The position numbers and the translations under genes were made by a program. From an uncultured Bacilli bacterium (GTDB lineage Bacteria > Bacillota_I > Bacilli_A > RF39 > UBA660): 64,000 nt of DNA. Below the pieces are notes generated by a model, which saw nothing but the letters and a program-made list of their open reading frames with translations, did no database searches and had not been told where the DNA came from. This document shows, one piece after another, positions 1-64,000 of this stretch. The stretch is from assembly GCA_934085825.1 (NCBI GenBank), contig CAKOHR010000002.1, positions 113,682 to 177,681 of the forward strand, read 5' to 3'. Numbering within the stretch: position 1 is the stretch's first letter; each line of letters begins with the position of its first letter.

Positions 1-364
1 TATCCTCTTTTATTTCATATAAATTTTTAATATTTGCTATTAGTTTATTGTATTTTATATTCTTAGGTATAATATCAGCTTTGGTAAGTACCATTACTTT
101 TTTATTTTTTATTTTTTTGTAATACTTGATTACTTCAGTATCTATGTTTATAAAATCAGTTAAAAAGAAAACAAATGCATCTAGCTTATTTATTTTTTTT
201 ATTAATTCTTCATTATTTACTTTGACACCTTCACTCGTTAAAACATTATAGTTTTTTAGTTTAAAACATCTTTCACATAGTTCATTTTTTATCTCTGGTG
301 TAAATCCAGGTTCATTTTTGTTTTCAATTTGAAGTGATATTCCACATCCTTTACATTTAGTCAT
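1..364 (-). CDS. yqeH: Ribosome-biogenesis GTPase YqeH, N-terminal part (the gene continues beyond the window start)
   Basis: The minus-strand reading frame is open from the ATG at 364 to position 1. It encodes MTKCKGCGISLQIENKNEPGFTPEIKNELCERCFKL, i.e. the N-terminal CxxC...CxxC zinc finger typical of YqeH. Synteny with yqeG-yqeH supports the call. Confidence 0.7.
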   Translation of the reverse strand, partial: MTKCKGCGISLQIENKNEPGFTPEIKNELCERCFKLKNYNVLTSEGVKVNNEELIKKINKLDAFVFFLTDFINIDTEVIKYYKKIKNKKVMVLTKADIIPKNIKYNKLIANIKNLYEIKED

Positions 365-878
365 AATACACCCCGCTTACAAGAATATTCTTTTTAGCAA
401 ATTTATTTAATATTCTCTTTTCTATAAATCTATTTATTCTAGTTGGAAACATCTCATATTTAGCTACTTTATTTACTAATATACTGGTAAATCCCATTCT
501 ATTAGCACCAAGTATATCAGTTAAAAGTTGATCACCAATACAAGCTACTTCATTTATTTTAAATTTGTATAATGTAAGAATTTTTTTATACTTTCCTTTT
601 AAAGGTTTTTTGCTACTAAATGCAACATCTATATTTAATTTCTCTTTAAATGGTCTAAGACGATTTTTTCCACTATTAGATATAATAATCACTTTAAAGT
701 CAGCTTCTAATCTGGCGATAAGTTCTTTTACCTTTTGATCTGGTTCTGTAACTTTGTATGGTGCTATGGTATTGTCTAAGTCAAATAATAAGCATTTAAT
801 ACCATTTTTTTTTAACTTTTTGTAATTTATAGTATATATACTTTGAGCATATACATCGGGTATAAACAAATCAAGCAT
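357..878 (-). CDS. yqeG: YqeG-family HAD superfamily (IIIA) phosphatase
   Basis: LLFDLDNTIA (DxD motif), SNSG and GDQLLTDI HAD motifs; 173 aa; sits upstream of yqeH as in Bacillus. Confidence 0.75.
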   Translation of the reverse strand: MLDLFIPDVYAQSIYTINYKKLKKNGIKCLLFDLDNTIAPYKVTEPDQKVKELIARLEADFKVIIISNSGKNRLRPFKEKLNIDVAFSSKKPLKGKYKKILTLYKFKINEVACIGDQLLTDILGANRMGFTSILVNKVAKYEMFPTRINRFIEKRILNKFAKKNILVSGVYYD

Positions 879-976
879 AGTATCACTCTCTTTTCTTTTA
901 AAATTATACCATATGAAAAGAAAAAAAACAAAGAAAAAAACCGATATGAATTAATAACTATTAATTTACTCTCTTT

Positions 977-1004
977 AAAAAAAGTACTCAACACGAGTAC
1001 TTTA
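977..1004 (-). terminator. Rho-independent terminator downstream of the serpin gene
   Basis: Perfect 7-bp stem AGTACTC/GAGTACT with a 5-nt loop, an A-run on the plus side and a T-run on the minus side. Confidence 0.6.
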
Positions 1005-1157
1005 AAATATTAACATAACGGAAATATAAATTACTAGTAAAACAATGCTAACAACGGATATTCCTTTTATATTAATTTTATTTTCATCTTTCATATTGCC
1101 TCAACTATATCAGTATAGCAATAATTTTGCTTAACTACAAGCATTAATATCAAAACT

Positions 1158-2744
1158 TTACATCGGATTGTCACTTATAAAACAAGTTTCACTTTCATCA
1201 CAACTAATTGGCTCATAAACTGTACCAGCAAACCATGTTTCTTGACTATTTTTATCGCGAATGATGAACATGTAAGGTTTATCAAAAGTAATATCTATTT
1301 CTTCGACAGGAACATCATATAAGTATTCAAAATAACAATTTGCATCACCTGCTCCACCAACTGTAGTTGCAGCCGCAGCTTTAATGCCTTCATTAGAAAA
1401 CTCAATATTAGCTTTATGTTTTATTTCACTTATATATAAATTTTTATCACTACTTAAATTAATTAAATTAGCATGATTTGGAATAAAGACATTTGTAACT
1501 CCAAGAGATTCTAAATCTTTTTGAAGTTCAAGTTCATATTCAAACTTAAATATCGGCATAAGTCCAGTAATTCTCGTAATTTTTCCTTTTGTAAAATTAT
1601 TTATCTCAATTGTTTTTAACTTGCTTATATAATTATTAAGCTTTTTTGCATTAAGATTTTCAATAAATTTATCAAGTGAACTATTCTTTGGCATAAAGCC
1701 AATATATTCAAGTGATAATCCGTTGTAACTTTTTAAATCCTTTTGAAATACTTTAATGTCATCATCAACGTAAAAAGTATAATCGGTAGATGAGCCTACA
1801 TCTTTATAACCTTTATCAAGTTCTTTAATATATCTATTTAAAAATACATTTGTATCTTCATAATCACTTGGGTCACAATTGCCTTCAGCTTTCCATTTAT
1901 CATAAGCACTACCTACAGTTTTGCGAATACTTGCCTCACCAATCTCACTTACAATGTCATAATTATTAATTGATGATGCTATTTCTAAACCATTAACTAA
2001 GGCTTGATTATTAAATTTAATATATCTATAATAGTTAGAATCTAGCCATGATACACCAGTATAATAATCTTCATGAGGGTAAGAAACTGAGAAAGCATTA
2101 TAATATGATGTATGTTCATTATCATAAAGCATTCCTTCTGGTACTGGTTGGATAACATATTTCCATTCCATATCAATACCTAATGCATTAACCAAGAAGA
2201 AAAAATTATTGCTTGTATCATCCAACATATTAGGGATTAAACCAAGAGTTTGATTACTTATCCACTTATTAATATTATCTGGGGTTTTAAATGCATCATA
2301 TATTATTTCTGCATTATATTTTTCTTTAAGTAAATTTTTATATTCATCTTTAACACTCTTTTTATAATCATTTCTAATAAACATTGCATTTGCAAGCGAT
2401 ATGTTACTACTATTTGTGTATTTTTTAGTTTTATAATCTCCGATTATATTTTCTATTTGAGTTTTACTATCTTTATTAGTACCATCCTTTAGCATACTTA
2501 AAGCATATTTAATCGAAAGTGGGCTATAAATCTTATTCTTACTATTATTTTCTTTTTGCATAAAATATAAATCAAAATTATTTAAAGTATTATCACTTAT
2601 TTTATATTCCGAATTACTATTTTTAATACTAGTATCAACAGTTGTAAAAATATTCTTTTTAAATATAAAAAACACTACAGTACCTATTACAAGTATACCT
2701 ATTAAAACCCCGATGATAATTATTGTTTTCTTATTCTTTTTCAT
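1158..2744 (-). CDS. Membrane-anchored serpin (serine protease inhibitor) with an N-terminal TM segment
   Basis: Serpin hinge and reactive-loop signature NEGIKAAAATTV (cf. EEGTEAAAAT). C-terminal signature FDKPYMFIIRDKNSQETWFAGTVYEP (cf. FNRPFLFLIR...G.V.NP). N-terminal hydrophobic anchor TIIIIGVLIGILVIGTVVFFIF. Start placed at the internal ATG (2744), which has a GAGGAAAG Shine-Dalgarno sequence. Confidence 0.8.
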   Translation of the reverse strand: MKKNKKTIIIIGVLIGILVIGTVVFFIFKKNIFTTVDTSIKNSNSEYKISDNTLNNFDLYFMQKENNSKNKIYSPLSIKYALSMLKDGTNKDSKTQIENIIGDYKTKKYTNSSNISLANAMFIRNDYKKSVKDEYKNLLKEKYNAEIIYDAFKTPDNINKWISNQTLGLIPNMLDDTSNNFFFLVNALGIDMEWKYVIQPVPEGMLYDNEHTSYYNAFSVSYPHEDYYTGVSWLDSNYYRYIKFNNQALVNGLEIASSINNYDIVSEIGEASIRKTVGSAYDKWKAEGNCDPSDYEDTNVFLNRYIKELDKGYKDVGSSTDYTFYVDDDIKVFQKDLKSYNGLSLEYIGFMPKNSSLDKFIENLNAKKLNNYISKLKTIEINNFTKGKITRITGLMPIFKFEYELELQKDLESLGVTNVFIPNHANLINLSSDKNLYISEIKHKANIEFSNEGIKAAAATTVGGAGDANCYFEYLYDVPVEEIDITFDKPYMFIIRDKNSQETWFAGTVYEPISCDESETCFISDNPM

Positions 2745-2755
2745 AATTTCTTTCC

Positions 2756-3574
2756 TCACTTTTGACATTTTGGACAAAAATATGTGCTTCTACCACCAAT
2801 TTTAATATTTTCTATGAGTGTCCCACACACTTTACATTCCTTTCCTTCTCTTTTATGAACCATCAGATGTTGTTGAAACCTTCCTGTAACACCTAAAGAT
2901 GAAGTATAACTTTTAATCGTAGTTCCGCCATCTTTTATTGCGGCATCAATTATTTTCTTGCTAGCTTTAACTATTAAATCACACTCTTTTAAACTAATAT
3001 CTTTACCAAGTTTATTTGGACTTATTCTAGCATCAAACATTACTTCATTAGCATAAATATTGCCAAGTCCACTTATAATTGTTTGGTCTAAAAGTAAACT
3101 TTTAATGGGTATATTTTTCTTATGTATTTTATCATACAAATATTCTTTAGTAAGTTTTTCACTATTAGCTTCAATACCTTGTTTTTTTATAGCTTCAACC
3201 TTATCAATATCACTTTTTTTAACTAAATTCATTCTACCAAATTTTCTAGTATCATGATATCTTAGATCAGTTCCATCTTCAAATGATATTATTATATGCT
3301 CATGTTTAATTATTTCATCAGTACTTTTCTTAACAAAATATTTACCTTCCATTCTTAAATGACTAAGCAAGTAATAATCATTTAAGTCAAACATAAGCCA
3401 TTTCCCGATTCTATCTATATCAATAAATTTTCTACCTAATAAAATATCTTTAAAATCATTAATATCACTTTCAATAATCTTTGGATATATTATTTTTACA
3501 TCCACTATTTGTTTATTTAAAATCATTCTTTTTAAAGTATTTCTAACTGTTTCTACTTCTGCTATCTCTGGCAT
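2756..3574 (-). CDS. mutM: Formamidopyrimidine-DNA glycosylase (Fpg/MutM)
   Basis: N-terminal MPEIAEVETV (catalytic Pro2/Glu3); C-terminal zinc finger CKVCGTLI...CPKCQ; 272 aa. Confidence 0.9.
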   Translation of the reverse strand: MPEIAEVETVRNTLKRMILNKQIVDVKIIYPKIIESDINDFKDILLGRKFIDIDRIGKWLMFDLNDYYLLSHLRMEGKYFVKKSTDEIIKHEHIIISFEDGTDLRYHDTRKFGRMNLVKKSDIDKVEAIKKQGIEANSEKLTKEYLYDKIHKKNIPIKSLLLDQTIISGLGNIYANEVMFDARISPNKLGKDISLKECDLIVKASKKIIDAAIKDGGTTIKSYTSSLGVTGRFQQHLMVHKREGKECKVCGTLIENIKIGGRSTYFCPKCQK

Positions 3575-3577
3575 AAG

Positions 3578-4747
3578 CTAATCTCTCCCTTCCACAGAAA
3601 AATCTTGTGATGCAACAATTATATCTTCTGGATAATTAAAATTAAATCCATGTAAGCGATTAATTGTTTCCGTAGTAACGTTTACATACGCATAATTTAT
3701 TGTATCACCAGAATCGGCCCAAGTAAGATCCAAATGATAAAATTTACCATCAATTTTTACTAAATTCCATTCATGATAAACACCTGCAAATGCCGAATAA
3801 GATTCTAGACCTACCAGATTTGCAATAAAATTAAATGCTTGAGCATAATTATGACATTGACCATACCCTAAAACTAAAGGATAATATAAATCATGTGTTC
3901 CATTATTAGTACCATCTGTACTTTTATAAATCATTTTTTTAACAATAAATTCCGATATTTTAATTTCCTTTTCAAAATCTGTCATATCACTAGTTAAGGT
4001 ACTTGCAAAATTTTCAGCAACTTCTTTGGCTTCTTTGTAAGTTTTTATATTATTTTTATTCCATTCATATCTTTGGAAACTTTCACACCTTACATATGTA
4101 TCACTGCATCCACTTAGGCGTGTATTATCAAAATCTCTTTCATAAATTATATCATTATCTTTAAACTCATACAGATAAAAATTATTTAGACTATTATTTA
4201 ATATTTTATCAAGAGATGATACCATTACTTCTAAATTAGTTATATTGTTATTATAAAGTGTTGGCATATCTGTTAGATTATTTAATGAAGTAAGAACTGA
4301 TACATCTTCGATTTCATTTGAAAATAAGCTAAGTTTTTCTAAAGATGTTAAGTTTTTTAATGGACTTATATCTTTGATTTTATTTAAGTTAAGAAGAAGT
4401 ATTTTAAGTTTAGTAAGATTTTTTAATTTACTTATATCCTTGATGTTATTTTGACTCATAGATAAAGCTTCAAGATTTTTAAAGTATTCTATTCCTGATA
4501 TATCTTTGATATTTAAATTGTCTAAATAGAGACTTTTTATATTTAGGGCATCATTTATTTTTACTTCTTCGGTATTCATTATATTTTTTATAGCTTTTTC
4601 TAAGTTTTTATCTTTAAAAACTATTACATCACTTTCGATTATTTCTTCAGGAGTTTGGTTATCTTTGGCATTAAAATACTCAATACCAAAGATAATGCCA
4701 AGTAAAGACGTTATAATTAATAATAATATTATTACTTTTTTCATCAT
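3578..4747 (-). CDS. Secreted leucine-rich-repeat protein with a C-terminal transglutaminase-like (Cys-His-Asp) domain
   Basis: Signal/TM segment at the N-terminus. Tandem ~22-aa LRR units (LxxLxLxxNxIxDIS). C-terminal GQCHNYAQAF...HEWNLVKIDGKFYHLDLTWAD matches the transglutaminase-like cysteine protease core. Confidence 0.6.
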   Translation of the reverse strand: MMKKVIILLLIITSLLGIIFGIEYFNAKDNQTPEEIIESDVIVFKDKNLEKAIKNIMNTEEVKINDALNIKSLYLDNLNIKDISGIEYFKNLEALSMSQNNIKDISKLKNLTKLKILLLNLNKIKDISPLKNLTSLEKLSLFSNEIEDVSVLTSLNNLTDMPTLYNNNITNLEVMVSSLDKILNNSLNNFYLYEFKDNDIIYERDFDNTRLSGCSDTYVRCESFQRYEWNKNNIKTYKEAKEVAENFASTLTSDMTDFEKEIKISEFIVKKMIYKSTDGTNNGTHDLYYPLVLGYGQCHNYAQAFNFIANLVGLESYSAFAGVYHEWNLVKIDGKFYHLDLTWADSGDTINYAYVNVTTETINRLHGFNFNYPEDIIVASQDFSVEGRD

Positions 4748-7299
4748 TTTGCCTCATACCAATTATTACCTGTATCTATTTCTACTTTTAAAGGTACATT
4801 TAGCTTATAAACGTTTTCCATTTCTTCTTTAACAATATTTTTTATTTTTTCAAGTTCTTCGTTTTTACAATCTATTATTATTTCATCATGTACTTGAAGA
4901 AGTATTTTACTAGTTATGCCTTCATTTTTAAATCTATTATAAACCCTAATCATGGCTAGCTTCATAATATCAGCACTAGTACCTTGAATCGGAGTATTCA
5001 TTGCCATTCTTTCTCCCATTTGCTTAATCAAATAATTAGGATTATTAATCTCTTCAATAACTCTTCTTCTGCCAAATAGTGTTGTAACTCCACCAGTTTC
5101 TTTTGCTTCTTCTACTTTTTTATCTGTATATTCTTTTACTTCTGGATAAAGTGCGTGGAACTTATCTATATATTCTTCTGCATCTTTTCTTGAAATATGT
5201 AAGTTTTCTCCTAGGCCAAAGCCACTTATACCATAGATTATACCAAATATTACAGCTTTGGCGCATCTTCTCATTTGTTTTGTTACAGCTTCTTCAGGTA
5301 CTCCGAATACTTCACTTGCAACATGCGTATGAATATCTTCATTGTTATTAAATGCTTCGATTAAACTTGGACATTTAGATAAAGATGCCATAACTCTTAG
5401 CTCCACTTGACTATAATCACTACTTAAGAAACAATCATTCTCAGGAACAAATGCTTTTCTTATCTTTCTTCCTAGTTCTTCACGCACAGGTATATTTTGT
5501 AAATTTGGATCAGTTGATGAAAGCCTTCCAGTTCTAGTTAAAGTTTGCTTATATATCGTATGTATCTTACCATCTTCCAAAATATAGTTTGCTAAACCCT
5601 CAATATATGTGCTCTTAAGTTTGGCTAAATTTCTGTATTCTAGTATTTTTTCGATGATTGGGTGTTTGTCAACTAACTTTTCTAAAACTTTAACATCTGT
5701 TTTATAACCAGTTTTATTTTTCTTCCCCTTTGCTATTTGTAATTTTTCAAAAAGTATTTCTCCAAGTTGTTTAGGACTACCAATATTAAATTCTGTGCCT
5801 GCTAGTTCATATATTTCTCTAGTTAAAAGTTCAAGTTTTACTTCAAGTTCTAAAGACATATCTTTAAGCACATCTTCCCTACAAATTATACCAGTAGTTT
5901 CCATGTCTGCTAAAACTTTAACTAGAGGCATTTCTATATTTTCATATAAATCCATATATTTATTTTCATCTAAATTTTTCTTATATTCATCATTATTATC
6001 ATAAATAAATCTACTTCTTTTTATTACTTCCATTTCTATATTGCTAAATTTATCCTTTTTCATATTGTCATAATATAGAAAATTCTCTTCTGTTTGATTT
6101 GCTAAATATGCTAAATCATCTTTAATATTTAAATTTAAAAGATATGCTTCGATCATTAGATCATCTACAAAATTTATATCTGTTTTAAAGCTACATAACA
6201 CTTTCTTAGCATCATATGTTATTACATCAAAGGCTTTAATTTCTTCAAGAACACTTAATACATTTTCACCCGCAACATAGTAATTATTTAAACTATCACT
6301 TATACCCATTCCAAGTATATGTCCAATATGATAGTTTTCATTATCAAGTATTACTTCAATTGCTATCTTTTTATCTAATTCAATATTTTTTATACTACTT
6401 ATAGTTTTATATTCAAGTGTCTTTTCTTCTTTTTTAACTTCCATATTTTTTAAAAATGAGAAGAATTCTAAATCTTTAAAAAGTTCAACTAAATCATTAT
6501 TTACTTTTTGTTCATATTTTAAATCTTCAAGTACTATATTTAAAGGTACTTCCCTATATATAGTGGCTATTTTTTTACTTATAAAAGCCATTTCTTTATC
6601 ATTTTCTAGCTTTTCTTTAGTTTTACCAGTTATTTTATCTATATTATCATATAAGTTTTCTAAAGATTTATACTCTTGTAATAATTTTAAAGCTGTTTTT
6701 TCGCCGATACCTTTTACACCAGGGATGTTATCAGATGAATCCCCCATTAAGGCTTTTAAATCAATCATTCTAATTGGTTCAATGCCGTAGTCTTTCACAA
6801 ATGTTTCATGATTATATCTAATAAAACCACTTTGCTTTAGGAGTTTAACTTCTGTTTCATCACTTATAAGCTGTAGTAAATCTTTATCACTTGATACTAT
6901 GACTGATGCAAAATCTTTATCTTCTTCAGTCATTTTAACAATAGTTCCTACGATATCATCTGCTTCATATGGAGCAAGTTCAAAATGCTTAATTCCCATT
7001 TTATCAAGAATTTCTCTAGCAATTGGCATTTGAATTTTTAATTCTTCCGGTGTGTCTATTCTTCCTTCTTTATAAAAGTCATACTCTTCTTTTCTAAAGT
7101 TTTTACCTATATCAAAAGCAACAGCCATATAGGTTGGTTTTTCTTCCGCAATAATTTTATTCATCATTGAAACAAAACCAAATAAAGCGTTTGTTGGAAC
7201 ACCTTTAGAGTTTTTCATCATATTTCCTGTATAAGCAGTTGCGTAATAACTTCTAAACATTAAGTTATTTCCATCTATTAAAATAAGTTTTTTTACCAT
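4744..7299 (-). CDS. polA: DNA polymerase I
   Basis: 5'-3' exonuclease N-terminus (LILIDGNNLMFRSYYA); polymerase motifs A/B/C (DYSQVELR, RRCAKAVIFGIIYG, VHDE). Start placed at the ATG at 7299 with an AAGGGTGAT Shine-Dalgarno sequence; the tabled ORF starts at an upstream GTG. Confidence 0.9.
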   Translation of the reverse strand: MVKKLILIDGNNLMFRSYYATAYTGNMMKNSKGVPTNALFGFVSMMNKIIAEEKPTYMAVAFDIGKNFRKEEYDFYKEGRIDTPEELKIQMPIAREILDKMGIKHFELAPYEADDIVGTIVKMTEEDKDFASVIVSSDKDLLQLISDETEVKLLKQSGFIRYNHETFVKDYGIEPIRMIDLKALMGDSSDNIPGVKGIGEKTALKLLQEYKSLENLYDNIDKITGKTKEKLENDKEMAFISKKIATIYREVPLNIVLEDLKYEQKVNNDLVELFKDLEFFSFLKNMEVKKEEKTLEYKTISSIKNIELDKKIAIEVILDNENYHIGHILGMGISDSLNNYYVAGENVLSVLEEIKAFDVITYDAKKVLCSFKTDINFVDDLMIEAYLLNLNIKDDLAYLANQTEENFLYYDNMKKDKFSNIEMEVIKRSRFIYDNNDEYKKNLDENKYMDLYENIEMPLVKVLADMETTGIICREDVLKDMSLELEVKLELLTREIYELAGTEFNIGSPKQLGEILFEKLQIAKGKKNKTGYKTDVKVLEKLVDKHPIIEKILEYRNLAKLKSTYIEGLANYILEDGKIHTIYKQTLTRTGRLSSTDPNLQNIPVREELGRKIRKAFVPENDCFLSSDYSQVELRVMASLSKCPSLIEAFNNNEDIHTHVASEVFGVPEEAVTKQMRRCAKAVIFGIIYGISGFGLGENLHISRKDAEEYIDKFHALYPEVKEYTDKKVEEAKETGGVTTLFGRRRVIEEINNPNYLIKQMGERMAMNTPIQGTSADIMKLAMIRVYNRFKNEGITSKILLQVHDEIIIDCKNEELEKIKNIVKEEMENVYKLNVPLKVEIDTGNNWYEAK

Positions 7300-7520
7300 A
7301 CTTATCACCCTTAAATATATAATAACATTTTAATCAAAAAAAAGCTATATTTTTAAATATATTAAAATAAATGTTAAGATTATGTAATATTTTATTTTCC
7401 CATAAAACCTGCGCAATTAGCTTGAATATCCCGAATTTTGTCATCTTTTGTCGACCAATTTTTCTTGACTTATTTTAAGTATTAAGTCTAGAATATAGTC
7501 CTATATGAAGGAGGAAAATT

Positions 7521-8471
7521 ATGTTAACTACTCAAACAAAATTTTATGGCTTTAATTACGATAAAATGTTTAAAGCTATATTTATCGGGCCTAAAAAAGA
7601 AAGAACACATTTATTGTGTGAATTACTCAGCGAATGTTTAAAAATTAAAATCGATAAAATTCTTAAATTTATTCCTGTTGAACTTAGCATTAGACAAAAA
7701 AAAGAAAGATATAAAAGGTTGGATTTGCTTCTTGAAGCAGAGGGAAGAAAAATAAATTTGGAACTTAATTCATCTTATAGTGAAAGCACAAGAATTAGAA
7801 ATTTAAACTACTATTTTTCTTTTTGTAGTCAACAAGCAGTTGCTGGTGATGCTTATGATACTGAATCGGACTTTATTCACATCTCGCTTAATTATAACGT
7901 AGATGATAACACTCCTTTAATAAAGTGTTATACTCTTTATGATAAAAGCCACAACATTGAATTTGATTCGAGATTTAAATACTATGAAATTAATGTTGAA
8001 AAATTTGCAAAACTTTGGTATGATAATGACATAGAAAGCGCTAGAAAAAATCCACTTTTAACTATGATTGGCATAAAAGATGAAAAAGAATTAGAAAAAT
8101 ATTCAATTGAAATGGATAACTCTAGTATCAAGGAGAGTGTTGATAGTTTGAAAAGATTAAATAGTGATGCTGCTTTTGTTTATGACATTACACCTGAAGA
8201 AGATGAAATATTAATTAAAAACACCATTAAGAAATTGGCTAGAAAAGAAGGTTTGGCAGAAGGCCGTGCTGAAGGTCGTGCTGAAGGTCGTGCTGAAGGT
8301 CGTGTTGAAGGTCGTGCTGAAGGTCGTACTGAAGGCTTTGCTGAAGGAGCAGAAGATACAAAAAGAATAATAGCGATTAATATGATAAAGGCCAATATTT
8401 CAATAGAACAAATATCAAACTTGACAGGTTTAGCAGAAAATGAAATAAAAAAAATTGAAAAAGAAATTTAA
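7521..8471 (+). CDS. Rpn-family (YhgA-like) PD-(D/E)XK nuclease / putative transposase with an internal EGRA tandem repeat
   Basis: N-terminal FGFNYDKMFKAIF...RLDLLLEAEGRKINLELNS is the PD-(D/E)XK core typical of Rpn/TIGR01784 proteins. Family-typical C-terminal helix region (IAINMIKANISIEQISNLTGL). Six in-frame EGRA/EGRV/EGRT repeats. GGAGG Shine-Dalgarno sequence. Confidence 0.6.
   Translation: MLTTQTKFYGFNYDKMFKAIFIGPKKERTHLLCELLSECLKIKIDKILKFIPVELSIRQKKERYKRLDLLLEAEGRKINLELNSSYSESTRIRNLNYYFSFCSQQAVAGDAYDTESDFIHISLNYNVDDNTPLIKCYTLYDKSHNIEFDSRFKYYEINVEKFAKLWYDNDIESARKNPLLTMIGIKDEKELEKYSIEMDNSSIKESVDSLKRLNSDAAFVYDITPEEDEILIKNTIKKLARKEGLAEGRAEGRAEGRAEGRVEGRAEGRTEGFAEGAEDTKRIIAINMIKANISIEQISNLTGLAENEIKKIEKEI
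8230..8345 (+). repeat. In-frame 12-bp tandem repeat (gaaggtcgtgct, ~8 units) inside the Rpn-family gene
   Basis: Direct reading of the sequence; units are locally GC-richer than the genome and encode EGRA x6 with variants. Confidence 0.8.
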
Positions 8472-8487
8472 CTTTTTCATTTTTTTA

Positions 8488-10569
8488 TTACTTACTTAAT
8501 TCTATCGACAAAATCATATTTTCTTTATCAATTGTATTTCCAGCTTCAATACTTTGACCTGTAACATAGCCATATCCAGAATATTCTAACTTTATACCCA
8601 AAAGCTCTGCATATGTTTTGACATCACTTAAACTCCATCCAGTAAGATTTTCCATTATAAATTCATTACCATTTGTAAGTAAGAATAACTTTTCTCCTGC
8701 TAGTAAAACTTTGTTTTTCAGTGGATATTGATTAATAATATATTTACCATTTCCTAAGGTGATTACGTTTATTTTTTTGTTTTTTAAATCATCAATTGTG
8801 ACATCAACTAACTTACTCATATAATTATCCAAAGTAATTAGTTTACTTAAATCACTATCATTTTTGATTTCTGTAAGTTTGGCGTAACTTGCTATTTCTT
8901 CAATTGCCGTTGTTATAACATTTGCCCATGAACTTAGATTAGTTTCTGGCTTTTTACCTACGGCATAAATGATATATTTCGGATTATCTGCAGGGAAAAT
9001 ACCAGCAAATGATTTAACATAATCATATGTTCCATCTAAATAACCCCCTTTTGGAGATGCTATTTGGGCTGTTCCCGTTTTTCCCATGATACTAACATTA
9101 TCAACTTGCCAATATTTATTTATTTCAATCATTTTTTTCATAAGTTCATGCATTTTATTAACTGTTGATGTGCTGTACACCTTTTTTACTACTTCTCTTT
9201 TTCCTTCATAAGTTACATTGCCATTTTGATCAACAATTTTATCTACTAAATAAGGTTTTATAACATTTCCATCATTGGTTATACTTGTTAATGCTTGAAG
9301 CATTTGAATAGCGGTAACACTTACCCCTTGGCCAAAAGATGCTGTTGCTAGTTCTGATTCATAAACCATATCAATATCTCCGAGGGCTTCGTTTGAAAGT
9401 TCAATACCTGTTTTTTTTCCAAAACCTAAAGAATCATAATAACCACTAAGTTTATCAATGCCTAGTCTTAAAGCTAATGTTGTTGCTGCTACATTAGAAG
9501 AACGTGCAAAACCTTCATCAAAAGAAATTGTTCCCCATCCTTTTCTTTCTGAATCTCTTATAACAGTTCCATCTTTTAATGTATAAGAACCTGAAGCAAA
9601 CAATTCATCACCTTGATATTTTCCTTCTTCGATAGCTGAAGCAAAAGAAAATACTTTCATAACTGAGCCCGGTTCATATTGATAACTTATAAGGGGATTC
9701 ATATACTCTTTAATAGTATTAGTATCATTTGGATTAAAATTTGGACTTGTACTTGTAGCTACGATAGCACCAGTATTAGCATCCATAACAGTAAATACAG
9801 CCCAGTCTGTATTAAATTTTTCTTTCATTGTAGAAACCGCTTTTTCCGTAATAAGTTGAATACTGCTATCAATAGTTAAATATATATCTGAACCATTTTT
9901 GGCTTTTACAGTTTCTTCTGGACTATTTGGTATTTTATAATTACTTGATGTATATTTTAAATATTTTGTATAGCCATTTTCACCAGATAAAATATCATCG
10001 TAATAACCCTCAATGCCTAATTCACCTACGATTTTACCTTCATCATTATCTTTGGCATAACCTATTAAGTATGATGCAAATGTTGATTTGTTATAATATC
10101 TTTTTTTAGAATTTTTAATAAAATCAATGCCAGGAAGTTCTAGTTTTTCAATTTTAGCCTTGACTACTTCACTTATTCCATATCCGCCAGGTCTAAGTTC
10201 TACTTGATATAAATTTTTATTTAAAAGTTCTAGTATTTTGTCTTCCGTCATATTTAAAATTGGTGCTAGTGCTTTTGCAGTTCCTTCTTTGTCTTCAACA
10301 TTTGTTTTATTTGATTTTAAGTAAGCAATAACTGTATAAGAATTTATTGTACTTGCTAATTCTTCTCCATTAACATCGTAAATACTTCCACGGTCAGCAT
10401 ATAATGTTTTTTTTACCGTCGCAATACTTGCAGCTTTTTCTTTTAAATTAATACCATCAACTTTGTTACTTAGAACAATATAAGAAAGTTTGGCAATTAT
10501 TGCCATAAATAAAAAAACAACAGCTAAAATAATTAATTTTGAAATTTTAACTGTTGCTCTTTTTTTCAT
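8488..10569 (-). CDS. pbpB: Penicillin-binding protein 2B (transpeptidase; C-terminal PASTA domain)
   Basis: N-terminal TM segment; transpeptidase motifs (STMK-like SVMK, SSN, KTGT); position after ftsL in the dcw cluster. Confidence 0.85.
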   Translation of the reverse strand: MKKRATVKISKLIILAVVFLFMAIIAKLSYIVLSNKVDGINLKEKAASIATVKKTLYADRGSIYDVNGEELASTINSYTVIAYLKSNKTNVEDKEGTAKALAPILNMTEDKILELLNKNLYQVELRPGGYGISEVVKAKIEKLELPGIDFIKNSKKRYYNKSTFASYLIGYAKDNDEGKIVGELGIEGYYDDILSGENGYTKYLKYTSSNYKIPNSPEETVKAKNGSDIYLTIDSSIQLITEKAVSTMKEKFNTDWAVFTVMDANTGAIVATSTSPNFNPNDTNTIKEYMNPLISYQYEPGSVMKVFSFASAIEEGKYQGDELFASGSYTLKDGTVIRDSERKGWGTISFDEGFARSSNVAATTLALRLGIDKLSGYYDSLGFGKKTGIELSNEALGDIDMVYESELATASFGQGVSVTAIQMLQALTSITNDGNVIKPYLVDKIVDQNGNVTYEGKREVVKKVYSTSTVNKMHELMKKMIEINKYWQVDNVSIMGKTGTAQIASPKGGYLDGTYDYVKSFAGIFPADNPKYIIYAVGKKPETNLSSWANVITTAIEEIASYAKLTEIKNDSDLSKLITLDNYMSKLVDVTIDDLKNKKINVITLGNGKYIINQYPLKNKVLLAGEKLFLLTNGNEFIMENLTGWSLSDVKTYAELLGIKLEYSGYGYVTGQSIEAGNTIDKENMILSIELSK

Positions 10570-10580
10570 ATTATTATCTC

Positions 10581-10883
10581 CTATTCTCCAACTGATTTTA
10601 TATTACTATTATTATACGACAAACCATTTTCTTCGGCAATACTTTGAATGTTTTCTAAGCTTGCTAGTTCATCTATCTGCATAGAAAGGCCTTGATTTAC
10701 TAATTCTTGTTTTTCAATATTTTTGTTTAATTTTTCTACATCGTTGTTAGTTTCTGATAAAAGCGATGATGTATAAACATTAAACATTGGAATTGCTAAA
10801 AGTAAGAATAACAGTAATACATACATTGCTTTTTCTCCTTTTAGAAGTTTCAACTTTTTATTCTTTTTAGCCACTTTAATCAT
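10581..10883 (-). CDS. ftsL: Cell division protein FtsL
   Basis: 100 aa; single TM segment followed by a coiled coil; lies between rsmH and pbpB with a 4-nt overlap with rsmH. Confidence 0.7.
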   Translation of the reverse strand: MIKVAKKNKKLKLLKGEKAMYVLLLFLLLAIPMFNVYTSSLLSETNNDVEKLNKNIEKQELVNQGLSMQIDELASLENIQSIAEENGLSYNNSNIKSVGE

Positions 10884-11791
10884 ATCCTTTCTATTACTCT
10901 TAATTTAGCACTTCTACTTCTGGAATTTTCCTCTAGTTCTTTTTCTCCAGGAAGTATTGGCTTTTTGTTTATTAATTTAATTTTTGGTTTGTAAGCTTCT
11001 GGCACTTCAACTAAACCTTTGACTAGTTCATCAACTTCAGATGCTTCTCTAAATATATTTTTAACAATTCTGTCTTCCAAAGAATGAAATGTTATAACAC
11101 AGATTCTACCACCCTTTTTTAGTAAGTTTATGGCATTTGGCAAAACTTTTTCAAGTACTTTTAGTTCGTTATTAACCTCGATTCTAAGAGCTTGGAATAT
11201 TTTTCTTTCTGGATGATTTTTGTAGAAGTAATTAGCTCCGGTTGAAGCCTTTATAACTTCTACAAGTTCTAGCGTTGTATTTATTTCTTGATGTCTCTTT
11301 TTAATATTTCTAGCTATTACTTTGCTTAATTTTTCTTCACCATATTTGAAAAATATGTTAGTTAGTGCATCTTCACTATAACTATCAATAATGTCTTTGG
11401 CACTTATTCCCTCACTAGACATTCTCATATCCAGTGGACCATCATGCATAAAAGAAAAACCTCTGGTTTCATCATCAATTTGTGGTGATGAGAAACCTAA
11501 ATCAAAGATAATTCCATCTACAGGTCCAATATTTTCTTCGGCAAATACTTCTTTCATGTTAACAAAGTTTGTTTTAAAAATTTTAAAGTTATTACTTATT
11601 TTGCTTAAAACTTCATTTGAATAATTAACAGCTTTTTCATCTTGGTCAAAGCCATATAAATAACCATTAGGTATTTTTTTTAGTATTTCTTTGGAATCAC
11701 CTGCATAACCAATTGTAGCATCGATATAAATTCCGTCATCTTTGATATTTAGATTTTCAATCAATTCCTTTTTAAGTACGCTATAATGCAT
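10880..11791 (-). CDS. rsmH: 16S rRNA (cytosine1402-N4)-methyltransferase RsmH (MraW)
   Basis: 303 aa; SAM-methyltransferase fold motifs (IDATIGYAGDS, DLGFSS); follows mraZ. Confidence 0.9.
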   Translation of the reverse strand: MHYSVLKKELIENLNIKDDGIYIDATIGYAGDSKEILKKIPNGYLYGFDQDEKAVNYSNEVLSKISNNFKIFKTNFVNMKEVFAEENIGPVDGIIFDLGFSSPQIDDETRGFSFMHDGPLDMRMSSEGISAKDIIDSYSEDALTNIFFKYGEEKLSKVIARNIKKRHQEINTTLELVEVIKASTGANYFYKNHPERKIFQALRIEVNNELKVLEKVLPNAINLLKKGGRICVITFHSLEDRIVKNIFREASEVDELVKGLVEVPEAYKPKIKLINKKPILPGEKELEENSRSRSAKLRVIERI

Positions 11792-12225
11792 TATTCTTCC
11801 CCCTCAAATAAGCTTTCTGCAATATTTTCTATTACATCTTCATTGTTTTGCATAAAATTGTTAAATGCGTTGCTATCCCAAATTTCCAAATGATCATTCA
11901 CGCCGATTACGATACATTCTTTATCTAAACCGGCGTAACTAATCAATGGAGAGGTAATACTCATTCGACCTGAATTGTCGAACTTGCAGGCAGTAGCTCC
12001 TGAATAGAAAAATCGGGTAAATGTTCTGGTTACTTTTTTAGTGAAAGGTAGAGTATTAAGTTTGCCCACTAATTTTTCCCATTCTGGTAAAGAATAAACA
12101 TATAAACATTTTTCAATACCTCTGGTTAGAATAAATTCTTGACCAATTTCTTCTCTTAATTTTGTTGGAATAACTAGTCGGCCTTTATCATCAAGATTGT
12201 GATGAAATTCGCCCAGTAACATCAT
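11791..12225 (-). CDS. mraZ: Transcriptional regulator MraZ
   Basis: Duplicated DxxxR motifs (DDKGRLVIP...; SGRMSIT) and LLGEF N-terminus. The tabled ORF begins at a GTG inside the operator; the ATG at 12225 or 12222 is more likely. Confidence 0.85.
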   Translation of the reverse strand: MMLLGEFHHNLDDKGRLVIPTKLREEIGQEFILTRGIEKCLYVYSLPEWEKLVGKLNTLPFTKKVTRTFTRFFYSGATACKFDNSGRMSITSPLISYAGLDKECIVIGVNDHLEIWDSNAFNNFMQNNEDVIENIAESLFEGEE

Positions 12226-12227
12226 AT

Positions 12228-12254
12228 CCCCCACTTTCTCCCACAGACTACCAC
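12228..12254 (-). promoter_or_regulatory. MraZ operator: three direct GTGG(G) repeats with 10-bp phasing
   Basis: The minus strand reads GTGGTAGTCT GTGGGAGAAA GTGGGGGATATGATG. This is the canonical MraZ-binding repeat architecture, here abutting the mraZ start codon. Confidence 0.6.
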
Positions 12255-12368
12255 TGTCTTACTTATATACTATCAAAAACTAAAAAAAAAGTAAATACAG
12301 AATATCTACTTTTATAAAATAACTTTACAAGTTTACACAAATTTACAATATTTTTTTAATCGTTTATA

Positions 12369-12659
12369 TTAGCTTTCTATTTTTTCCCATTTAGCTTCAA
12401 GTTTAATATTTTTTGTAATTGGTTTACTAAAATCAAATTTTTCTTCATTCAAATACCAGCCAAGGAATTTATATTCATCACTATCTGGAGCAGCTGGCTC
12501 AATTATTGTTTCACCTACTTTTACAGTTATTGGTGCAACTCCCGCACCAATTTTGGCAGCAAATTCAACAGTCACAGTCCTAAAATTTAAATAATAAATT
12601 ATTCCTATTATTATAGCAACAATACCTAATATAAGTATTAGCCAACTTTTATTTTTCAT
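12369..12659 (-). CDS. Small membrane-anchored protein with a Listeria-Bacteroides repeat (Flg_new-type, YxFxGWY) domain
   Basis: N-terminal TM segment; YKFLGWY...KWEKI motif typical of the repeat family. Confidence 0.45.
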   Translation of the reverse strand: MKNKSWLILILGIVAIIIGIIYYLNFRTVTVEFAAKIGAGVAPITVKVGETIIEPAAPDSDEYKFLGWYLNEEKFDFSKPITKNIKLEAKWEKIES

Positions 12660-12661
12660 AA

Positions 12662-13078
12662 TTATCTTCCCTTTCCCAATTCTATTTCTTCTGTAAGTTC
12701 AATAACATGTACTTTTTTTAGTTCTAGTTCAAGTATATACAACTTTTTTAAATATTTTTCCATTATTTTTTCTTTTAAGCCTTTTTCTTTTAGTGAAAGT
12801 ACATATTTTTTTATTCTATCTATTTCTGTATAGGCTTCTAAAACATCTCCACTTGTAGTATCTTCTTCTGATACTAGACCATAAACAAGTTTTAGTAGTT
12901 TTTCATATTCTTTATCTATTTTATTTGTCCAAACTTTACTTAATATTTCTGCATCTAATATGGTAACTTTTTTTACCCATTTATATGTCTTCTTTGGAGT
13001 AAATGTATAAGCTTCTTTTTCTTCCAACAACAAAATGTCATGGTCTTCAGGATTATTTTTTAATATATAACTAGTCAT
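12662..13078 (-). CDS. Hypothetical protein (138 aa)
   Basis: ORF overlapping the trmD stop by 8 nt; no recognisable motif. Confidence 0.4.
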   Translation of the reverse strand: MTSYILKNNPEDHDILLLEEKEAYTFTPKKTYKWVKKVTILDAEILSKVWTNKIDKEYEKLLKLVYGLVSEEDTTSGDVLEAYTEIDRIKKYVLSLKEKGLKEKIMEKYLKKLYILELELKKVHVIELTEEIELGKGR

Positions 13079-13745
13079 CTTTCTCCTCCATTAAGTCTGG
13101 TCTCAAAGTTTTAGTTTTTTCTATCTTTTTTTCTTTTCGATATTCATTAATTAATTTATGATTACCAGAAATAAGTACGTCTGGAACTTTTAAGCCTCGG
13201 TATTCCGCAGGTTTTGTATATGTTGGATAATCAAGTAAATTATCATTAAATGATTCTTCCTCAAGTGATGCTTTAGTTATAACATCTGGTAAAAGTCTTG
13301 CAATAGAGTCAGTAATAGCCATTGCGGGAATTTCTCCACCAGTTAGGATATAATCACCAATTGATATAACCTCATCAACAAGGGTTTTAATTCTTTCGTC
13401 AAATCCTTCATAGTGCCCACATATAATAATTAAATGTTTATGGTCTTTTAATCTTTTAGCAACAACTTGCTTATATTTAGTTCCTTCTGGACTTAGAAGT
13501 ATTATGTATGCATCGCTTTTATCAATACTATCTAAACACGCAAATATTGGTTCACATCTAAGAATCATTCCTGCCCCACCACCATATGGAGTGTCGTCAA
13601 CTTGCTTATTATTTAATGGTGAATAATCTCTAAAATTGATTAAATTTACTTCAAGTTTACCTTTATTAATTGCTCTTTTGATTATAGATGTATTTATAAA
13701 TCCTTCAAACATCTCAGGAAAGAGTGTAAGTATATCTATCTTCAT
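13071..13745 (-). CDS. trmD: tRNA (guanine37-N1)-methyltransferase
   Basis: 224 aa; SPOUT-fold motifs (GGGAGM, GEIPAMAITDSI); follows rimM. Confidence 0.9.
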   Translation of the reverse strand: MKIDILTLFPEMFEGFINTSIIKRAINKGKLEVNLINFRDYSPLNNKQVDDTPYGGGAGMILRCEPIFACLDSIDKSDAYIILLSPEGTKYKQVVAKRLKDHKHLIIICGHYEGFDERIKTLVDEVISIGDYILTGGEIPAMAITDSIARLLPDVITKASLEEESFNDNLLDYPTYTKPAEYRGLKVPDVLISGNHKLINEYRKEKKIEKTKTLRPDLMEEKDD

Positions 13746-13755
13746 TAAAACCTCC

Positions 13756-14241
13756 CTATAGTATTAAATTCTTAGCATTTTTAGTATATATTTTTTTCTT
13801 TTTTAAATCAATTTTTATTATATACTCACTTACATAAGGAATATAAAACTCTTTTGTACCTTTTACTTTGATAAGTAAGTTAGCACCTCTTTCGACTGCA
13901 ATAATTTTGCCTAAATCATTTTTACCTTCAATCACATCACAATTGATTAAATCTTTATATAAAAATTCATCTTCTTCTAAATGTAAATCTATTCTTTTTA
14001 TATAGATATTAAAACCAACATATTTTAAAATATCATTAATATTTTTTAAATCATCTATTTCTACTAATATATAGTTTTTGTGATAACGAATACCACTTAT
14101 CTCATGTTCAATATTATTTATAAGTATTTTATTACCTACTTTATAAGCTTTATCACATTTTTCAAAATCACTTATTACTTTAAGTTCACCTTTAATACCA
14201 AAAGTACTAACTGTTTTACCAATATATATCATTTCATTCAT
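13756..14241 (-). CDS. rimM: 16S rRNA processing protein RimM
   Basis: 161 aa; GKTVSTFGIKGELKV N-terminal signature; lies upstream of trmD. Confidence 0.8.
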   Translation of the reverse strand: MNEMIYIGKTVSTFGIKGELKVISDFEKCDKAYKVGNKILINNIEHEISGIRYHKNYILVEIDDLKNINDILKYVGFNIYIKRIDLHLEEDEFLYKDLINCDVIEGKNDLGKIIAVERGANLLIKVKGTKEFYIPYVSEYIIKIDLKKKKIYTKNAKNLIL

Positions 14242-14944
14242 GATTTACCTCATACATTATTATACTTGCAGCAACTCCAGCATTAAGTGATTCGCAAGCA
14301 TCACTAATCTTTATGTTTATAAATTCATCACATAAATTTTTAATGTTATTTGACATGCCACTTCCTTCATTGCCTATTACAATTGCTACATTTTTCTTCG
14401 GGATATCCCTTACATCTACGCCCTTATTTACATCTGTTCCAACGATTTTATAGCCTAAATTTTTAAGAACTGGGATAGCTTCTTCTAAATTTCTTCGAAT
14501 AATATTTAAATTGAATATCATACCTTCCGTTGCTCTTACCACTTTTGGATTGTATAAGTCAACAGATGTATCACTTATTATAATAGTATCAATATTAAAT
14601 GCTACACTACTTCTAATTATGGTTCCTAGATTTCCCGGATCTTGCAGGTTATCTAAAATAATAACGTTGCCATTGACACTATCTTCAGGAATAAATTTAA
14701 CCACTGCAGCGTTATAACTAATTGACTTTTGATCACTTATTTTTTCCATTATTTCTTTAGTTACATAAAAGTCAGCATTTTCATCTACACAACTTATAAT
14801 GTATTCAATTAAATTATTTTTTCTAGCTTCCTCGATTAGATGATCGCCTTCTACAATAAATCTTCTTTCTTTATCTCTTGTCTTTTTATCTTTTAAACTA
14901 ACCCAATACTTAACATTGTTATTATGACTACTCGTAATTTTCAT
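14234..14944 (-). CDS. TrmH/SpoU-family RNA 2'-O-methyltransferase
   Basis: SPOUT motifs (VIGNEGSGMS, ...NVAASI). Confidence 0.75.
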   Translation of the reverse strand: MKITSSHNNNVKYWVSLKDKKTRDKERRFIVEGDHLIEEARKNNLIEYIISCVDENADFYVTKEIMEKISDQKSISYNAAVVKFIPEDSVNGNVIILDNLQDPGNLGTIIRSSVAFNIDTIIISDTSVDLYNPKVVRATEGMIFNLNIIRRNLEEAIPVLKNLGYKIVGTDVNKGVDVRDIPKKNVAIVIGNEGSGMSNNIKNLCDEFINIKISDACESLNAGVAASIIMYEVNHE

Positions 14945-15576
14945 GATTTCAACCTCTTTCTAGCTTCTTTATAATTTGGACATGCAAGGCTCACTAAATG
15001 CCAAAAATTTTTACTATGATTTGCTTCAAAAAAATGACATAGTTCATGAATTATAACATAGTCAAGTAAATCAATGTCTTTTTTTAAAAGTTCAGTATTA
15101 AGTGTTACTGTTTTCCTACTGGGATTACACACTCCCCATCTAGTTATCATACTTCTAAACTTAAGAGTAAAATCTGGTAAATTAGAAAAACATTTCTTAG
15201 CTATTTCAACCTCACTTCTAAAAATTCTTTCAACTTCTGCCTTATAAAAAAGCTCTAATGCTTTCATGGATGGTGCATATACTTTATCGCCCTCAAACTT
15301 TATTCCTTCAACTTCTTCTTTTATTTCAATAAAATATTTTTTACCAAGATATAAAAACAATTCGTTATCATGAGCTTTTTCATAAGCTTTATCATACATT
15401 TTTAAGATACTTTCTTCATTTTCACCTATCATTTTAAGAATATTATCTTTTCCTAAATATATTGGGCATGTTACATATATTTTTAAATCCTCTTTAACTC
15501 TAAAATAAATATTTTTATTGTTTTTTCTAACTATTACTACTTCAATTTCTTTACCATTACTTGCTTTGTATGTCAT
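14941..15576 (-). CDS. YgjP-like (DUF45) zinc-dependent metallohydrolase
   Basis: HELCHFFEANH zinc-binding motif near the C-terminus. Confidence 0.6.
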   Translation of the reverse strand: MTYKASNGKEIEVVIVRKNNKNIYFRVKEDLKIYVTCPIYLGKDNILKMIGENEESILKMYDKAYEKAHDNELFLYLGKKYFIEIKEEVEGIKFEGDKVYAPSMKALELFYKAEVERIFRSEVEIAKKCFSNLPDFTLKFRSMITRWGVCNPSRKTVTLNTELLKKDIDLLDYVIIHELCHFFEANHSKNFWHLVSLACPNYKEARKRLKS

Positions 15577-15937
15577 TTTTTAGTAAGTCCCTTATTTCTT
15601 CTAAAGTCTTAAGTTCAACACTTTTAGATGGTGTTTTAGTTTTTTCTTCTTTGTGAGTTATCTTGTTTAATGCTTTAACAATTAAGAATAAACAAAAAGC
15701 TACTATTAAAAAATCAATTACACTTTGAAGAAATGCCCCATACATAATCTTAGTATCTTTAAATGTAATAGAAAGGCTAGAAAAATCAACGCCTCCAATA
15801 ATAAGACCAATAACTGGTGTAAAAATATTGTTAACTAAACTAGTTACAATCGAAGAAAAAGCACCTCCAACAATAACCCCAACTGCTAAATCTAATACAT
15901 TGCCTCTGTCAATAAATTTTTTAAATTCTTTAAACAT
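15557..15937 (-). CDS. mscL: Large-conductance mechanosensitive channel
   Basis: FKEFKKFIDRGNVLDLAVGVIVGGAF is the MscL signature. Confidence 0.85.
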   Translation of the reverse strand: MFKEFKKFIDRGNVLDLAVGVIVGGAFSSIVTSLVNNIFTPVIGLIIGGVDFSSLSITFKDTKIMYGAFLQSVIDFLIVAFCLFLIVKALNKITHKEEKTKTPSKSVELKTLEEIRDLLKNDIQSK

Positions 15938-16128
15938 CAAAATCAACTTCTTTCTTTAAATATTTTAACATAAAAAACTTAATATGTATATTCTAAATTT
16001 GTTTATTTCTAATGCGTTGGATATAAGTTGGAGAGGTATTTGCTCTTATGACTAAGTAAATTTTAATTTGTTTTTAAGTAAGATAATATTATTTTATATA
16101 GAAAAGTTAAAAAAATTTATAACTTGTA

Positions 16129-16157
16129 TTGAATATTAGCTTAAAATATTGTATAAT
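16129..16157 (+). promoter_or_regulatory. Sigma-A-type promoter TTGAAT-17-TATAAT driving the SAM riboswitch
   Basis: Read directly: TTGAAT at 16129-16134, 17-nt spacer, TG-TATAAT at 16150-16157. Confidence 0.55.
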
Positions 16158-16164
16158 TATATCA

Positions 16165-16290
16165 TATCTTATAAAGAGTGATGGAGGGACTAGCCCTTTG
16201 AAATCACACCAACTTATTAAATTAGGTGGTAATGCTAGAACTATAAGATACTTTCCTATCATCCAAGGTTATTCTTGGATGCTTTTTTAT
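16165..16290 (+). ncRNA. SAM-I (S-box) riboswitch with an intrinsic terminator; orphan (no downstream plus-strand gene)
   Basis: CUUAUAAAGAG...GGAGGGACUAGCCCUUUGAA...GGUGGUAAUGCUAGAACUAUAAG matches the S-box core (cf. B. subtilis yitJ leader CUUAUCAAGAG..GGAGGGACUGGCCCGAUGAA..GGUGCCAAUUCC..AGAUGAG). P1 forms from CUUAUAA with UUAUAAG. The terminator is UCCAAG-GUUAUU-CUUGGA followed by a U-run. Confidence 0.7.
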
Positions 16291-16352
16291 TTCTATGTTT
16301 ACAATTTTTACATAATAAATCCCCGCTTTTAAGCGAGGTTATTTTTTATTTA

Positions 16353-16429
16353 TGGCGTCCTTGGCAGGAATCGAACCTGTGACCTAATGCGTCGGAGGCA
16401 TTCGCTCTATCCTACTGAGCTACAAGGAC
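16353..16429 (-). tRNA. tRNA-Arg (anticodon CCG), CCA encoded
   Basis: Manual cloverleaf: acceptor GUCCUUG/CAAGGAC, D-stem GCUC/GAGC, anticodon stem AAUGC/GCAUU with loop CUCCGAC, T-loop UUCGAUU, discriminator G, CCA. A hairpin with a U-run follows. Confidence 0.85.
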
Positions 16430-16446
16430 CCACAAATATTTTATCA

Positions 16447-19400
16447 TTAATTTTTAGAAATAGCAATTAGCACTCTATTTTCATCTACAAAAAATTCTTC
16501 ATTTGCATTTTCATTATATTCTAACTTAGTTGCAAGAGTTTCTTTCTTAATATAATCACTAAAGTCTTCAATTGCATTTTTGACAGTATCACCTGCATTA
16601 TAACTAATACTTATTCTATCAGTAAGTTCATAGTTATTATTTTTTCTCATTTGTTGTACTTTTGATACTATTTCACGAGCGATACCTTCATTTACGAGTT
16701 CTGGTGTAAGAGTGGCATTTAAAATAACAAAGTTATTATTTTCCATTCCTACATCAAAACCTACTTTGGCATCTATTCTTATATCAACCATATCACTATA
16801 AATATCAGTATCATTACCAGCGATATTCATCTTTATACTTTCATTATTTTGAAGTTTCTTAATATCAGTTAAACTTAAATCTAGTAATTTTTCTTGGAAT
16901 TCTTTAAGATTTTTGCCAAATACTTTACCTACCACTCTAAAGTTTGGTTTAACAGTGAAGTTCATATAAAGTGATGTATCTTGAATATATGTAACTTTCT
17001 TAACATTTAATTCTTCTTTGATTAGTTCAGTAAGTTCTCCTATTATCATACTATTCTTACCATCAATTAGAATTTCACTTAAAGGTTGACGTACTCTTAG
17101 TTTTTGTTCTTCACGAATATTTCTACCAATACTTATAAGTTCACGAACTAAATCCATTTTTTCTTCAAGTAAATCTTCTAACTTACTTTCATCATATTTT
17201 GGAAAATCAGCTAAATGAACAGATTTTTCTCCAGTTAAATTAGTATACATTTCTTCAGAAAGATATGGAACTATCGGAGCCATCATCTTAGATAAGCCAA
17301 CTAAAACTTCATAAGTTGTAATGTAAACAGACTTTTTACTATTATCTAAGTTACTTGCCCAGAATCTATTTCGGTTTCTTCTTATGTACCAGTTAGATAA
17401 ATCATCAGATACAAAGTCAGTTAACGATCTTACAACTTTATTTAAATCATATTCATCATAAGATTCAGTAACATATTTTAATAATCTATTGTATTTACTT
17501 ATTAACCATCTATCAATATCTTCTCTTTCTTCTAAAGGTATATTACACGCATTTATATCAATATCATCAATATTAGCATACATTGAGAAGAAGTTATAAG
17601 TATTTTTAAGGGGATTAAAGAATTTAGAATGAACTTCTTTTAAACCATTTATATCAAATTTAAGTGGTACCCAGACAGGTGAAACATATGGAAGATAAAA
17701 TCTAACAGTATCTGCACCATATTCCTTCATCGTAGTAAATGGTTCAACAATATTACCCATTGTTTTACTCATTTTTTTACCATTTGCATCTAAAAGTAAA
17801 TCATTAACTAAAACATTTTTATATGGACTTACACCTTTTACAAATGTAGAAATAACTAAAAGTGTATAGAACCATCCACGTGTTTGGTCAATTCCTTCAC
17901 AAATGAAATCTGCTGGAAATTGTGTTTCAAATAAATCATTATTTTCAAATGGATAATGATATTGAGCAAATGGCATAGATCCTGAGTCAAACCAACAATC
18001 TATTACATCTTTACATCTAGTCATAGCTTTACCACATTCAGGGCATTTAAGATGAACTTCGTCAATATATGGTCTATGTAGTTCAATTGATTCATCAATA
18101 TTTTCAATTGCTTTTTCAACAAGTTCCTTGCGTGAACCAATCATTTCTGTGTGTCCACATGAACAAATCCAATAAGGAAGTGGTGTTCCCCAGTATCTAG
18201 AACGAGATATTGCCCAGTCATTTAAATTTTCTAACCAGTTACCAAATCTTTTTTCACCAACATATGATGGATACCAATTAACAGTTTTGTTATTAGCAAT
18301 TATTTTATCTTTAATCTTAGTTATTTCAAGATAATAGCTTGGTTTAGAATAATAAATAAGTGGTGTATGGCATCTCCAGCAATGAGGATAGTTGTGAACT
18401 ATTCTTTGTTTTTTAAATAATTTATCATTTTCTTTTAAATATTTGATTACTTCGCTATCAGCATCAAATACAAGCATGCCTTTCCATGGTCCTTCAGTAT
18501 ATTTACCATCTTCACCAACTGGATTTAAGTATGGTAAATTATATTTACGACCAACACTAGCATCATCCGCTCCGAATGCTGGTGCTAAGTGTACTACCCC
18601 AGTACCATCTTCAGCAGTTACATACTTATCACAACAAACAAAGAATCCTTTTTTGTTAACAGAAAGTTCTGGTATTAATTGTTCATATTCAGTATACTCT
18701 AAAGTACTTCCTTTAAAAGTATCAAGTATTTGTGCATCTTCACCTAAAACTTTAGAAATAAGTGATGTTGCTAAAATAAATTTAGTACCTTTACTTAAAA
18801 CTAAAGAATAGTCATAATCGGGGTTTACACATAAACCAACATTGGAAATTAATGTCCATGGTGTCGTTGTCCAAACTAAGAAGTAAACATCTTCACCCTT
18901 TTTTTTCATTGGTACAATTACAGTATCAACACTCATTTCTTCATATCCTTGAGCAACCTCATGCGATGCAAGACCAGTTCCACATCTTGGACAATAAGGA
19001 AGAATTTTTACTCCTTCATAAAATAATCCTTCTTCAAAAAACTTCTTTAATATCCACCATTCTGTTTCAATATAATTATTATCATATGTAACATATGGAT
19101 GTTTAATATCTATAAATTGTCCCATTTTTTCTGTTAAATCGGTAAATGTATCTTCGTTTTTCCAAACACTTTCACGACATTTTTGATTAAATTCTTTGAT
19201 ACCATATTTTTCAATATCTTTTTTACCAGTAAAGCCTAGTTCCTTTTCTACTTGTAGTTCAACTGGCAGCCCATGAGTATCCCAACCAACTTTACGAAGG
19301 ACTTTATACCCTTGCATAGTTTTATACTTGCAAATAGTATCTTTTAGAAATTTTGCTACCATATGATGAAGTCCCGGATGACCATTAGCTGTGGCAGGTC

Positions 19401-19539
19401 CATCATAGAAAACAAAATATGGGGCATCTTTCCTGTTTTCAATTGTTTCATTTAGGATATCTTCGCTTTTCCATTTTCCAAGTATTTTGCCTTCAACTTC
19501 AGAAACACTTTCTTTACTTAAACTTTTAAATCTTTCCAT
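16447..19539 (-). CDS. ileS: Isoleucyl-tRNA synthetase
   Basis: HMVAKF (HIGH-class motif) and KMSKT (KMSKS) motifs; editing domain; C-terminal zinc-binding region. True start is the internal ATG (MERFKSL) with a GGAGG Shine-Dalgarno sequence; the upstream 20 codons of the tabled ORF are T-box leader. Confidence 0.9.
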   Translation of the reverse strand: MERFKSLSKESVSEVEGKILGKWKSEDILNETIENRKDAPYFVFYDGPATANGHPGLHHMVAKFLKDTICKYKTMQGYKVLRKVGWDTHGLPVELQVEKELGFTGKKDIEKYGIKEFNQKCRESVWKNEDTFTDLTEKMGQFIDIKHPYVTYDNNYIETEWWILKKFFEEGLFYEGVKILPYCPRCGTGLASHEVAQGYEEMSVDTVIVPMKKKGEDVYFLVWTTTPWTLISNVGLCVNPDYDYSLVLSKGTKFILATSLISKVLGEDAQILDTFKGSTLEYTEYEQLIPELSVNKKGFFVCCDKYVTAEDGTGVVHLAPAFGADDASVGRKYNLPYLNPVGEDGKYTEGPWKGMLVFDADSEVIKYLKENDKLFKKQRIVHNYPHCWRCHTPLIYYSKPSYYLEITKIKDKIIANNKTVNWYPSYVGEKRFGNWLENLNDWAISRSRYWGTPLPYWICSCGHTEMIGSRKELVEKAIENIDESIELHRPYIDEVHLKCPECGKAMTRCKDVIDCWFDSGSMPFAQYHYPFENNDLFETQFPADFICEGIDQTRGWFYTLLVISTFVKGVSPYKNVLVNDLLLDANGKKMSKTMGNIVEPFTTMKEYGADTVRFYLPYVSPVWVPLKFDINGLKEVHSKFFNPLKNTYNFFSMYANIDDIDINACNIPLEEREDIDRWLISKYNRLLKYVTESYDEYDLNKVVRSLTDFVSDDLSNWYIRRNRNRFWASNLDNSKKSVYITTYEVLVGLSKMMAPIVPYLSEEMYTNLTGEKSVHLADFPKYDESKLEDLLEEKMDLVRELISIGRNIREEQKLRVRQPLSEILIDGKNSMIIGELTELIKEELNVKKVTYIQDTSLYMNFTVKPNFRVVGKVFGKNLKEFQEKLLDLSLTDIKKLQNNESIKMNIAGNDTDIYSDMVDIRIDAKVGFDVGMENNNFVILNATLTPELVNEGIAREIVSKVQQMRKNNNYELTDRISISYNAGDTVKNAIEDFSDYIKKETLATKLEYNENANEEFFVDENRVLIAISKN

Positions 19540-19885
19540 TTTCTTACCTCCAAAATAAAAAGGATAGCACCAAAAGGAGTCAATATATGACGGTACCATC
19601 CTTTAATTAACTTAATTATGATAACGGAATAACCCGATTAATCTCCGTAAGTGATCCATATTTAATTCTTTTATTAGCTTACACCAAATGCTAACTCTCT
19701 TTAAAAAGACTTTTAAATAACGTCTTACATCACTGATTACTTAATATAGTATACAATAATTTGTTTTTATATTCAAGTAAAATTAAAATAATGTTATTAA
19801 AAATGTATTTAGCAACAAGCATACCATTTTTTTGCGGAATAAATGTGTTTACTTGTTGCTTAATCATATATTATCATACTTGATT
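19540..19885 (-). promoter_or_regulatory. T-box leader (tRNA-sensing riboswitch) of ileS
   Basis: On the minus strand, the T-box sequence AAUUAAAGGAUGGUACCGUC (cf. AAUUAGGGUGGUACCGCG) lies immediately 5' of a terminator helix (AAAGGAUGGUACC / GGUGCUAUCCUUU) and a U-run. Promoter TTGCAA-17-TAATAT at ~19885-19911. Confidence 0.75.
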
Positions 19886-19907
19886 ATCAATTGCAAGTAT
19901 TTGTTGC

Positions 19908-21095
19908 TTATTTTTTGAAATATCTATAAGTTTTATGATTTTCTAGATTTACACCAGATGACTCAGCTAACTTTGAAACTGTTACAACACGGTAGCCATT
20001 AACATATAATAGTGGCAATAATTTGTCAATTGCTTCAACACTAGTTTGATGAATATCATGAAATAAAATAATGTTACCATCATTTACTTTTTCTAAAACA
20101 TAATTAGTTAAATATTCACTATTTCTATGACGCCAATCCATAGTATCAATATTCCAAAGAATGAACGAAGCATCTAATGAATCTTTTATTTTATTATTAA
20201 TTTCACCATATGGAGGACGAATTAAATGGAATGTATCACCAGTTATACTTTTTAACATTTCATTACTTTGGGCAAATTCTTCTTTGATGGTTTCTAACTT
20301 TTGTCTTTTAAAATTTTTATGGCTATATGAATGATAACCTATTTCCATCCCACTTTCATGAACTTTTAAAACAGTATCTTTATATATATCTATATTTTTT
20401 CCTAACATAAAAAATGTGGCAGTTGCTTTATTATTTTTTAAAATATCTACTAAAGCGCTTGTATATGGTCCGGGTCCATCATCAAATGTTATAGCAATTA
20501 TTTTTTTACTTCCATCTATTTTACTTCCATCTTCATTTTCATATGTTTTATCAAGTTTCACAGTGATATCTAGACAATCTTTTATTTCATTAAAGTTTAT
20601 ATGAAGTGATAATTCTTCATTAACCACAGGTTCTATTGCATAATCATAATAGTATATTATAAGTTCATTTTCTTTAATATAATAACTATTTGTTTTGTCA
20701 TGTAATTTTAATTTACTTGCTATAAAATTTGGATATTTTAAATATAAAAGATCTTTTACTTTCTCCCAAAAAGTGTCAACCATATCTGGTTTTAAAATAT
20801 TTTCTATGGAAACTTCCTCACCAGTTTTAAAATTAAATATTTTTGATATATATCTATCATCTTCCATGCTAACTACATTTGTAATTTTATTATCAAAATC
20901 TATTTCATCTACTAAATTATTTAAAGTACTTATGTATTTGCTTATTTTGGCATTTTTTATTTCTTTTGAATTACTTAATACCGGTAGGGAAAAAGAAAAA
21001 ATTTTAAATGAAGATGCTGTTACAAGCATAAAAATACTTATAACTATAGAAAATACTACACTTTTTTTGAGCTTTAATTTTCTTTGTTTCTTCAT
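19908..21095 (-). CDS. Membrane-anchored polysaccharide (peptidoglycan GlcNAc) deacetylase, NodB family
   Basis: N-terminal TM segment; NodB motifs ITFDDGPGP, HSYSH and LFHD. Confidence 0.8.
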   Translation of the reverse strand: MKKQRKLKLKKSVVFSIVISIFMLVTASSFKIFSFSLPVLSNSKEIKNAKISKYISTLNNLVDEIDFDNKITNVVSMEDDRYISKIFNFKTGEEVSIENILKPDMVDTFWEKVKDLLYLKYPNFIASKLKLHDKTNSYYIKENELIIYYYDYAIEPVVNEELSLHINFNEIKDCLDITVKLDKTYENEDGSKIDGSKKIIAITFDDGPGPYTSALVDILKNNKATATFFMLGKNIDIYKDTVLKVHESGMEIGYHSYSHKNFKRQKLETIKEEFAQSNEMLKSITGDTFHLIRPPYGEINNKIKDSLDASFILWNIDTMDWRHRNSEYLTNYVLEKVNDGNIILFHDIHQTSVEAIDKLLPLLYVNGYRVVTVSKLAESSGVNLENHKTYRYFKK

Positions 21096-21109
21096 TTAAA
21101 ACATCCTTT

Positions 21110-22492
21110 TTATATATTTTTAATATTCTTTTTATTAAATACTACAAATGATGTTATAACCATTATTAAGAAATATACTATACATACAATAATTGCATGA
21201 GTTAAACTTGTGCCATAAGGACTTGTTCCTCCAAATAAATAAACGTTAAAATCCCAGTTAGTTGTTACAAAATATTTAAGTATTTCTATTTTGTACATTG
21301 TTGCAAACATGTTTATAATTGAAGAGCCAATTACACCAGCAAAAGTTATTACTATTGCAAGAGCAGTATTACCAATAATTGTTGATGCAGCAAATGCTAA
21401 TGTTATAAGTAATAATATTTGTGGTAAATTAGCAATTGAATATATAAGTACATATTTAAATAAACTCATTTCTTCTAAACTTTTGGCTTTTAAATTATAC
21501 TCAACAACATGATTGCTTAAAGAATCAAAACCTAGGAATAAACCACCTATTACAATTTGCATTAAATACGCAATTATAATAAATAATATTGTAAGTAATA
21601 TAACCGTTATAAATTTAGAAAGTAAAATTGTACTTCTTTTATATGGAGTTGTAAGAAGTGATTTAATTGTCCCTTTATTATATTCTTCACTTACTATAGC
21701 ACCAGATATCATAACACCAAATACAAGGATTAGAAAAATATATTCTCCATAAAAATTAGTCAATATAAATCTTAAATCTCCTGCATTATTAATATCCTCT
21801 TTATTTTCTAAAATATACCTAGATTTATAATAATTTTTAACCGTTTCTTCTAGATCTGTTTTAGTTTCTTTGTTTGTGGTAGTTTCATAATTTTTAACAG
21901 ATGATGCACTATGGGTGATATCCTTGATTGCATTATTTAAATAGTCATTGCCATACTTTATATTTTCTTTTAGACGATATTCATCCATTTCAATTCCAAC
22001 ATTAGTTGCATAAATTTGAGTTTCTAATTCTCTTTTTTCTTTATCACTAGTGGCATTTTTTAAACTTTCTTCATAATTTTTTAATTCTTCTTTTAAATTA
22101 TCTAGATTGATATTTACAAAATATTTCCAATTGTCACTTTCTAATGCTTCTTTAACAGTTTTGTATTCTTTTTCAATATTTGAATCCAAATAGTCATTAT
22201 CTTTAGCAGAATAATAATTACTTACTACTCCATACGCATCATCCATGACATAGTATTGCCATGTTTTATTATTATATTTTTGACTTAATTCATTCATTTC
22301 TTTATTTATTTTATTTTCAGTAGCATTTCCCGTATCTAAGTCATAATATGTACTTGCTTCAGTATAATAAGTTTCTTCATGACTTATTAAATATGATACT
22401 AAGGTAATAAATAAAGCAGTTATAATCAATACAACATATGTACCTTTTTTATGTAATATTTTATATATTTCATTTTTTATTAAATTAATCAT
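21110..22492 (-). CDS. ABC-2 type transporter permease with a large extracytoplasmic loop
   Basis: 460 aa; TM1, then ~200-aa polar loop, then 5 TM segments; 8-nt overlap with the upstream ATPase. Confidence 0.6.
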   Translation of the reverse strand: MINLIKNEIYKILHKKGTYVVLIITALFITLVSYLISHEETYYTEASTYYDLDTGNATENKINKEMNELSQKYNNKTWQYYVMDDAYGVVSNYYSAKDNDYLDSNIEKEYKTVKEALESDNWKYFVNINLDNLKEELKNYEESLKNATSDKEKRELETQIYATNVGIEMDEYRLKENIKYGNDYLNNAIKDITHSASSVKNYETTTNKETKTDLEETVKNYYKSRYILENKEDINNAGDLRFILTNFYGEYIFLILVFGVMISGAIVSEEYNKGTIKSLLTTPYKRSTILLSKFITVILLTILFIIIAYLMQIVIGGLFLGFDSLSNHVVEYNLKAKSLEEMSLFKYVLIYSIANLPQILLLITLAFAASTIIGNTALAIVITFAGVIGSSIINMFATMYKIEILKYFVTTNWDFNVYLFGGTSPYGTSLTHAIIVCIVYFLIMVITSFVVFNKKNIKNI

Positions 22493-23378
22493 TATTTTTT
22501 TTACCTCCAGTCTTTTTTAAGAATGCTTCTTCTAAAGTTAATTCTTCCATCTTAACTTCATATATATCAATATTCTTCTTAACTAAAGTCTTTATTAATT
22601 TAGCTATTTCTTCTTTACTTCCATTATAAGCAAACTTTCTTTTCTTTACTTCATATATGCCTTCTATTTCAAGATTATCAGTATTACTTACTTTAAATAC
22701 ATATTTATTACCATTACTTTTAAATTCACTTACATTGCTAGTTTCTATAATTTTCCCATTATCAATTATTAAAACTTTATTACAGAAACTTTCTAGTTCT
22801 GCTAAGTTATGACTAGATATTAAAATTCCCATTCCATCACTTGCTAACTTCTTAAGTAGGTTTCTTAAATCTTTGATTCCTTCAGGATCAAGTCCGTTCG
22901 TTGGTTCATCAAGTATTAATATATTTGGCTTGTTGATTAAGGCTCTAGCTATGCCTAATCTTTGGCGCATACCTAAAGAATATTTACTTACTTTATCATT
23001 TATTCTTTTATCTAAGTCTACCAGTTTTACAATTTTTTTAATTTCTTCGTCTGTTACTTTCTTATATAGACTAGCCATCATTTTTAGATTTTGCCACCCA
23101 GTTAAGTACATATAGGTATCTGGATTTTCAACTATTGCCCCTACTTTTTCAATAGCTTTAACAAAATCTTTTTCAATATCATAGCCATTAATCATTACCT
23201 TTCCTTGATTCATTTTTTGAAGGCCTAAAATAAGCTTAATCGTGGTTGTTTTACCACTACCATTTGGCCCAATAAATGCTAAAATATCTCCCTCATCTAT
23301 TTCGAAGGAAACGTCTTTTAAAATTTGTTTTTTACCAAAACTCTTACACAAATTTTGACATTCTAATAATTTTTTCAT
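22485..23378 (-). CDS. ABC transporter ATP-binding protein
   Basis: Walker A GPNGSGKTT, signature LSLGMRQRL, Walker B ILILDEP. Start placed at MKKLLECQN (Shine-Dalgarno sequence present); the tabled ORF has an N-terminal extension. Confidence 0.85.
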   Translation of the reverse strand: MKKLLECQNLCKSFGKKQILKDVSFEIDEGDILAFIGPNGSGKTTTIKLILGLQKMNQGKVMINGYDIEKDFVKAIEKVGAIVENPDTYMYLTGWQNLKMMASLYKKVTDEEIKKIVKLVDLDKRINDKVSKYSLGMRQRLGIARALINKPNILILDEPTNGLDPEGIKDLRNLLKKLASDGMGILISSHNLAELESFCNKVLIIDNGKIIETSNVSEFKSNGNKYVFKVSNTDNLEIEGIYEVKKRKFAYNGSKEEIAKLIKTLVKKNIDIYEVKMEELTLEEAFLKKTGGKKNND

Positions 23379-23503
23379 AATATATTTTCCTTTCTCCCAT
23401 ATTATAGCACATAGAAAAATAGATGCATTATACTTTACATCTATTTTACATATATTTTTATTTATTCCGAGAAAATCATTTTTTTTCATTTTTTCGGAAT
23501 TGA

Positions 23504-24361
23504 TTATCTTTTAAAAGTTTTAAAATATACATCTTTTAGTCTATCACTTGAAACATGAGTATAAATACCCGTTGTACTTAGATTAGCATGACCTAAAAGC
23601 TCTTGAACAGTTCTAATATCGGCACCATTATTAAGTAGATGAGTAGCAAATGTATGTCTAAGTGTATGCGGAGTCACATGAGTTTTAATTGATATATGTT
23701 TCATAATATCTTTAATAATGTATTCAACTTCTTCAATAGTTAGCTTTTCTCCTTTTTTATTTGTAAATAGATATCCTTTTCTATCTTTGCCATGTAAATA
23801 CATTTCTAGATACTTACTTGCATAGTCACCAAAATATACAATTCTTTCTTTACTTCCTTTACCCATTACTTTAATAGTTTTATTTCTTAAATCTATATCA
23901 TTTATTTTTACATTTACCATTTCTCCTACTCTACAACCAGTTGAATAAAACATTTCAATTAACAATCTTTTTTCCAGACCATCTTCTGTAGATATATCAA
24001 TAGATTCAAGTATTTCTTCTATTTCATTATAGTTTAAATAATTAGGTAACTTTTTTTCTAATTTAGGATTTTTAACATTTAAAAATATATTACTTTTAAT
24101 AAGTCCATTTTCAAGTAAATAGTTATAAAAGGTTCGCAAAGCACTTATTCTTCTAGATATAGTAGTATTCTTTAAATTACATGTATCTAAATATTTCAAG
24201 TATCCTCTTACATGTATATTCTCTATATTTAAAAAGTCTATCTTACGTGAATTTACATACTTAAAAAAATCAGTTAAATCTAACTGATAATTTTTAATTG
24301 TATAATCTGAGTAATTAACTTCATCTTTTAAATAATGTAAGAATTTATCTATTTCTTTCAT
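23504..24361 (-). CDS. Tyrosine site-specific recombinase (XerC/XerD-like)
   Basis: C-terminal catalytic HTLRHTFATHLL...GHANLSTTGIYTHV (R..H..R..Y pattern); 285 aa; N-terminal SAM-like domain. Confidence 0.8.
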   Translation of the reverse strand: MKEIDKFLHYLKDEVNYSDYTIKNYQLDLTDFFKYVNSRKIDFLNIENIHVRGYLKYLDTCNLKNTTISRRISALRTFYNYLLENGLIKSNIFLNVKNPKLEKKLPNYLNYNEIEEILESIDISTEDGLEKRLLIEMFYSTGCRVGEMVNVKINDIDLRNKTIKVMGKGSKERIVYFGDYASKYLEMYLHGKDRKGYLFTNKKGEKLTIEEVEYIIKDIMKHISIKTHVTPHTLRHTFATHLLNNGADIRTVQELLGHANLSTTGIYTHVSSDRLKDVYFKTFKR

Positions 24362-24716
24362 CTTCGTTATCTCTTTCTAATAAAACGTTTTTCAAATTAT
24401 CAAATTTTTCTCTTAACTCTTGGAGTTTTCGTTGATCATATACCATATCACTACGACATTCAGTTATTTCTTGATAATGTACTCCTGGAGTTTTGATTCG
24501 TTCTTCACAGGCTTTGATATCTTGCATTAAATCTACTATTTCCTCATTTATATGCTTTAGTTCATTACCTAGAAGTATTGTAAATTCATGGTTTGTAATA
24601 GGATTCATAAGGGCTACTTCTTCATCGGTTAAATTTTCTGTTTCTTCCATGTGTTCTTTACGATATTCATCAATAAGTATTTTTTGATATTCTTTTGTTT
24701 TTTCATTTAAAGTCAT
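24345..24716 (-). CDS. Hypothetical coiled-coil protein (123 aa), translationally coupled to the recombinase
   Basis: 17-nt overlap with the xer-like start; highly charged; no recognised motif. Confidence 0.4.
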   Translation of the reverse strand: MTLNEKTKEYQKILIDEYRKEHMEETENLTDEEVALMNPITNHEFTILLGNELKHINEEIVDLMQDIKACEERIKTPGVHYQEITECRSDMVYDQRKLQELREKFDNLKNVLLERDNEDERNR

Positions 24717-24718
24717 AT

Positions 24719-25357
24719 TTATTCCGCCTTTTCTACACGTATATAACCCTTTAATTCTTTTTCTAAATTATTGTTTTGATTTTCACTTAAATTAACATAT
24801 GTAACTTTGGCATTCCATTTTTCAAGTTTTTCGCTTTCGGTTGTAAGAAGCCTATTTCTTGTTATATAAAATTTTCCAATAGAGGTTGTAATATCAAATC
24901 CTTTGATAGTGTTTCCTTGACCATCAACAACACTTACATAATTTAATCCTTCAACACTAGTTACTTCATTTCCATCATAATCTTTAACTTCTAATATTAG
25001 TTCTGGTTTTTTTTCACTAGTAGAATAAGTTAGTGTATTACTTTCAATATTTAAATATATGTTGTATTTGATACTGGAAATTTCACTACCTTCTTCACGT
25101 CTTAGATAAGCACTAGCAAATGTTTCAGAGGATAGATTTCCCATTTTATCTTTAAAATTGTTTACATCTGGATATATACCAATTGGATTTCCAGCATCGA
25201 ATAAAATATAATTAAGTGTTGCTGTACTAGTTTCTATTTTAGGTGAAAAACGAGCCACCCGAACCATAGTAAAGTATGCATATGTTGCACCAGTTACAAG
25301 CATTAAGAGTGAAAACACATATAATGCTGTAATAATATTTCTAAATTTTTTACTCAT
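24719..25357 (-). CDS. Secreted protein with a SipW-cognate (TasA/camelysin-class) signal peptide; short paralog
   Basis: N-terminal KK-TM-GATYAYF matches the G(G/A)T(F/Y/W)A(Y/A)F motif of TasA/CalY-class signal peptides. Paralogous to residues 1-210 of the adjacent 524-aa protein. Confidence 0.5.
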   Translation of the reverse strand: MSKKFRNIITALYVFSLLMLVTGATYAYFTMVRVARFSPKIETSTATLNYILFDAGNPIGIYPDVNNFKDKMGNLSSETFASAYLRREEGSEISSIKYNIYLNIESNTLTYSTSEKKPELILEVKDYDGNEVTSVEGLNYVSVVDGQGNTIKGFDITTSIGKFYITRNRLLTTESEKLEKWNAKVTYVNLSENQNNNLEKELKGYIRVEKAE

Positions 25358-25394
25358 TTAATCACCTTTTCTATTTTTTTATAGTAAAAATTGT

Positions 25395-25795
25395 TTCTTT
25401 AACGTAGCATCTACGCATAATGTTCAAAACTTTGTCACTAACTTTTGCTATCGCCACTGCCTCGCCTGCCAACAGTGCAGACGCGGCAGCCTTTTGTTTC
25501 TCTCAAAGCCTACCTCTTCCTTCTCACTCCAGCTGAACTTTGCGCGGCCTGCCCAGCACGCGGACGCGCTGGACAGGCATGACCTAAAGCACTAGTTTAT
25601 TACCATCGGGTCGTCGGCGCTGCCACTCCCCGATACATAAGTTATGGAAGACTCAAGATTGAAGGACGGCCTCACGCCACCACTGCCGTTATCCACATAG
25701 CTGCGGTCCACGAAACCATCGCTGTTCAAAAGGAACGCACTGCGCGGAATGTCCGCATAACGGGAAATAGTCCATTCCCATAAGCCCATAAACAT
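25395..25795. other. ~400-bp GC-rich island (~55% GC vs ~28% background) spanning the last ~65 codons of the 524-aa gene and 210 bp downstream
   Basis: Direct base composition (e.g. 25441-25500 is 34/60 G+C). Codons switch to GGC/GTG/CCG/GCC. An 11-bp GC hairpin (gcctgcccagc / gctggacaggc) sits 3' of the stop with no U-tract. Confidence 0.8.
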
Positions 25796-27166
25796 CCAAT
25801 TTGATGTTGTAGCTGCTCTATAATCTTTTGTTGCATCACTATTATATCCAGGATATGTCCAATATGTTGGATCTGCTGCGTAGCCATAATCACTTACATA
25901 CATTAAACCCATTTTTGCTGTGTATTCTGTAGCATTATCTGTACTATTTGTCGTTACTGGATTTACTATTTCATTTTGATATGCTACATTCATTGCTGCT
26001 TCACCTATTTTTGTCCAAGTGTTTCCCCCAACTTTCCATGTTGTTGTCGCTATTTTATTTGCCCATTCTGTTCCTATATTTGTTATGAAATTTGTGTTTA
26101 AATTTGTTTTATTTAACATGCTTTCACTCCATGTGTTTTTACTTGTTGAGTTATTCCAATAATAGATATTTATTGTTGTCAAACTTCCTTTGTATGTGGA
26201 ATAGCTACTTTTCGAAAATATACTTGGTTTATAATCTCCATCTGTTCCAAGTAAATTACTATTTGCATAATCATATTTGATTACTTTTACTTTATCTCCA
26301 AATACTCCGATTATTCTATACAAATTATCTGTTGGACATGGCGTTGTATTGGTTCCAAAACATACATAGTTATTTGGATTTGCTCCAGCATATCTATATG
26401 AGTTATCTTCTGCTCCATTTGCTAAGCTTGCATCATGATAATACATTCCATTATCTCCTTGTGTTCCTGTGTAAAGTTTTGCTACATGACATGATAATGT
26501 ATTATCATTACAATTTGTGTGTAAAGCATATTTTTCCTTTTGTACCATAACTTTGGCACTCATACTTTTGCCAGCATTGTTATTTTGGCTTGCATCATAG
26601 TTTACAAATGTTACTGCTATATTCCACTGTTCTTCTTTACTTGGTGTTGCTGTTATTTCTCTGTTATTAAATAGTGTTATTACTCCCTTTTTATTTGTTA
26701 TGTCATATCCAGAGATACTTGTACCACTTGCATCTTTTACAGAGGTATGTGTTAAACCAGCAATATCTGTTATTTCGGTTCCTGTGCTATCAGTTACTGT
26801 CATTATTATTTCTGGGGTACTATCATCTATTGAATATGTAAATGTATTATTTTCAATATTTAAATAAACATAATAATGTTCTGTTGCGGTATTAGTCTTG
26901 TTATTGGCTGTTAGATTTACTTTAGCAAAAGTGTTTCCAACTCGATTTCCTTTTCCACTTGCAAAATTATCTTGATCTAGTGTAAAGGAAATAGGATTAC
27001 CTACCGAAAATGTAAATGTATCTACGGTGTAAGATGAAACCTTGATATCTGCAGATTTTGGGTCTCCACCTTGAGCTTTAAAATAGGCATATGTTGCCCC
27101 TACCACTAGTAATACTAGGGTTATTATTGTTATTACACTTAGAATAATTGATTTCTTTTTTGACAT
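25592..27166 (-). CDS. Secreted protein with a SipW-cognate signal peptide and a DUF6273-like C-terminal domain (GVRP motif)
   Basis: N-terminal LVVGATYAYF. C-terminal ...GLWEWTISRY...SAFLLNSDGFVDRSYVDNGSGGVRPSFNLESS resembles the W-W-x-R-S-P...GVRPAL C-terminal module. Promoter TTGAAT-17-TATAAT and an AAAGGAG Shine-Dalgarno sequence. Confidence 0.5.
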   Translation of the reverse strand: MSKKKSIILSVITIITLVLLVVGATYAYFKAQGGDPKSADIKVSSYTVDTFTFSVGNPISFTLDQDNFASGKGNRVGNTFAKVNLTANNKTNTATEHYYVYLNIENNTFTYSIDDSTPEIIMTVTDSTGTEITDIAGLTHTSVKDASGTSISGYDITNKKGVITLFNNREITATPSKEEQWNIAVTFVNYDASQNNNAGKSMSAKVMVQKEKYALHTNCNDNTLSCHVAKLYTGTQGDNGMYYHDASLANGAEDNSYRYAGANPNNYVCFGTNTTPCPTDNLYRIIGVFGDKVKVIKYDYANSNLLGTDGDYKPSIFSKSSYSTYKGSLTTINIYYWNNSTSKNTWSESMLNKTNLNTNFITNIGTEWANKIATTTWKVGGNTWTKIGEAAMNVAYQNEIVNPVTTNSTDNATEYTAKMGLMYVSDYGYAADPTYWTYPGYNSDATKDYRAATTSNWMFMGLWEWTISRYADIPRSAFLLNSDGFVDRSYVDNGSGGVRPSFNLESSITYVSGSGSADDPMVIN

Positions 27167-27293
27167 ATAACTTGCTCCTTTTTATCATAAGTCAATTATA
27201 TAATAAATTGATATTTTATTCAATGATTTTTTAAAATAATATTGCCAAAAATATATTTTTAAGGTAAAATTAATATAGAGAGAAGGTATACAA

Positions 27294-28055
27294 ATGAAAA
27301 ATAATGTTAATGACTTAGATTATTCTGTTGAAACTTTTTTTAATCACGACGGGTCAAAAAAAGATACAAAAATAGATGAATCAATAAAAACTTTTTTTAA
27401 TAATGATGGTACTAAAAAAAGTTCAAGAATGGATGAAGTTGTTAGAAAAAGTACTAAATGTACTCCCACTAAAAATGTAAGACGTGTTAAACAAAAACCA
27501 AAAGGAACGAAAAAATTTGCTATAAAAATTATTGTTCTAGTTGCCGTCGGTACTGGTCTTGTAACTACAACTAGTCAATTAAAGACTGCTATAGATACTA
27601 CTAATGAGGCTTTTGCTGTTAGAAGTACCATTGGAAGTTCAGTAAGTGATAATATAAATTATGGTTCATATAATCCAAATGAACAAAAACCATATTGGGA
27701 TTATGATGTTGATTCTATGGCGCAGGATGTTTTAACTAAAAATAAAGAATATGATATTGATACAAGAATATATGGATGTTATTCTAGATTAAATGATTAT
27801 AGAAAAGAATTCTATATGAATAAAATTTTTGAAAAAATGTCTAAAATAGTTTCTAGTTCTCCAGATTCATATACTGATGAAGAAATAAAAGCTTGTTTAC
27901 ATGGTTCATTTGATAGTTATTTAGAAAGTAAAGGTGTTTCACGGGCAGAATATTGCAAAATAATGGATGAAGTTGTTCGAGCATATGCAAAAGAAAATAT
28001 ATCTCATGAAGAAATAAATGATTTATTAGAATCTATGAATGGAGGTTCAAGATGA
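27294..28055 (+). CDS. Hypothetical single-pass membrane protein (253 aa) with a duplicated N-terminal TFFN(H/N)DG(S/T)KK motif
   Basis: TM segment FAIKIIVLVAVGTGLVTTT; tandem ETFFNHDGSKKDT / KTFFNNDGTKKSS repeats; 4-nt overlap with the next gene. Confidence 0.5.
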   Translation: MKNNVNDLDYSVETFFNHDGSKKDTKIDESIKTFFNNDGTKKSSRMDEVVRKSTKCTPTKNVRRVKQKPKGTKKFAIKIIVLVAVGTGLVTTTSQLKTAIDTTNEAFAVRSTIGSSVSDNINYGSYNPNEQKPYWDYDVDSMAQDVLTKNKEYDIDTRIYGCYSRLNDYRKEFYMNKIFEKMSKIVSSSPDSYTDEEIKACLHGSFDSYLESKGVSRAEYCKIMDEVVRAYAKENISHEEINDLLESMNGGSR

Positions 28056-28288
28056 ATGAAAATGTAGAATTAGTAACATTAGATGATGGTAAAAATTATT
28101 TAGTTACTGCTGAACTTGTTATTAATAATATTAAATATATTTATTTAACTAATGAAGATGATGTTGCAGATTTTTGTATTAGAAAAATAAATAATATTAA
28201 TGGCGAAGAATATTTAGTTGGTTTGGAATCAAAAGATGAAGTTATGATGGTTCTTAAAGAATTTTCTACTAAATTTAAAAATGAATAA
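28052..28288 (+). CDS. DUF1292 (YrzB/UPF0473)-family small protein
   Basis: 78 aa; VTLDDGKNYLVTAELVINNIKYIYL...EEYLVGLESKDE matches the DUF1292 pattern (vtl.DedG.e.ef.v.......y..L....). Confidence 0.45.
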   Translation: MNENVELVTLDDGKNYLVTAELVINNIKYIYLTNEDDVADFCIRKINNINGEEYLVGLESKDEVMMVLKEFSTKFKNE

Positions 28289-28318
28289 AGCGTTTTGCTT
28301 TATTCATTTTTTAATATT
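28286..28318. terminator. Bidirectional terminator between the DUF1292 gene and proS
   Basis: AATAAAGC-gttt-GCTTTATT hairpin flanked by A and T runs. Confidence 0.55.
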
Positions 28319-29723
28319 GTCTTCCGATATATAATCTGGTTTTTGCTTCTTTGCCACATACTGAGCATGGACCAGTTATTTTTTCATTTTCAATTAAACA
28401 TCTTGATTTTATACCAAAATCATCTTTAACTTTATTTTCACATTCGACATTTCCACACCAATTAATTTTAATAAATCCGCCATCTTTTGTAGTAGCTATA
28501 TTTGTAATTTCATCATAATTGCTTGCTTCATATATCATACTATCACGTCTTGCCTTAGCTTTTTCAAACATATCTTTTTGAATTATCTTTAATAATTCAT
28601 TTATTTTTGGTACAATTTCTTCAAAAGTAACCTCTATTTTTTCTAAAGTGTCCCTTCTTACTAAAGTTACTTGATTCTTTTCTAAATCTCTCTTACCTAG
28701 TTCTATTCTAACTGGATATCCTTTTACTTCAGCTTCGGCAAATTTAAATCCTGGAGTTTTATCTCTTTCATCAACTTTAAATGTAATATTATTATTTTTT
28801 AAACTTTCTTTTAATTCTTCAAGTTTTTCTTTGACATCTCCGATTGGAATAATAATTGCCTTATATGGAGCAATTTTAGGTGGAAGTACAAGTCCATGAT
28901 CATCTCCATGGGTCATTATAATTGCTCCGATCATTCTAGTTGTAACTCCCCAGCTAGTTTGATATGGAGTTTTTTGTGTATTATCTTTATCAGTAAATTT
29001 AATACCAAATGCTTTAGCAAAATGATTACCAAAATAGTGACTTGTCCCATTTTGAAGAGCATAGCCATTATACATCATTGCTTCTAAAGTATATGTTTCT
29101 TCAGCACCTGCAAATTTTTCTTTTTCAGTCTTTTTACCTGTTATAACTGGTAAAGCTAAATAGTCTTCTTGAAAAGTTTTATAAACATTAAACATTCTAA
29201 GTGTTTCTTCTCTAGCCTCTTTGCTAGTAGCATGCATTGTATGCCCTTCTTGCCATAATATTTCTCTACTTCTTAGAAATGGTCTAGTTGTTTTTTCCCA
29301 TCTTACTATTGTACACCACTGATTATAAAGAATTGGTAAATCTCTATAGGTATTAATTATTTTTTTATAATGGTCACAAAATAATACTTCACTAGTTGGT
29401 CTTACACACATTCTTTCTTCAAGTTTTTCTTTACCGCCATGTGTAACCCAAGCAACTTCTGGAGCAAATCCTTCAACATGTTCTTTTTCAATATTTAAAA
29501 GTGACTCAGGAATAAACATAGGCATTTGTACATTTTCATGCCCTGTTTCTTTAAACATTCTATCAAGTACTTTTTGCATTTCTTCCCAGATAGCATAACC
29601 AAGTGGTCTTATAATCATACTTCCTTTAACACTTGAGTAATCTACTAAATCAGCTTTTTTACATACATCTGTATACCATTTAGCAAAATCTACATCTCTA
29701 TTTGTTATATCTTTTACTTCCAT
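28311..29723 (-). CDS. proS: Prolyl-tRNA synthetase, archaeal/eukaryotic-type class II (C-terminal zinc-binding domain)
   Basis: 470 aa; class II motifs; C-terminal CGNVECENKV...CSVCGKEA; no bacterial-type insertion domain. Confidence 0.85.
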   Translation of the reverse strand: MEVKDITNRDVDFAKWYTDVCKKADLVDYSSVKGSMIIRPLGYAIWEEMQKVLDRMFKETGHENVQMPMFIPESLLNIEKEHVEGFAPEVAWVTHGGKEKLEERMCVRPTSEVLFCDHYKKIINTYRDLPILYNQWCTIVRWEKTTRPFLRSREILWQEGHTMHATSKEAREETLRMFNVYKTFQEDYLALPVITGKKTEKEKFAGAEETYTLEAMMYNGYALQNGTSHYFGNHFAKAFGIKFTDKDNTQKTPYQTSWGVTTRMIGAIIMTHGDDHGLVLPPKIAPYKAIIIPIGDVKEKLEELKESLKNNNITFKVDERDKTPGFKFAEAEVKGYPVRIELGKRDLEKNQVTLVRRDTLEKIEVTFEEIVPKINELLKIIQKDMFEKAKARRDSMIYEASNYDEITNIATTKDGGFIKINWCGNVECENKVKDDFGIKSRCLIENEKITGPCSVCGKEAKTRLYIGRQY

Positions 29724-29731
29724 AAACTCAC

Positions 29732-29950
29732 CTATTCTGCTTTAAATTCTTTTAATTCATTATCTTCAGTTAAAATTTTATTTACTTTTTGCGTAGCATC
29801 ATTTAATTTTTCACCACAATACTTAGCTAATTTCATAGCTTCAGTATATTTATTAATTGCATCATCTAAATTTACATTACCACTTTCTAACTCTTTAACT
29901 ATAGTTTCTAGCTCCTCAAGTGAACTTTCAAAATTTTTATTTTCTTCCAT
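29732..29950 (-). CDS. xseB: Exodeoxyribonuclease VII small subunit
   Basis: 72 aa; LEELETIVKELESGNVNLDDAINKYTEAMKL is the XseB signature. Confidence 0.85.
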   Translation of the reverse strand: MEENKNFESSLEELETIVKELESGNVNLDDAINKYTEAMKLAKYCGEKLNDATQKVNKILTEDNELKEFKAE

Positions 29951-29982
29951 ATTTGTTCTTCCTTTCTTTTTTATTATAACAT

Positions 29983-30822
29983 TTATTTTAATAATTTACT
30001 ATTGCTAGTTATTTTATCTTTATTTTCTTTTTCTAATACTTTTAAACTTTTTTCTGGAGTTGGATAATCTTCTGGCATTGTTCCTCCCAGTTCTTTTATA
30101 GTATTTCTTATTTTTTTACCTACTTCGTAGTGCACATCATTTGCATTTACTTCTCCCTTAACATTATCTCTTTTTAATTTTTGTTCTGTTTGAGAAATTC
30201 TAAAAAGATTTGCTATTAGTTCATCACTGCCCATATTATCTAAAATATCTTCTCTATATCTTAATCCTTTTCTTTTGGCAATGTCATTAGCAGCCTCACC
30301 ATTATATAATCCTTTATAACCAGCATTATGAAACTTATCAAAATTCTTTACTCCAGCATCTTTAGCTGCTTGGTTCAAAGAATAATTACCTTTTTTAGTT
30401 AAATTTCTTTGATAAAATCTTTTTTCATCTTCTGTTAAACTAGAATATTCTCTTTCTGAAATTTCTTGTTTTCTAGTTTGAACAGCAAAATATGTTTGTG
30501 CAAGAGCTATCGTCTTCTTTCTTGAATCACCATTTTGAGCAATTAAGTAACATGCATAGCGGGATAATTTATAATCTTCGATTTTTCTTTTTGTTTTAGA
30601 CCCTATTTCGACCATTTTTCCCAAGTGGGAAAAATGGTCATCAATAGCATAATTGCTATTTTTACAAGAAATTGTCGCATTATTAATTACATTATTGAAT
30701 TTATCCCACCTTTTATATTCTAAAACAACCATGAGTTCCCTTGCAAGCCAATAATCATTACCATTTTCATCAACATGTTTTACATTTTCAAAAATACTAT
30801 TATTTAGCATTAATTCATTCAT
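29983..30822 (-). CDS. dinD: DNA-damage-inducible protein D (DinD)-family protein, inserted between xseA and xseB
   Basis: Motifs LSRYACYLIAQNGD, QTYFAVQTRKQE, GYKGLYNGEA, RKGL, ILDNMGSDELIANLFRISQTEQKLKRD and ELGGTMPEDYPTP match the DinD family along its whole length. Confidence 0.7.
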   Translation of the reverse strand: MNELMLNNSIFENVKHVDENGNDYWLARELMVVLEYKRWDKFNNVINNATISCKNSNYAIDDHFSHLGKMVEIGSKTKRKIEDYKLSRYACYLIAQNGDSRKKTIALAQTYFAVQTRKQEISEREYSSLTEDEKRFYQRNLTKKGNYSLNQAAKDAGVKNFDKFHNAGYKGLYNGEAANDIAKRKGLRYREDILDNMGSDELIANLFRISQTEQKLKRDNVKGEVNANDVHYEVGKKIRNTIKELGGTMPEDYPTPEKSLKVLEKENKDKITSNSKLLK

Positions 30823-30927
30823 TTTTCATTCCCCCTTAAATTGTATTTACAAATTATTTATTTAACTTCACATTTTTTCCAATAAATCCTACCATTTTAT
30901 CGGCACCGACAAAATGGTAAATATTAC

Positions 30928-32187
30928 TTATTTTTCTACAACTTTAGCTTTAATAGCCCCTTCATGTAACTTAACATTAATAATATCATCAATATTTACG
31001 TCATTACTAGATTTAATTACTTTATTATTAATTGTTGCTAGTGAATAACCTTTTTCTAAAATGCCTAGGGGATTAACAAGTTTCAATGTATTAATCAGTA
31101 GATTATATTCATTTTTCTTTTTATCAATTAAACTCATTGGATTTTGAAGAGCAACAGACATTTTAACTTTATTAAGCTTTATTTCATTATTTTGAATTAT
31201 TACTTTAATATCTTTATTTAATTTATCTATTAAAGTATCCAATTTTTGTTCTTTCATTTCATACATAGTCATTGGATTTTTTAAAATAAAACTATTTTTT
31301 AAACTTCTCCATTTAATAAATTTAGTATTAACCATATTCTTAATATTCTTATTAAGTCTAATCTTATAATTATTAAGTAAAGTATTTATATCTAATACCG
31401 TTGGCACTGCCATTTCTGCAGCTCCGGTCGGAGTAGGAGCCCGCAGGTCTGCTACAAAATCTGCTATTGTCCAATCAATTTCATGACCAACAGCACTTAT
31501 AATCGGGGTCCTACATTCGTAAATTGCATGAGCTACTATTTCTTCGTTAAATGCCCACAAATCTTCAATTGAACCTCCTCCACGGCCAACAATAATAGTA
31601 TCTACACCAAACTCATCAGCTCTTTTAATTTGTCTTACAATATCTGGAGCAGCGTCTTTACCTTGAACTAAACAAGGAAAAAGTATTGCTTCACAAACTG
31701 GGTATCTTCTTCTTATTGTACTCATGATATCCCTTACAGCTGCTCCCGTTGATGCCGTAATAACTCCGATTTTTTCAGGAAATTTTGGTATTGCTTTTTT
31801 ATGCATTGCATCAAATAAACCAACTGATGCTAATTTTTTCTTTAATTTTTCATATTCAACATATAAAGCTCCTAGACCATCTGGTTCCATTTTTTCTATA
31901 TATACCTGATAACTACCTTGTGCTGGATATGCACTAATTCTACCTTCTACTAAAACATTCATTCCATCTTCTGGTGTAAATGTAAGTTTGGCAGCACTAC
32001 TTTGAAACATAACAGCACTAAGTCTTGATGTATCATCTTTTAATGTTAAGTAAAGATGACCTCTTGTATGACTTTTAAAATTACTAATTTCTCCTTTTAA
32101 ATATACTTTATTTAAAAATGTATTATCGTCTAACAAGTTTTTGATGTAATTGTTTAAATCACTTATTTTAATGTATTCTTTGTCCAT
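30928..32187 (-). CDS. xseA: Exodeoxyribonuclease VII large subunit
   Basis: 419 aa; N-terminal OB-fold (VYLKGEISNFKSHTRGHLYLTLKD); catalytic core; C-terminal coiled coil. Confidence 0.9.
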   Translation of the reverse strand: MDKEYIKISDLNNYIKNLLDDNTFLNKVYLKGEISNFKSHTRGHLYLTLKDDTSRLSAVMFQSSAAKLTFTPEDGMNVLVEGRISAYPAQGSYQVYIEKMEPDGLGALYVEYEKLKKKLASVGLFDAMHKKAIPKFPEKIGVITASTGAAVRDIMSTIRRRYPVCEAILFPCLVQGKDAAPDIVRQIKRADEFGVDTIIVGRGGGSIEDLWAFNEEIVAHAIYECRTPIISAVGHEIDWTIADFVADLRAPTPTGAAEMAVPTVLDINTLLNNYKIRLNKNIKNMVNTKFIKWRSLKNSFILKNPMTMYEMKEQKLDTLIDKLNKDIKVIIQNNEIKLNKVKMSVALQNPMSLIDKKKNEYNLLINTLKLVNPLGILEKGYSLATINNKVIKSSNDVNIDDIINVKLHEGAIKAKVVEK

Positions 32188-32974
32188 CTATAAGTCCCCT
32201 TTCTATAAGTATTTTTGTTATGCAATCATAATTAATTTTATATAAATACATATTTTCTTTTATAGTTGCAAAATTTAGTATTTCATAATATTTGTCGCGT
32301 ACATCAAATAAAGCTTTTTCAACTGTTTTGGGTGATAGTTTATAGTATATATCTAAGACAATGTCATAAAATTCACTACCTAATGTTGCAATAAAATATT
32401 CAAATTGTTCTAAATTTTTTTCTAGATTACTTGGTAATATTTTGTTTTGTAAATCAAATTCAGTATATTTTTTTAAAGTTTCATTTTCACTTAACTTGGG
32501 TCTAAGTTTTACTTTATCAAATCCACTAAAAAGCATTTCATTATCTAGAATATAAAAGTCTATGTTATCATTCTTTTTTAGTAATCCAAAATTAAATAAG
32601 TGCCTATCATCATATAATAAAATTGTATCAAATATAAATATTTTGATAATTTGCTTCATTAGTTTTGGTGTATCTTTTGGATACTTCTCTTCTAGAATAC
32701 TCCATATTTCATATAAGCTTAGATTTACTATTCCAGCATCAGCAGCATCTTTATATTCTCCATCATTATTTAAATCATAACTTAAATAATAATATTCTCC
32801 ATCAATGGAAATTATTTTATCATTTGCTGTATTAATACCACATAAGTTTGCTAAATAATTTCCTATAAGTTCATTCCCACCATCTTCAACTAATTTAAGA
32901 TAATATTTTTTCCCTTTGAGAGATACAAAACATGGCGCTAGATCCACTTTAGATTTTAAATTTTCTTCATTCAT
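32168..32974 (-). CDS. HipA-like (CtkA/HipA C-terminal domain) putative Ser/Thr kinase, standalone
   Basis: FIFDTILLYDDRHLFNFGLL vs the HipA catalytic loop vfNvliGNtDDHlKNfSLL. NELIGNYLANLCGI vs HipA EhLtMrLAraaGI. Overlaps the xseA start by 20 nt. Confidence 0.45.
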   Translation of the reverse strand: MNEENLKSKVDLAPCFVSLKGKKYYLKLVEDGGNELIGNYLANLCGINTANDKIISIDGEYYYLSYDLNNDGEYKDAADAGIVNLSLYEIWSILEEKYPKDTPKLMKQIIKIFIFDTILLYDDRHLFNFGLLKKNDNIDFYILDNEMLFSGFDKVKLRPKLSENETLKKYTEFDLQNKILPSNLEKNLEQFEYFIATLGSEFYDIVLDIYYKLSPKTVEKALFDVRDKYYEILNFATIKENMYLYKINYDCITKILIERGLIDGQRIH

Positions 32975-32976
32975 GT

Positions 32977-33372
32977 TTACTCTTTAATGTACTTATCTAA
33001 AACAGCATTAACTATTTTTCTAACCGCATCATCACAATATTTTTTAGCAAGTTCAATAGCTTCATTAATTACTACTATTTCAGGAGTATCAGTAAATTTC
33101 AATTCATATAAACCCATTCTTAAAATAGCTGCGCCAGTTTTATCAATTCTATCTATAGTCCATCCATCAATATATTTATTTGCAATTTCATCTAAAGAAT
33201 CTTTATAAGTTGTAACTCCATATACAATATCTTTAACAAATTCGTTATCAATTTGTAAATTTTCTTTTATTACTTCATCAATTTCAAACGGGACTTTTCT
33301 ATCTTCATAAATGTCAATTTGATATAAAATAATCATTGCTATATTTCTTAATTCACTTCTAGTTTTTGTCAT
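32977..33372 (-). CDS. nusB: Transcription antitermination factor NusB
   Basis: 131 aa; RSELRNIAMIILYQ N-terminus and conserved NusB helices. Confidence 0.85.
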   Translation of the reverse strand: MTKTRSELRNIAMIILYQIDIYEDRKVPFEIDEVIKENLQIDNEFVKDIVYGVTTYKDSLDEIANKYIDGWTIDRIDKTGAAILRMGLYELKFTDTPEIVVINEAIELAKKYCDDAVRKIVNAVLDKYIKE

Positions 33373-33486
33373 AACCGCACCTCGCGTATAAATTATAACA
33401 AATTTTCAGATAAATTCATAGATATTTTTGAAAAGAATGTAACATTTTTTGTCACATTCTTTCTTTATTTTACTTGTAGTTATTAT

Positions 33487-33948
33487 CTATTTTAGATTTG
33501 CTTCAATTATTAACTGATTACCTTTTCTTACCTGGTCACAAGTTGTTAAAATTAATTGATTTTCTTTATTTTTTATCTTTATCTTACCATTTTTCTTCTC
33601 ACTTCTAATATTTGCAATTTCATATTTTAAAATTTTATCTTTAAACTTGAGATATATTTCATCATCCTTTTCCAAATATTTTAAATCATTAAAATATGCA
33701 AGATTACCTGTGCCAGAATGAGCTGCTAAAATATAAGTATTTTCAATATTAGAATTTATCAAAGTGACATTTTTATCAACATCATTTAATTTGTTATTAA
33801 TATCATAAAAACCATGAGTCATATTTAATGTAGGTATTATAAGATAACCATAATAATTACTTTTATCTAAAGAAATATCATTTTTTATGATTTCTTTTTT
33901 ACATCCCATCAACAAAAGTAATAAAAATACTAACCATATTTTTTTCAT
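33487..33948 (-). CDS. Minimal sortase-family transpeptidase with a lipoprotein-type signal (LLLMGC)
   Basis: His motif ILAAHSG; Cys motif LILTTCDQ followed by Arg (VRKGNQ); 153 aa. Confidence 0.5.
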   Translation of the reverse strand: MKKIWLVFLLLLLMGCKKEIIKNDISLDKSNYYGYLIIPTLNMTHGFYDINNKLNDVDKNVTLINSNIENTYILAAHSGTGNLAYFNDLKYLEKDDEIYLKFKDKILKYEIANIRSEKKNGKIKIKNKENQLILTTCDQVRKGNQLIIEANLK

Positions 33949-34931
33949 TCAAAATAGCACTTTTTCTTATAATAGATAATACTATACTCACTTACTTCAG
34001 TATTAGGTACATCTATTAATATTTCTTCATTATCTAAAACATCTTGATTATCTTTTTTATTATCTGAATCTATTTCTTCTTTTATTGTTTTTTCATTTAG
34101 AACTTTATCTTCTTCAGCATTCTTTATAACATCTTCATTATTTTCTTCATCTTTTGAATTATTAATAACCTCATCTTTCTTAACATACTTATAAAATATG
34201 CCTTCCCCGAATATATATAAATAATTACTACTGTCAGAAAAATCACATATTTTTCCATTTATTTCTATTTTTTCTGGATATGCTGGTTTATCAAAATAAT
34301 ATAATTTTCCTTTTCTAGTTGCATTATCAATCTCCAAGTCTTCTTCACTATATATTCCATCTATAAAATATCTTGATACATTTGCTGTTCTATCCATTTT
34401 AACAAGTTCACTAGTAACCCTAGCAGTCTTATTATCTTTTATAAAGTATTTTCCAGCTGGCAAAATTACTTCACAACTACTTTTACTTTTGCAAATACTC
34501 ACTTCATTAAAATTTTCATCATAGATAGTTATGTCAGTATCACTATCTACACTTTCAATATATTTTCCATAACCACGATATATTGTTTTAAAAGTAACAT
34601 TCATATTTTTTACTTTTCTGTCAAACTTAATTATTTTACTTTCATCATGTAAAATAATATCATCCATTTTTTCATAAGCACTATTACTAGTAGTTTCCAC
34701 AATTTTAATATTTAAACCTTTATTATAATAATATATTTTATTATTTGAATTCAAAAATACTCTTTCTATAAAAGCATTTGTATCATTATTATAAATTTCA
34801 ATAGTTAAATTGGAATATGTCATATCAATTTCAAATTTTACATAATTTTTATTATTTACCTCCGTTTCTGCACCATAGCAATTTGTTACTCCGATTAGCA
34901 TTAAAGCTAAAAATACTGCAATTTTTTTCAT
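33945..34931 (-). CDS. Secreted hypothetical protein (328 aa), co-transcribed upstream of the sortase-like gene
   Basis: Signal peptide; acidic C-terminal region; no LPXTG motif; 4-nt overlap with the sortase start. Confidence 0.45.
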   Translation of the reverse strand: MKKIAVFLALMLIGVTNCYGAETEVNNKNYVKFEIDMTYSNLTIEIYNNDTNAFIERVFLNSNNKIYYYNKGLNIKIVETTSNSAYEKMDDIILHDESKIIKFDRKVKNMNVTFKTIYRGYGKYIESVDSDTDITIYDENFNEVSICKSKSSCEVILPAGKYFIKDNKTARVTSELVKMDRTANVSRYFIDGIYSEEDLEIDNATRKGKLYYFDKPAYPEKIEINGKICDFSDSSNYLYIFGEGIFYKYVKKDEVINNSKDEENNEDVIKNAEEDKVLNEKTIKEEIDSDNKKDNQDVLDNEEILIDVPNTEVSEYSIIYYKKKCYFE

Positions 34932-35047
34932 ATAATTTCATCTCCTCGAGAAATAATCTAACACTAAAATATCTAAAAGTACATAGGAGATTTTGACAAA
35001 AAAAGAAGGATTTTCATCCTTCATGTCGATTTTTGTTAAATTATATA

Positions 35048-35158
35048 CTATTTACTTTTCTTTTTAGCATTTTTACTTATTAATCTTACCTTAACACCTT
35101 TATATAAAGCAAATTGTTTTTTAACGCCTTCAGGTAAATTTTTCTTAAATGTTTTCAT
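35048..35158 (-). CDS. Small basic protein (36 aa, MKTFKKNLPEGVKKQFALYKGVKVRLISKNAKKKSK)
   Basis: GAGGTG Shine-Dalgarno sequence 5 nt upstream of the ATG. Followed by the GAAGGAT/ATCCTTC terminator hairpin (35003-35020) and a U-run. Not in the ORF table (<60 aa). Confidence 0.35.
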   Translation of the reverse strand: MKTFKKNLPEGVKKQFALYKGVKVRLISKNAKKKSK

Positions 35159-35231
35159 TACTGCACCTCACTTCTTTTCTTATAGATTATACCATACTAT
35201 CTATTAAAATATCAATAAATTCTGCTTAAGT

Positions 35232-36791
35232 CTATTTATTTTTATATTTTTTATATATACTTTCAAACACTTTTATGCCATCCATGGCACTTGTTGTAAT
35301 ACCCCCGGCATATCCAGCTCCTTCACCACAGGGATAAATACCTTTAACATTTGAATTAAAATCTTCATCACGAACAATACGAACTGGACTACTAGTTCTA
35401 GCTTCTGGTGCTGCAATAACTGAAGCATCACCATTAAAACCATTTATTTTATTATTAAAATAATCAATTCCTTCTTTTAAACTTTCATTTATAAAATTTG
35501 GAAAAATATCATTTATATTTGCTAAATGTGTTTTGCCTTTAAAAGCATCAATATTTATATTTTCTGAAATCGTATTATTTTTATAATCAACATATCTTTG
35601 AATAGGAATAACACCATTTCCAATATTATATGCTTTTTGTTCTAAATCTTCTTGAAACCTTATTCCATCTAAAGGATTACTTCCAAAGTCTTCCGGTGAT
35701 ACAGTTACTACAATAGCACTATTAGCAAAGCCAGAATCTCTTTTATAATTACTCATGCCATTTACACAAATACCATCCGGGGTACTTCTACTATTTACGA
35801 CATAACCACCTGGACACATACAAAAACTATAAACCCCACGACCACTTTTACTTTTAAAGGTCAGTTTGTATGATGCTGATGGCAAAAATGAATAATTTAT
35901 TGGATATTGATTTTCATTAATCATTTCTTGAGGATGAATTATTCTAACGCCAACTGCAAAAGGTTTAGCTTCCATATAGATATTTTTATGATTTAACATT
36001 TTAAAGGTATCACGAGCTGAGTGACCAATAGCTAAGACTAATACATCAGTTTCAAAGTATTTATCACCTACTTTGATAGATTTTATTTTATCATTTTCTA
36101 TTACAATATCTTCCATACAAGAATTATAATGAATTTCCGCGCCCATAGCTATTATTTTTTCTCTTAAATTTATAACTACTTTTCTTAAAATATCGGTACC
36201 AATATGTGGTTTACTATCGTACATTATTTCTTCCGGAGCTCCGCACTCTACAAAAATCTTAAATACTTCCCTCATTCTACCAGCTTTATCTTTAACTAAA
36301 GTATTAAGCTTTCCATCACTAAATGTACCTGCTCCACCTTCACCAAATTGAACATTACTATAATCAGCAAAATTATTATTTTGCCATAAGTCTTCAACTG
36401 TTTTAACTCTTTGTTCTATTTTTTCACCACGTTCAAAAAGTATCGGCTTATATCCATTTTTGGCAAGGCAAAAGGTACAAAACAAACCTGCTGGTCCTGC
36501 CCCAATAACTATTGGTCTTTTATTTAATGTTTCTTTTCCCATCTCAGGAAGTACATACTCTTCATTTTCCACTTTAACTATGTTTTCTTTCAAAAAATTA
36601 TTTTCATTATCTATTTCAACATCTAAATCAAATACATAAGAAAACATGTGTTTACTTCGAGCATCAATCGCCTTTTTATGAATATTTACTTTTTTAAGTT
36701 TTTCTTTATTTACTTTTAGCTTTTTACTTGCAAGTTCATAAATATCAATATTTTCTTTAATTTCAGTTTTAATACTTTTAATTCTAATCAT
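35232..36791 (-). CDS. FAD-dependent protein (COG2509-like NAD(FAD)-utilizing dehydrogenase)
   Basis: Dinucleotide-binding motif IVIGAGPAGLFC. Start taken at the internal Met 6 (36791) of the tabled ORF because the first 5 codons overlap the upstream gene; not verified. Confidence 0.7.
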   Translation of the reverse strand: MIRIKSIKTEIKENIDIYELASKKLKVNKEKLKKVNIHKKAIDARSKHMFSYVFDLDVEIDNENNFLKENIVKVENEEYVLPEMGKETLNKRPIVIGAGPAGLFCTFCLAKNGYKPILFERGEKIEQRVKTVEDLWQNNNFADYSNVQFGEGGAGTFSDGKLNTLVKDKAGRMREVFKIFVECGAPEEIMYDSKPHIGTDILRKVVINLREKIIAMGAEIHYNSCMEDIVIENDKIKSIKVGDKYFETDVLVLAIGHSARDTFKMLNHKNIYMEAKPFAVGVRIIHPQEMINENQYPINYSFLPSASYKLTFKSKSGRGVYSFCMCPGGYVVNSRSTPDGICVNGMSNYKRDSGFANSAIVVTVSPEDFGSNPLDGIRFQEDLEQKAYNIGNGVIPIQRYVDYKNNTISENINIDAFKGKTHLANINDIFPNFINESLKEGIDYFNNKINGFNGDASVIAAPEARTSSPVRIVRDEDFNSNVKGIYPCGEGAGYAGGITTSAMDGIKVFESIYKKYKNK

Positions 36792-37950
36792 GATTATCAC
36801 CTGCAACTAGTCCTGTTATAAAACTTATAGTTAAGTTATATCCTCCACAATCACCATCTAAATCAAGAACTTCTCCAGCAAAATAAAGATTTTTAACAAG
36901 TTTAGACTCCATTGTTTCTAAATTTATTTCTTCTAAAGATACTCCACCACTAGTTACCTGCGCATCTAAATATCCTTTAGTGTCTTTAATAGAAACTCTA
37001 AAGTTAGTTAAAGTTTCAATAAATTTACTTTTTTCATCTATTTTTAATTCACACCATTTTTTATCTTTAACTTTTAAGTATTTAAGTATTAAATTATTTA
37101 ATTTATAATCTAAAAATCCATCACATACATTTATTAGATATTTATCTTTATTTTCTTCCATGTATTTATTTAAATCATCTGTCCATGGGCAAAAATTAAT
37201 TCTTACTTCACATGTTTTTTCTTCATTTAAAGCAAACCTTATATCACGACTTAAATTAAAAATACAAATACCACTTAAACCAAAGCTAGTAAGTTGAAGT
37301 TCACCATGTTCTTTTTTTATTTTGTTTCCATCAATATAACTTGATGCATCTACTTCGCATCTAATACCAGACCATTCTTTTTCTAAACCAGTTTTTGTTT
37401 CTAGTGCCATCAAAGATGGATTTAAATTAGTTACTTTATGGCCAAAAGCTTTAGCTAAGTAAAAGCCTTCACCAGTACTTCCCGTCTTTGGATAGCTAAG
37501 ACCACCGGTGGTAATAATTACTTTATCAAAAACTTCCTTATTTATAATAAATTTATTATCTTTTCTTTTTATATTCTCTATATAAGTATTAAATCTAAAA
37601 TCTACATCTAAAGAACTTTTCAAACAAGATAAAACACTAGATGATTTTTCACTATATGGATAAAGATAACCATTTTTATCTTTTAAAACTAAACCTATTT
37701 CTTTGAAAAAGTTATTTACTTTATCTATATTTTTATCATTTATTATCTTTTTTATAAGTTCGTTGTTACTTGAATGATATTTACTTAAATCATTATTAGT
37801 ATTTCCAATATTACATCTTCCACTTCCAGTTAAAAGAAGTTTTTTACCAGCATCGTTATTTCCATCAAATACCACAACCTTGTTTTCTTTTGATATGAAT
37901 TTGGCTGCTGCTAAACCTGCTGGTCCTGCTCCAATAATTGCTACTTTCAT
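36784..37950 (-). CDS. HI0933/BaiN-like flavoprotein (aminoacetone oxidase family)
   Basis: MKVAIIGAGPAGLAAA Rossmann motif at the N-terminus; 388 aa, the family-typical length. Confidence 0.7.
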   Translation of the reverse strand: MKVAIIGAGPAGLAAAKFISKENKVVVFDGNNDAGKKLLLTGSGRCNIGNTNNDLSKYHSSNNELIKKIINDKNIDKVNNFFKEIGLVLKDKNGYLYPYSEKSSSVLSCLKSSLDVDFRFNTYIENIKRKDNKFIINKEVFDKVIITTGGLSYPKTGSTGEGFYLAKAFGHKVTNLNPSLMALETKTGLEKEWSGIRCEVDASSYIDGNKIKKEHGELQLTSFGLSGICIFNLSRDIRFALNEEKTCEVRINFCPWTDDLNKYMEENKDKYLINVCDGFLDYKLNNLILKYLKVKDKKWCELKIDEKSKFIETLTNFRVSIKDTKGYLDAQVTSGGVSLEEINLETMESKLVKNLYFAGEVLDLDGDCGGYNLTISFITGLVAGDNHD

Positions 37951-40900
37951 GCTTTCACCTCTATTTCTTTTACTTTGTTATCTAAAATTGAATATAAATA
38001 TAAATAAACTTCTTTATCACTGATACTTTTTACATAATCATAATATACACCTAATTGCTTAATATAATTTTCATCATCTATATTTTTAAGTTTGTAATCC
38101 ACAATAAATATTTTGTCACTATACTCAAGCATTAAATCTATAATACCATGATATTTAATATCATCCTTTTCAAACATAAACTCTAGTTCTTGATAAATTT
38201 CTGCATTTTTAAAATCAAAATTTTCTAATAATTTATTTATATACTTATTATCAGTTTTAGTATTTTTAAAATCAGTTAATTCAAATATTTCATGCATCTT
38301 GGTACCAAATTCTAAAGTCTTAGCTTCTTCTTTTGTTAAAATATTCTTTATTGTTTTAGATGCATGTTTCTTTTCTACTTCTTCATATAAAACTTCATCA
38401 TCATATATTATCATCTCTTCTTTAGATTTTTCTAAATTTTTACTTATTGCTTTACTAAATTCATATTCTTTAGATAGACCAATATTATTTAAATTAACAC
38501 TTGTTACATATTTTGCTATATTACCATATATACTTTCTAAAAAATTATAAAACGACCTAAAACTTAAACCTTCCAGAAAATCTACTTCCTCGCAATGTCT
38601 AGTTTTATCCTTTACTTCAGGCATTACCATGATAATCTTTTCTTTAGCTCTGGTTAAAGCTACATAAAATAGTCTTATTTTTTCTGCTACTTCATTTAAG
38701 TAATATTCATTTTTAACAAGCTGTTTAATAAATACTTCGCCGATACCATCTTTATAATATGGCGTTATAATTCCATACTTGTTATCAAACATAAATTTAT
38801 TTTTTAAATCACTTAAATTAAATGTTTTGGGAAACCCTGTAAAATAACATATTGGAAATTCAAGTCCTTTTGATTTATGAATATTCATCATTTTAACAGA
38901 TACACTACTTGATTTAGCTTCTTTATATTTTATTTCACTTCCGGAAGCTGCTAAGTCTTCAAGATACTTACTAAAGTCTAGACTTGTAAAACCTAAGCTT
39001 TCAACATTTTCTGCTAGCCCTAGCAAATAGTTCATTCTCTTTATGCCAGCATCAACATTACCCACTAAAATAAATTTTTCATAAAAATTAAAATCATTAA
39101 TAATTCTTTTTAAAAGCATACTTGGGGTTAGTTCATCTAATTCTTTACTTATATCTTTACATACTCTAAATACTTCACTTCTAAATATACCATTATTTTC
39201 TAAAGCATTAAATATTTCAGCATCATTTAAACCACCAACATAACTTCTGGCAACACTAGTAAAATAATATCTAAACTTTTTATCATACACTTCATTTTTA
39301 ATAGAAAAACATAAATTAATAATATTTTTAATAATGTAAATATCATTTTCTTCCATTAAATTACTATCTTTATATATTTCCATTGGTATATTAAAGTACT
39401 CAAATACCTTTTTAAATAAATTCATTTTACTACCACGATCAAGTATAATACAAAAATCATTATAAGTAGCTTTTCTCATTTTTTCTAAGTCAAAATCATA
39501 TACTTCATAAGCTTCATTAATTTTCTTCTTAATATCATTTGCTATTATAAAAGCTTCTATTTCATCATTTGAATACTTCTTATCTTCATTATTATAAGTA
39601 TAAATATCCATATAATTATTGTTATTATTAGCACCAAGAGTAACATAAGCCTTGTTACCAAAAATCATGGCATGACTTTCTTTATAGTTTATACCCCCGA
39701 GTTCTTTTGTCATAAGGCGAGCAAATATTTCATTAATATTAAAAAGCACTTCTTCTCTAGATCTGAAGTTTTTAAGTAAATCTATCTTTACACCGCCATC
39801 TTCCATAGTATATCTATCATACTTATTTTTAAATATTAAGGGATTAGCATTTCTAAATCTATATATAGATTGTTTTATATCTCCGACCATATAAACATTA
39901 TCATTTTCTAAATATTTAATAAATGTTTCTTGTAAATCACTTGTATCTTGATATTCATCAATCATTATTTCATTGAATTTATTTTTAAGTTCTTCTCTGA
40001 TACTTTCATTTTCTTCCACTAGTTTAATAGCCATTTTAGCTATATCTGTAAATTCATAAGCATCATATTCTTTCTTAAAAGTATTTATTTTATCATCAAG
40101 TTCATGAATAATTTCTATAATTATTTCAGCATAATCTTTAGTGCTTAAATATGCACTTTTTAATTCTTCTTCACTATAAAATATTAAATCACTTAGTGTT
40201 TTAAATGTATCTTGAATATTCTCTTTTAAAGCCTTACCTTCTTCATCTAATTTAGTAAACCTACCTAAAGTACAATCTTTATACTTATATAAATCATTAA
40301 AGTCGTGCGGAGAAAAAAGATTAGAAACACTATCATATAACTTTTGATAAGATGCACTATCCATGTAGCTTTCTATTTCAAGTACCATATTTTCTAGGGA
40401 CTCCGATAAAGATTTAACATATTTAAAATATTCATCAAAACATTTATTTACATATTCAGCACTATAAAAATTATTTACATAATTATTTAAATAAGCATCT
40501 TTATCATATTTTAAATCAAGTAATCTATTAATGCTTAAAACTGACGTTTTTATTAATGCATCATCTCTATTAGTAAAATCTTCGATTAATTTTAAAAATC
40601 TATCATCTTTTTCTTCATAAAATTTTTCTAATATCTCTTCTAAAATTTCCTTTCTTTTTAAATTAATAATTGATGCATCAATAATACTAATATCCTTGCT
40701 CATGTTAAGAACATAATGATACTTTTTAACTAAATTTAAAGCGAAAGCATCGAACGTTGTTATATATGCTTGATCTAAATATTCAAGTTGATCTTTTAAT
40801 CCTGCTTTTTTTATTTTTTTCCTAATTCTGGCAGCCATTTCACCTGCAGCTTCATTAGTGAATGTTAGCATTAAAATATTTCTAATATCTATGCCATCTT

Positions 40901-41021
40901 TAAGTTTTCTTATTACTCTTTCTGATAATACTGCAGTTTTACCAGAACCTGCACCTGCAGATACTATAATATTATTACCTTCTAAATTAACTGCTTTAGC
41001 TTGTTCAGGAGTCAAATTCAT
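37947..41021 (-). CDS. addA: ATP-dependent helicase/nuclease subunit A (AddA/RexA)
   Basis: UvrD-type helicase motifs (AGAGSGKT, DEYQDT, ...). Start placed at MNLTPEQ with an AAGAGGTGA Shine-Dalgarno sequence; followed by addB. Confidence 0.85.
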   Translation of the reverse strand: MNLTPEQAKAVNLEGNNIIVSAGAGSGKTAVLSERVIRKLKDGIDIRNILMLTFTNEAAGEMAARIRKKIKKAGLKDQLEYLDQAYITTFDAFALNLVKKYHYVLNMSKDISIIDASIINLKRKEILEEILEKFYEEKDDRFLKLIEDFTNRDDALIKTSVLSINRLLDLKYDKDAYLNNYVNNFYSAEYVNKCFDEYFKYVKSLSESLENMVLEIESYMDSASYQKLYDSVSNLFSPHDFNDLYKYKDCTLGRFTKLDEEGKALKENIQDTFKTLSDLIFYSEEELKSAYLSTKDYAEIIIEIIHELDDKINTFKKEYDAYEFTDIAKMAIKLVEENESIREELKNKFNEIMIDEYQDTSDLQETFIKYLENDNVYMVGDIKQSIYRFRNANPLIFKNKYDRYTMEDGGVKIDLLKNFRSREEVLFNINEIFARLMTKELGGINYKESHAMIFGNKAYVTLGANNNNNYMDIYTYNNEDKKYSNDEIEAFIIANDIKKKINEAYEVYDFDLEKMRKATYNDFCIILDRGSKMNLFKKVFEYFNIPMEIYKDSNLMEENDIYIIKNIINLCFSIKNEVYDKKFRYYFTSVARSYVGGLNDAEIFNALENNGIFRSEVFRVCKDISKELDELTPSMLLKRIINDFNFYEKFILVGNVDAGIKRMNYLLGLAENVESLGFTSLDFSKYLEDLAASGSEIKYKEAKSSSVSVKMMNIHKSKGLEFPICYFTGFPKTFNLSDLKNKFMFDNKYGIITPYYKDGIGEVFIKQLVKNEYYLNEVAEKIRLFYVALTRAKEKIIMVMPEVKDKTRHCEEVDFLEGLSFRSFYNFLESIYGNIAKYVTSVNLNNIGLSKEYEFSKAISKNLEKSKEEMIIYDDEVLYEEVEKKHASKTIKNILTKEEAKTLEFGTKMHEIFELTDFKNTKTDNKYINKLLENFDFKNAEIYQELEFMFEKDDIKYHGIIDLMLEYSDKIFIVDYKLKNIDDENYIKQLGVYYDYVKSISDKEVYLYLYSILDNKVKEIEVKA

Positions 41022-41130
41022 CTTCTTCACCTCTTTTAGTGTAACACACATTATATTTTTTTGTTCATTCATACGGACATTTTATTATTTATCCGTATCA
41101 TTGTCAATAAAATTAAATTTCAAAACACAA

Positions 41131-43458
41131 TCAAACAACTTCATTTGTGTCATCTTCAAGTAAAACTTCATCATCTTTTGTTTTAAAGCATATATCCTTA
41201 AATTTACAATAAGTACATGCTATATTTTTACCTCCAAGTACCTTGGGATTTATTTTGAAATTACCTTTCACAATATACTTTATTACATCATCTATAATTT
41301 CATTTACTTTAATTATTAAATTATCCATCTCTTCATTAGATAGAACTTTACTAGTGCTATAAAAAGAGCCATCTTTTTTGAATCTTAAACCTTTTATCAT
41401 TTTACTATCTTTATAGTTACTATCAAGAAGACTCATAATAGTTTCATTACTATTGGTATAACCAGATAATCTTAGGTTATCTTTCTTTAAAGTTTCTAAA
41501 GACTTATGCTTATCCCTATTTAAAACATTATTAAGTACTCTTTCTATGTAGAAACCCGCAATAATAGAGTTTTTAAATCTATCACTTGTTTTAAGTAAAT
41601 ATAAATATATCGGAAGTTGCATATTAAGACCATATTCTAAAGTATCTAACTTTACATTCTTATCCCCAGTTTTATAATCCACTACTGCTATTATTTCTTT
41701 ATCATTATATTTAGTAGTCATAACTTTATCTATAAAGCCTTTAAAGTTTACCTTTACTCCATCATAGTCTTTTTCCACATTAAGTTCTGTTTCAAATAAA
41801 TAATCATTTAAACTGCTTGCCTTTTTTTGTTCTTTTAAATATTTAAGTAAAAAGTCTATTTCTTTTGCAAGAACATGAATATAAAATAATTCTCTTTCTT
41901 TAAATTTAAAATCTAATTCTTTAATAAATAAACTTATTTCTTTTTCAATATCTATATCATCATTTATACCAATTTCTAATATATGATGCACAATCTGTCC
42001 AATTACAGTTTTAAAAGTTTCTTCAAAAACATCTAAATTTAATATTTTAGCTAAATAATATCTAAAACTACATTCATTAAAAGTTTCTAAACTTGTATAC
42101 GAAAGAGTTACCCCTTCTTCAAGTCTTTCTTTAAGTAATGAGTTATTTATACTAGTAAATTTATTATTATATTCTCTATATGGAATATTTAAATTATTTT
42201 GATATACTTTTAAATACTTACTTTCATCATTATACTTATATAAATTATCTAAATCCATAGCATACTCAAGTTCACTATATTTTTTGCTGTAAGATACTTT
42301 TTTATCTATATCAATTTTTTTTACTTCTAATCCTAAATCTTCAATTAAACTTGAAGGATATAAAACACCATTATCACCATGCATAGAATAACTTATACTT
42401 AAATTAGGAATATTATATATTAAATTTATAACATTATCTTTATTTATTTTATTTATTTCTAAAGATGTATCCAGTCCAAGTTTAGTTTTTATATTATCAC
42501 TTAAAAAGTCATCATCCTTCTTTACTTTAGGATAACTGCCTATATTAAAACCAAGCAAAAACACATAATCGTTTTTGCTATAAACTTCTTCAAGAGAATG
42601 TAACTCTATAGCATTTTTATATACAGTATTACTAACTTTAGCTTGTTTTAAATCTCTTTTAATAAACTCTTTTCTAACTATTTTATCTTTTACTTGTACA
42701 GACTTATTTATAATAGTAATAAGTTCATTTACATTACTATACTTACTACTTAAATAATCTATTACTTCATCTATTTCTTTATTATCATAAAGATTTAAAA
42801 ATTCTTTAGATATACTTAAACTTAAAAATGAAGAATTATTATCTATATTAATAGGTGTTTTAAATAATTTAAAATAATATTCTAAATGTTTATAATATTC
42901 TTTACTTGCAATTAACTTTATATTATTAATGTCTATACCTTTTTTTAGTAATTTCTTTATTTCTATAACAATATACTCTACTTCTTCACGTATATTACTT
43001 GCTTCATACACACACAGCTTATAGTTATTTTTTTCTACACTTTCTAATTTATAATCCATACCATCTAAAATTAATCTTTCTTCCTTAGTTAATACATCTT
43101 TGCCATATATAGTAACTTTTTGATTATACATATATTTTCTAAAATTATCATCATATATAAGTAAATTTTGTTCATCTAATTCTTTTCTTAAATTATTTAA
43201 AAACATTACTTTTTCATCGTCAATCTCTTTTAAAAAATATAAATTATCTAAATAAATTTTAGCTATATTAATATTTACATTATATTTTTTTATAACGTAT
43301 TCTAAAGCTCTATCATCATAGTCAAAGAACAACTTTTTTTTAAGTTCTTTAAACCCTAGAAATTTATTATTATTAAATTTCTTTTCTATGTTTATTTTCT
43401 TTAATAACTCTATTTTATTAAATTCACTAGTTATTACTACATTCATAATATACCTCAT
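41131..43458 (-). CDS. addB: Helicase/nuclease subunit B (AddB/RexB), shortened (775 aa, no N-terminal Walker A)
   Basis: PD-(D/E)XK nuclease region with a C-terminal Fe-S cysteine cluster (CSFRYY...CTYCKFKDIC); pairs with addA. Confidence 0.7.
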   Translation of the reverse strand: MRYIMNVVITSEFNKIELLKKINIEKKFNNNKFLGFKELKKKLFFDYDDRALEYVIKKYNVNINIAKIYLDNLYFLKEIDDEKVMFLNNLRKELDEQNLLIYDDNFRKYMYNQKVTIYGKDVLTKEERLILDGMDYKLESVEKNNYKLCVYEASNIREEVEYIVIEIKKLLKKGIDINNIKLIASKEYYKHLEYYFKLFKTPINIDNNSSFLSLSISKEFLNLYDNKEIDEVIDYLSSKYSNVNELITIINKSVQVKDKIVRKEFIKRDLKQAKVSNTVYKNAIELHSLEEVYSKNDYVFLLGFNIGSYPKVKKDDDFLSDNIKTKLGLDTSLEINKINKDNVINLIYNIPNLSISYSMHGDNGVLYPSSLIEDLGLEVKKIDIDKKVSYSKKYSELEYAMDLDNLYKYNDESKYLKVYQNNLNIPYREYNNKFTSINNSLLKERLEEGVTLSYTSLETFNECSFRYYLAKILNLDVFEETFKTVIGQIVHHILEIGINDDIDIEKEISLFIKELDFKFKERELFYIHVLAKEIDFLLKYLKEQKKASSLNDYLFETELNVEKDYDGVKVNFKGFIDKVMTTKYNDKEIIAVVDYKTGDKNVKLDTLEYGLNMQLPIYLYLLKTSDRFKNSIIAGFYIERVLNNVLNRDKHKSLETLKKDNLRLSGYTNSNETIMSLLDSNYKDSKMIKGLRFKKDGSFYSTSKVLSNEEMDNLIIKVNEIIDDVIKYIVKGNFKINPKVLGGKNIACTYCKFKDICFKTKDDEVLLEDDTNEVV

Positions 43459-43776
43459 TTATTAATATATAAATATTATATCATTAAGCCAAGAACATAA
43501 CTTAAATTTCTAACGAAATTCAAGTAGCAGTGTTACCTCATGGTAACACTTTTCTGTTTCACTGAAAACCAAGGCTTCTTAAGCTGACCACCTTCGGATG
43601 GTCGCCACCCTAATATTTTTATATATTTCGTTCCTATTTATATTATACATTCTTTCATATATATTTTCAAACCCTCAAACATTATATTTTCACTTGCATA
43701 TGATTAATCTATGATAATGTCTTAAGTGTTAGTATTTGATTATGTCTCAAAAAATGTAATATATATCACTCGAGGT

Positions 43777-44115
43777 GATATGATGAGAAATGTAGAATTA
43801 AGAATGAACGAACAAGAAAAATATGAAGTTATCAAAGAATTAGTAGATCACAATGGTAACAAAAACAGAGCTGCAAAAAAGCTCGGTATATCAAAAAGAC
43901 AAATTGATCGTCTTATAATCAAATATAAAGAGAAAGGCAAATCTGGCTTTGTTCACGGTAATCGTGGACATGTCTCAGCAAAGACACTAGATAAGTCAAT
44001 CTCTGAAAACATTATACTACTTTATAAGAATAAATACTATGATTTTAATTTTAATCATTTCAAAAATACACACACACATATATATACATTTTTAAAATTT
44101 TTTTACGTACAATAA
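43777..44115 (+). pseudogene. Truncated ISNCY/IS1202-group transposase N-terminal fragment
   Basis: NRAAKKLGISKRQIDRLIIKYKEKGKSGFVHGNRGHVSAKTLD matches the HTH and GLxHGNRGR N-terminus of ISNCY-family transposases. The frame ends after ~113 codons in a (CA)n/(TA)n run, and no integrase core follows. Confidence 0.55.
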
Positions 44116-44232
44116 TTAATATAGTTTTTATACTTATCTACGGACAGTTTTAAAAGCAAAAAAAGTAACACATTAACATTTGTTACTAAGTTTTATAATT
44201 TTGGCATTTTTGTGTCTTATTTATATATTTAT

Positions 44233-45545
44233 TTACAAATATTTAATTAAAAATACAGCATATAATGGAATTAATTTTATTTTACTGTTAGGATTATATC
44301 CAAAATCCTTAGAACTAATTCTTATCATATATTTTGGTGAATATAATTTATCATAAATACCCAAACTCTTTGATTTAGTGTTATTATCAGTTTTAACTTC
44401 TATTGGTATAACGCCATTATTTTCTGTTGAAATTAAAAAGTCTACCTTTGCATCTCTACTTCCTTGCCAATAAAGAAATCTAACCCATTTGATTTAAACT
44501 GATTAGCAACATAATTTTCAGTAATAATTTCTTTATATATTTTCATATCATCTAATAAAATCGTCTTAGCATCATTATTTACTAATCTATTAAAAATACC
44601 AACATCTGAATAATAAACTTTAAAAGTATTTTCATTTACAAATCCAAGTAATGGTTTCTCTGGTAATTTAACACATTTACATAACTCTACCATATTACTT
44701 TCAATTAACCAATCTAATGGCAAAGAAAACTCTCTTGATTTTGCATTAGGTTCAACTACTGAATATTGAAATTTTTTTGATGCATTTTGAAGTTGTGAAG
44801 ATAATGAATTATATATTTTTCTAATTTTTAAAGTTTCCAAAGAATTATTAACATGATTATTCATATCATTTTTATAGTCTTCAATTATGTCATTTAAAAT
44901 ACTTAAGTCATAATTATAATAATCATTTTTACATTTCAATAATTCAGAAACACTATCTGGCATACCGCCAGAAAGTAAATATTCTTTATAATATGATAAA
45001 GCTTTATCATGTATAAGCCCCATAGCTTCATTTTTATTAAAACATTTCTTAATTCTTTCAAGTAATGCATCTTGATTAAAAGCCATTAAGAATTCTTCAA
45101 AATCCATTGGGTACATATAAAGTCTAGTAACTTTACCAACTGGAAATGGTTTATTTAATCTTGATAATTTAACCCCTAATAAAGAACCCGCACAAATAAT
45201 TCTTATATTACTATGTTTTTCATTAGAAAATTTAAGTTCAGAAATTAATTCTTCGCTTTCTTGTATTTCATCAATAAATAAAACACTATTTTCTTTATCA
45301 AAATCAAAATCCAATAATAATTTTAAATTATCATACTTTTTTTCTGAAGAGTCAGTACTTTCATATAATTTTATTACATCAGTATCTTCCAGTAAATTTA
45401 TTCTCTTATAATATTTGAATTCATTTTTACAAAATTTATCTATTATATAAGTTTTTCCACATTGCCTTACTCCAAGAACAACCAGTGGTTTAAAATTATT
45501 ATTTTCTTTCCATTCAAGTAAATCATTGTATATTTTTCTTCTCAT
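44233..45545 (-). pseudogene. DUF4143 AAA-family ATPase, frameshifted near the 3' end
   Basis: Walker A GVRQCGKT. The tabled ORF stops at 44442, but the +1 frame continues WQGSRDAKVDFLISTENNGVIPIEVKTDNN..., which is the conserved DUF4143 C-terminus. The frameshift is near 44470. Confidence 0.65.
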
Positions 45546-45576
45546 CAGATATCATCTCCAAACTTATAGCACAATT

Positions 45577-45667
45577 ACACCTTTTTGTAGCCACTTTTTG
45601 CTCATATTCACACCTTTTTGCGGGGACTTTTTGTTAAAATTTACACCTTTTTGCAGGCACTTTTTGG
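45577..45667. repeat. Three ~24-bp direct repeats (ACACCTTTTTGnnGnCACTTTTTG) with 33-bp period upstream of the DUF4143 gene
   Basis: Read directly at 45577-45600, 45609-45633 and 45643-45667. Each unit holds two CAC(C)TTTTTG half-sites. Confidence 0.8.
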
Positions 45668-45698
45668 ATTTTAGCAAAAAAAATAACATCAATTGATG

Positions 45699-47723
45699 CT
45701 ATTCTTTATTACAATTAACACAAGTTACTTCACCATTTTTATCCACTAGAAGCTCACCACAATCTGGGCATATATCTCCAGTTGGTTTATACCAAAGTGC
45801 ATATTTACATTTTGGATAATTATTACATCCATAGAATATTTTACCTTTTTTAGTTTTTCTTTCTACGATCATACCTTTGTCGCATTTTGGACACTTGCAA
45901 ACTTCCACAACTTCTTTTTTTTCTTTCTTTATATATTTACATGTAGGATAATTACTACATGCCACAAAGTCTCCATATTTTCCTTTTCTTATAACTAATG
46001 GACTTCCACATTCTGGACAAATTTCTCCTGTTTCTTCTGGACCTTTCTTTTCCATTTCATGAAAAGCTTTTTCTACTAGTGGTTCAAATTCATCATAAAA
46101 TTCATGTAAAACTTTTAAATAATCTATTTTATTTTCTGCAATTTTATCTAAATCTTCTTCCATATTAGCAGTATATTCAACATTTACAATACCACTAAAG
46201 AATTCTTGTAATTTATCAGTTGTTTCAATACCAATTTCTGTTGGTTCAAACTTTTTATCTTTTAAAACTACATATCCTCTATCTTTGATGGTACCTACAA
46301 TAGTTGCATATGTTGAAGGTCTACCTATACCTAAGCTTTCCATTTCTTTAATTAAGCTACTTTCCGTAAATCTTGGTGCTGGCTTAGTAAAATGTTGTGT
46401 TTTAGTTATATCATCGGCTGTTATACAACCTGATTTATAATTTTTTAAGTCTGGAAGTATTACATCTTCACTATCTTCATACTCACCATATACTTTTAAA
46501 TAACCATCAAATGTAAGAACACTACCTGTTGCTTTAAATGTATATCCATTATTTTCAAGTATTACTGTGGTTGCAAGTGTTTTGGCATCAGCCATTAATG
46601 AAGCTAGTGCCCTTGTATAAATAAGTTTATATAACTTAAATTCATCATTTGTTAAATATGCCTTAACTTCTTCAGGTGTTCTATTAATGCTAGTTGGTCT
46701 TATACCTTCATGGGCATCTTGCATATTTTCATTCTTTTTACCTTTTTTAACATAACCAATGTAATTTTCTCCAAACTTACCTTTAATAAAACCAAATGTT
46801 TCTTTAACAAATGTATCACTTACTCTAACACTATCGGTTCTCATGTAAGTAATTAAACCTACAGTTTCATTTTGTAAAGTTTTTCCTTCATATAAATCTT
46901 GAGCTATTTTCATTGTTTTACTTGGAGCAAAGCCTAATTTATTAGATGCTGCTTGCTCTAAAGTACTAGTTTTAAATACTTCTCTTGCTACTTTATTCTT
47001 TTCTTTTTCAGTTACACTTTCTATTTTAAATGATTTAGAAAGATTACTTAATATTTCATCTGCTACTACTTCATTCGGAATTTCAATATCTTTGCCATGA
47101 TATTTGTCTAAACTAGCTTTAAAGTCTTTAAAATCTGCTTCAATTGTCCAATATTCTCTTGGTATAAAACTTTGAATTTCTCTTTCTCTATCTACAATTA
47201 ATTTTAAAGCTACACTTTGTACTCTACCTGCTGATTTACCCCCAGTTTTCCTTTGCATTAACTTACTTAATCTAAAACCTATTATTCTATCTAAGAATCT
47301 TCTAGTTTCACCAGACTTAACTAAGTTCATATCTATTTTACCAGGATTATTAATAGCATTTATTACAACATCTTTAGTTATTTCATTAAATACTACTCTT
47401 TTATATTTTTCATCAGGTATTTTTACTTCATCATAAATATGCCAAGAAATTGTTTCTCCTTCACGATCTGGGTCGGTTGCAAGATATACAGTTTCGGCAT
47501 CTTTAACATCTTTTTTTAAAGCCGTCACTTCTTTATTCTTACCTTTAATTATTTGATAATTTGGTTTAAAATCATTTTCAATATCTAGTCCTAAACCATA
47601 TTTTCCAGTGGTTGCTAAATCTCTAATATGCCCTTTACTAGAAACAACTTTGTAGTCATTTCCTAAATATTTCTCTATGGTTTTACATTTAGCTGGAGAT
47701 TCCACTATTACTAAGTTTTTCAA
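45699..47723 (-). CDS. topA: DNA topoisomerase I
   Basis: TOPRIM N-terminus (LVIVESPAK); catalytic Tyr region; three C-terminal C4 zinc ribbons. Confidence 0.9.
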   Translation of the reverse strand: MKNLVIVESPAKCKTIEKYLGNDYKVVSSKGHIRDLATTGKYGLGLDIENDFKPNYQIIKGKNKEVTALKKDVKDAETVYLATDPDREGETISWHIYDEVKIPDEKYKRVVFNEITKDVVINAINNPGKIDMNLVKSGETRRFLDRIIGFRLSKLMQRKTGGKSAGRVQSVALKLIVDREREIQSFIPREYWTIEADFKDFKASLDKYHGKDIEIPNEVVADEILSNLSKSFKIESVTEKEKNKVAREVFKTSTLEQAASNKLGFAPSKTMKIAQDLYEGKTLQNETVGLITYMRTDSVRVSDTFVKETFGFIKGKFGENYIGYVKKGKKNENMQDAHEGIRPTSINRTPEEVKAYLTNDEFKLYKLIYTRALASLMADAKTLATTVILENNGYTFKATGSVLTFDGYLKVYGEYEDSEDVILPDLKNYKSGCITADDITKTQHFTKPAPRFTESSLIKEMESLGIGRPSTYATIVGTIKDRGYVVLKDKKFEPTEIGIETTDKLQEFFSGIVNVEYTANMEEDLDKIAENKIDYLKVLHEFYDEFEPLVEKAFHEMEKKGPEETGEICPECGSPLVIRKGKYGDFVACSNYPTCKYIKKEKKEVVEVCKCPKCDKGMIVERKTKKGKIFYGCNNYPKCKYALWYKPTGDICPDCGELLVDKNGEVTCVNCNKE

Positions 47724-47725
47724 AT

Positions 47726-49768
47726 TTATTCCTCCTTATTATCATTTGCAGCTTTATAGGAATTTATTTTATTTTCTAAATAATTAAAATAATCATTACG
47801 GATAATAGCTTCACTAATTTGCATTCTATTAGTTATTATATTGTTTATTTTAATTAACTCATCAGTGTTATATAATTTATCAGTATAGTATTTGACAGTA
47901 CCACTACTTGCATCATAATATACATCACCATTTTTCCATGAACCATCTGCAAAAGCTACAACATTTAGATAATCATCACTAAAGACATCAGTTCCCATAT
48001 AATATCTTGGATCATAGTCTAAATTAAATAAATTAGCTAGAGTTGGAGTTAAATTAATATAAGAACTGTATTTTTCTACTACTTCACTTTTAATTTTAGA
48101 ATTATAGATAACCATTGGTGTTCTTTCTACTTCATAATCTTCTAAATCATATGTTAAAACGTCTGATATATCTTTATTCTTTAATCCATATGGATAATGA
48201 TCTCCATACATCACTATGACTGTATCATCCAATTTTCCAGCTTCTTTTAATTTATTTATTAAAATTCCTAAACTATTATCAAAAGTCTTTAGTTTTGACA
48301 TATATCTTCTTAATTCTATTGAATAATTCGTTCCTTCAGTAATACTTAAATATTTATCTCCTTCAACACTTGATTGAGTATACGGTTGATGAGCAGAAAC
48401 AGTTGTAAGCCATAACATAAAAGGCTTATCACTTGAATCATTATTTAATGTTATGTCCATGGCAACATTCATAAAATCTTCATCGCTAGCCCAGTTTCGA
48501 TATTCATTATAATATTTTATTCCCAAATCATCAACTCCATAGTATGCTTCACCACCTAAATTTTTATGAATTATGCTTCTTGCATAATAGTGTTCTGTGT
48601 AATCATGCATACTTGTTGCTTTATATCCAGCATTTTTAAAAATATTAAAAATTGACGTAAAATATTTATTATCTTTGAAAACATTTGCAGTACAATTATT
48701 TTGAATTGTGTAAAGACTAGTCATACCACTAAACTCATTATTACCTGTTGCACAACTATTTCTAGGACTATAATTATTTTTAAAACTTATTCCTTCTGTA
48801 TATAATTTGTAGAAGTTTGGATATAAGTCTTTATTTATAATTATTTCACTTGTACTTTCCATCATTATTACAATAACATTTTTTCCTTCAAACATGCCTG
48901 TGTGATCATTGTAATCTGTTATGGATTTATTTTTAATATATTTATTTATATTATTTAGTGTAGTATCAGTTTCATTTTTTATAATATCATCTAATACGGT
49001 GTCATCAATTTTTCTCTTTTGTTCTGTTTTACTATCACTATTAGTATTTTCATACGCAGCATATGTTGTTTTACTTGGAGCTTCAACCATGCTAGATTTT
49101 ATATCTAAAAAGCCAAAGCCTAAAATTCCAAATTGATTTATTGTTGTACTTGGAACACTTGGGTAAGCAAATAATTCTTTATTACTTACGGTTTGTAGCT
49201 TATTTTGCATAAATGGTATGTCTAATGTTTCATAGTATAAAAAACCACTGAAAACTAAAAGTAAAATACTAGTTATTGTTCTGATACCAGGTTCAAAAAC
49301 TATATTAGTTTTTAAAGGGAATTTTTTATCAATTCTTTTTTCTGTTAATTTGTCTAAAAATATATAATATAAAATTAATAATATAAACGGTATAAAAGCT
49401 AAATAATATGTTAACTTAAATGATGAAAAAAAGTCTAAAATATAGTCTTTAACAGCTCCTAGTTGACTTTTAGTATTAATTGATGCATAAACACCAATAA
49501 AGTTATTAAAGCCTATTTGGAAAAATGTATATGTACTTATAACAAATGTTGCAACTAGTAATAATACTTTGCTTATAATTTTATTAAACCAAGATAAAAT
49601 AAAGCTTAGTAAGATACTTACAAAGTTTACCCCGATAAATATTCTTAAAATAGCTATGTTATTTAATGATATTCCACTTATTAATCTAAATGCTACTTCT
49701 AATAATGAAAAAAATATTAGTAGTATAACATAATTTTTTATTAAATTATTCTTTAACAAATTCTTCAT
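47726..49768 (-). CDS. LtaS-family lipoteichoic acid synthase / sulfatase-like membrane protein
   Basis: Five N-terminal TM helices plus an extracellular alkaline-phosphatase-superfamily domain (IVIMMESTSE, HQPY). Confidence 0.7.
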   Translation of the reverse strand: MKNLLKNNLIKNYVILLIFFSLLEVAFRLISGISLNNIAILRIFIGVNFVSILLSFILSWFNKIISKVLLLVATFVISTYTFFQIGFNNFIGVYASINTKSQLGAVKDYILDFFSSFKLTYYLAFIPFILLILYYIFLDKLTEKRIDKKFPLKTNIVFEPGIRTITSILLLVFSGFLYYETLDIPFMQNKLQTVSNKELFAYPSVPSTTINQFGILGFGFLDIKSSMVEAPSKTTYAAYENTNSDSKTEQKRKIDDTVLDDIIKNETDTTLNNINKYIKNKSITDYNDHTGMFEGKNVIVIMMESTSEIIINKDLYPNFYKLYTEGISFKNNYSPRNSCATGNNEFSGMTSLYTIQNNCTANVFKDNKYFTSIFNIFKNAGYKATSMHDYTEHYYARSIIHKNLGGEAYYGVDDLGIKYYNEYRNWASDEDFMNVAMDITLNNDSSDKPFMLWLTTVSAHQPYTQSSVEGDKYLSITEGTNYSIELRRYMSKLKTFDNSLGILINKLKEAGKLDDTVIVMYGDHYPYGLKNKDISDVLTYDLEDYEVERTPMVIYNSKIKSEVVEKYSSYINLTPTLANLFNLDYDPRYYMGTDVFSDDYLNVVAFADGSWKNGDVYYDASSGTVKYYTDKLYNTDELIKINNIITNRMQISEAIIRNDYFNYLENKINSYKAANDNKEE

Positions 49769-50381
49769 TCTTTACCTCCAATAATGCTTTTACAGGCTTA
49801 TATGTAAGTCTATAATTATCTAATATTCCATATTTTTTGATATTTTCAAGATGTTTCTTAGTTGGATATCCCTTATGATCCTTAAAACCGTATTCAGGGT
49901 ATTTTTTATCTAATTCATACATCATTTTATCACGCGTTACTTTAGCTATTACACTTGCTGCGGCGATGTTTAACGATAAAGCATCACCATGAATGATAGC
50001 TTTTGAATTTTCCATAGGAAGTGGCATTGCATCTGTTAAAACATATTCAGGTTTAACATTTAAACCATTAATTGCTTCTAACATGGCTTTTCTACTTGCC
50101 TCATAGATATTTATTTCATCTATAGTTTTAGCATCCACTATGCCAACCGCATAACTTATGGCATCCTTTTTTATTATTTCATAAAATTTATCTCTCTTTT
50201 TTTCACTTAATTGTTTAGAATCTATTAAACCTTCTAAAGTATAATTCTTAGGAAGAATAACTGCAGCAGCAACAACAGGGCCACACAAAGGACCTCTGCC
50301 TGCTTCATCTGTTCCAGCTATTAAAGTTATTCCTTCTTTATATAATTCTTTTTCATATTTTAATAAATCTACTTCTTCCAT
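49746..50381 (-). CDS. rnhB: Ribonuclease HII
   Basis: GTDEAGRGPLCGPVVAAAV catalytic motif. Confidence 0.9.
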   Translation of the reverse strand: MEEVDLLKYEKELYKEGITLIAGTDEAGRGPLCGPVVAAAVILPKNYTLEGLIDSKQLSEKKRDKFYEIIKKDAISYAVGIVDAKTIDEINIYEASRKAMLEAINGLNVKPEYVLTDAMPLPMENSKAIIHGDALSLNIAAASVIAKVTRDKMMYELDKKYPEYGFKDHKGYPTKKHLENIKKYGILDNYRLTYKPVKALLEVKNEEFVKE

Positions 50382-51229
50382 CTATCAAATGTTACTCCTT
50401 TAAGTGAACCGCTCACTAAATCATTATACACCTTGTTTGATACTTTTTCATAGTCTATTTCCCCATCTTTTTCAAAAAAATTAAATTTTTTGGCTATAGC
50501 CGTAAAAATTTCACTTGGATCATTGCTTATTTCAATCTTATATTTATTTTCTAATATATCTTTATAATAATTTTTAAAGAATGTGATAAGATAACCTCCA
50601 ATATCTGTCATGTTTAACACTTCCATTTTAATAGTGGCAGTTGATGCTAAACTTAATGCTTCAGTGTTATCTTCAATTTTAGGCCAAAGTATCCCCGGTG
50701 TGTCTAAAAGTAGAAAACCATTGCTTGTTTTTAACCAATTTACTTGCTTGGTAACTCCCGGTTTATTACCAGTGCTAGTGACTTTTCTACCTGCTAATTT
50801 ATTTATCAAAGTACTTTTGCCTACATTAGGTATCCCTACTACACCAATTTTTATTTCTTTATTTTTTAAACCTTTTTCTTTTCTTTTTTCTTGAATTGGT
50901 TTAGCAAGTTCATTAGTAAGCTTAATTAATTTTTTATAATCGTCATTGTTAGTTAAATCTACAAGCATTACTTTATACCCCTTATTTTCATAAAATTTTG
51001 CCCATTTGTTTGTTTCATCTAAATCACACAAATCCTTTTTAGTCATAACTAAAATACGTGGTTTATCTTTTATTATCTCTTCCATGCCTTTCATCTTTGA
51101 AGATAATGGCATCCTTGCATCTATGCACTCATATATTATATCTATTAAATTTATTCTTTCTTTTATTTCCCTTTTGGCCTTTACCATATGACCTGGATAA
51201 TATTGTATTACTTTTCCTAGTTCGTCCAT
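50369..51229 (-). CDS. rbgA: Ribosome biogenesis GTPase A (RbgA/YlqF)
   Basis: Circularly permuted GTPase: G4 motif TKKD lies before G1 motif GIPNVGKST; rplS-ylqF-rnhB synteny. Confidence 0.85.
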   Translation of the reverse strand: MDELGKVIQYYPGHMVKAKREIKERINLIDIIYECIDARMPLSSKMKGMEEIIKDKPRILVMTKKDLCDLDETNKWAKFYENKGYKVMLVDLTNNDDYKKLIKLTNELAKPIQEKRKEKGLKNKEIKIGVVGIPNVGKSTLINKLAGRKVTSTGNKPGVTKQVNWLKTSNGFLLLDTPGILWPKIEDNTEALSLASTATIKMEVLNMTDIGGYLITFFKNYYKDILENKYKIEISNDPSEIFTAIAKKFNFFEKDGEIDYEKVSNKVYNDLVSGSLKGVTFDRWKK

Positions 51230-51713
51230 ATGCTTTCCTCCTTTTTACAAGTGTTTATTATAACATTTTTTTATTTCATATGATAGTTTTTTTGTTCAAT
51301 TTTTTATTTGTTTTACATTATCTTTTTTGTATTTTACTTATTGGTTTAATTTCCAATTAATTTTTCTCTTTTATCATTCTTAACTTTAGCATTCTCCAAT
51401 AATGAGTCAATCTGCACTATCTGTTAGTGTAAATATTAAAATAAAATGTAGGAATATGACAAAATAAAATGTCGTTTTTCCTACATTTTTAAAATGATAT
51501 AATTACATCTAAAAATGGAGAGTTATTTGTTATAAATATATTTTTAATGAGATTTCATTATAGTAAAAAGTTTTTTGCTAAATTAACAATAACTTGGCAA
51601 CCATTATGGTTAGAGAAGGAAAATACCAAAAAAGCCCATAATGAAATAAACAATTAAGAACGGATATAGGATTTAATATATTTTATGTTAAATTTGCTAA
51701 AGTTAAAATGCAG

Positions 51714-52205
51714 TTAAATTTTTCCAAATTTACTAAACGGAAATAATCTAAATACAACTTTGCCTTTTATTTCTTTCTCTTTGATTGGGCCAAAATATCT
51801 TGAATCTTTACTAATAAGTCTATTATCCCCTAAAATAAAATACTCATTACTTTTTAAAGTTATTCTATCATAATCACTTGTCATGCCGTAAGCATACTTA
51901 TCCTCTATTTTTTTATCATTAATATATATTTCTCCATCTTTAATAGCTACGGTATCTCCAGGCATACCAATAACTCTTTTAATTATTTTTTCATCATCAT
52001 CAGTTTCGTGAAGAACAATGACATCAAATCTTTTAATCTTACTTAACTTATAAAGTATTAGAATATCTCCATTCTTAAATGTCTTATTCATACTGTCACC
52101 ATCAACCCTAACTGGCGTTGCAATAAATGAACGGATAAGTACAACTACAATTACAATAACAATGTATGGTATTAATTCTTTAATTACTTTTTTTATAAAA
52201 ATCAA
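51714..52205 (-). CDS. lepB: Signal peptidase I (bacterial P-type)
   Basis: Catalytic Ser (VDGDSM) and Lys (KRVIG) boxes; GDNRLISKDSR box E. Confidence 0.85.
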   Translation of the reverse strand: MIFIKKVIKELIPYIVIVIVVVLIRSFIATPVRVDGDSMNKTFKNGDILILYKLSKIKRFDVIVLHETDDDEKIIKRVIGMPGDTVAIKDGEIYINDKKIEDKYAYGMTSDYDRITLKSNEYFILGDNRLISKDSRYFGPIKEKEIKGKVVFRLFPFSKFGKI

Positions 52206-52230
52206 CTCCTAAACGAAAGAAAGGAAAGAA

Positions 52231-52572
52231 TTAACTTCTTTCCTTAACTTTATATTCTTTACGCATTCCTTTGATAAAGTTAAGCTTAGCTCTACGAACT
52301 TTACCTTTTTTGATTACCACAATTTTATCAATTGTTGGGGCATTAACTGGGAATATTCTTTGAACACCAACAGTTCCACTTTTTTTACGAACTGTAAATG
52401 TTTCAGAAACTCCTCCACCTCTTTTAGCTATTACAAGGCCTTCAAAAGATTGGATTCTTTCTTTTTTTCCTTCTTTTACCCAAACATCAACTCTAACTGT
52501 GTCCCCAACTCTAAATTCTGGAACATCTTTACGAATATGTTTTTCAGCAATTTTGTCAACTAAATTTGCCAT
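52231..52572 (-). CDS. rplS: 50S ribosomal protein L19
   Basis: 113 aa; FRVGDTVRV...GVQRIFPVNAP is the L19 signature. Confidence 0.9.
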   Translation of the reverse strand: MANLVDKIAEKHIRKDVPEFRVGDTVRVDVWVKEGKKERIQSFEGLVIAKRGGGVSETFTVRKKSGTVGVQRIFPVNAPTIDKIVVIKKGKVRRAKLNFIKGMRKEYKVKERS

Positions 52573-52680
52573 CTTCTATACCTCCTTATTTTATTACCTA
52601 TAATCTTATAAAATTTATAGCGGATTATATACCTTTTTTGGGTCACCAATATATTACCATATTTTTTTAATATATGCAAG

Positions 52681-53733
52681 CTAAAATAATCTAATTATAT
52701 CTTGAATTGTAATATAAATCATTAAAAGCATTAGAAGTGCAAAACCTACTAAGTGACAAGCATTTTCAAATTTAGCATTAACTGGTTTTCTTCTTAAAGC
52801 TTCAACGATAAGGAAGAATACTCTACCACCATCAAATGCTGGGAATGGCAAAATATTAATAAATCCTACATTAATTGATAAAAATGCAGTCAAATATATC
52901 ATATAATTAAGACCTAAAGCTACTCCATCATCTACAATTTTATACATGCCAACTGGACCAGATAAAGCACTTGCACTAATCTTACCAGTAATTAGACCAG
53001 TTATAGTAAGCCACATTGAATGAACAACACTGCCAAATTTCATGAAAGCATATTTTATAGAACCAAAGAAACCTGTTAATGTATTTCCTTCAACTTCAAT
53101 ACCAAATACTTGCCTTTCATTACCATCAGCATCTTTTTCTACTTTTGGGATAACTTTATATGTTTCTTTTTTACCATCTTCATGCTTTACTTCAAATGTG
53201 TAATATTCATTTTTATTCTTCATAACTAGAATTATTTGAGCTACATCCCAGCTAGAAACTTTATAACCATTTATCGCTGTTATTGTATCGCCACTAGTAA
53301 TACCTGCTTCAGCCATTGGATAATTTTCTACTGCATTTTTTACTACTGGTTTAAGTGTACTTCCACCCCATATTAAACTACTTATAAAAAGTAATACTAT
53401 AGCTAAAATAAAATTATTTACAACACCAGCTATTAAAATAATTACTCTTTGCCACCAAGGCTTGTTACACATGTAATCTTCTTTTTTTATTTTTTCATCT
53501 GCATCTTCATAAACTTCTCCAGCCATTGAAACATATCCGCCAATTGGAAAAGCTCTGATGTTATAATCTATTTTATCTTTACCCTTGTGAGTATGGATAA
53601 CTGGACCCATGCCAATTGAAAATTCATAAATATGAACGCCAAACTTTTTAGCCCAAATAAAGTGTCCAAACTCATGAATTAAAATAATAATTCCAAGTAT
53701 AAATATAAGTATTAATAATGATATAATCCACAT
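52681..53733 (-). CDS. rseP: Site-2 protease RseP (RIP metalloprotease)
   Basis: HEFGH zinc motif in TM1; PDZ domain; LDG motif region; follows cdsA. Confidence 0.85.
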   Translation of the reverse strand: MWIISLLILIFILGIIILIHEFGHFIWAKKFGVHIYEFSIGMGPVIHTHKGKDKIDYNIRAFPIGGYVSMAGEVYEDADEKIKKEDYMCNKPWWQRVIILIAGVVNNFILAIVLLFISSLIWGGSTLKPVVKNAVENYPMAEAGITSGDTITAINGYKVSSWDVAQIILVMKNKNEYYTFEVKHEDGKKETYKVIPKVEKDADGNERQVFGIEVEGNTLTGFFGSIKYAFMKFGSVVHSMWLTITGLITGKISASALSGPVGMYKIVDDGVALGLNYMIYLTAFLSINVGFINILPFPAFDGGRVFFLIVEALRRKPVNAKFENACHLVGFALLMLLMIYITIQDIIRLF

Positions 53734-53746
53734 AATCCATTCCTCC

Positions 53747-54535
53747 TTAAAATATTATCATAAACATATATGCTAAAAATACAAATATACTGCTATCAAT
53801 ACGATCTAAAATACCACCGTGACCAGGCATTAAATTAGAAAAGTCTTTAATACCATTTTCACGTTTAATACGACTTAATACTAAATCTCCCATTTGGCCA
53901 ATAATTGATAGAACTATGGTAATTAATATAATTTTAAATGAAATACTTCCTAATAATAGCTTATATAAAACAACTCCACCGATGGTGCCAAAAATTAAAC
54001 CTCCAATTGAACCTTCCCAAGTCTTATTTGGACTTATGTTAACACACATTTTATTTTTACCAAATTTAGAGCCAATTAAATAAGCGAATATGTCGTTAAA
54101 GGTTGGAATAATAAGTAAGAATAGTAGTGTTTTAAAGCTTCTCATTCTAACTATAACAAAAGAATTTAATGCAAGGCCTAAAAATAAAATTGTTCCTAAT
54201 AAATATATAGCATCTTTAGATGAGTACTCACCTTCTTTATAAAATATAACGGGAGTAATAATGCCTATGGTTATTAATGCTAGTGTTTGGTAAGAAAATC
54301 CATAATAAATGGATAAATTACTATTATTTGATAAAATTAAACTAAGTAGTGAGATTAGCCCTAGAAAAATCATAAAATTAGGTATTTTACCATGAGATTT
54401 TTTTAAATCCACCATTTCTTTGAAAGCAAGGGCTCCCACTAAACAAATTAAAAGTTCAAAATATATTCCTCCAAGTAATACCAAAGGAACTACTACTATT
54501 AATGCCACAATTGCAGTAATTATTCTTGTTTTCAT
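53747..54535 (-). CDS. cdsA: Phosphatidate cytidylyltransferase
   Basis: 262 aa polytopic protein; C-terminal signature SRIKRENGIKDFSNLMPGHGGILDRIDS. Confidence 0.85.
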   Translation of the reverse strand: MKTRIITAIVALIVVVPLVLLGGIYFELLICLVGALAFKEMVDLKKSHGKIPNFMIFLGLISLLSLILSNNSNLSIYYGFSYQTLALITIGIITPVIFYKEGEYSSKDAIYLLGTILFLGLALNSFVIVRMRSFKTLLFLLIIPTFNDIFAYLIGSKFGKNKMCVNISPNKTWEGSIGGLIFGTIGGVVLYKLLLGSISFKIILITIVLSIIGQMGDLVLSRIKRENGIKDFSNLMPGHGGILDRIDSSIFVFLAYMFMIIF

Positions 54536-54644
54536 TTTTTACCTCCTAAGTATCATATACTTTATTGCAATCTTACCTATAAATTATATCTAATTATACT
54601 CACTTTGTAAATAATTTTATCATTTATCTTGCATATTATTTAAC

Positions 54645-55022
54645 ATGAATGATATAAATAAAAAATTAAAAAGACTTAAAAATGAAGATTTTATATGGAT
54701 TGTCTATTTTTTTATTGTTGTATTTGCTTTATATTCTAACAAACTTGATAGAAATTATTTATTAAAGAAAGATAATGAAGCTTATAAAAGAGAAAAATAT
54801 ATTAATATTACAATTTTTTTTGTTGCCTTTTTTATCTATTTATATTTTCTTCTCCTTTTAACTGAAGATATTGGCTCAATGGAAAAAAATTTTGATGATC
54901 CGGCATACAGATCAACTTTTATCCAACTTATTGCTGCCATCTTATTTTTAATCGGTGGTGCTATATACTTAATAAATGAAATAACTAGAAAAGATGATGC
55001 TTTGGATGTAGGATTAATATAA
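54645..55022 (+). CDS. Hypothetical membrane protein (125 aa, 3 TM)
   Basis: Plus-strand ORF with hydrophobic segments; no recognised motif. Confidence 0.4.
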   Translation: MNDINKKLKRLKNEDFIWIVYFFIVVFALYSNKLDRNYLLKKDNEAYKREKYINITIFFVAFFIYLYFLLLLTEDIGSMEKNFDDPAYRSTFIQLIAAILFLIGGAIYLINEITRKDDALDVGLI

Positions 55023-55036
55023 AAAAATAGACTTAA

Positions 55037-55246
55037 TTACTTAAATCTATTCATTTGTTGCATTACTTGTTTAACTTGTTTTTGACTTGGTTTTCTTCCC
55101 ATCGAAGACATCATAGCTTCAATCATTTTTTCATTAATCGGAGGATTTTTTTCTAAAGTCTTTTTCATTAAAGCTCTAGCTACAAAAAATCCAATTACAA
55201 GTCCAATTAAAATGCCTATTACTAAATATAATATTAATTTACCCAT
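55037..55246 (-). CDS. yneF: UPF0154 family membrane protein YneF
   Basis: 69 aa; VIGFFVARALMKKTLEKNPPINEKMIEAMMSSMGRKPSQKQVKQVMQQM matches YneF along its whole length. Confidence 0.8.
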   Translation of the reverse strand: MGKLILYLVIGILIGLVIGFFVARALMKKTLEKNPPINEKMIEAMMSSMGRKPSQKQVKQVMQQMNRFK

Positions 55247-55276
55247 AAAATTATCTCCTTTATGTATTCTATTTTA

Positions 55277-55693
55277 CTATAAATAAATAAGTTCTTCAAG
55301 CCAGAAATAATCTTTGTTTTGAAAATCACAAGCAAAGGCCTGCGTAATTGGTAAAAACTTTTTAATATCTCTATTAATAATGTTTGTTTTAAGAAGAATA
55401 TGACTATTTTTTACCGTAATTATAGTTTCTTCTTTACGATATTTATTTATTACTTTATGTGTGTCTCCACTTTTCATATAAAAATCATTATCTTTATTAA
55501 GTTCATATATTAATTTATTATATTTAAGCTTATCTATTGGTACAATTATTTGATCTAATAAATCCTTCCCAACTCCTACACTTGTTTTGTCTAAATAGTA
55601 TATATCTTCTAAAGATTTAAATAAATTATAGGGATTATCCTTAAGTAAAACTTGCATTTCTTTGTTAATTCTAAAAATATAAAAAGTCCTCAT
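55277..55693 (-). CDS. SirA/YneE-like (DUF2522) protein, called by position
   Basis: 138 aa. It sits between tkt and yneF exactly as sirA does in B. subtilis. N-terminus MRTFYIFRINKEMQ vs the SirA sequence MERHYYTYLIKEEF (recalled from memory). Confidence 0.35.
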   Translation of the reverse strand: MRTFYIFRINKEMQVLLKDNPYNLFKSLEDIYYLDKTSVGVGKDLLDQIIVPIDKLKYNKLIYELNKDNDFYMKSGDTHKVINKYRKEETIITVKNSHILLKTNIINRDIKKFLPITQAFACDFQNKDYFWLEELIYL

Positions 55694-55741
55694 ATTATCA
55701 CCTTCCGAATATATGATAACATAAAGACTGTAAGATATTTG

Positions 55742-57742
55742 TCAGATTATGTCGATGATATCATCTTTTTTTAAATAATTAGCAATTTTCTCTAAAATTG
55801 TGGTTTTATCTATCTTTAAATATTTAACAACATCTTCGGTTTTACCACTCATACCAAATTTATTTACTCCGAAAATATAATCTGGTTTTGATGCAAATCT
55901 ATTCCAAATAAGGCTATTTCCTGCTTCAATTACAAAGGTTGGAACATCTTTTGGTAATAGTTGTTCTTCATACTTAGGATTTTGTTTTAAGAAAAGTTCC
56001 ATGCTTGGCATTGAAACTACTCTAGTATCTATTCCTAAAGTAAATAGTTCTTTTGATATATCCATTGCCATTTCAAGTTCTTGACCAGTGGCAATAATAA
56101 TTCCGTCTAAATGATACTTTTCTTTACGAACCATGTAAGCTCCATATTTTACAAATCTAGCATTAGTATTTTTTTGTTTACTTCTCTCTTCTTTACTTAT
56201 AATCATTGCTGTTGCACAATTATTTTTAAGAATATATTCCCAAGCTCCCATTATTTCATTGATATCAGCTGGTCTAAATGTTGTAAAGTTTGGAATAGTT
56301 CTAAGGCTTGCCAGTTGCTCAACAGGTTCATGAGTTGGTCCATCTTGTCCAACATATACAGAATCATGTGTAAAAATATATGTAACTGGTAAATTCATTA
56401 GTGCTGACATTCTAATCGCTGGTTTTAAATAATCACTAAACGCTAAAAATGTTGAGCCAAAAACTTTTAAGTTTGATAAAGCCATCCCATTTAAAATTGC
56501 ACCCATGGCATGTTCTCTTACACCAAAATATATGTTTTTACCAACTGGATTTTTTTCACTTTGAATAGTTGATTTATCTAAATTTGTTTTGCAAGATGAT
56601 GAAAGATCGGCAGAACCTCCAAGAAAGAATGGACTTTTTGGTGATATAAAATTCATTATCTTATGATTTGACTCCCTTAAAGTTTCTCTATATTCATCAC
56701 TTATTTTAAATTTTGTGTCATCAAAATCAATTACAAAAGCGTTTCTTTCAAGTAAATTAACCATAGCATGTAAATTACTATTTTCTTCTTTTATATTAGT
56801 GTACTCTTCTTGCCATTCTAAATATTTTTTAGATATTCTTTTATTTACATAATTTTGTAAGTAGTCTAAAATATCTTTTCTAATTTCAAATGGCTCTTCA
56901 GTAATTTTATATTCAGCTTTAATTGCTGCTAAATCATCTTTTGCAAGTGGCTTACCATGTACTTTATTTGTACCTTCTAGTTTTGAGTCTTCACCAATTA
57001 TTGTATTACATATAATTACTGATGGTCTATCTGATTTCTTTGCTTGTTTAATTGCTTTAGATATTTCTTTATAGTCATCTCCATATTTAACATTAATTAT
57101 ATTAAAATCTAAGGCTTCAAAACGTATTTCAATATCTTCTGTAAAAGTATTTTTAGTATCACTATCTAAAGACACATTATTTTTATCATATAAAAGAATT
57201 AATTTATTTAAATTTTGAGTGCTGGCAAAACTTAAAGCTTCATAGCTAATTCCTTCCATTAAATCGCCATCACCACATAAACAATATGTATAATAGTCAA
57301 GTAATTTAGAATTTTTATTTTCAATTTTAACTATTGCATTTAAATATCTTTCTGCAAGAGCCATACCAACAGCCATACCAACGCCTTGACCTAGTGGACC
57401 AGTTGATGCATCTACTCCTGGCGTTACTTTAACTTCCGGATGGCCTGGTGTAAGACTGCTTAAATCTCTGAAGTGTTTTAACTCTTCCATCTCAATTCCA
57501 TAACCCATGTGGTATAAAACGGAATATAAAAGAGCAGAACCATGACCTGCTGACATAACAAATCTATCTCTATTTATCCAATTTGGATTACTTGGTATAA
57601 CATCCATTTGTTCTTTATATAAAGCATATAAAATCGGAGCAGCTCCTAAAACTATTCCCGGATGCCCACTTCCAGCTTTATCTATCATATCAAGTGCAAG
57701 CACCTTTATACTATTAAGTGCTGCATCATCCATTTTACTCAT
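55742..57742 (-). CDS. tkt: Transketolase
   Basis: TPP-binding GHPG...GDG motifs, Pyr and C-terminal domains. Start placed at MSKMDD with an AAGGAGTGA Shine-Dalgarno sequence. Confidence 0.9.
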   Translation of the reverse strand: MSKMDDAALNSIKVLALDMIDKAGSGHPGIVLGAAPILYALYKEQMDVIPSNPNWINRDRFVMSAGHGSALLYSVLYHMGYGIEMEELKHFRDLSSLTPGHPEVKVTPGVDASTGPLGQGVGMAVGMALAERYLNAIVKIENKNSKLLDYYTYCLCGDGDLMEGISYEALSFASTQNLNKLILLYDKNNVSLDSDTKNTFTEDIEIRFEALDFNIINVKYGDDYKEISKAIKQAKKSDRPSVIICNTIIGEDSKLEGTNKVHGKPLAKDDLAAIKAEYKITEEPFEIRKDILDYLQNYVNKRISKKYLEWQEEYTNIKEENSNLHAMVNLLERNAFVIDFDDTKFKISDEYRETLRESNHKIMNFISPKSPFFLGGSADLSSSCKTNLDKSTIQSEKNPVGKNIYFGVREHAMGAILNGMALSNLKVFGSTFLAFSDYLKPAIRMSALMNLPVTYIFTHDSVYVGQDGPTHEPVEQLASLRTIPNFTTFRPADINEIMGAWEYILKNNCATAMIISKEERSKQKNTNARFVKYGAYMVRKEKYHLDGIIIATGQELEMAMDISKELFTLGIDTRVVSMPSMELFLKQNPKYEEQLLPKDVPTFVIEAGNSLIWNRFASKPDYIFGVNKFGMSGKTEDVVKYLKIDKTTILEKIANYLKKDDIIDII

Positions 57743-57800
57743 ATTAATCACTCCTTATGATAATAAAATTATATCACAACGAATACAAGTAGTCAAAATT

Positions 57801-58205
57801 TTAAACTATTTTTTTTAAATCACCATTTAAAATAATTGGATTAAAGCCAATAATTTCATCTTTTAATAAACCATCTGGTATATCATTTATCATATATATT
57901 GTTTTTCCTAACCTAAAAGCATCGTACATTTCTAGAAATGTTGCACCCCCGATATAATTTTGAATGCCATTTTTAGCATAGTTTAAAACAAGCACAGCAT
58001 CAACTCCAGAAATAACTTCTTCACTATGTTTAATCATTCCAGCTTTCCACTTAGCGTGTTCATCTGTGCCACGATATTTACTTTCTGTTTCAGGACAATC
58101 ATAACAATTAGGTAATGATATTATATGTCCCACTTTTTCTAGTGCACTCTTAATTGGTGGTATTTTATCATAAAACGCTTTACTGCATATAATAAATATT
58201 TTCAT
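57801..58205 (-). CDS. Nucleoside 2-deoxyribosyltransferase-like (NDT-fold) protein
   Basis: 134 aa; GGATFLEMYDAFRLGKTIYMI resembles the NDT catalytic-Glu region. Own extended -10 promoter (TGtTATAAT) at ~58225-58240. Confidence 0.4.
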   Translation of the reverse strand: MKIFIICSKAFYDKIPPIKSALEKVGHIISLPNCYDCPETESKYRGTDEHAKWKAGMIKHSEEVISGVDAVLVLNYAKNGIQNYIGGATFLEMYDAFRLGKTIYMINDIPDGLLKDEIIGFNPIILNGDLKKIV

Positions 58206-58267
58206 ATATTTTGCTCCTTATAGTTTTATTATAACATAAAAATAGAAAATTTTTTATATTTTTAAAT

Positions 58268-58296
58268 TTGACTTTTAGCCACATTTATGCTATTAT
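58268..58296 (+). promoter_or_regulatory. Near-consensus sigma-A promoter TTGACT-17-(TGc)TATTAT for the candidate sRNA
   Basis: TTGACT at 58268-58273, 17-nt spacer, TG at 58288-58289, TATTAT at 58291-58296. Confidence 0.6.
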
Positions 58297-58302
58297 GTAT
58301 TT

Positions 58303-58420
58303 AGCAAAGAAAATTTGCATATAATAAAAAAATGGAACATCCGTTTTTACCGAGATTGGATGCTACCAATAATGTGGATGGCATCTAAATCAACCTCGTT
58401 GATTTAGATGCTTTTTGTTA
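58303..58420 (+). ncRNA. Candidate ~118-nt sRNA (putative type I antitoxin), convergent with and 3'-overlapping the 27-aa ORF
   Basis: Strong promoter upstream. Intrinsic terminator with a 13-14-bp perfect stem (GCATCTAAATCAAC / GTTGATTTAGATGC, 58381-58411) and a UUUUUGUU tail. No ORF. Confidence 0.5.
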
Positions 58421-58576
58421 GATTGCTAATACAAATACAATTATTAGCAAACATACTATGATGAAGAACAATATAAGAATAAATAAATCCTTTATGCTCA
58501 TTAACATCACCTCTCTTTCAGTTCCAAAACTTTAAAAGAGGTAGCATCCAATCAAACAGGATGTTCCATAAATTAA
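58336..58576. repeat. Imperfect ~34-bp inverted repeats (GGAACATCC...GGATGCTACC / GGTAGCATCC...GGATGTTCC) flanking the peptide ORF and terminator
   Basis: Left arm 58336-58370, right arm 58541-58576. The two outer 9-10-bp blocks are perfectly complementary; the middles diverge. Confidence 0.8.
58418..58501 (-). CDS. 27-aa hydrophobic peptide (MSIKDLFILILFFIIVCLLIIVFVLAI), candidate type I toxin
   Basis: Near-ideal Shine-Dalgarno sequence AGAAAGAGAGGUGAU 8 nt upstream of the AUG. 5'-UTR hairpin ACCUCUUUU/AAAGAGAGGU able to sequester the SD. Promoter TTGCTT-18-TAATAT at ~58575-58608. The 3' end overlaps the sRNA terminator. Confidence 0.45.
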   Translation of the reverse strand: MSIKDLFILILFFIIVCLLIIVFVLAI

Positions 58577-58810
58577 TTATATTACTAAATAGTTTCAAAA
58601 GCAAGCAATTTAAGCCACTTTATAAAATTTATAATAACCAAATTTAAAATATGTATATATAAGTATATGCATGTTTATTTTTAGCAACTTTTTAACCATT
58701 ATTTTTAATTAAGATTGTCCTATTATGTATTTAGCAAAGAAGATTTGCTTGTAACGAAAAAGGAACACATCATTTTGAAACCACTCAGTGTTAACCTATT
58801 TATTTTAAAT

Positions 58811-58840
58811 AAAAAAAGTGCCGAAGCACTATTTACTTTT
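58811..58840 (-). terminator. Terminator of pgsA (UUCG-loop hairpin followed by U7); bidirectional in form
   Basis: Minus strand reads AGUGC-UUCG-GCACU UUUUUUU, overlapping the pgsA stop codon. Confidence 0.6.
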
Positions 58841-59449
58841 CTTTGGAAATAATATGTCTTTAACACCATAGAAATATTGGGCACCAGATATAACTGAAAG
58901 TATTACTGCAGCTATAAGCAAAATATCTGCAACTGGGAAACCAATAAGTTCAAATGGCAAATTATAAAACATTGTAAGGGTAAGTCCACTCATCATACAA
59001 ATTGTTTTAAGTTTTCCCATAATTGATGCTGCCACAACTTTTCCATTTTGTCCTGAAATCATCTTACATGAGTCAACAACAATATCACGAGATATAATAA
59101 CAACTGGAATTACAATAGAAATAATTCTATCATAAGCAAGAATTATTAAAAGCCCATTTACAAGTAATTTATCTGCAATGGCATCCATAACTTTTCCAAA
59201 ATCAGTTACCATATTATTTTTACGAGCTAGATAACCATCTAAAAAATCTGATGTTGAAGCTATTAAAAATATTATACCTGCAATTATATATTTTAAATTA
59301 ACAGTTATTGTTGCTACTTGATAAACAGGAAATTCTACTCCTAAATTGTACCAAGGCATTAAAAGCATTATAAGTAATAATACTGATAAAACTATTCTAG
59401 TCAATGTTATTTTGTTTGGTAAATTCATATATACTTCCCTACTTTCCAT
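58829..59449 (-). CDS. pgsA: CDP-diacylglycerol--glycerol-3-phosphate 3-phosphatidyltransferase
   Basis: CDP-alcohol phosphatidyltransferase motif DFLDGYLAR...G...DAIADK; rodZ-pgsA synteny. Confidence 0.85.
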   Translation of the reverse strand: MESREVYMNLPNKITLTRIVLSVLLLIMLLMPWYNLGVEFPVYQVATITVNLKYIIAGIIFLIASTSDFLDGYLARKNNMVTDFGKVMDAIADKLLVNGLLIILAYDRIISIVIPVVIISRDIVVDSCKMISGQNGKVVAASIMGKLKTICMMSGLTLTMFYNLPFELIGFPVADILLIAAVILSVISGAQYFYGVKDILFPKKSK

Positions 59450-59912
59450 AACTTATTGTGTCAGTTGTACTTCGGTTAATTGTAACTTGTTTTACTGACC
59501 AAATAATTGCAAACATAACAAGTAAAAATATAAATACATAAATCGTAACATATACCCATCTATTATATTTTTTAGCTTGTTTTGTATATGGAGATGCTAC
59601 AGCATCTTCTTTTTTTTCTTCTTTAATTTTAAGTTCTATTGTCTTTTCAATTTCCTTAATAGGTATCTTAGAGGTATATTCAAACATATACTCATTAAAT
59701 TCATCTATTAATTCTTGTTCATCTAAACCTAAATATTTAGCATAACTTGATATATATTCTTTAAGTTCAAATATATCTTTAAATGCTCCGGTTCTTCCGT
59801 CCTCAATATTTTCTAGTATTTCTACTTTTATATTAAGATCTTTGCTTGCTTCATTTAAACTTACACCTGATGACTCCCTTGCATACTGAAGCTCCTCACC
59901 AATTTCGTTCAA
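59439..59912 (-). CDS. rodZ: RodZ-like HTH (XRE) membrane protein
   Basis: N-terminal HTH (LQYARESSGVSLNEASKDLNIKVEILENIE), a single TM segment, and the position upstream of pgsA as for B. subtilis ymfM. Confidence 0.6.
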   Translation of the reverse strand: MNEIGEELQYARESSGVSLNEASKDLNIKVEILENIEDGRTGAFKDIFELKEYISSYAKYLGLDEQELIDEFNEYMFEYTSKIPIKEIEKTIELKIKEEKKEDAVASPYTKQAKKYNRWVYVTIYVFIFLLVMFAIIWSVKQVTINRSTTDTISYGK

Positions 59913-59944
59913 AACTTTTTCACTCCTTTTTTAATCCAAAAATA

Positions 59945-60294
59945 AAAATAATCTGAATAAGCCATGTTTTGTTCTTCATAAAGAAGAGGCAAATATTTAT
60001 CTTACATCTCTGCATCTAAAGTAAATTCAGTTTTTTACTTTAAACTCCCCTACCATAATTTGGGTTTCTCGCTTGCGGGGTTTACCACGTTCCACCTACA
60101 AAGTTTCCCTTGTAGCTCGTCTCTTTGGCACTTTTATATCTAATAAAACCATTTAAGGTCCCCTCGAAGCCGTTAACTTGCGTTACCTTAGGTTATTTTT
60201 TCCCTAAGCACAAACACTACAGACATCGCAGTCTGTGCGAGCATGGACTTTCCTCTACATAACTATCTTATGCAGCATTTGCCACTAGATTATT
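59945..60294 (-). ncRNA. rnpB: RNase P RNA, type B (Firmicutes-type)
   Basis: The minus strand contains GUAGAGGAAAGUCCAUGCUCGCAC..., GUGGAACGUGGUAAACCCCGCAAGCGAGAAACCCAAAUUAUGGUA and AACAAAACAUGGCUUAUUCAG. These closely match B. subtilis rnpB conserved regions. P1 forms from AAUAAUCU with AGAUUAUU. The 5' end abuts or overlaps the gpsB stop. Confidence 0.9.
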
Positions 60295-60625
60295 CATTAT
60301 TTCCATAAACTACTTTTTCAAGTTGACTAATTCTTTTTAGTAAATCAACATTATTTAGTCCCCGTGAAGGCACTTCATTATTAGAACTTGCTACTTCTTG
60401 GAGTCTTCTTATTTCTTGTTTTAATTTAATATTATCATCGGTTAAATCTTTTACGTCTTTTTCTAACTTTCTAATAATATTTGCATACTCCGTATAATCA
60501 CGGATAACCATATCCAAAAACTTATCAACTTCTTGAGGTCGATATCCCCTGGCATCAATTTTAAACTCTTTCTCAAGTATTTCTTGAGGAGTTAAATATA
60601 ATCGATCGTTATACAAAAATATCAC
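60290..60625 (-). CDS. gpsB: Cell-cycle protein GpsB (DivIVA-domain)
   Basis: LTPQEILEKEFKIDARGYRPQEVDKFLDMV is the DivIVA/GpsB N-terminal signature; 111 aa; gpsB-rnpB and recU-ponA synteny. Confidence 0.85.
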   Translation of the reverse strand: MIFLYNDRLYLTPQEILEKEFKIDARGYRPQEVDKFLDMVIRDYTEYANIIRKLEKDVKDLTDDNIKLKQEIRRLQEVASSNNEVPSRGLNNVDLLKRISQLEKVVYGNNE

Positions 60626-60921
60626 CTACTAACAAAAAAATTATATCTTAAATTTTCATTTTAGTCAATATTATCATCACTACTAATTTCTTCCACTTCT
60701 AAAATTGGAACGTTAAGAGTTACAAAATCAAGCTTTTCCATCATTATATTAATATAGTATTCTAAACGCATTTTTATCACCATCTCTATCATATAGCATA
60801 TTTACTTTTTTTTCATTACTTTCGACAAAACATGTCAAAACTTTTAAATGTCTACTTTTGACAAACTTACATTGATGTCTATTAAATTTTTTTATAATAT
60901 GTTATAATACTTAAAGGTGAT

Positions 60922-61470
60922 TTGATGTTATATCCTGGAGGCACTAAAAAAGTATATAAAAAGGAAATTTCATATAAAAATCGTGGAATGGATCTTGAAT
61001 ATTTGATAGAACAAGCTAATATTTACTATAGAGAAAATGATATTGCATACATTTATAAAAAGCCTACACCTATTAGGGTAGTTAAAACTAATTATTCTAA
61101 TCAAGGTAAAAGAATTACTGATGCTTTTTATGAAATGCCATCAACACTCGATTTTAATGGAATTTATAAGGGAAAATATATTGAGTTTGATGCTAAAGAT
61201 ACAAATAATAAGACAGCGTTTCCACTAAGTAATGTTCATGAACACCAAATAAAACATATTAGAAATATATATAATCATGGAGGCATAGTTTTTCTAATAA
61301 TACGTATGAATGATAAATATTATATATTAATGGGAAAAGAATTTATTGAATTCATTGATGCAAATACGAGAAAAAGTATTCCATATGAATATATAAAAAG
61401 TCATGGCATAGAAATAACCATGAAACTTAAAGGTTTAGATTATTTAAGTAAGATAGGAGACATAATATGA
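60922..61470 (+). CDS. recU: Holliday junction resolvase RecU
   Basis: 182 aa; N-terminal GMDLEYLIEQANIYYRENDIAYIYKKPTPI; catalytic FDAKDT and E..K motifs; 4-nt overlap with ponA. Confidence 0.85.
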   Translation: MMLYPGGTKKVYKKEISYKNRGMDLEYLIEQANIYYRENDIAYIYKKPTPIRVVKTNYSNQGKRITDAFYEMPSTLDFNGIYKGKYIEFDAKDTNNKTAFPLSNVHEHQIKHIRNIYNHGGIVFLIIRMNDKYYILMGKEFIEFIDANTRKSIPYEYIKSHGIEITMKLKGLDYLSKIGDII

Positions 61471-64000
61471 AAAAGTTAAAATTTAAAAAAATTAATTTAA
61501 AAAAGAAAGATAGTAATGGTAAAGTAAACGTTAAAGAAACAGTTTTGTCTATTTTATTAATCGGGGGTATAGCAATTATATCAATAATGCTCATATTTGC
61601 TTTATTTATTATAATTACTTCACCAGATTTTGATAAAGAAAAGTTATATTCTAAAGAATCAAGTGTTCTTTATTATAAAGATGGAACAACAGAACTAGCT
61701 AGACTTGGACAATATGATAGAGTTTTAGTAAATTATGATCAAATACCTGAAGTATTAGTTGATGCTATAGTGGCTACAGAAGATTCAAGATTTTTTCAAC
61801 ATAGTGGTTTAGATGTTGCACGTTTTGCTAAGGCATCTGTTGGTCAACTTCTAGGTAATGACTGGGCTGGTGGGGCTTCAACACTTACAATGCAAGTTGT
61901 TAAACAAACATATTCAAATAAAGCTACTCATGGTATAAAAGGTATTATTAGAAAATTTCAAGATATTTATATGGCGGTATTTAAACTAGAAAGTAGTTAT
62001 ACTAAGGAAGAAATTATTGAATTTTATGTTAATAGTCAATGGTTTGGATCAACAGGATCTTTAAATAATTCAGGATTTGCAGGTGTTGAACAAGCTTGTC
62101 AAAATTTCTTTGGTAAGTCTGTTTCAGATATATCACTCGCTGAAGCTTCAATTATTGCAGGAATGTTTCAAAATCCAAATTACTATAATCCTTATACAAA
62201 AACAAATAATTTAAGAAAACGTCAAAATACGGTTTTAACCCTTATGGTAAACCATGGTTATATCACTGAAGAAGAAAAGGAAGCAGTTCTTGCTATTCCA
62301 ATTGAATCACTTTTAATAAAAAAAGAAAATCAAGCAAGTAGTGAAAACAGAGCTTCAATAGATTACATTATTAATGAAGTAGAAAGTGATACTGGATATG
62401 ATTTACGTGAAGTACCTATGAAAATTGTCACTACAATAGATAAAAATGTTCAAGATGTTTTAAATCAACTTGAAAAAGGAGAAATTTATGAGTTTCCAAA
62501 TGAATACATGCAAGAAGGTATTGCAATTACTGATATGGAAACAGGAGGATTAACAGCAATATCTGGTGGTAGAAATTATGGTGCTAGAGGTACAAATAGA
62601 GCTACTACTAAAAGACAACCAGGATCAACTGCTAAAATACTTTTTGATTACGGTCCTTACATTGAATATCTTAATGGTTCCCCTGCTACTTTATTCCTAG
62701 ATGAAGAAACAACTTATTCAAATGGAACACCAATAAAAAATGCCGATGGTAAATATAACGGACTAATGACAATGCGTGATGCTCTAGCAGCTTCAAGAAA
62801 CATTCCAGCATTAAGAGCTTTTCAGGCTGTATATAAAGAAAATCCTGACTATATTAAAAACTTTGTTAAAAATTTAGGAATTGATTATGGCGATGAATTA
62901 TATGAATCTGCTGCAATTGGTGGTTTTGATGGTGTTAGTCCAGTACAAATGTCAGCTGCTTATGCCGCTTTTGGTCGTGGTGGGTATTATATTAAACCTT
63001 ATTCTTATTCCGAAGTAACAATTTTAGATACTGGTAAAGTAATAACTAAGAAAAATGAAAAAGTTAAAGTTATGAGTGAAGAAACGGCATATATGATAAC
63101 TGATATACTTATTACAGCTGCCCAAAGAGGTGTTGGCGGAGTTACAGTTAGTGGTACTCAAATAGCAGCTAAGTCTGGGACAACAAACTTAGATAAAGCA
63201 ACTACAGAAAAACTTGGTATTCCAGCATCTGCAACTAGAGATGCATGGAATATTACCTACTCTCCAGAATATGCAATTGCTTTATGGGTTGGTTATGATG
63301 TTAATAATTCTGATCACTATTTAAACGCTACAATTGGTGGTAGAGTAAGAAATGCTGTTATGAAGGCAGTTGGTTCTAAAGTTTATAATAAAAATAAAAC
63401 GTTTTCCAAACCCAGTGGGATCATACAAGTAGAAGTTGAAAGAGAAACTATTCCTACTGCTCTACCTTCTGATTATACTCCATCAAACTTAAGAATGATA
63501 GAAATATTTAAGGAAGGTACAGAACCTACTGAAAATTCATCAAGATTTGAAAAATTAAGTGCTCCTACTAATGGTTCAGGAACAAATGATGGTGCACAAA
63601 TTAAATTAAAATGGAATGGTATAGCTACTCCTGATGCTGTAAATACAAGTTACTTACAAGAATATTTCAATAAATATTTTGATAGATCTGCAAGTAGATA
63701 TTATGAGATAAGGGTTGCTTATAATAATAATTATGTTGGATCACTTGGATATAATATTTATGAACAAAATTCTGATGGAAGTCTTACTTATTTAGGACGT
63801 ACTGGTGATACAAGTTATAGTGTACCTAATCCATCTAAAGGAAATGTTACTTATGTAATCAAATCTGCTTATTCATTATTTTCAGCTAATATGAGTGATG
63901 GATTGCAAATAAAAGTAAATACAGGTATGGATTCAAATGTTGAAAATATTATAAAACCTGGTCAAGATGATAGTAATAATAGTAGTAACAATACTAATAA
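61467..64000 (+). CDS. ponA: Penicillin-binding protein 1A (bifunctional transglycosylase/transpeptidase); 3' end beyond the window
   Basis: N-terminal TM segment; GT51 motifs (EDSRFFQHSGLD, ...); transpeptidase motifs SGAK-like / KTG; the ORF is open to the window end. Confidence 0.85.
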   Translation, partial: MKKLKFKKINLKKKDSNGKVNVKETVLSILLIGGIAIISIMLIFALFIIITSPDFDKEKLYSKESSVLYYKDGTTELARLGQYDRVLVNYDQIPEVLVDAIVATEDSRFFQHSGLDVARFAKASVGQLLGNDWAGGASTLTMQVVKQTYSNKATHGIKGIIRKFQDIYMAVFKLESSYTKEEIIEFYVNSQWFGSTGSLNNSGFAGVEQACQNFFGKSVSDISLAEASIIAGMFQNPNYYNPYTKTNNLRKRQNTVLTLMVNHGYITEEEKEAVLAIPIESLLIKKENQASSENRASIDYIINEVESDTGYDLREVPMKIVTTIDKNVQDVLNQLEKGEIYEFPNEYMQEGIAITDMETGGLTAISGGRNYGARGTNRATTKRQPGSTAKILFDYGPYIEYLNGSPATLFLDEETTYSNGTPIKNADGKYNGLMTMRDALAASRNIPALRAFQAVYKENPDYIKNFVKNLGIDYGDELYESAAIGGFDGVSPVQMSAAYAAFGRGGYYIKPYSYSEVTILDTGKVITKKNEKVKVMSEETAYMITDILITAAQRGVGGVTVSGTQIAAKSGTTNLDKATTEKLGIPASATRDAWNITYSPEYAIALWVGYDVNNSDHYLNATIGGRVRNAVMKAVGSKVYNKNKTFSKPSGIIQVEVERETIPTALPSDYTPSNLRMIEIFKEGTEPTENSSRFEKLSAPTNGSGTNDGAQIKLKWNGIATPDAVNTSYLQEYFNKYFDRSASRYYEIRVAYNNNYVGSLGYNIYEQNSDGSLTYLGRTGDTSYSVPNPSKGNVTYVIKSAYSLFSANMSDGLQIKVNTGMDSNVENIIKPGQDDSNNSSNNTN

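Follow-up and report, generated by a model that had tools for sequence, protein, structure and literature searches.

A SAM-I riboswitch without a downstream gene beside tRNA-Arg in an uncultured Bacilli bacterium, probably a stranded leader

Layout of the locus

The window, that is, the whole stretch of 64,000 nucleotides analysed here, has a GC content of 27% and encodes a class B RNase P RNA. An IleS scan with one genome per GTDB species places its nearest relatives among uncultured gut Bacilli MAGs. The element under study consists of a promoter-like site, a SAM-I aptamer, and an intrinsic terminator on the plus strand (hereinafter, the SAM element). It lies between mscL and a tRNA-Arg(CCG) gene, with ileS and its T-box leader beyond (Table 1). 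As claimed in the preliminary description of this DNA, tRNA-Arg and ileS are encoded on the minus strand and oppose the SAM element. The description also placed the next plus-strand gene about 11 kb away, which is consistent with the ORF content of the region: all plus-strand ORFs in 16350-27294 are short and nested within longer minus-strand ORFs.

Table 1. Features at the SAM element and its surroundings, counted from the first nucleotide of the window
Feature	Position	Strand	Remarks
mscL	15557-15937	-	divergent neighbour, upstream of the SAM element
mscL promoter region	15947-16012		conserved in L091 and L094
Probable decayed partial tRNA-Arg copy	16009-16056	-	D arm and anticodon arm
Promoter-like site	16129-16157	+	TTGAAT-17-TATAAT, 10/12 matches
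SAM-I aptamer, P4-less subtype	16166-16249	+	RF00162 match
Aptamer helix P1	16166-16173 with 16242-16249	+	
Aptamer helix P2 (P2a and P2b)	16178-16207	+	k-turn-like internal loop
Aptamer helix P3	16208-16230	+	
Aptamer pseudoknot	16190-16193 with 16235-16238	+	P2-loop CUAG complementary to J3/4 CUAG
Degenerate antiterminator 5' strand	16244-16256	+	from comparison with family leaders
Intrinsic terminator	16260-16292	+	9-bp stem 16260-16281, T-run 16283-16288
AT-rich spacer	16293-16320	+	without ribosome-binding site
Second hairpin	16321-16338		between riboswitch terminator and tRNA-Arg
tRNA-Arg(CCG)	16353-16429	-	convergent with the riboswitch
ileS (class I Ile-tRNA synthetase)	16447-19539	-	convergent with the riboswitch
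T-box leader of ileS	19572-19742	-	58 bits, E = 3e-11

Between 16293 and tRNA-Arg, there is neither a ribosome-binding site nor an ORF, except for a 6-codon ATG..TAA at 16296-16316. The window copy thus lacks what makes a riboswitch a cis-acting leader, namely a gene behind it on the same strand. Two ORFs that overlap the structured RNA, one of 67 aa on the plus strand (16129-16332) and one of 51 aa on the minus strand (16107-16262), have no support and were dismissed.

The T-box leader of ileS scores below the Rfam gathering score of 93 bits, and default annotation would therefore miss it here. The ileS T-boxes of several relatives score 94-118 bits.

The aptamer and its P4-less family

The preliminary description recognised an S-box aptamer in the SAM element, and a comparison with RF00162 bears this out. 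The window aptamer aligns over the full length of the model (positions 1-108) and scores 65.3 bits, well above the gathering score (44.4), with E = 6e-13 (cmscan, Rfam 15). Helix P4 is wholly deleted in this alignment (17 model positions), and, with P4 absent, the four-way junction of P1-P4 found in SAM-I is not formed. Helices P1, P2, and P3 are in place, the pseudoknot between the P2 loop and J3/4 is kept, and the upper-case consensus core positions of RF00162 are retained.

Metagenomes were scanned with the pattern GGAGGGACTAGCCC-N(20-50)-AATGCTAG, which combines the P2b/loop motif and the J3/4 motif. Near-identical P4-less aptamers were found at at least 120 loci (L098-L217) on human-gut and other metagenome contigs. 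All matches listed but one have the same 56-nt motif spacing as the window, and P4 is absent from all of them. The window aptamer fits the structure of this family, in whose 30-sequence alignment 99% of cells pair. P2a covaries: four of its five pairs are changed on both sides, and the covariation score is higher than in any of 500 shuffles or any slid control. Because the search pattern set the pseudoknot and P2b, these are uninformative on conservation, whereas P3 was left free by the pattern, yet is nearly invariant. Only one family-invariant column is altered in the window: C16214T replaces C-G by a U.G pair. The two further departures at columns at least 90% conserved are accounted for by one 1-nt deletion immediately 3' of P1. 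The predicted fold is thus that of a bona fide SAM-I-type aptamer, a three-helix variant like the whole P4-less subfamily. The literature searched contains no description of a P4-less SAM-I aptamer, which does not in itself prove novelty.

Genes stand behind the members of this family. Among the matches listed, 112 aptamers have at least 350 nt of downstream sequence. In 108 of them, the next 300 nt hold a ribosome-binding site and the start of an ORF no shorter than 50 aa (median 79 nt). Of the four exceptions, three gain an ORF if the ribosome-binding-site filter is removed; the window copy is the fourth. An ORF therefore lies behind the aptamer in 111/111 other family members with enough downstream sequence, which leaves the window copy as the sole true orphan among the family matches listed. 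The ORFs are MetK-like in 64 of the 108 cases listed (representative proteins were checked), and are either ~340 aa with all three MAT domains or ~260 aa with a recognisable N domain. The non-MetK ORFs include small ORFs that recur and an FGase-family protein. The P4-less subtype is common in these gut Bacilli and normally precedes a metK-like gene, or one of a few others, by 60-150 nt.

The longest contigs that bear family matches reach 529 kb, and the surroundings can be those of an ordinary chromosome, as in L107, where relA/spoT, dtd, gmk, and mutL adjoin the leader. A search among the matches listed found no mscL, ileS, or tRNA-Arg beside any other family member. The aptamer pattern has 0 matches in viral contigs, and the idea that the SAM element came from a phage thus gains no support.

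Several features of the family loci are worth recording. The ~260-aa MetK-like proteins (MIEKVNPSHPDK...) stand directly behind the riboswitch at 35 of the 108 loci listed, e.g., L101 (6473-7255, plus strand), L114, and L168. Pfam sees only the S-AdoMet synthetase N domain in them (42 bits), and MAT chains in the PDB match residues 3-61 and 150-203. This protein may be a much shortened methionine adenosyltransferase. Two small-ORF families without Pfam match also lie behind the SAM riboswitch, one of ~80-98 aa (...FPFVVDF...) and one of ~70 aa (...LPFGN...); examples of the two are found in L107 (408-704, plus strand), L144, L177, L104, and L137. In L169, two complete P4-less aptamers are arranged in tandem (3942-3997 and 4133-4188, plus strand), each with its own terminator, upstream of one FPFVVD-family ORF. 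A box such as TATAAGATGT is found just upstream of the ribosome-binding site, 0-45 nt past the terminator T-run, in 42 of 83 distinct family leaders listed; it is absent from the window copy. The box is complementary to the 5' end of the leader (ACATCTTATA), and the two may form a second, long-range pairing for translation control or RNA stability.

Expression platform and extent of the leader

The promoter-like site ends 8 nt ahead of P1, with transcription predicted to start at ~16164. The preliminary description took its hexamers as a good promoter. The site is present, and the region is homologous to the promoter region of family leaders; the hexamers alone prove nothing, since promoter-like hits are as frequent in shuffles (9 observed, 9.1 expected) in DNA of 27% GC. 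The terminator proposed in the same description stands out clearly, as shuffles yield 0.2 ± 0.5 terminators. Its stem reads CATCCAAGG-TTAT-TCTTGGATG.

The part of the leader that would couple SAM to termination is damaged. In the family, the antiterminator is formed by the 3' strand of P1 plus AAC (AAGATAAC), which can pair with GTTATCTT in the terminator loop and 3' arm. In the window, the 5' strand of the antiterminator reads AAGATAC instead of AAGATAAC, owing to a 1-nt deletion, and the terminator loop and 3' arm read GTTATTCTT instead of GTTATCTT, owing to a 1-nt insertion. These two indels abolish the antiterminator pairing.

Folding energies are consistent with this loss. In equilibrium calculations, which leave co-transcriptional folding aside and use more than 70 intact sister leaders for comparison, the terminator hairpin has -11.4 kcal/mol in the window and -9.5 ± 1.8 kcal/mol in the family. 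The best antiterminator, calculated with the 5' arm blocked, reaches only -0.9 kcal/mol in the window, as against a family mean of -6.1 ± 2.0 kcal/mol. For the full leader, the terminator-free optimum lies 10.3 kcal/mol above the terminator optimum in the window, as against a family mean of 2.7 ± 2.5 kcal/mol, and by this measure a gap at least this wide is seen in just one of 75 family leaders. With respect to the difference between antiterminator and terminator, the window is the most extreme among 74 distinct platforms. The mutually exclusive terminator and antiterminator that share the P1 3' strand in an OFF terminator riboswitch were not found in the window copy. Because the antiterminator is gone and the terminator is strong, SAM-dependent read-through is not expected, and the calculations predict that the window copy should terminate at any SAM level.

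The homology of the window to family leaders is confined to the leader itself. Specifically, blastn aligns the window with family leaders at 72-84% identity from ~16100-16136 to ~16290 only, a segment that runs from the promoter through the terminator T-run, with nothing beyond. Short-word blastn against 1.9 Mb of loci returned only chance AT-rich matches for the tail (16285-16352) and the upstream filler (16013-16128), and tblastn with every family downstream protein found no remnants of these proteins in the window. After the terminator, family leaders usually have a AGAAAGGAG-type ribosome-binding site and a start codon, whereas the window has the AT-rich spacer.

The SAM element is best compared with the SAM-I leaders of Firmicutes metK and met genes (RF00162). 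It shares with them P1, the P2 internal loop, P3, the pseudoknot, the conserved core, and a terminator-type platform, and its sister copies precede MetK-like genes. Unlike them, it has a P4-less aptamer, with a three-way instead of the canonical four-way junction, and the window copy has neither a downstream gene nor a working antiterminator.

The second hairpin is scored as a terminator on the minus strand only, and is the minus-strand terminator of the tRNA-Arg/ileS unit. In plus-strand reading, its stem contains a C.A mismatch and TTATTTTTTATTT comes after the hairpin, where any remaining read-through would be halted ahead of tRNA-Arg. Of the two T-tails in the hairpin region behind tRNA-Arg (16321-16352), the one in the direction of the tRNA (ATTTATTATG) is poor and the one facing the other way (TTATTTTTTATTT) is good; the corresponding hairpins of relatives have proper T-tails in the tRNA direction.

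The tRNA-Arg site and the origin of the SAM element

The SAM element is restricted to one lineage. Among the 80 ileS loci returned by the IleS scan, a motif screen found no SAM-I core motif, and a search with Rfam found no SAM aptamer at the 11 closest of them. The nearest species, L001 and L002 (IleS identity 86% and 83%, respectively), have ileS, tRNA-Arg, and the terminator hairpin, and no riboswitch. In L002, mscL follows only ~105 nt further on, whereas the corresponding spacer in the window measures 406 nt. The preliminary description had proposed to check whether relatives carry metK, metNPQ, or another gene at this place; as the relatives are without a riboswitch at the locus altogether, the comparison neither confirms such an arrangement nor reveals the trace of a deleted gene.

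Look-ups guided by MscL define the lineage. The SAM element is 100% identical in every strain with identical MscL, and in L095, with MscL 97% identical, the 406-nt spacer is 98.5% identical. It is limited to one species-level lineage (MscL at least 97% identical) and occurs in every sampled strain of that species. At 87-91% MscL identity, the species are without it, and an HD-domain gene, a gene of 153-155 aa, or a DUF4143 gene plus an ISL3 transposase stands in its place. Compared with the window, L095 has two substitutions in the promoter spacer and one in the aptamer, which keeps the pair (U-A to U.G). Identity between the two strains is 97.5% in the element (4 differences in 162 nt) and 97.9-98.4% in the adjacent coding sequence, a comparison of little power. 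There is no sign of special constraint on the sequence of the element.

The site itself is a target of integration. Three sister strains (L081, L083, and L084) are lysogens whose prophage has inserted at the 3' end of tRNA-Arg(CCG). The prophage genes (L081 about 1-5587, L083, and L084) encode a Peptidase_S74 tail fibre, an Acb2/Tad1-hairpin anti-defence-like protein, DUF6275, and Peptidase_M23. The attachment core is the tRNA-Arg 3' end at 16353-16370, TGGCGTCCTTGGCAGGAA. In the lysogens, just TGGCGTCCTTGGCAGGAA is left beside the SAM element, followed by phage DNA; the repeat does not occur elsewhere in the window. L095 carries a different foreign insertion at the same point of tRNA-Arg. On the other flank, the gene content upstream of mscL is different in every related species looked at.

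The far edge of the insert is marked by a trace of a second tRNA. The segment 16009-16021 (CTAATGCGTTGGA) is a 12/13 copy of the tRNA-Arg anticodon-arm segment 16384-16396, with a score that 0/1000 shuffles reach. A gapped alignment extends the copy over the D arm, which matches more weakly and contains a 13-nt insertion; its score is reached by 6/2000 shuffles. Homology to the mscL upstream region of relatives stops at ~16008-16012, the edge of the insert. The SAM element is thus bracketed by the intact tRNA-Arg and a decayed partial copy, and adjoins the conserved mscL promoter region. The geometry of the decayed copy is at odds with the usual simple model, by which the 3' half of the tRNA is contributed by the element that integrates. 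Judged from these comparisons, the tRNA-Arg/mscL site is a recombination hot spot, and the SAM element is a lineage-specific insert at a very plastic site.

We consider the SAM element to be the stranded leader of a lost gene, with its switch broken, and not a new kind of regulator, with a probability of roughly two in three. Of the roles offered in the preliminary description, that of a relic is the one favoured by the data: the family precedes genes, homology ends at the terminator, and the element is absent from the locus in the nearest species. A ~350-nt piece with a SAM leader lies between tRNA-Arg and mscL in one species-level lineage, the coding part being absent. This piece is homologous to intact leaders and truncated before the gene, its platform is degraded, and the region around it is rearranged. 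We propose that recombination brought to the site either a unit of leader and gene or the leader alone. The coding part would then have been lost, and decay of the platform would have begun. MscL-guided look-ups among related strains and species found no intermediate state with the gene still attached, nor was a parent copy found, and the loss of the gene is therefore deduced and not observed. At present, the promoter is probably active, and its transcript probably retains the fold of a SAM-competent aptamer. Transcription would end at the strong terminator with or without SAM, giving a constitutive RNA of ~125 nt; the second hairpin would catch any leak before tRNA-Arg, and no gene would be regulated. 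The element may persist because it is young or harmless.

Several findings count against this account. The aptamer is essentially undamaged, and its lone change at an invariant column keeps the pairing. Both the promoter hexamers and the terminator have stayed intact, and no sampled strain of the species lacks the element. Moreover, useless DNA is expected to be deleted from a small, gene-dense genome. The same features would suit a stand-alone SAM-binding sRNA of ~125 nt that acts in trans, by pairing with mRNA or by binding protein, and in which SAM alters the conformation and not the length. The promoter-like site, the full aptamer core, and the strong terminator are all intact; the element is found in all sampled strains, including one that is ~2% diverged with the aptamer pair kept; and loss of the antiterminator would be tolerable for a dedicated sRNA. 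The element is, however, confined to one species-level lineage and no more conserved than the flanking coding sequence, and every other family member listed is an ordinary leader, so that a very recent co-option would be needed. Apart from this intactness, nothing favours such an sRNA, and we regard it as unlikely. Less likely again is the specific case of a leader co-opted as a free-standing, constitutive SAM-binding RNA of ~125 nt, serving as a conformational sRNA in trans or as a sponge for SAM or protein; if it were true, a cis-to-trans transition would have been caught very early, in an uncultured gut bacterium with a reduced genome. Known non-coding riboswitch RNAs offer partial parallels. 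EutX/Rli55 of Enterococcus and Listeria is a non-coding RNA controlled by an AdoCbl riboswitch, with a working switch and with protein-binding sites in the read-through part. The window element likewise has no protein-coding gene behind the riboswitch, but its read-through part is a featureless AT-rich spacer of ~30-60 nt. SreA and SreB of Listeria, whose trans target is reportedly prfA, resemble the window element in that a short, terminated SAM-I transcript, potentially a free RNA, is predicted here as well. SreA of Listeria monocytogenes precedes genes expected to be cis-regulated, according to a preprint (bioRxiv 10.1101/2024.05.28.596223); the window element, unlike SreA, has no cis gene.

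The orientation of the SAM element invites a further reading, put forward in the preliminary description, of SAM-dependent antisense or transcriptional-interference control over the tRNA-Arg/ileS unit. On this reading, low SAM would allow read-through into the antisense of tRNA-Arg and ileS and lower their expression. The two units are convergent, and the terminator T-run is just 63 nt from the tRNA-Arg 3' end. Antisense action of an S-box has precedent (PMC2566862, PMC9943018). Specifically, downstream of the Clostridium acetobutylicum ubiG-mccBA operon, SAM controls read-through from an S-box into a long antisense RNA over methionine-to-cysteine genes, and this S-box, too, is a SAM-I element with its own promoter at the 3' end of a convergent unit (PMC2566862). 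The ubiG-type traits of ligand-dependent read-through, a ligand-linked target, and conservation were not found in the window in silico. The window platform cannot switch, because without a competing antiterminator read-through should not depend on SAM; the second hairpin and its T-run intervene ahead of tRNA-Arg; SAM has no metabolic link to tRNA-Arg or ileS, and ileS already has a T-box; and the arrangement is unconserved, since relatives have the same ileS-tRNA-Arg unit without the element. Nor do SAM riboswitches as a class show an antisense tendency: ~0.7% of them (56/8,095) are antisense to the next gene, which is not an enrichment (P = 1.0; Serrano-Gutierrez and Merino 2023, PMC9943018). 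We find an antisense role highly improbable. Several antisense riboswitches near pseudogenes or transposases were deemed fortuitous in that survey (PMC9943018), and the window element fits this picture: it was left facing its neighbour after local rearrangement, and relatives show no synteny. It departs from the fortuitous cases in that it has no ORF or pseudogene of any kind and in that more than 70 intact sisters provide a yardstick for the decay of its platform. A role in cis, in which the riboswitch would control any element inserted at the tRNA-Arg attachment site, is scarcely credible. Such control could gate the first prophage ORF in lysogens, and a Cys-rich phage ORF of 144 aa does lie on the riboswitch strand ~200 nt past the terminator (L081, L083, and L084). 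The switch of the lysogens is nevertheless broken in the same way, the sequence being 100% identical; hairpin 2 and the attachment core intervene; the element also occurs in non-lysogens and beside the different insertion of L095; and the phage ORF has no visible SAM connection.

If the SAM element is a stranded leader, the finding is ordinary, yet it provides a clean, datable case of how leaders become stranded. The setting would be one of multi-copy, ~80% identical leaders adjoining a tRNA integration hot spot, and the order of decay would be the expression platform before the aptamer, which is still intact. It would also be a caution for annotation and for surveys of 'antisense-acting' or 'orphan' riboswitches, since regulation does not follow from a good covariance score together with a promoter and a terminator. 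The P4-less three-helix SAM-I variant, widespread in gut and rumen metagenomes, is possibly more important than the orphan itself, and would serve structural and synthetic studies as a minimal natural SAM-I aptamer. We consider this subfamily, with its truncated MetK-like and small-ORF cargo, most worth follow-up.

Two independent Logan contigs, L085 and L086, both end at window position 16195, inside the aptamer. An assembly graph with k = 31 would break in this way if the samples also contained a second family member (...CATCTTATAAAGAGTGATGGAGGGACTAGCCC), and the shared end hints at further family copies in the same genome or community.

Follow-up and report, generated by a model that had tools for sequence, protein, structure and literature searches.

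Several described diversity-generating retroelements (DGRs), in which a reverse transcriptase (RT) serves to mutate selected codons, share features with the locus reported here. The TvpA DGR of Treponema denticola is a cellular system in which one cassette serves several scattered, related targets, the variable regions (VRs) being of lectin type and placed at the C-termini of surface proteins (PMC5758913). Cassettes that combine a small MutS_I-like protein (MSL), Avd and an RT were classed as "architecture D" by Wu et al. 2018 (e.g. in Legionella); their targets are chromosomal and exported, and remote targets are also known (PMC5758913). In the Bordetella phage BPP-1 (Mtd/Brt), the VR, located C-terminally in the target protein, differs from the template repeat (TR) in an adenine-specific way, and retrohoming requires a GC-rich hairpin 3' of the VR whose loop has 4 nt; in BPP-1 and the related phage DGRs that have been studied, the stem has 7-10 bp, the loop is GRNA and the hairpin lies 4-34 bp from the VR (PMC3240598). 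DUF6273, a lectin-like domain, is known to carry the VR of DGR targets, the phage tentaclins among them; in the Faecalibacterium prophage targets the VR maps to the C-terminal end of the domain (PMC10743442, PMC11792537). DGRs of Bacteroides are reported to act on the tip adhesins of type V pili, the adhesive part of a surface appendage in a gut commensal (bioRxiv 10.1101/2024.11.15.621889).

The present locus comes from an uncultured human-gut bacterium of a low-GC Bacilli lineage, and it lies within the 64-kb stretch of DNA that was analysed (hereafter the window). An earlier note on this DNA had described a string of four minus-strand genes, and our ORF calls agree exactly with its positions. 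The gene for a 524-aa protein, which has proS, xseAB and an ABC transporter as chromosomal neighbours, is in our judgment a DGR target whose VR was written by a retroelement (probability about 0.8); about 17 codons at its tip would have been written by a DGR for which this gene is a remote target, and we hold this at the same strength. The features of the locus are as follows:

27195-27223, minus strand: promoter-like site 5' of the 524-aa gene (TTGAAT, 17 nt, TATAAT), called on its consensus match (10 of 12 positions)
25592-27166, minus strand: ORF of the 524-aa protein, the probable DGR variable-protein gene
27080-27166, minus strand: signal/anchor, residues 1-29 (MSKKK, hydrophobic helix, GATYAYF)
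26537-27025, minus strand: N-domain, residues ~48-210, a beta-sandwich common to the 212-aa paralog
25595-26536, minus strand: C-terminal module, residues 211-524, divergent DUF6273/C-type-lectin-like, with a segment replaced between strains
25667-25768, minus strand: VR, codons 467-500 (34 codons), ISRYADIPRSAFLLNSDGFVDRSYVDNGSGGVRP, delimited by codon composition, homolog columns and TR comparison
25595-25666, minus strand: conserved 24-codon tail, SFNLESSITYVSGSGSADDPMVIN, past the end of TR homology
25434-25591, minus strand: 158-nt GC-rich element (58%), 3' of the 524-aa stop codon
25547-25578, minus strand: hairpin 1, with a 14-bp stem and the 4-nt loop TCCG
25456-25490, minus strand: hairpin 2, with an interrupted 13-bp stem and a 7-nt loop
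24719-25357, minus strand: ORF of the 212-aa protein, an N-domain-only paralog with signal and beta-sandwich and without the lectin module
24345-24716, minus strand: ORF of a 123-aa protein, acidic and helical
23504-24361, minus strand: ORF of a 285-aa Xer-type tyrosine recombinase

The 123-aa gene starts 2 nt past the 212-aa stop and, as had been claimed, overlaps xer by 17 nt according to the ORF coordinates. Terminator-like sites are absent from positions 23300-27400, in agreement with the remark that none precedes the xer stop.

The sequence of the VR is the product expected of mutagenic retrohoming: an adenine-avoiding scaffold in which 17 AAY-templated codons are now NNY. None of its 34 codons ends in A, whereas 46.8% of the gene's other codons do (P about 5e-10), all 17 variable codons have the NNY form, and its GC content is 57% against 32% for the rest of the gene. 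In the alignment of homologs, hypervariable VR columns stand between invariant scaffold residues, and the hypervariable positions hold almost only the amino acids of the NNY set.

The 524-aa protein is a member of a large DGR-target family, a point that the earlier note had missed. It has more than 8000 homologs, and species-representative genomes contain 177 relatives, several per MAG; among the best 80 loci, small genomes carry 4-11 or more paralog copies each. Its layout is a signal/anchor, an N-terminal beta-sandwich, a DUF6273-like C-module with the VR, and the conserved tail. The AF2 model of the N-domain is confident (pLDDT 85-96), with generic jelly-roll matches only in Foldseek; that of the C-module has pLDDT below 50, and the lectin fold could not be modelled. 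The C-terminus had been called DUF6273-like, and this held for its relatives but not for the window proteins themselves: a Pfam search of the 524-aa and 212-aa proteins gave no DUF6273 match, whereas 19 of 88 C-domain relatives did match (best E 1.7e-10), so the C-terminus is DUF6273-related. The C-module has 1977 representative relatives. Unlike the phage DUF6273 targets, which are receptor-binding proteins, the window gene is chromosomal and its protein falls below every Pfam threshold.

No RT, Avd or TR is present in the 64-kb window, and a search for the cognate TR of the window VR did not find it; both results count against DGR identity. Full cassettes with homologous targets are found in relatives (L017, L041, L081-L089, L101 and L146), in the order target, hairpins, TR, MutS-like gene, avd, RT and 81-aa ORF. 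The RT matches RVT_1 (5e-19) and has the motifs IGNMTSQ and YMDD, the Avd matches NF033474 (2e-7), and a MutS_I-like gene accompanies them. These cassettes thus contain the components of the MSL and Avd systems, and differ from them in gene order and in their low-GC gut Bacilli host; the accessory gene in Treponema is instead HRDC. Compared with their own TRs, cassette-adjacent VRs differ at 14-19 A sites and have non-A mismatches at 0/69, 0/67, 1/67 and 0/68 positions. The closest TR found, that of L101, departs from the window VR at 19/35 A sites and at 4/64 non-A sites (Fisher p=1.4e-7), an adenine bias like that of BPP-1, and 16 of the 17 variable codons have the same third base in both. 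The four non-A mismatches and one extra codon in this comparison count against DGR identity; because the L101 TR comes from another organism, the mismatches may be species differences. In the MAG CAKORY, remote paralogs differ from the genome's own TR at 8-16 non-A sites, so many dispersed copies are either fossils or served by unseen TRs. Most remote copies tested here mismatch the TR in this way, unlike those of the Treponema DGR, to which seven non-adjacent targets have been assigned.

The earlier note had also pointed to a neighbouring GC patch that would fit C-terminal variation. Composition measurements bear out the patch (25434-25768, 335 nt, 55% GC; the window as a whole has 27%), and the link to variation stands, since the patch consists of the VR and the 158-nt element. 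This element is conserved 3' of cassette-adjacent targets and of some of the remote ones ("class A"), and the spacers between target and TR in L101, L057 and L017 are homologous to it. Its sense-strand RNA fold has z=-3.2, with 84% of cells paired compared with 19-49% in slid controls, and compensatory change at 10 pairs backs the pairing by covariation. As DNA, hairpin 1 folds at -15.6 kcal/mol on the sense strand (z -3.6) and -11.8 on the antisense (z -1.5); in hairpin 2, 94% of cells are paired and 5 pairs have changed on both sides. The arrangement recalls the BPP-1 hairpin, but here there are two, the first begins 88 nt past the VR end, beyond the 24-codon tail, and conserved G.U wobble pairs in hairpin 1 favour the sense strand. 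The 88-nt distance and the TCCG loop depart from the studied phage DGRs and are a further point against DGR identity. The jump in composition could by itself suggest that the patch is of foreign origin, is the gene of an unrelated non-coding RNA or results from a chimeric assembly, a reading that is already largely refuted: assemblies made independently from other samples contain exactly the same tail and element, which excludes a chimera; the reading frame carries on into the patch and encodes a conserved protein tail there; an Rfam search of the element returned no family; and adenine avoidance in the TR-derived VR, together with the GC-rich hairpins, explains its composition.

Strain comparison confirmed the suggestion that the C-terminal module varies. 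Conspecific strains carry different modules at this locus between near-identical flanks, which constitutes a second layer of variation. The mosaicism starts at target nt about 630, and the exchanged segment extends from residue about 211 to the VR end; on one side is the N-domain (97-100% identical among conspecific strains) and on the other the tail, whose DNA is ~100% identical in strains L090/L092/L093, with the hairpin element. By our inference, these flanks serve as homology arms and the donors are dispersed paralogs. Relative to the conspecific L097 allele, VR differences fall 16/12/3 by codon position with 0 synonymous codons, compared with 1/2/11 and 8 synonymous codons in the 65 codons just upstream. 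At flanking sites the two alleles diverge by about 7%. The differences in the VR could predate module exchange, having arisen in donor paralogs.

The exchange might instead be ascribed to the adjacent recombinase, as one scenario of the earlier note had it, with Xer swapping C-terminal modules at specific sites. The module does differ among conspecific strains with sharp boundaries, and xer is linked in a gene string without a terminator-like site, but we regard this scenario as very improbable. Xer is more conserved than its neighbours (74-88% identical in syntenic position in about 10 genomes), scores as a generic Xer recombinase (PF00589 2e-47; PRK00283 288 bits, above the 279 cut-off), and is missing from the flanks of the other ~80 family members. 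A search of the gene flanks for inverted or direct repeats suited to site-specific switching gave only AT-rich chance matches, and long conserved stretches mark the boundaries, which is what homologous recombination predicts. Being conserved, syntenic and without recombination sites nearby, Xer is probably a housekeeping neighbour outside the variation system; L062 has a second Xer-like gene (38% identity). The 123-aa gene is likewise syntenic in about 10 genomes and, like xer, is treated here simply as a conserved neighbour. The 20-nt stretch shared by the two secreted-protein genes (27081-27100 and 25272-25291) is real, at 17/20 identical with an 11-nt exact core against a background DNA identity of 52% over the N-domain, and reflects conserved motif codons, nothing beyond.

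The earlier note had further assigned both secreted proteins to the SipW-cognate TasA/camelysin class. Their KK-TM-GATYAYF starts are indeed seen in the sequences: both open with M-S-K-K and a hydrophobic stretch before GATYAYF, and 116 family members show little or no variation at A24, T25, A27, Y28 and F29. The Legionella DGR target is a lipoprotein; the target here has a TasA-like motif at its N-terminus. Paralogy was also correctly seen, the 212-aa protein aligning without gaps to residues 1-210 of the 524-aa protein (39% identity, E 3e-46). The smaller protein has only 34 homologs in 5.8 billion proteins, is 98-100% identical between strains, and is apparently encoded by a conserved, invariant, single-copy gene. 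With TasA/TapA/SipW of B. subtilis and CalY of B. cereus the proteins share a positive N-terminus, a hydrophobic segment and G-x-T-aromatic-A-x-F, and in both cases a single operon holds two paralogs that differ in length. Membership of the TasA/camelysin family did not find support. TIGR04088 gives 12.4 bits on the 212-aa protein (cut-off 19) and no match on the 524-aa protein, Pfam TasA/Peptidase_M73 matches neither, a search of PDB sequences with the family profile yields nothing at E<=10, the hhalign alignment to TasA is confined to the signal segment, in register and at low probability, and TasA is not among the Foldseek top hits; the mature domains show no similarity by HMM, hhalign or Foldseek. 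What survives of the class assignment is the conserved motif; the resemblance to SipW-type signal peptides is confined to the motif.

A SipW peptidase might nevertheless cleave the N-domain protein and its 212-aa paralog to yield a TasA/TapA-like polymer, with the 212-aa protein as invariant shaft and the 524-aa protein as lectin-tipped subunit; this would be compatible with a DGR target, and we think it unlikely. GATYAYF is in register with GGGTWAAF of TasA, residues 32-46 after the motif have low confidence in the AF2 model, as a donor strand might, 3 of 88 C-domain relatives have type IV pilin N-termini, and sipW clusters adjoin family members in related genomes (in L069, TIGR02228 at 68.6 bits, cut-off 51.85, beside a protein with TIGR04088 at 23.8 bits, cut-off 19; SipW-like fragments in L054 and L056). 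Set against this are the failed profile and fold matches above and the lack of sipW in the operon and the 64-kb window, as the earlier note had stated; the sole signal peptidase of the window (51714-52205) is, again as stated, P-type (TIGR02227 145 bits; TIGR02228 31 bits, below its 51.85 cut-off). The hydrophobic segment could also be a plain uncleaved membrane anchor. In the Bacteroides pilus parallel, the 212-aa paralog is conceivable as an invariant partner subunit; those systems differ in phylum and export signal, and any pilus machinery or polymerisation here would be putative.

A more serious alternative, which we consider possible, is that the gene is a fossil target, its VR being the past work of a DGR, perhaps from a time when the module lay beside a cassette, and having arrived by gene conversion, so that only ordinary mutation and module replacement now act on it. 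The identical 524-aa protein occurs on 9 contigs and the VR is unchanged in a 99% relative and in P0001, giving no sign of ongoing change in the strain. The lack of a cassette in the window, the TR mismatches of the CAKORY paralogs, the non-A mismatches and extra codon relative to the L101 TR, and decayed VRs with a deleted hairpin element at the same locus in L091, L095 and L097 point the same way. On the other side, in a 27% GC genome the VR keeps its 57% GC and zero third-position A, its composition resembles proven live VRs and not decayed ones, both hairpins are intact, and the nearest TR is from another organism. We put present-day DGR activity in the source genome at roughly even odds.

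In sum, the earlier note's interpretation is partly supported: paralogy, motif, DUF6273 relation, variability and the GC link stand, while the Xer engine and TasA/camelysin membership do not. The variation engine is probably a DGR together with ordinary recombination among paralogs, and the neighbouring Xer is not implicated. In such a system, a cassette elsewhere in the genome (target, hairpins, TR, MutS-like gene, Avd and RT) would transcribe its TR; RT and Avd would make cDNA with random bases opposite TR adenines; and this cDNA would replace the VR, with the 3' end of the VR (GGC GTG AGG CCG) and the hairpins downstream as guides. The tip could thereby take up to 15^17 (about 10^20) forms, in a protein that would be exported or anchored via its N-terminal KK-TM-GATYAYF segment.

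The window, with a GC content of 27%, belongs to a contig of 303,632 nt in a Hadza gut metagenome (ENA ERZ4560598). The locus consists of four minus-strand open reading frames, and their coordinates are exactly those read in the earlier note:

25592-27166, minus strand: ORF, 524-aa protein
24719-25357, minus strand: ORF, 212-aa protein
24345-24716, minus strand: ORF, 123-aa protein
23504-24361, minus strand: ORF, 285-aa tyrosine recombinase (xer)

The 123-aa gene runs 17 nt into the recombinase gene, and, as had been observed before, no terminator-like site was found in the gene string. The 524-aa and 212-aa proteins both begin with MSKK, a hydrophobic stretch and GATYAYF, and their proposed paralogy was borne out: the 212-aa protein aligns without gaps to residues 1-210 of the 524-aa protein (39% identity, E 3e-46). 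The two genes had also been said to share a near-identical 20-nt stretch. In it 17 of 20 nucleotides are indeed identical, but they are merely the motif codons, the DNA of the domain being 52% identical; we therefore rejected the stretch as a recombination site.

We conclude, with a probability of roughly 0.8, that the 524-aa gene is a chromosomal variable-protein gene of a diversity-generating retroelement (DGR) whose reverse transcriptase (RT) would lie elsewhere. It is part of a conserved operon with an invariant paralog of its N-domain (residues about 48-210), beside an apparently housekeeping Xer gene. The 524-aa protein has more than 8000 metagenome homologs, which in alignment end in ISRxADxSxxAFxVxxxGxVxxxxVxxxxAVRPSFNLESS. 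In this region hypervariable columns alternate with invariant ones, and the variable columns hold almost exclusively amino acids encoded by NNY codons; pattern and residue set together constitute a DGR footprint. The variable region (VR) sits at the C-terminal end of the protein:

25667-25768, minus strand: VR, codons 467-500 of the 524-aa gene

Codons ending in A make up 46.8% of the rest of the gene but number 0 of 34 in the VR (P about 5e-10). The 17 variable codons are without exception NNY, and the scaffold codons avoid adenine (for example GCG, GTG, CCG and GGC). This is the codon signature of adenine mutagenesis, in which NNY arises from AAY within an adenine-poor scaffold, and we have little doubt that the VR is of DGR origin.

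Dozens of 514-aa homologs (P0006-P0120) have the common scaffold SRxA[DG]xSxxAFxVxx[DG]GxVxxxxVxxxxAVRP with differing NNY-type residues. The scaffold fits a template repeat (TR) of the type found at L108 and L146, two loci from related genomes, and these homologs have the look of a target under very active diversification in some common gut species. For other VRs, the same sequence is found in 10-15 protein clusters.

A GC patch next to these genes had been remarked upon earlier, and it is present: 335 nt (25434-25768) have a GC content of 55%, spanning the VR, a 24-codon tail, the stop codon and 158 nt further. The coding part is GC-rich within an AT-rich genome because adenine is avoided in the TR-derived segment. 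We considered and rejected horizontal transfer, an assembly chimera and a non-coding RNA gene as explanations of the patch, on the basis of Rfam, other assemblies and the composition of the VR; Rfam gave no match within the patch.

The only Rfam and tRNA matches in the whole window were a SAM riboswitch (16166-16249, plus), tRNA-Arg(CCG) (16353-16429, minus) and class B RNase P RNA (59953-60291, minus). Elsewhere in the window, a 12-nt tandem repeat (GAAGGTCGTGCT; 7 overlapping 48-nt copies at 8235-8354) encodes an (EGRA)n tract in the plus-strand ORF 7521-8471. A 279-aa protein with a phage-type Bro-N domain (29983-30822, minus) lies between xseA (30928-32187) and xseB (29732-29950), as though it had been inserted into this pair of exonuclease VII genes. 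An 88-nt non-coding direct repeat (58259-58346 and 58689-58776, 430 nt apart, 72% identity, core CTATTATGTATTTAGCAAAGAA.ATTTGC) could be a duplicated leader or promoter.

The part of the protein that carries the VR, a C-module of 310 residues, has 1977 representative relatives and is joined in them to many N-terminal architectures. The most frequent Pfam family among these relatives is DUF6273 (19 of 88 at E<=0.1, best E 1.7e-10), and 3 of the 88 have type IV pilin N-termini (N_methyl motif). In three related loci, a gene with a type IV prepilin N-terminus (KKG-x-TLIELVISIAL) comes immediately after a distant member of the C-domain family (L051 about 17288, L059 about 16357, L070 about 11778). 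The DUF6273-like C-terminus suggested earlier was a good lead as far as the relatives go, but the 524-aa protein itself has no DUF6273 match at E<=1; the 212-aa protein has no such Pfam match either. Against the DUF6273 gathering threshold (PF19789) of 23.5 bits, a paralog at L069 scores 16.5 bits over profile positions 20-171, and the homologous protein P0364 scores 45 bits over the homologous stretch. From these scores, the C-module is a divergent relative of DUF6273, outside its scored membership. Its AF2 model lies below pLDDT 50 and is unreliable, so that a lectin-type fold is suggested only through the DUF6273 of its relatives. DUF6273 has been described as a C-type-lectin-like target domain of DGRs, with the VR at its C-terminus in Faecalibacterium prophage targets (PMC10743442, PMC11792537). 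Because the domain occurs among relatives of the C-module and has this role, the earlier lead itself points to a DGR.

The 158 nt past the stop codon have their homolog in the spacer between target and TR at L101, L057 and L017, three loci from related genomes, and form an element with two hairpins:

25547-25578, sense strand: hairpin 1, 14-bp stem, 4-nt TCCG loop
25456-25490, sense strand: hairpin 2, 13-bp stem, 7-nt loop

Hairpin 1 starts 88 nt from the VR, beyond the conserved protein tail. The 171-nt sense RNA folds with z=-3.2, equalled by 0 of 200 shuffles. Across 20 copies of the element, 84% of cells are paired, as against 19-49% with the partners slid, and 10 pairs have changed on both sides, which 0 of 500 shuffles reached; covariation backs both hairpins. 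(RNAalifold on the MAFFT alignment missed hairpin 1 owing to gap placement, and the pairing was supplied by hand.) Several G.U wobble pairs are kept on the sense strand in these copies, and the antisense strand therefore folds less well as DNA (hairpin 1, sense -15.6 and antisense -11.8 kcal/mol; hairpin 2, -12.4 and -9.2 kcal/mol). About a third of the 89 family members examined carry the element, including all cassette-adjacent ones, and the remainder have other conserved 3' sequences or none. Retrohoming in phage BPP-1 depends on a GC-rich hairpin that follows the VR and has a 4-nt loop (PMC3240598), and a GC-rich hairpin likewise stands downstream of the window VR. In BPP-1 and related phage DGRs, however, the distance from the VR is 4-34 bp and the loop is GRNA (PMC3240598), whereas the window locus has two hairpins and, for the first of them, a distance of 88 nt and a TCCG loop. 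These are the putative recognition hairpins of the 524-aa gene. Just past the element, at about 25396-25433, is a 38-nt insertion (AAAGTTTTGAACATTATGCGTAGATGCTACGTTAAAGA) relative to L090, L092 and L093, contigs of other strains; it contains a small imperfect palindrome.

We obtained the same locus from other samples by way of near-identical 212-aa proteins and the protein P0002. The flanks, the N-domain, the 212-aa and 123-aa genes and xer are 96-100% identical between strains. Identity is 30-94%, depending on the allele, over the stretch that begins at the domain junction (about nt 630 of the target, residue about 211) and finishes at the VR's 3' end. There are at least four C-terminal alleles, of 524 aa (window), 518 aa (L097), 515 aa (L090, L092, L093) and 495 aa (L091, L095). 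In L090, L092 and L093 the tail and hairpin element return to 100% identity; in L091, L095 and L097 the element is partly deleted. Invariance across strains, which the earlier note had counted against its own proposal, is far from what these differences describe: the locus varies by replacement of whole modules. The VRs of the compared alleles carry the DGR signature, as is seen in the distribution of differences between the window and L097:

Differences between the window and L097 alleles by codon position (1/2/3) and effect
65 codons before the VR: 1/2/11; 8 synonymous and 5 non-synonymous codons
VR: 16/12/3; 0 synonymous and 17 non-synonymous codons
Tail: 1/0/3; 3 synonymous and 1 non-synonymous codons

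Because the module sequence flanking the VR is itself about 7% apart between these two alleles, the VR differences may have arisen in donor paralogs instead of in place.

Complete DGR cassettes are found in relatives. A scan of species-representative genomes yielded 177 relatives, and the best 80 loci of these represent 4-11 copies per MAG. Their records read "uncultured Bacilli", "uncultured Tenericutes", Firmicutes bacterium CAG:460 and Clostridium sp. CAG:609, genomes that we take to resemble the RF39-type small-genome gut lineage. Two loci of the genome scan (L017, L041) hold a complete cassette, as do L081-L089, L101 and L146 on contigs reached through the RT protein and the spacer motif. 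The order is target, GC-rich element, TR (about 100 nt), conserved spacer (motif GACCTTTA-N8-30-AAGATTAAGGTTTTAT), MutS_I-like protein (124-126 aa), Avd (114-118 aa; NF033474 at E 2e-7, full length), RT (358-363 aa; RVT_1 at 5e-19, with IGNMTSQ and YMDD) and a final ORF of roughly 80 aa. Within each cassette, 14-19 adenine sites differ between the adjacent VR and its own TR, and non-A mismatches are few (L017, 0/69; L083 and L084, 0/67 and 1/67; L087 and L088, 0/68). The DGRs of Wu et al. have the same architecture of a MutS-like protein (MSL) plus Avd, and remote targets were described there as well (PMC5758913).

The window locus has no such cassette beside it. Repeat searches, sensitive blastn and tblastn found no TR or RT within the 64-kb window, nor is there an Avd; IUPAC patterns made from the window VR had 0 matches in viral and metagenome contigs; and no RT protein cluster was placed on the 303,632-nt contig. 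The RT cluster P0122 was rejected as a source of the cognate TR, as it gives an L108-type TR and not that of the window. A scan with a TR-spacer motif recovered 48 cassettes with 15 distinct TRs, the closest of which to the window VR, near and not exact, is that of L101 (ISRNADNSNNAFNVNNDGNVNNNNVNNNNGVRP). Compared with this TR from another organism, the window VR has one extra codon, GGT, and differs at 19/35 A sites and 4/64 non-A sites (Fisher p=1.4e-7), and the third positions of 16 of 17 variable codons agree. The change from CGG (TR) to AGG (VR), which is among the four differences at non-A sites, recurs between L101's own TR and VR, and so may be a base that distinguishes VR from TR and not a true mismatch. 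In the L101 cassette (300-4200), the reading frames of target, MSL, avd and RT are broken in several places (several tblastn segments), the mark of either a low-quality assembly or a decaying cassette. At L057 (2028-2200, MAG CAKORG) the 5' half of a TR continues in frame into the 3' end of a different VR gene, and no RT comes after it; either the assembly went wrong at the repeats, or recombination between TR and VR removed the cassette.

The odds that a DGR acts on the window VR today are about even. Proven live VRs have a GC content of 0.51-0.57 and third-position A of 0-0.03, and the window VR resembles them in composition; decayed VRs, which other strains and species carry at this locus, have a different one (GC 0.44-0.46, third-position A 0.06-0.15). 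Both hairpins are intact, which also counts for a live or recent target. Counting against one, 9 contigs carry the identical 524-aa protein, and its VR is shared by a 99% relative. In the MAG CAKORY, remote paralogs differ from that genome's TR by 8-16 non-A differences plus indels, so that many dispersed copies would be fossils, or else served by TRs missing from the assemblies; contigs with an RT are typically short. On these non-A mismatches we rejected the idea that all dispersed paralogs are live targets of one TR.

The earlier note had proposed that the neighbouring recombinase swaps C-terminal modules, and this we reject. Its identification as Xer-like holds: it has Phage_integrase and SAM-like N-domains and scores 288 bits on the generic PRK00283 "tyrosine recombinase" model, above the 279 cut-off, while missing the equivalog cut-offs for XerC (306 vs 335) and XerD (301 vs 330). 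In about 10 genomes Xer is 74-88% identical, more conserved than its neighbours, and keeps its position downstream of the 212-aa and 123-aa orthologs, as a housekeeping gene would. No Xer was found near the other roughly 80 family members, and no repeats fit for site-specific recombination flank the C-module. Judged from its sequence and synteny, the recombinase is most simply a housekeeping enzyme of XerC/XerD type. L062 has a second Xer-like gene of 38% identity. The 123-aa protein has no family recognisable by HMM searches; its ortholog at L056 (12488-13063, MAG CAKOHI) is internally duplicated to 191 aa, and the overlapping xer still follows.

The other proposal, a matrix or fibre system of TasA and SipW type, fared differently in its parts. 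The GATYAYF of both secreted proteins, conserved in the family, agrees with the SipW-type motif, G-(G/A)-T-(F/Y/W)-A-(Y/A)-F closing a hydrophobic segment. The signal class as scored by TIGR04088 (cut-off 19) was not recovered, the model giving 12.4 bits on the 212-aa protein and none on the 524-aa protein. Nor is there a TasA-class mature domain: Pfam matches neither protein with any family, Peptidase_M73/TasA included, and neither sequence nor fold similarity of the mature domain was found. AF2, from a 116-sequence alignment, models residues 48-210 confidently (pLDDT 85-96) as a beta-sandwich, which is preceded by a long N-terminal helix and a linker of low confidence. Foldseek matched this domain to generic jelly rolls only, the family profile found no PDB sequence, and hhalign against TasA aligned the signal segment alone, in register (VVGATYAYF vs VGGGTWAAF) and at low probability. 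The likeness to SipW substrates is therefore at the level of the motif only. As had been stated, the window has no sipW, and its sole signal peptidase (51714-52205) is P-type. In relatives, SipW-type peptidases occur within 5-10 kb of family members (L069, with fragments in L054 and L056), the 169-aa L069 peptidase scoring 68.6 bits on TIGR02228 (cut-off 51.85). The sipW cluster at L069 (3640-8302, Clostridium sp. CAG:609), 1.3 kb upstream of a DGR-target family member, also has a second, degenerate peptidase copy, a 401-aa protein with a non-variable DUF6273-like end, and three small proteins with G-x-T-Y-x-x-F-type signals, one of which passes TIGR04088 (23.8 bits). In the window, at 33487-34931 (minus), a 328-aa secreted protein without a family match is encoded upstream of a small sortase (TIGR01076, 44.7 bits), and the two genes are coupled.

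We consider improbable a two-tier variation system on a filament. The N-domain and the 212-aa protein would be SipW-processed, TasA-like donor-strand subunits, the latter forming the shaft and the 524-aa family supplying interchangeable lectin tips. Retro-mutagenesis at the cassette-proximal copy would diversify these tips, and C-modules would be exchanged among an archive of 4-11 or more dispersed paralogs, with the N-domain on one side and the tail plus sense-strand hairpin element on the other serving as dedicated homology arms.

To return to the RT-remote target gene, the system is of a known kind. What is unusual is the expanded, unannotated target family, the distal double hairpin and the exchange of modules between strains; no work in the literature that we searched connects DGRs to RF39 or to proteins of TasA/SipW type. 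By their own account, large metagenomic DGR surveys are blind to RT-remote targets (PMC8144416). The window locus illustrates that raw sequence can be enough to recognise such targets, which in an AT-rich genome are marked by a short, adenine-depleted, GC-rich patch at the 3' end of a gene, followed by hairpins. The two-hairpin element, with its distance from the VR and its sense-strand wobbles, can be used to test DGR recognition at a remote target. For the small-genome, uncultured Bacilli of the human gut, the locus belongs to an expanded family of exported proteins without a Pfam match, whose presumed ligand-binding tips vary in two ways, by retro-mutagenesis and by module exchange, a variation that bears on attachment to hosts, partners or food, or on evasion of phages and antibodies.

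What the first reader, a model, noticed from the sequence alone, without database searches (positions are those of the whole stretch)
25395..25795. Abrupt ~55% GC island covering the 3' end of a secreted-protein gene and its downstream spacer: foreign recombination patch or chimera
GC content roughly doubles within a few bases near 25790. The last ~65 codons of the 524-aa gene switch to GC-rich codons (GGC, GTG, CCG, GCC) and encode the conserved GVRPSFNL C-terminal motif, so the reading frame is intact across the breakpoint. The 210-bp 3' spacer stays GC-rich and carries an 11-bp GC hairpin without a U-tract, which is the style of a high-GC terminator. This looks like a gene-conversion or illegitimate-recombination patch from a high-GC donor homolog. 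The less interesting alternative is an assembly chimera.
Basis: seen in the sequence. Interest (0 to 1): 0.6.

Follow-up and report, generated by a model that had tools for sequence, protein, structure and literature searches.

The report
Orphan DGR variable region with leader
The GC-rich island is the hypermutation cassette end of a surface-protein gene: the variable region written by a diversity-generating retroelement plus that element's conserved hairpin-bearing leader, here left without its reverse transcriptase and apparently frozen.

Summary
Window 25400-25795 is 52% GC against 27% background (z = 6.9), and GC3 jumps from 17% to 61% in the last 64 codons. It is not a chimera, because identical DNA and protein occur in at least 9 independent assemblies. 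It is not a patch from a high-GC organism either, because all 78 relatives examined, all from AT-rich gut Firmicutes, carry the same GC-rich 3' end.

The island is the target end of a diversity-generating retroelement (DGR):
- a 103-nt variable region (VR, 25666-25768);
- a GC-rich IMH-like end;
- a conserved coding tail;
- a 192-nt non-coding leader (25400-25591) with covarying hairpins.

I predicted the template repeat by placing A at every position that varied among three VRs. That pattern matched four genomes exactly. One of them carries the full cassette: target, leader, TR, MutS-like gene, Avd, RT. In 17 intact cassettes, 318 of 319 TR-VR mismatches lie at TR adenines.

The window has no TR, RT, Avd or MSL. 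Its VR is identical in 11 contigs and carries 6 non-adenine mismatches plus a codon indel against the nearest of eight TR types. I therefore read it as an orphan, currently static target. This is a new member of a known kind, of moderate interest.

The parts
25592..27166 (-). DGR target gene, 524 aa. It has an N-terminal signal anchor (..GATYAYF), an N-terminal beta-sandwich domain, and a C-terminal DUF6273-like domain that carries the variable region.
   Evidence: ORF. More than 8000 homologs. AlphaFold is confident only for residues ~50-210. Homologs give sub-threshold DUF6273 hits covering profile positions 24-172 and ending at VRPSFNL, and weak camelysin/Peptidase_M73 hits in the N-terminal part.
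25666..25768 (-). Variable region (VR), 103 nt, encoding ..ISR-YADIPRSAFLLNSDGFVDRSYVDNGSGG-VRP. A conserved framework is interspersed with hypervariable NNY codons.
   Evidence: Hypervariable block in protein alignment A2 and DNA alignment A3. A TR predicted from it was found in genomes. TR/VR homology limits come from cassettes. Coordinates. Against the nearest TR there are 19 A-site differences, 6 non-A differences and one 3-nt indel.
25652..25678 (-). IMH-like 3' boundary. GC-rich GGCGTGAGGCCGT is the last stretch shared with TRs. It is followed by CCTTCAATCTTGAG, which TRs replace with the imperfect repeat AGACCTTTATAGTTC (IMH*-like).
   Evidence: TR-VR pairs read directly. The assignment as IMH is by analogy (PMC5758913).
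25605..25634 (-). GC-rich inverted repeat inside the coding tail (ATCGGG..GGCAGCGCC..CCCGAT). It uses GC-rich codons for SGSGSADDP.
   Evidence: Family tails. The outer ATCGG/CCGAT stem is conserved, and the inner stem covaries (AGCGGC/GCCGCT versus AGTGGC/GCCACT). Its function is inferred.
25400..25591 (-). DGR cassette leader. In intact cassettes this non-coding sequence lies between the target stop codon and the TR. Here it is cut off about 20 nt before where the TR would start.
   Evidence: 87% identity over 138-159 nt to the leaders of L006, L019, L020, L009 and L023. Side-by-side leaders. Window 25400-25573 is absent from same-species L002.
25547..25578 (-). Hairpin HP1: 14-bp stem, loop UCCG, starting 13 nt after the stop codon, with no T-tract.
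   Evidence: Folding. Thirteen distinct versions were tabulated, with fully compensatory C-G<->T-A changes at stem positions 2, 3 and 8; the C-G at position 8 is private to the window. No terminator-like site was found.
25456..25490 (-). Hairpin HP2: outer stem CUGCC/GGCAG and inner stem CGUCUGC/GCAGGCG.
   Evidence: The outer stem is invariant. The inner stem differs between leader types while pairing is kept (GUCUCGC/GCGAGG in the L015 type; UGCGAC/GUCGCA in L039).
25430..25446 (-). Conserved leader motif AAAAGTTAGTGACAAAG (family consensus AAGTTAKYAACAAAA).
   Evidence: Alignment A5 and leaders. Its function is unknown.
25402..25416 (-). Small hairpin HP3 (CGTAG-ATG-CTACG). It corresponds to GGCATTCGTGATGCACGATG just upstream of the TR in cassettes.
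   Evidence: This is weak evidence, read from the sequence.
24719..25357 (-). Context only: a 212-aa paralog of the N-terminal domain (39% identity over 210 aa). It occupies the place where TR-MSL-avd-RT sit in intact cassettes.
   Evidence: Conserved synteny in L002 and L003.

Best explanation
The island is the target-side module of a diversity-generating retroelement (DGR).

How the system works in intact relatives. The order is: target gene, 103-nt variable region (VR), GC-rich IMH-like end, about 74 nt of conserved coding tail, about 190-230 nt of hairpin-bearing leader, template repeat (TR), MutS-like gene (MSL), avd, reverse transcriptase. The RT copies TR RNA into cDNA and misincorporates opposite adenines. 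The cDNA then replaces the VR, so AAY codons of the TR become NNY codons in a surface-exposed patch of a DUF6273/C-type-lectin-like domain of a secreted or anchored protein.

Why it is GC-rich. The non-adenine framework of the TR/VR, the IMH, the tail and the leader hairpins are kept at the nucleotide level. They therefore stay about 50% GC in a 27% GC genome. Adenine-to-N replacement raises the VR's GC further.

The state of the window. Only the target side survives: VR, IMH, tail and leader. The leader breaks off about 20 nt before the TR position, and a paralogous gene follows.

Shown:
- homology of the module to cassettes;
- adenine-specific TR-VR differences in relatives;
- absence of TR, RT, Avd and MSL from the 64 kb;
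- covarying hairpins.

Inferred:
- the window's VR was written by retrohoming in the past;
- it is now static (orphan) in this lineage;
- the hairpins serve target recognition and/or transcript 3' end stability.
For: 1. Homologs that are 66-99% identical are near-invariant on both sides of a ~28-aa hypervariable block, between EWTISR and VRPSFNL. At the DNA level an invariant framework alternates with variable positions.

2. Prediction test. Placing A at every position that varied among three VRs gave TTTCCCGTAATGCGGACAATNNGAACAATGCGTTC. This had 4 exact hits among 185,579 species genomes. L007 shows target-leader-TR-MutS_I(145 aa)-bAvd-like(122 aa)-RT(363 aa; PF00078 E = 2e-13; IGNMTSQ and YMDD motifs).

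3. In 17 intact cassettes, TR-VR mismatches are 318 at TR adenines and 1 elsewhere. Loci sharing an identical TR have different VRs: L007/L073/L078/L079/L085/L086, and L087-L091. L087-L090 also share the identical RT protein P0149.

4. The window's spacer is 87% identical to the stop-to-TR leader of cassettes. HP1 and HP2 are conserved with compensatory changes.

5. All 78 family 3' ends are 42-60% GC.

6. DUF6273, which matches homologs at sub-threshold level and ends at the VR, is a published DGR target domain with a C-lectin-like fold (PMC10743442, PMC11792537). MSL-type cassettes are Architecture D of Wu et al. 2018 (PMC5758913).

7. Evidence for orphan or static status:
- No RT, Avd or MSL (tblastn) and no TR-like copy in the window.
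- The VR is identical in 11 contigs (9 + 2), while 3 residues differ elsewhere in the protein. Sister clusters likewise show 0 VR changes.
- The VR has 6 non-A mismatches plus a codon indel against the nearest of 8 TR types. These include changes at scaffold positions that are otherwise conserved (V->L in AFxV, S->P).
Against: - The cognate TR for this VR was not found. The A-only signature therefore could not be shown for the window's own VR (19 A-site against 6 non-A differences plus an indel).
- The rest of the genome could not be searched, so an RT/TR elsewhere is not excluded.
- The C-lectin fold was not confirmed. AlphaFold pLDDT is below 50 for residues 215-524, there is no PDB hit, and DUF6273 scores only 16-20 bits against a cut-off of 23.5.
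- HP1 lies 87 nt after the VR end and its loop is UCCG. Characterised DGR hairpins lie 4-34 bp downstream and have GRNA loops (PMC3240598).
- The leader keeps its GC content, and HP1 has a private compensatory change. That points to continued selection, which is hard to reconcile with a dead relic.
Confidence: 0.85

Rival explanations
1. The module is the same, but it is a live remote target. A DGR (TR-MSL-Avd-RT) elsewhere in this genome still rewrites 25666-25768 in trans, using HP1/HP2 and the IMH as the landing pad.
For: - Remote targets are known for chromosomal DGRs (PMC5758913).
- TR-less relatives L076 and L083 share flanks, have different VRs, and show 0 non-A mismatches to TR type A.
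- The window's leader keeps 53% GC and intact hairpins. It also has a private compensatory pair in HP1, which suggests selection.
- The RT family is very abundant in gut metagenomes: 2817 relatives at E <= 1e-30.
Against: - The VR is identical across 11 contigs from independent assemblies, and invariant in the sister clusters at the same locus. Cassette-linked VRs differ in every sample.
- The VR has 6 non-A mismatches and an indel against the nearest of 8 TR types.
- The window and same-species L002 differ at framework (non-A) positions and by a codon, so they cannot both be recent copies of one TR.
Confidence: 0.25
2. The 3' module (VR, tail and leader) of this allele was imported by homologous recombination or gene conversion from a cassette-linked paralog of the same gene family. 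It was not inherited in place.
For: - Window and L002 are 97-98% identical over 21 kb, but the target gene is mosaic. Several 60-nt blocks have only 25-41 identities, and there is a 174-bp leader indel.
- VRs that do not match their adjacent TR (L019, L075) show that modules are exchanged between cassettes.
- Cluster members differ by blocks of N-terminal substitutions.
Against: - L002 keeps the first 21 nt of the leader, including the start of HP1, and then jumps. That is what a deletion of an ancestral leader looks like, not an insertion in the window.
- No donor copy closer than 87% was found.
Confidence: 0.3
3. One reading: a patch acquired from a high-GC organism's homolog by illegitimate recombination.
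For: Only the abrupt composition change itself.
Against: - The same GC-rich end occurs in every relative, all in AT-rich contigs.
- The framework equals a TR that sits in AT-rich genomes.
- There is no match in phage records.
- The non-coding part is homologous to the DGR leaders of the same gene pool.
Confidence: 0.02
4. Assembly chimera.
For: None beyond the composition step.
Against: - The exact 524-aa protein is on 9 contigs of 20 kb to 1 Mb from separate assemblies.
- L001 is 100% identical over 601 bp spanning both junctions.
- The reading frame and family-wide conservation continue across the step.
Confidence: 0.01
5. The leader is an independent structured non-coding RNA, or the mRNA 3' stabiliser/terminator of the target gene, unrelated to retrohoming.
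For: - Two stable hairpins with compensatory changes.
- The leader is retained next to TR-less targets up to a common point, the AAGTTAKYAACAAAA motif.
- The window leader folds better than shuffled sequence (z = -2.5).
Against: - No Rfam family matches.
- There is no T-tract.
- Among the loci examined here, the leader was seen only downstream of this DGR target family, and in cassettes it leads directly into the TR.
- GC-rich inverted repeats after the VR are a known DGR feature.
Confidence: 0.15

Closest known systems
MSL-type diversity-generating retroelements (Architecture D of Wu et al. 2018, NAR 46:11; the Legionella pneumophila Corby DGR is one example)
   Same: - Related loci carry target-TR-MutS-like-avd-RT on one strand.
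- Mutagenesis is strictly adenine-specific.
- The VR lies at the C-terminus of the target.
- The VR ends in a GC-rich IMH-like stretch.
- GC-rich inverted repeats lie downstream.
- Non-adjacent targets exist.
   Different: - The window holds only the target side, with no TR, MSL, avd or RT.
- The hosts are uncultured AT-rich gut Bacilli/Firmicutes.
- The nearest inverted repeats lie 32 nt (in the coding tail) and 87 nt (HP1) after the VR end, not 4-34 bp.
- The HP1 stem is 14 bp and its loop is not GRNA.
- An 81-82 aa ORF overlapping the RT stop codon is conserved in the cassettes.
DUF6273 (C-type-lectin-like) DGR target proteins of Faecalibacterium and other gut phages ('tentaclins'; PMC10743442, PMC11792537)
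   Same: The VR maps to the C-terminal end of a DUF6273-like domain that ends in a GVRP.F.L-type motif. Both come from the gut ecosystem.
   Different: - The match is below Pfam's threshold (16-20 bits against 23.5).
- The protein is chromosomal.
- It has a signal anchor and a camelysin/TasA-like N-terminal beta-sandwich.
- It is not in a phage context: three scans of viral contigs found nothing.
Bordetella phage BPP-1 mtd VR / IMH / hairpin-cruciform target site (Guo et al. 2011, PMC3240598)
   Same: A GC-rich boundary marks where TR-VR homology ends. Downstream is a GC-rich stem whose pairing, not its sequence, is conserved.
   Different: - In BPP-1 the stem is 8 bp, the loop is GAAA, and it lies immediately after the VR.
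- Here the stem is longer and much further downstream.
- Here there is also a second hairpin and a conserved motif, so the whole element spans ~190 nt.
Remote / non-adjacent DGR targets (Treponema denticola TvpA paralogs; Wu et al. 2018)
   Same: A VR-bearing paralog lies far from any RT. The family has many paralogous targets per genome (for example two on contig ODUU01000051: L016 and L084).
   Different: Published remote targets are defined by A-only differences to a TR in the same genome. That could not be shown here, and the VR appears fixed.

Membership tests
DGR target locus (variable region) | A VR that differs from a cognate TR only at TR adenines | tested here: inconclusive
   For the family this is met: 318 of 319 mismatches lie at A in 17 cassettes. 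For the window's own VR no cognate TR was found. Against the nearest of 8 TR types there are 19 A-site differences, 6 non-A differences and a 3-nt indel.
DGR target locus (variable region) | A DGR-clade reverse transcriptase in the same cassette or genome | tested here: not met
   tblastn with the L007 RT, Avd and MSL finds nothing in the 64-kb window, and no Y[AVMIL]DD motif occurs in a plausible ORF. The rest of the genome cannot be tested. Relatives L007, L028, L039, L005, L006 and L087-L099 have the RT.
DGR target locus (variable region) | A GC-rich IMH at the 3' end of the VR, with a non-identical IMH* after the TR | tested here: met
   VR and TR share GGCGTG(A/C)GG(C/G)CGT and then diverge: CCTTCAATCTTGAG in VRs against AGACCTTTATAGTTC in TRs. 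The window has the VR form at 25652-25678.
DGR target locus (variable region) | A GC-rich inverted repeat downstream of the IMH | tested here: met
   The tail inverted repeat is at 25605-25634 and HP1 at 25547-25578, both with compensatory variation in the family. Position and loop differ from the BPP-1 consensus. The repeat is present in only 34% of DGRs, so it is not strictly defining.
DGR target locus (variable region) | Hypervariability of the VR among otherwise near-identical copies (ongoing diversification) | tested here: not met
   The window lineage has 11 contigs with 0 VR differences. The sister clusters P0002, P0003, P0004 and P0009 also show 0 (one borderline I/V change). The feature is met in cassette-linked relatives.
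DGR target locus (variable region) | The VR is displayed on a C-type-lectin (or Ig) fold | tested here: inconclusive
   The AlphaFold model has pLDDT < 50 for residues 215-524. A PDB profile search found nothing. DUF6273, a C-lectin-like fold according to PMC10743442, matches 19 of 52 homologs below threshold, with the VR at its C-terminal end.
MSL-type DGR cassette (Architecture D) | A small MutS-like accessory gene together with avd, next to TR and RT | tested here: not met
   Absent from the window. Present in related cassettes: L007 has a 145-aa protein with PF01624 MutS_I (27.1 bits, above the 20.6 cut-off) and a 122-aa bAvd-like protein (24 bits, below the 40 cut-off). The window is therefore a derivative of such a cassette, not a cassette.
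Intrinsic (rho-independent) terminator | A GC-rich stem-loop followed directly by a T-tract | tested here: not met
   No terminator-like site in 25250-25850 on either strand. HP1 is followed by CGCGCAAAGTT.
Any curated RNA family (Rfam 15) | A covariance-model match | tested here: not met
   No hit at E <= 1 in window 24500-26800. No hit at E <= 0.1 in cassette loci L006, L007 and L039.

The most novel reading that the evidence does not exclude
The ~190-nt leader (HP1, HP2 and the AAGTTAKYAACAAAA motif), together with the coding-tail inverted repeat, may be a portable cis-acting landing pad specific to this MSL-type DGR family. On this reading it has been copied with the VR to dozens of paralogous surface-protein genes of uncultured gut Bacilli, and it is kept under selection even where TR and RT are absent. 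The window's HP1 carries a private compensatory C-G pair, which fits continued selection. Such loci would then remain competent for episodic diversification in trans, by a DGR elsewhere in the genome or one arriving by horizontal transfer. That would be a target-recognition architecture different from the short hairpin immediately after the VR that is known from BPP-1 and Legionella.
Probability: 0.2. Interest if true: 0.55.

Novelty: new member of a known kind. Interest (0 to 1): 0.38.

Why it matters
It explains a striking compositional anomaly without invoking foreign DNA or misassembly. In very AT-rich genomes, DGR target modules stand out as short ~50% GC islands at the 3' ends of genes, which is a cheap way to find them.

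It also documents a large, largely unannotated DGR family in uncultured human-gut Firmicutes:
- more than 2800 RT relatives and more than 8000 target relatives;
- an MSL-Avd-RT architecture;
- a visible decay series, from full cassette to truncated TR, to leader only, to a single hairpin, to nothing.

Live and frozen targets sit side by side in this family. That makes it a natural data set for asking which cis elements a DGR target needs, and how hypervariable surface proteins become fixed.

Tried and rejected
**RNA and repeat searches**
- Rfam scans of the island and of three cassettes found nothing.
- ARAGORN found no tRNA or tmRNA in the island.
- A search for an internal VR/TR pair inside the island, or a TR copy anywhere in the 64 kb, found nothing.

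**Searches of public collections**
- BLASTN of the island against 50,697 phage records gave no match.
- Three scans of IMG/VR viral contigs with VR, tail and TR patterns gave 0 hits. This family is therefore not obviously phage-borne.
- Pfam and NCBIfam on the window protein found nothing.

**Structure**
- AlphaFold on a 52-sequence alignment failed for the C-terminal 310 residues, so I made no fold search.
- A PDB profile search found nothing.

**Hunt for the cognate TR**
- I searched for RT homologs and made 7 contig look-ups. These yielded further TR types E, F and G, but none matches the window VR's non-adenine framework or its extra codon.
- I tested synteny with the usual cassette neighbourhood (PBP ... 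L33-EFP-NUDIX). Those genes are not in the window, so the test is uninformative.

**Ideas considered and dropped**
- The adjacent tyrosine recombinase (23504..24361) as part of an inversion or shufflon system. It is a conserved XerC/D-like neighbour in all syntenic loci, and no inverted copies of the module exist.
- HP1 as an intrinsic terminator. There is no T-tract.

Full report
**1. The observation**

Window 25400-25795 is 52.3% GC. The other 396-nt windows of the 64 kb average 27.0% (sd 3.7, max 40.9), so z = 6.9, and no other such island exists.

The 524-aa ORF 25592..27166 on the minus strand runs through the island in frame. GC3 is 17% in its first 460 codons and 61% in the last 64. The upper step lies at about 25770-25780.

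The spacer to the next gene is 234 bp. Of this, 25400-25591 is 53% GC and the last 42 bp are 17% GC.

**2. Not an artefact, not foreign**

The exact protein is encoded on 9 contigs (20 kb to 1 Mb) from separate assemblies. One of them (L001) is 100% identical in DNA across both composition junctions.

Two syntenic relatives have the same GC-rich gene end:
- L002 is the same species, with 97.3% and 98.4% identity over 11.4 + 10 kb of flank.
- L003 has ~84% identical flanks.

So do all 78 family 3' ends recovered from gut metagenomes, at 42-60% GC.

**3. What it is**

A protein alignment of homologs (66-99% identical) is nearly invariant on both sides of a ~28-residue block between EWTISR and VRPSFNL. 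That block is different in every lineage. At the DNA level an invariant framework alternates with variable positions, mostly the first two bases of codons. This is the signature of a DGR variable region.

I tested the idea by prediction. Writing A at every position that varied among the three VRs gave TTTCCCGTAATGCGGACAATNNGAACAATGCGTTC. A scan of one genome per species (185,579 species) returned four exact matches, in uncultured Bacilli MAGs, 'Clostridium sp. CAG:609' and 'Firmicutes bacterium CAG:460'.

L007 shows the complete cassette on one strand:
- the target 3' end;
- a ~200-nt leader;
- the TR;
- a 145-aa MutS_I-domain protein (PF01624, above threshold);
- a 122-aa bAvd-like protein;
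- a 363-aa reverse transcriptase (PF00078, E = 2e-13; IGNMTSQ and YMDD motifs).

This is the MSL-containing 'Architecture D' of Wu et al. 2018 (PMC5758913).

In 17 cassettes with a TR and a matching VR in the same locus, 318 mismatches lie at TR adenines and 1 elsewhere. Loci with an identical TR carry a different VR in each sample. In L087-L090 the RT protein is also identical. The family is therefore actively diversifying in human guts.

TR-VR homology runs from ATTTCCCGT to GGCGTG(A/C)GG(C/G)CGT. Beyond that point VRs continue CCTTCAATCTTGAG and TRs continue AGACCTTTATAGTTC, an IMH/IMH*-like arrangement. In the window the VR is 25666-25768.

**4. The non-coding half of the island**

The window's spacer is 87% identical over 138-159 nt to the sequence that lies between the target stop codon and the TR in cassettes (L006, L019) and next to other TR-less targets (L020, L009, L023). 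It contains the following elements:
- HP1 at 25547-25578.
- HP2 at 25456-25490.
- A conserved AAGTTAKYAACAAAA motif at 25430-25446.
- A small hairpin at 25402-25416.

The homology stops about 20 nt before the point where the TR starts in cassettes. A 212-aa paralog of the target's N-terminal domain follows.

HP1 shows fully compensatory C-G<->T-A changes at three stem positions among 13 distinct versions. One of these is private to the window. HP2 keeps its outer stem, and its inner stem changes sequence while staying paired.

The coding tail between the VR and the stop codon also carries a GC-rich inverted repeat with covariation (25605-25634).

No Rfam family matches, and HP1 is not a canonical terminator.

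GC-rich inverted repeats downstream of the IMH are a known DGR feature needed for efficient retrohoming in BPP-1. There they have 7-10 bp stems and GRNA loops and lie 4-34 bp after the VR (PMC3240598). Here the distances are 32 and 87 nt, and the HP1 loop is UCCG. The assignment of function is therefore an inference.

**5. State of this copy**

The window has no RT, Avd or MSL (tblastn) and no TR-like repeat.

Its VR is identical in 11 contigs, although three residues differ elsewhere in the protein. The sister clusters at the same chromosomal locus likewise show no VR variation among 2-8 member sequences.

Against the nearest of eight TR types (A, B, C, C2, D, E, F, G), the VR has 19 adenine-site differences, 6 non-adenine mismatches and an extra codon. 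The non-adenine mismatches include changes at scaffold residues that are otherwise conserved.

Window and same-species L002 differ at framework positions, so they cannot both be fresh copies of one TR. L002 also lacks window 25400-25573 but keeps the first 21 nt of the leader, which looks like a deletion.

Across the loci one sees a decay series:
1. Full cassette.
2. Truncated TR (L085, L011, L004).
3. Leader only (window, L009, L014, L020).
4. HP1 only (L031, L057).
5. 21 nt (L002).
6. Nothing (L003).

I therefore read the window as an orphan target whose VR was written by retrohoming in the past and is now fixed. A DGR elsewhere in the genome cannot be excluded. The preserved GC content and the compensatory change in HP1 argue that the leader is still under some selection.

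**6. The protein**

The N-terminus is a signal anchor ending in GATYAYF. AlphaFold models a confident beta-sandwich for residues ~50-210, and several homologs give weak camelysin (Peptidase_M73) hits there.

The C-terminal ~170 residues of 19 of 52 homologs match DUF6273 below threshold, over nearly the whole profile, ending at the VR. DUF6273 is described as a C-type-lectin-like DGR target domain in gut phages (PMC10743442, PMC11792537).

The fold itself was not confirmed here.

**7. Verdict**

The GC island is a DGR target module in an AT-rich genome. It is a new member of a known kind of system, not foreign DNA and not a chimera. Interest is moderate. The mechanism is textbook. The less-charted parts are the size of this gut Firmicute DGR family, the long structured leader that travels with targets, and the coexistence of live and frozen targets.

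Noticed in passing
L007 3234-3479; L087 4582-4827; L093 4567-4815; L097 2625-2867: An 80-82 aa ORF overlapping the stop codon of the reverse transcriptase is present in every cassette examined. The one copy scanned against Pfam (L007) has no hit, and no Pfam hit is on record for the others. It may be a further accessory gene of this DGR family.
   Followed up: no
L009, L014, L020 (about 170-260 nt after the target stop codon) and L085 (inside the TR): The same AT-rich sequence (TGTTAAAATAAAAAYTGAYAGAAATRTCAATGT..TTGATAAT) abuts the DGR leader or TR at different truncation points in four loci. It looks as if one element or neighbouring region repeatedly replaced the rest of the cassette.
   Followed up: no
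L019 and L075: The VR of the cassette-linked target does not match the adjacent TR. L019's VR fits TR type C2 with 1 non-A mismatch, although a type B TR follows it. L075's VR has 9 non-A mismatches. This suggests cassette parts are shuffled by recombination.
   Followed up: partly
L004 2720-2900 (- strand): The TR-like hit is intact for only ~55 nt. It then continues as the 3' end of another target-like reading frame (..VHSVFSLTSSVTYVEGDGTKNLPIRIN*), giving a TR/target hybrid. L011 likewise keeps only a decayed TR start.
   Followed up: no
window 24719-25357 (-): A 212-aa gene immediately downstream is a paralog (39% identity over 210 aa) of only the N-terminal signal-anchor and beta-sandwich part of the target protein. 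It is conserved in syntenic L002 and L003.
   Followed up: partly
window 29983-30822 (-): A 279-aa Bro-N domain protein (a phage-associated domain) sits between the large and small subunit genes of exonuclease VII. L003 has an unrelated 249-aa ORF, without a Pfam hit, at the same place.
   Followed up: no
L023 about 1465-1494; L056 about 1100-1145: These metagenome contigs end in Nextera adapter sequence (CTGTCTCTTATACACATCT...), so the contig ends are artefactual.
   Followed up: no
window 26461-26520, 26110-26160, 25990-26049: Inside the target gene, blocks of low identity and indels against same-species L002 (25-41 identities per 60 nt) interrupt ~97% identical DNA. The gene is a recombination mosaic outside the VR as well.
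   Followed up: partly
L091 5050-7760: In a 1.18-Mb contig, two IS elements (rve-type and ISL3-type transposases) follow directly after the DGR cassette. In L087-L090 a PDDEXK_2 gene and L33/EF-P follow instead.
   Followed up: no
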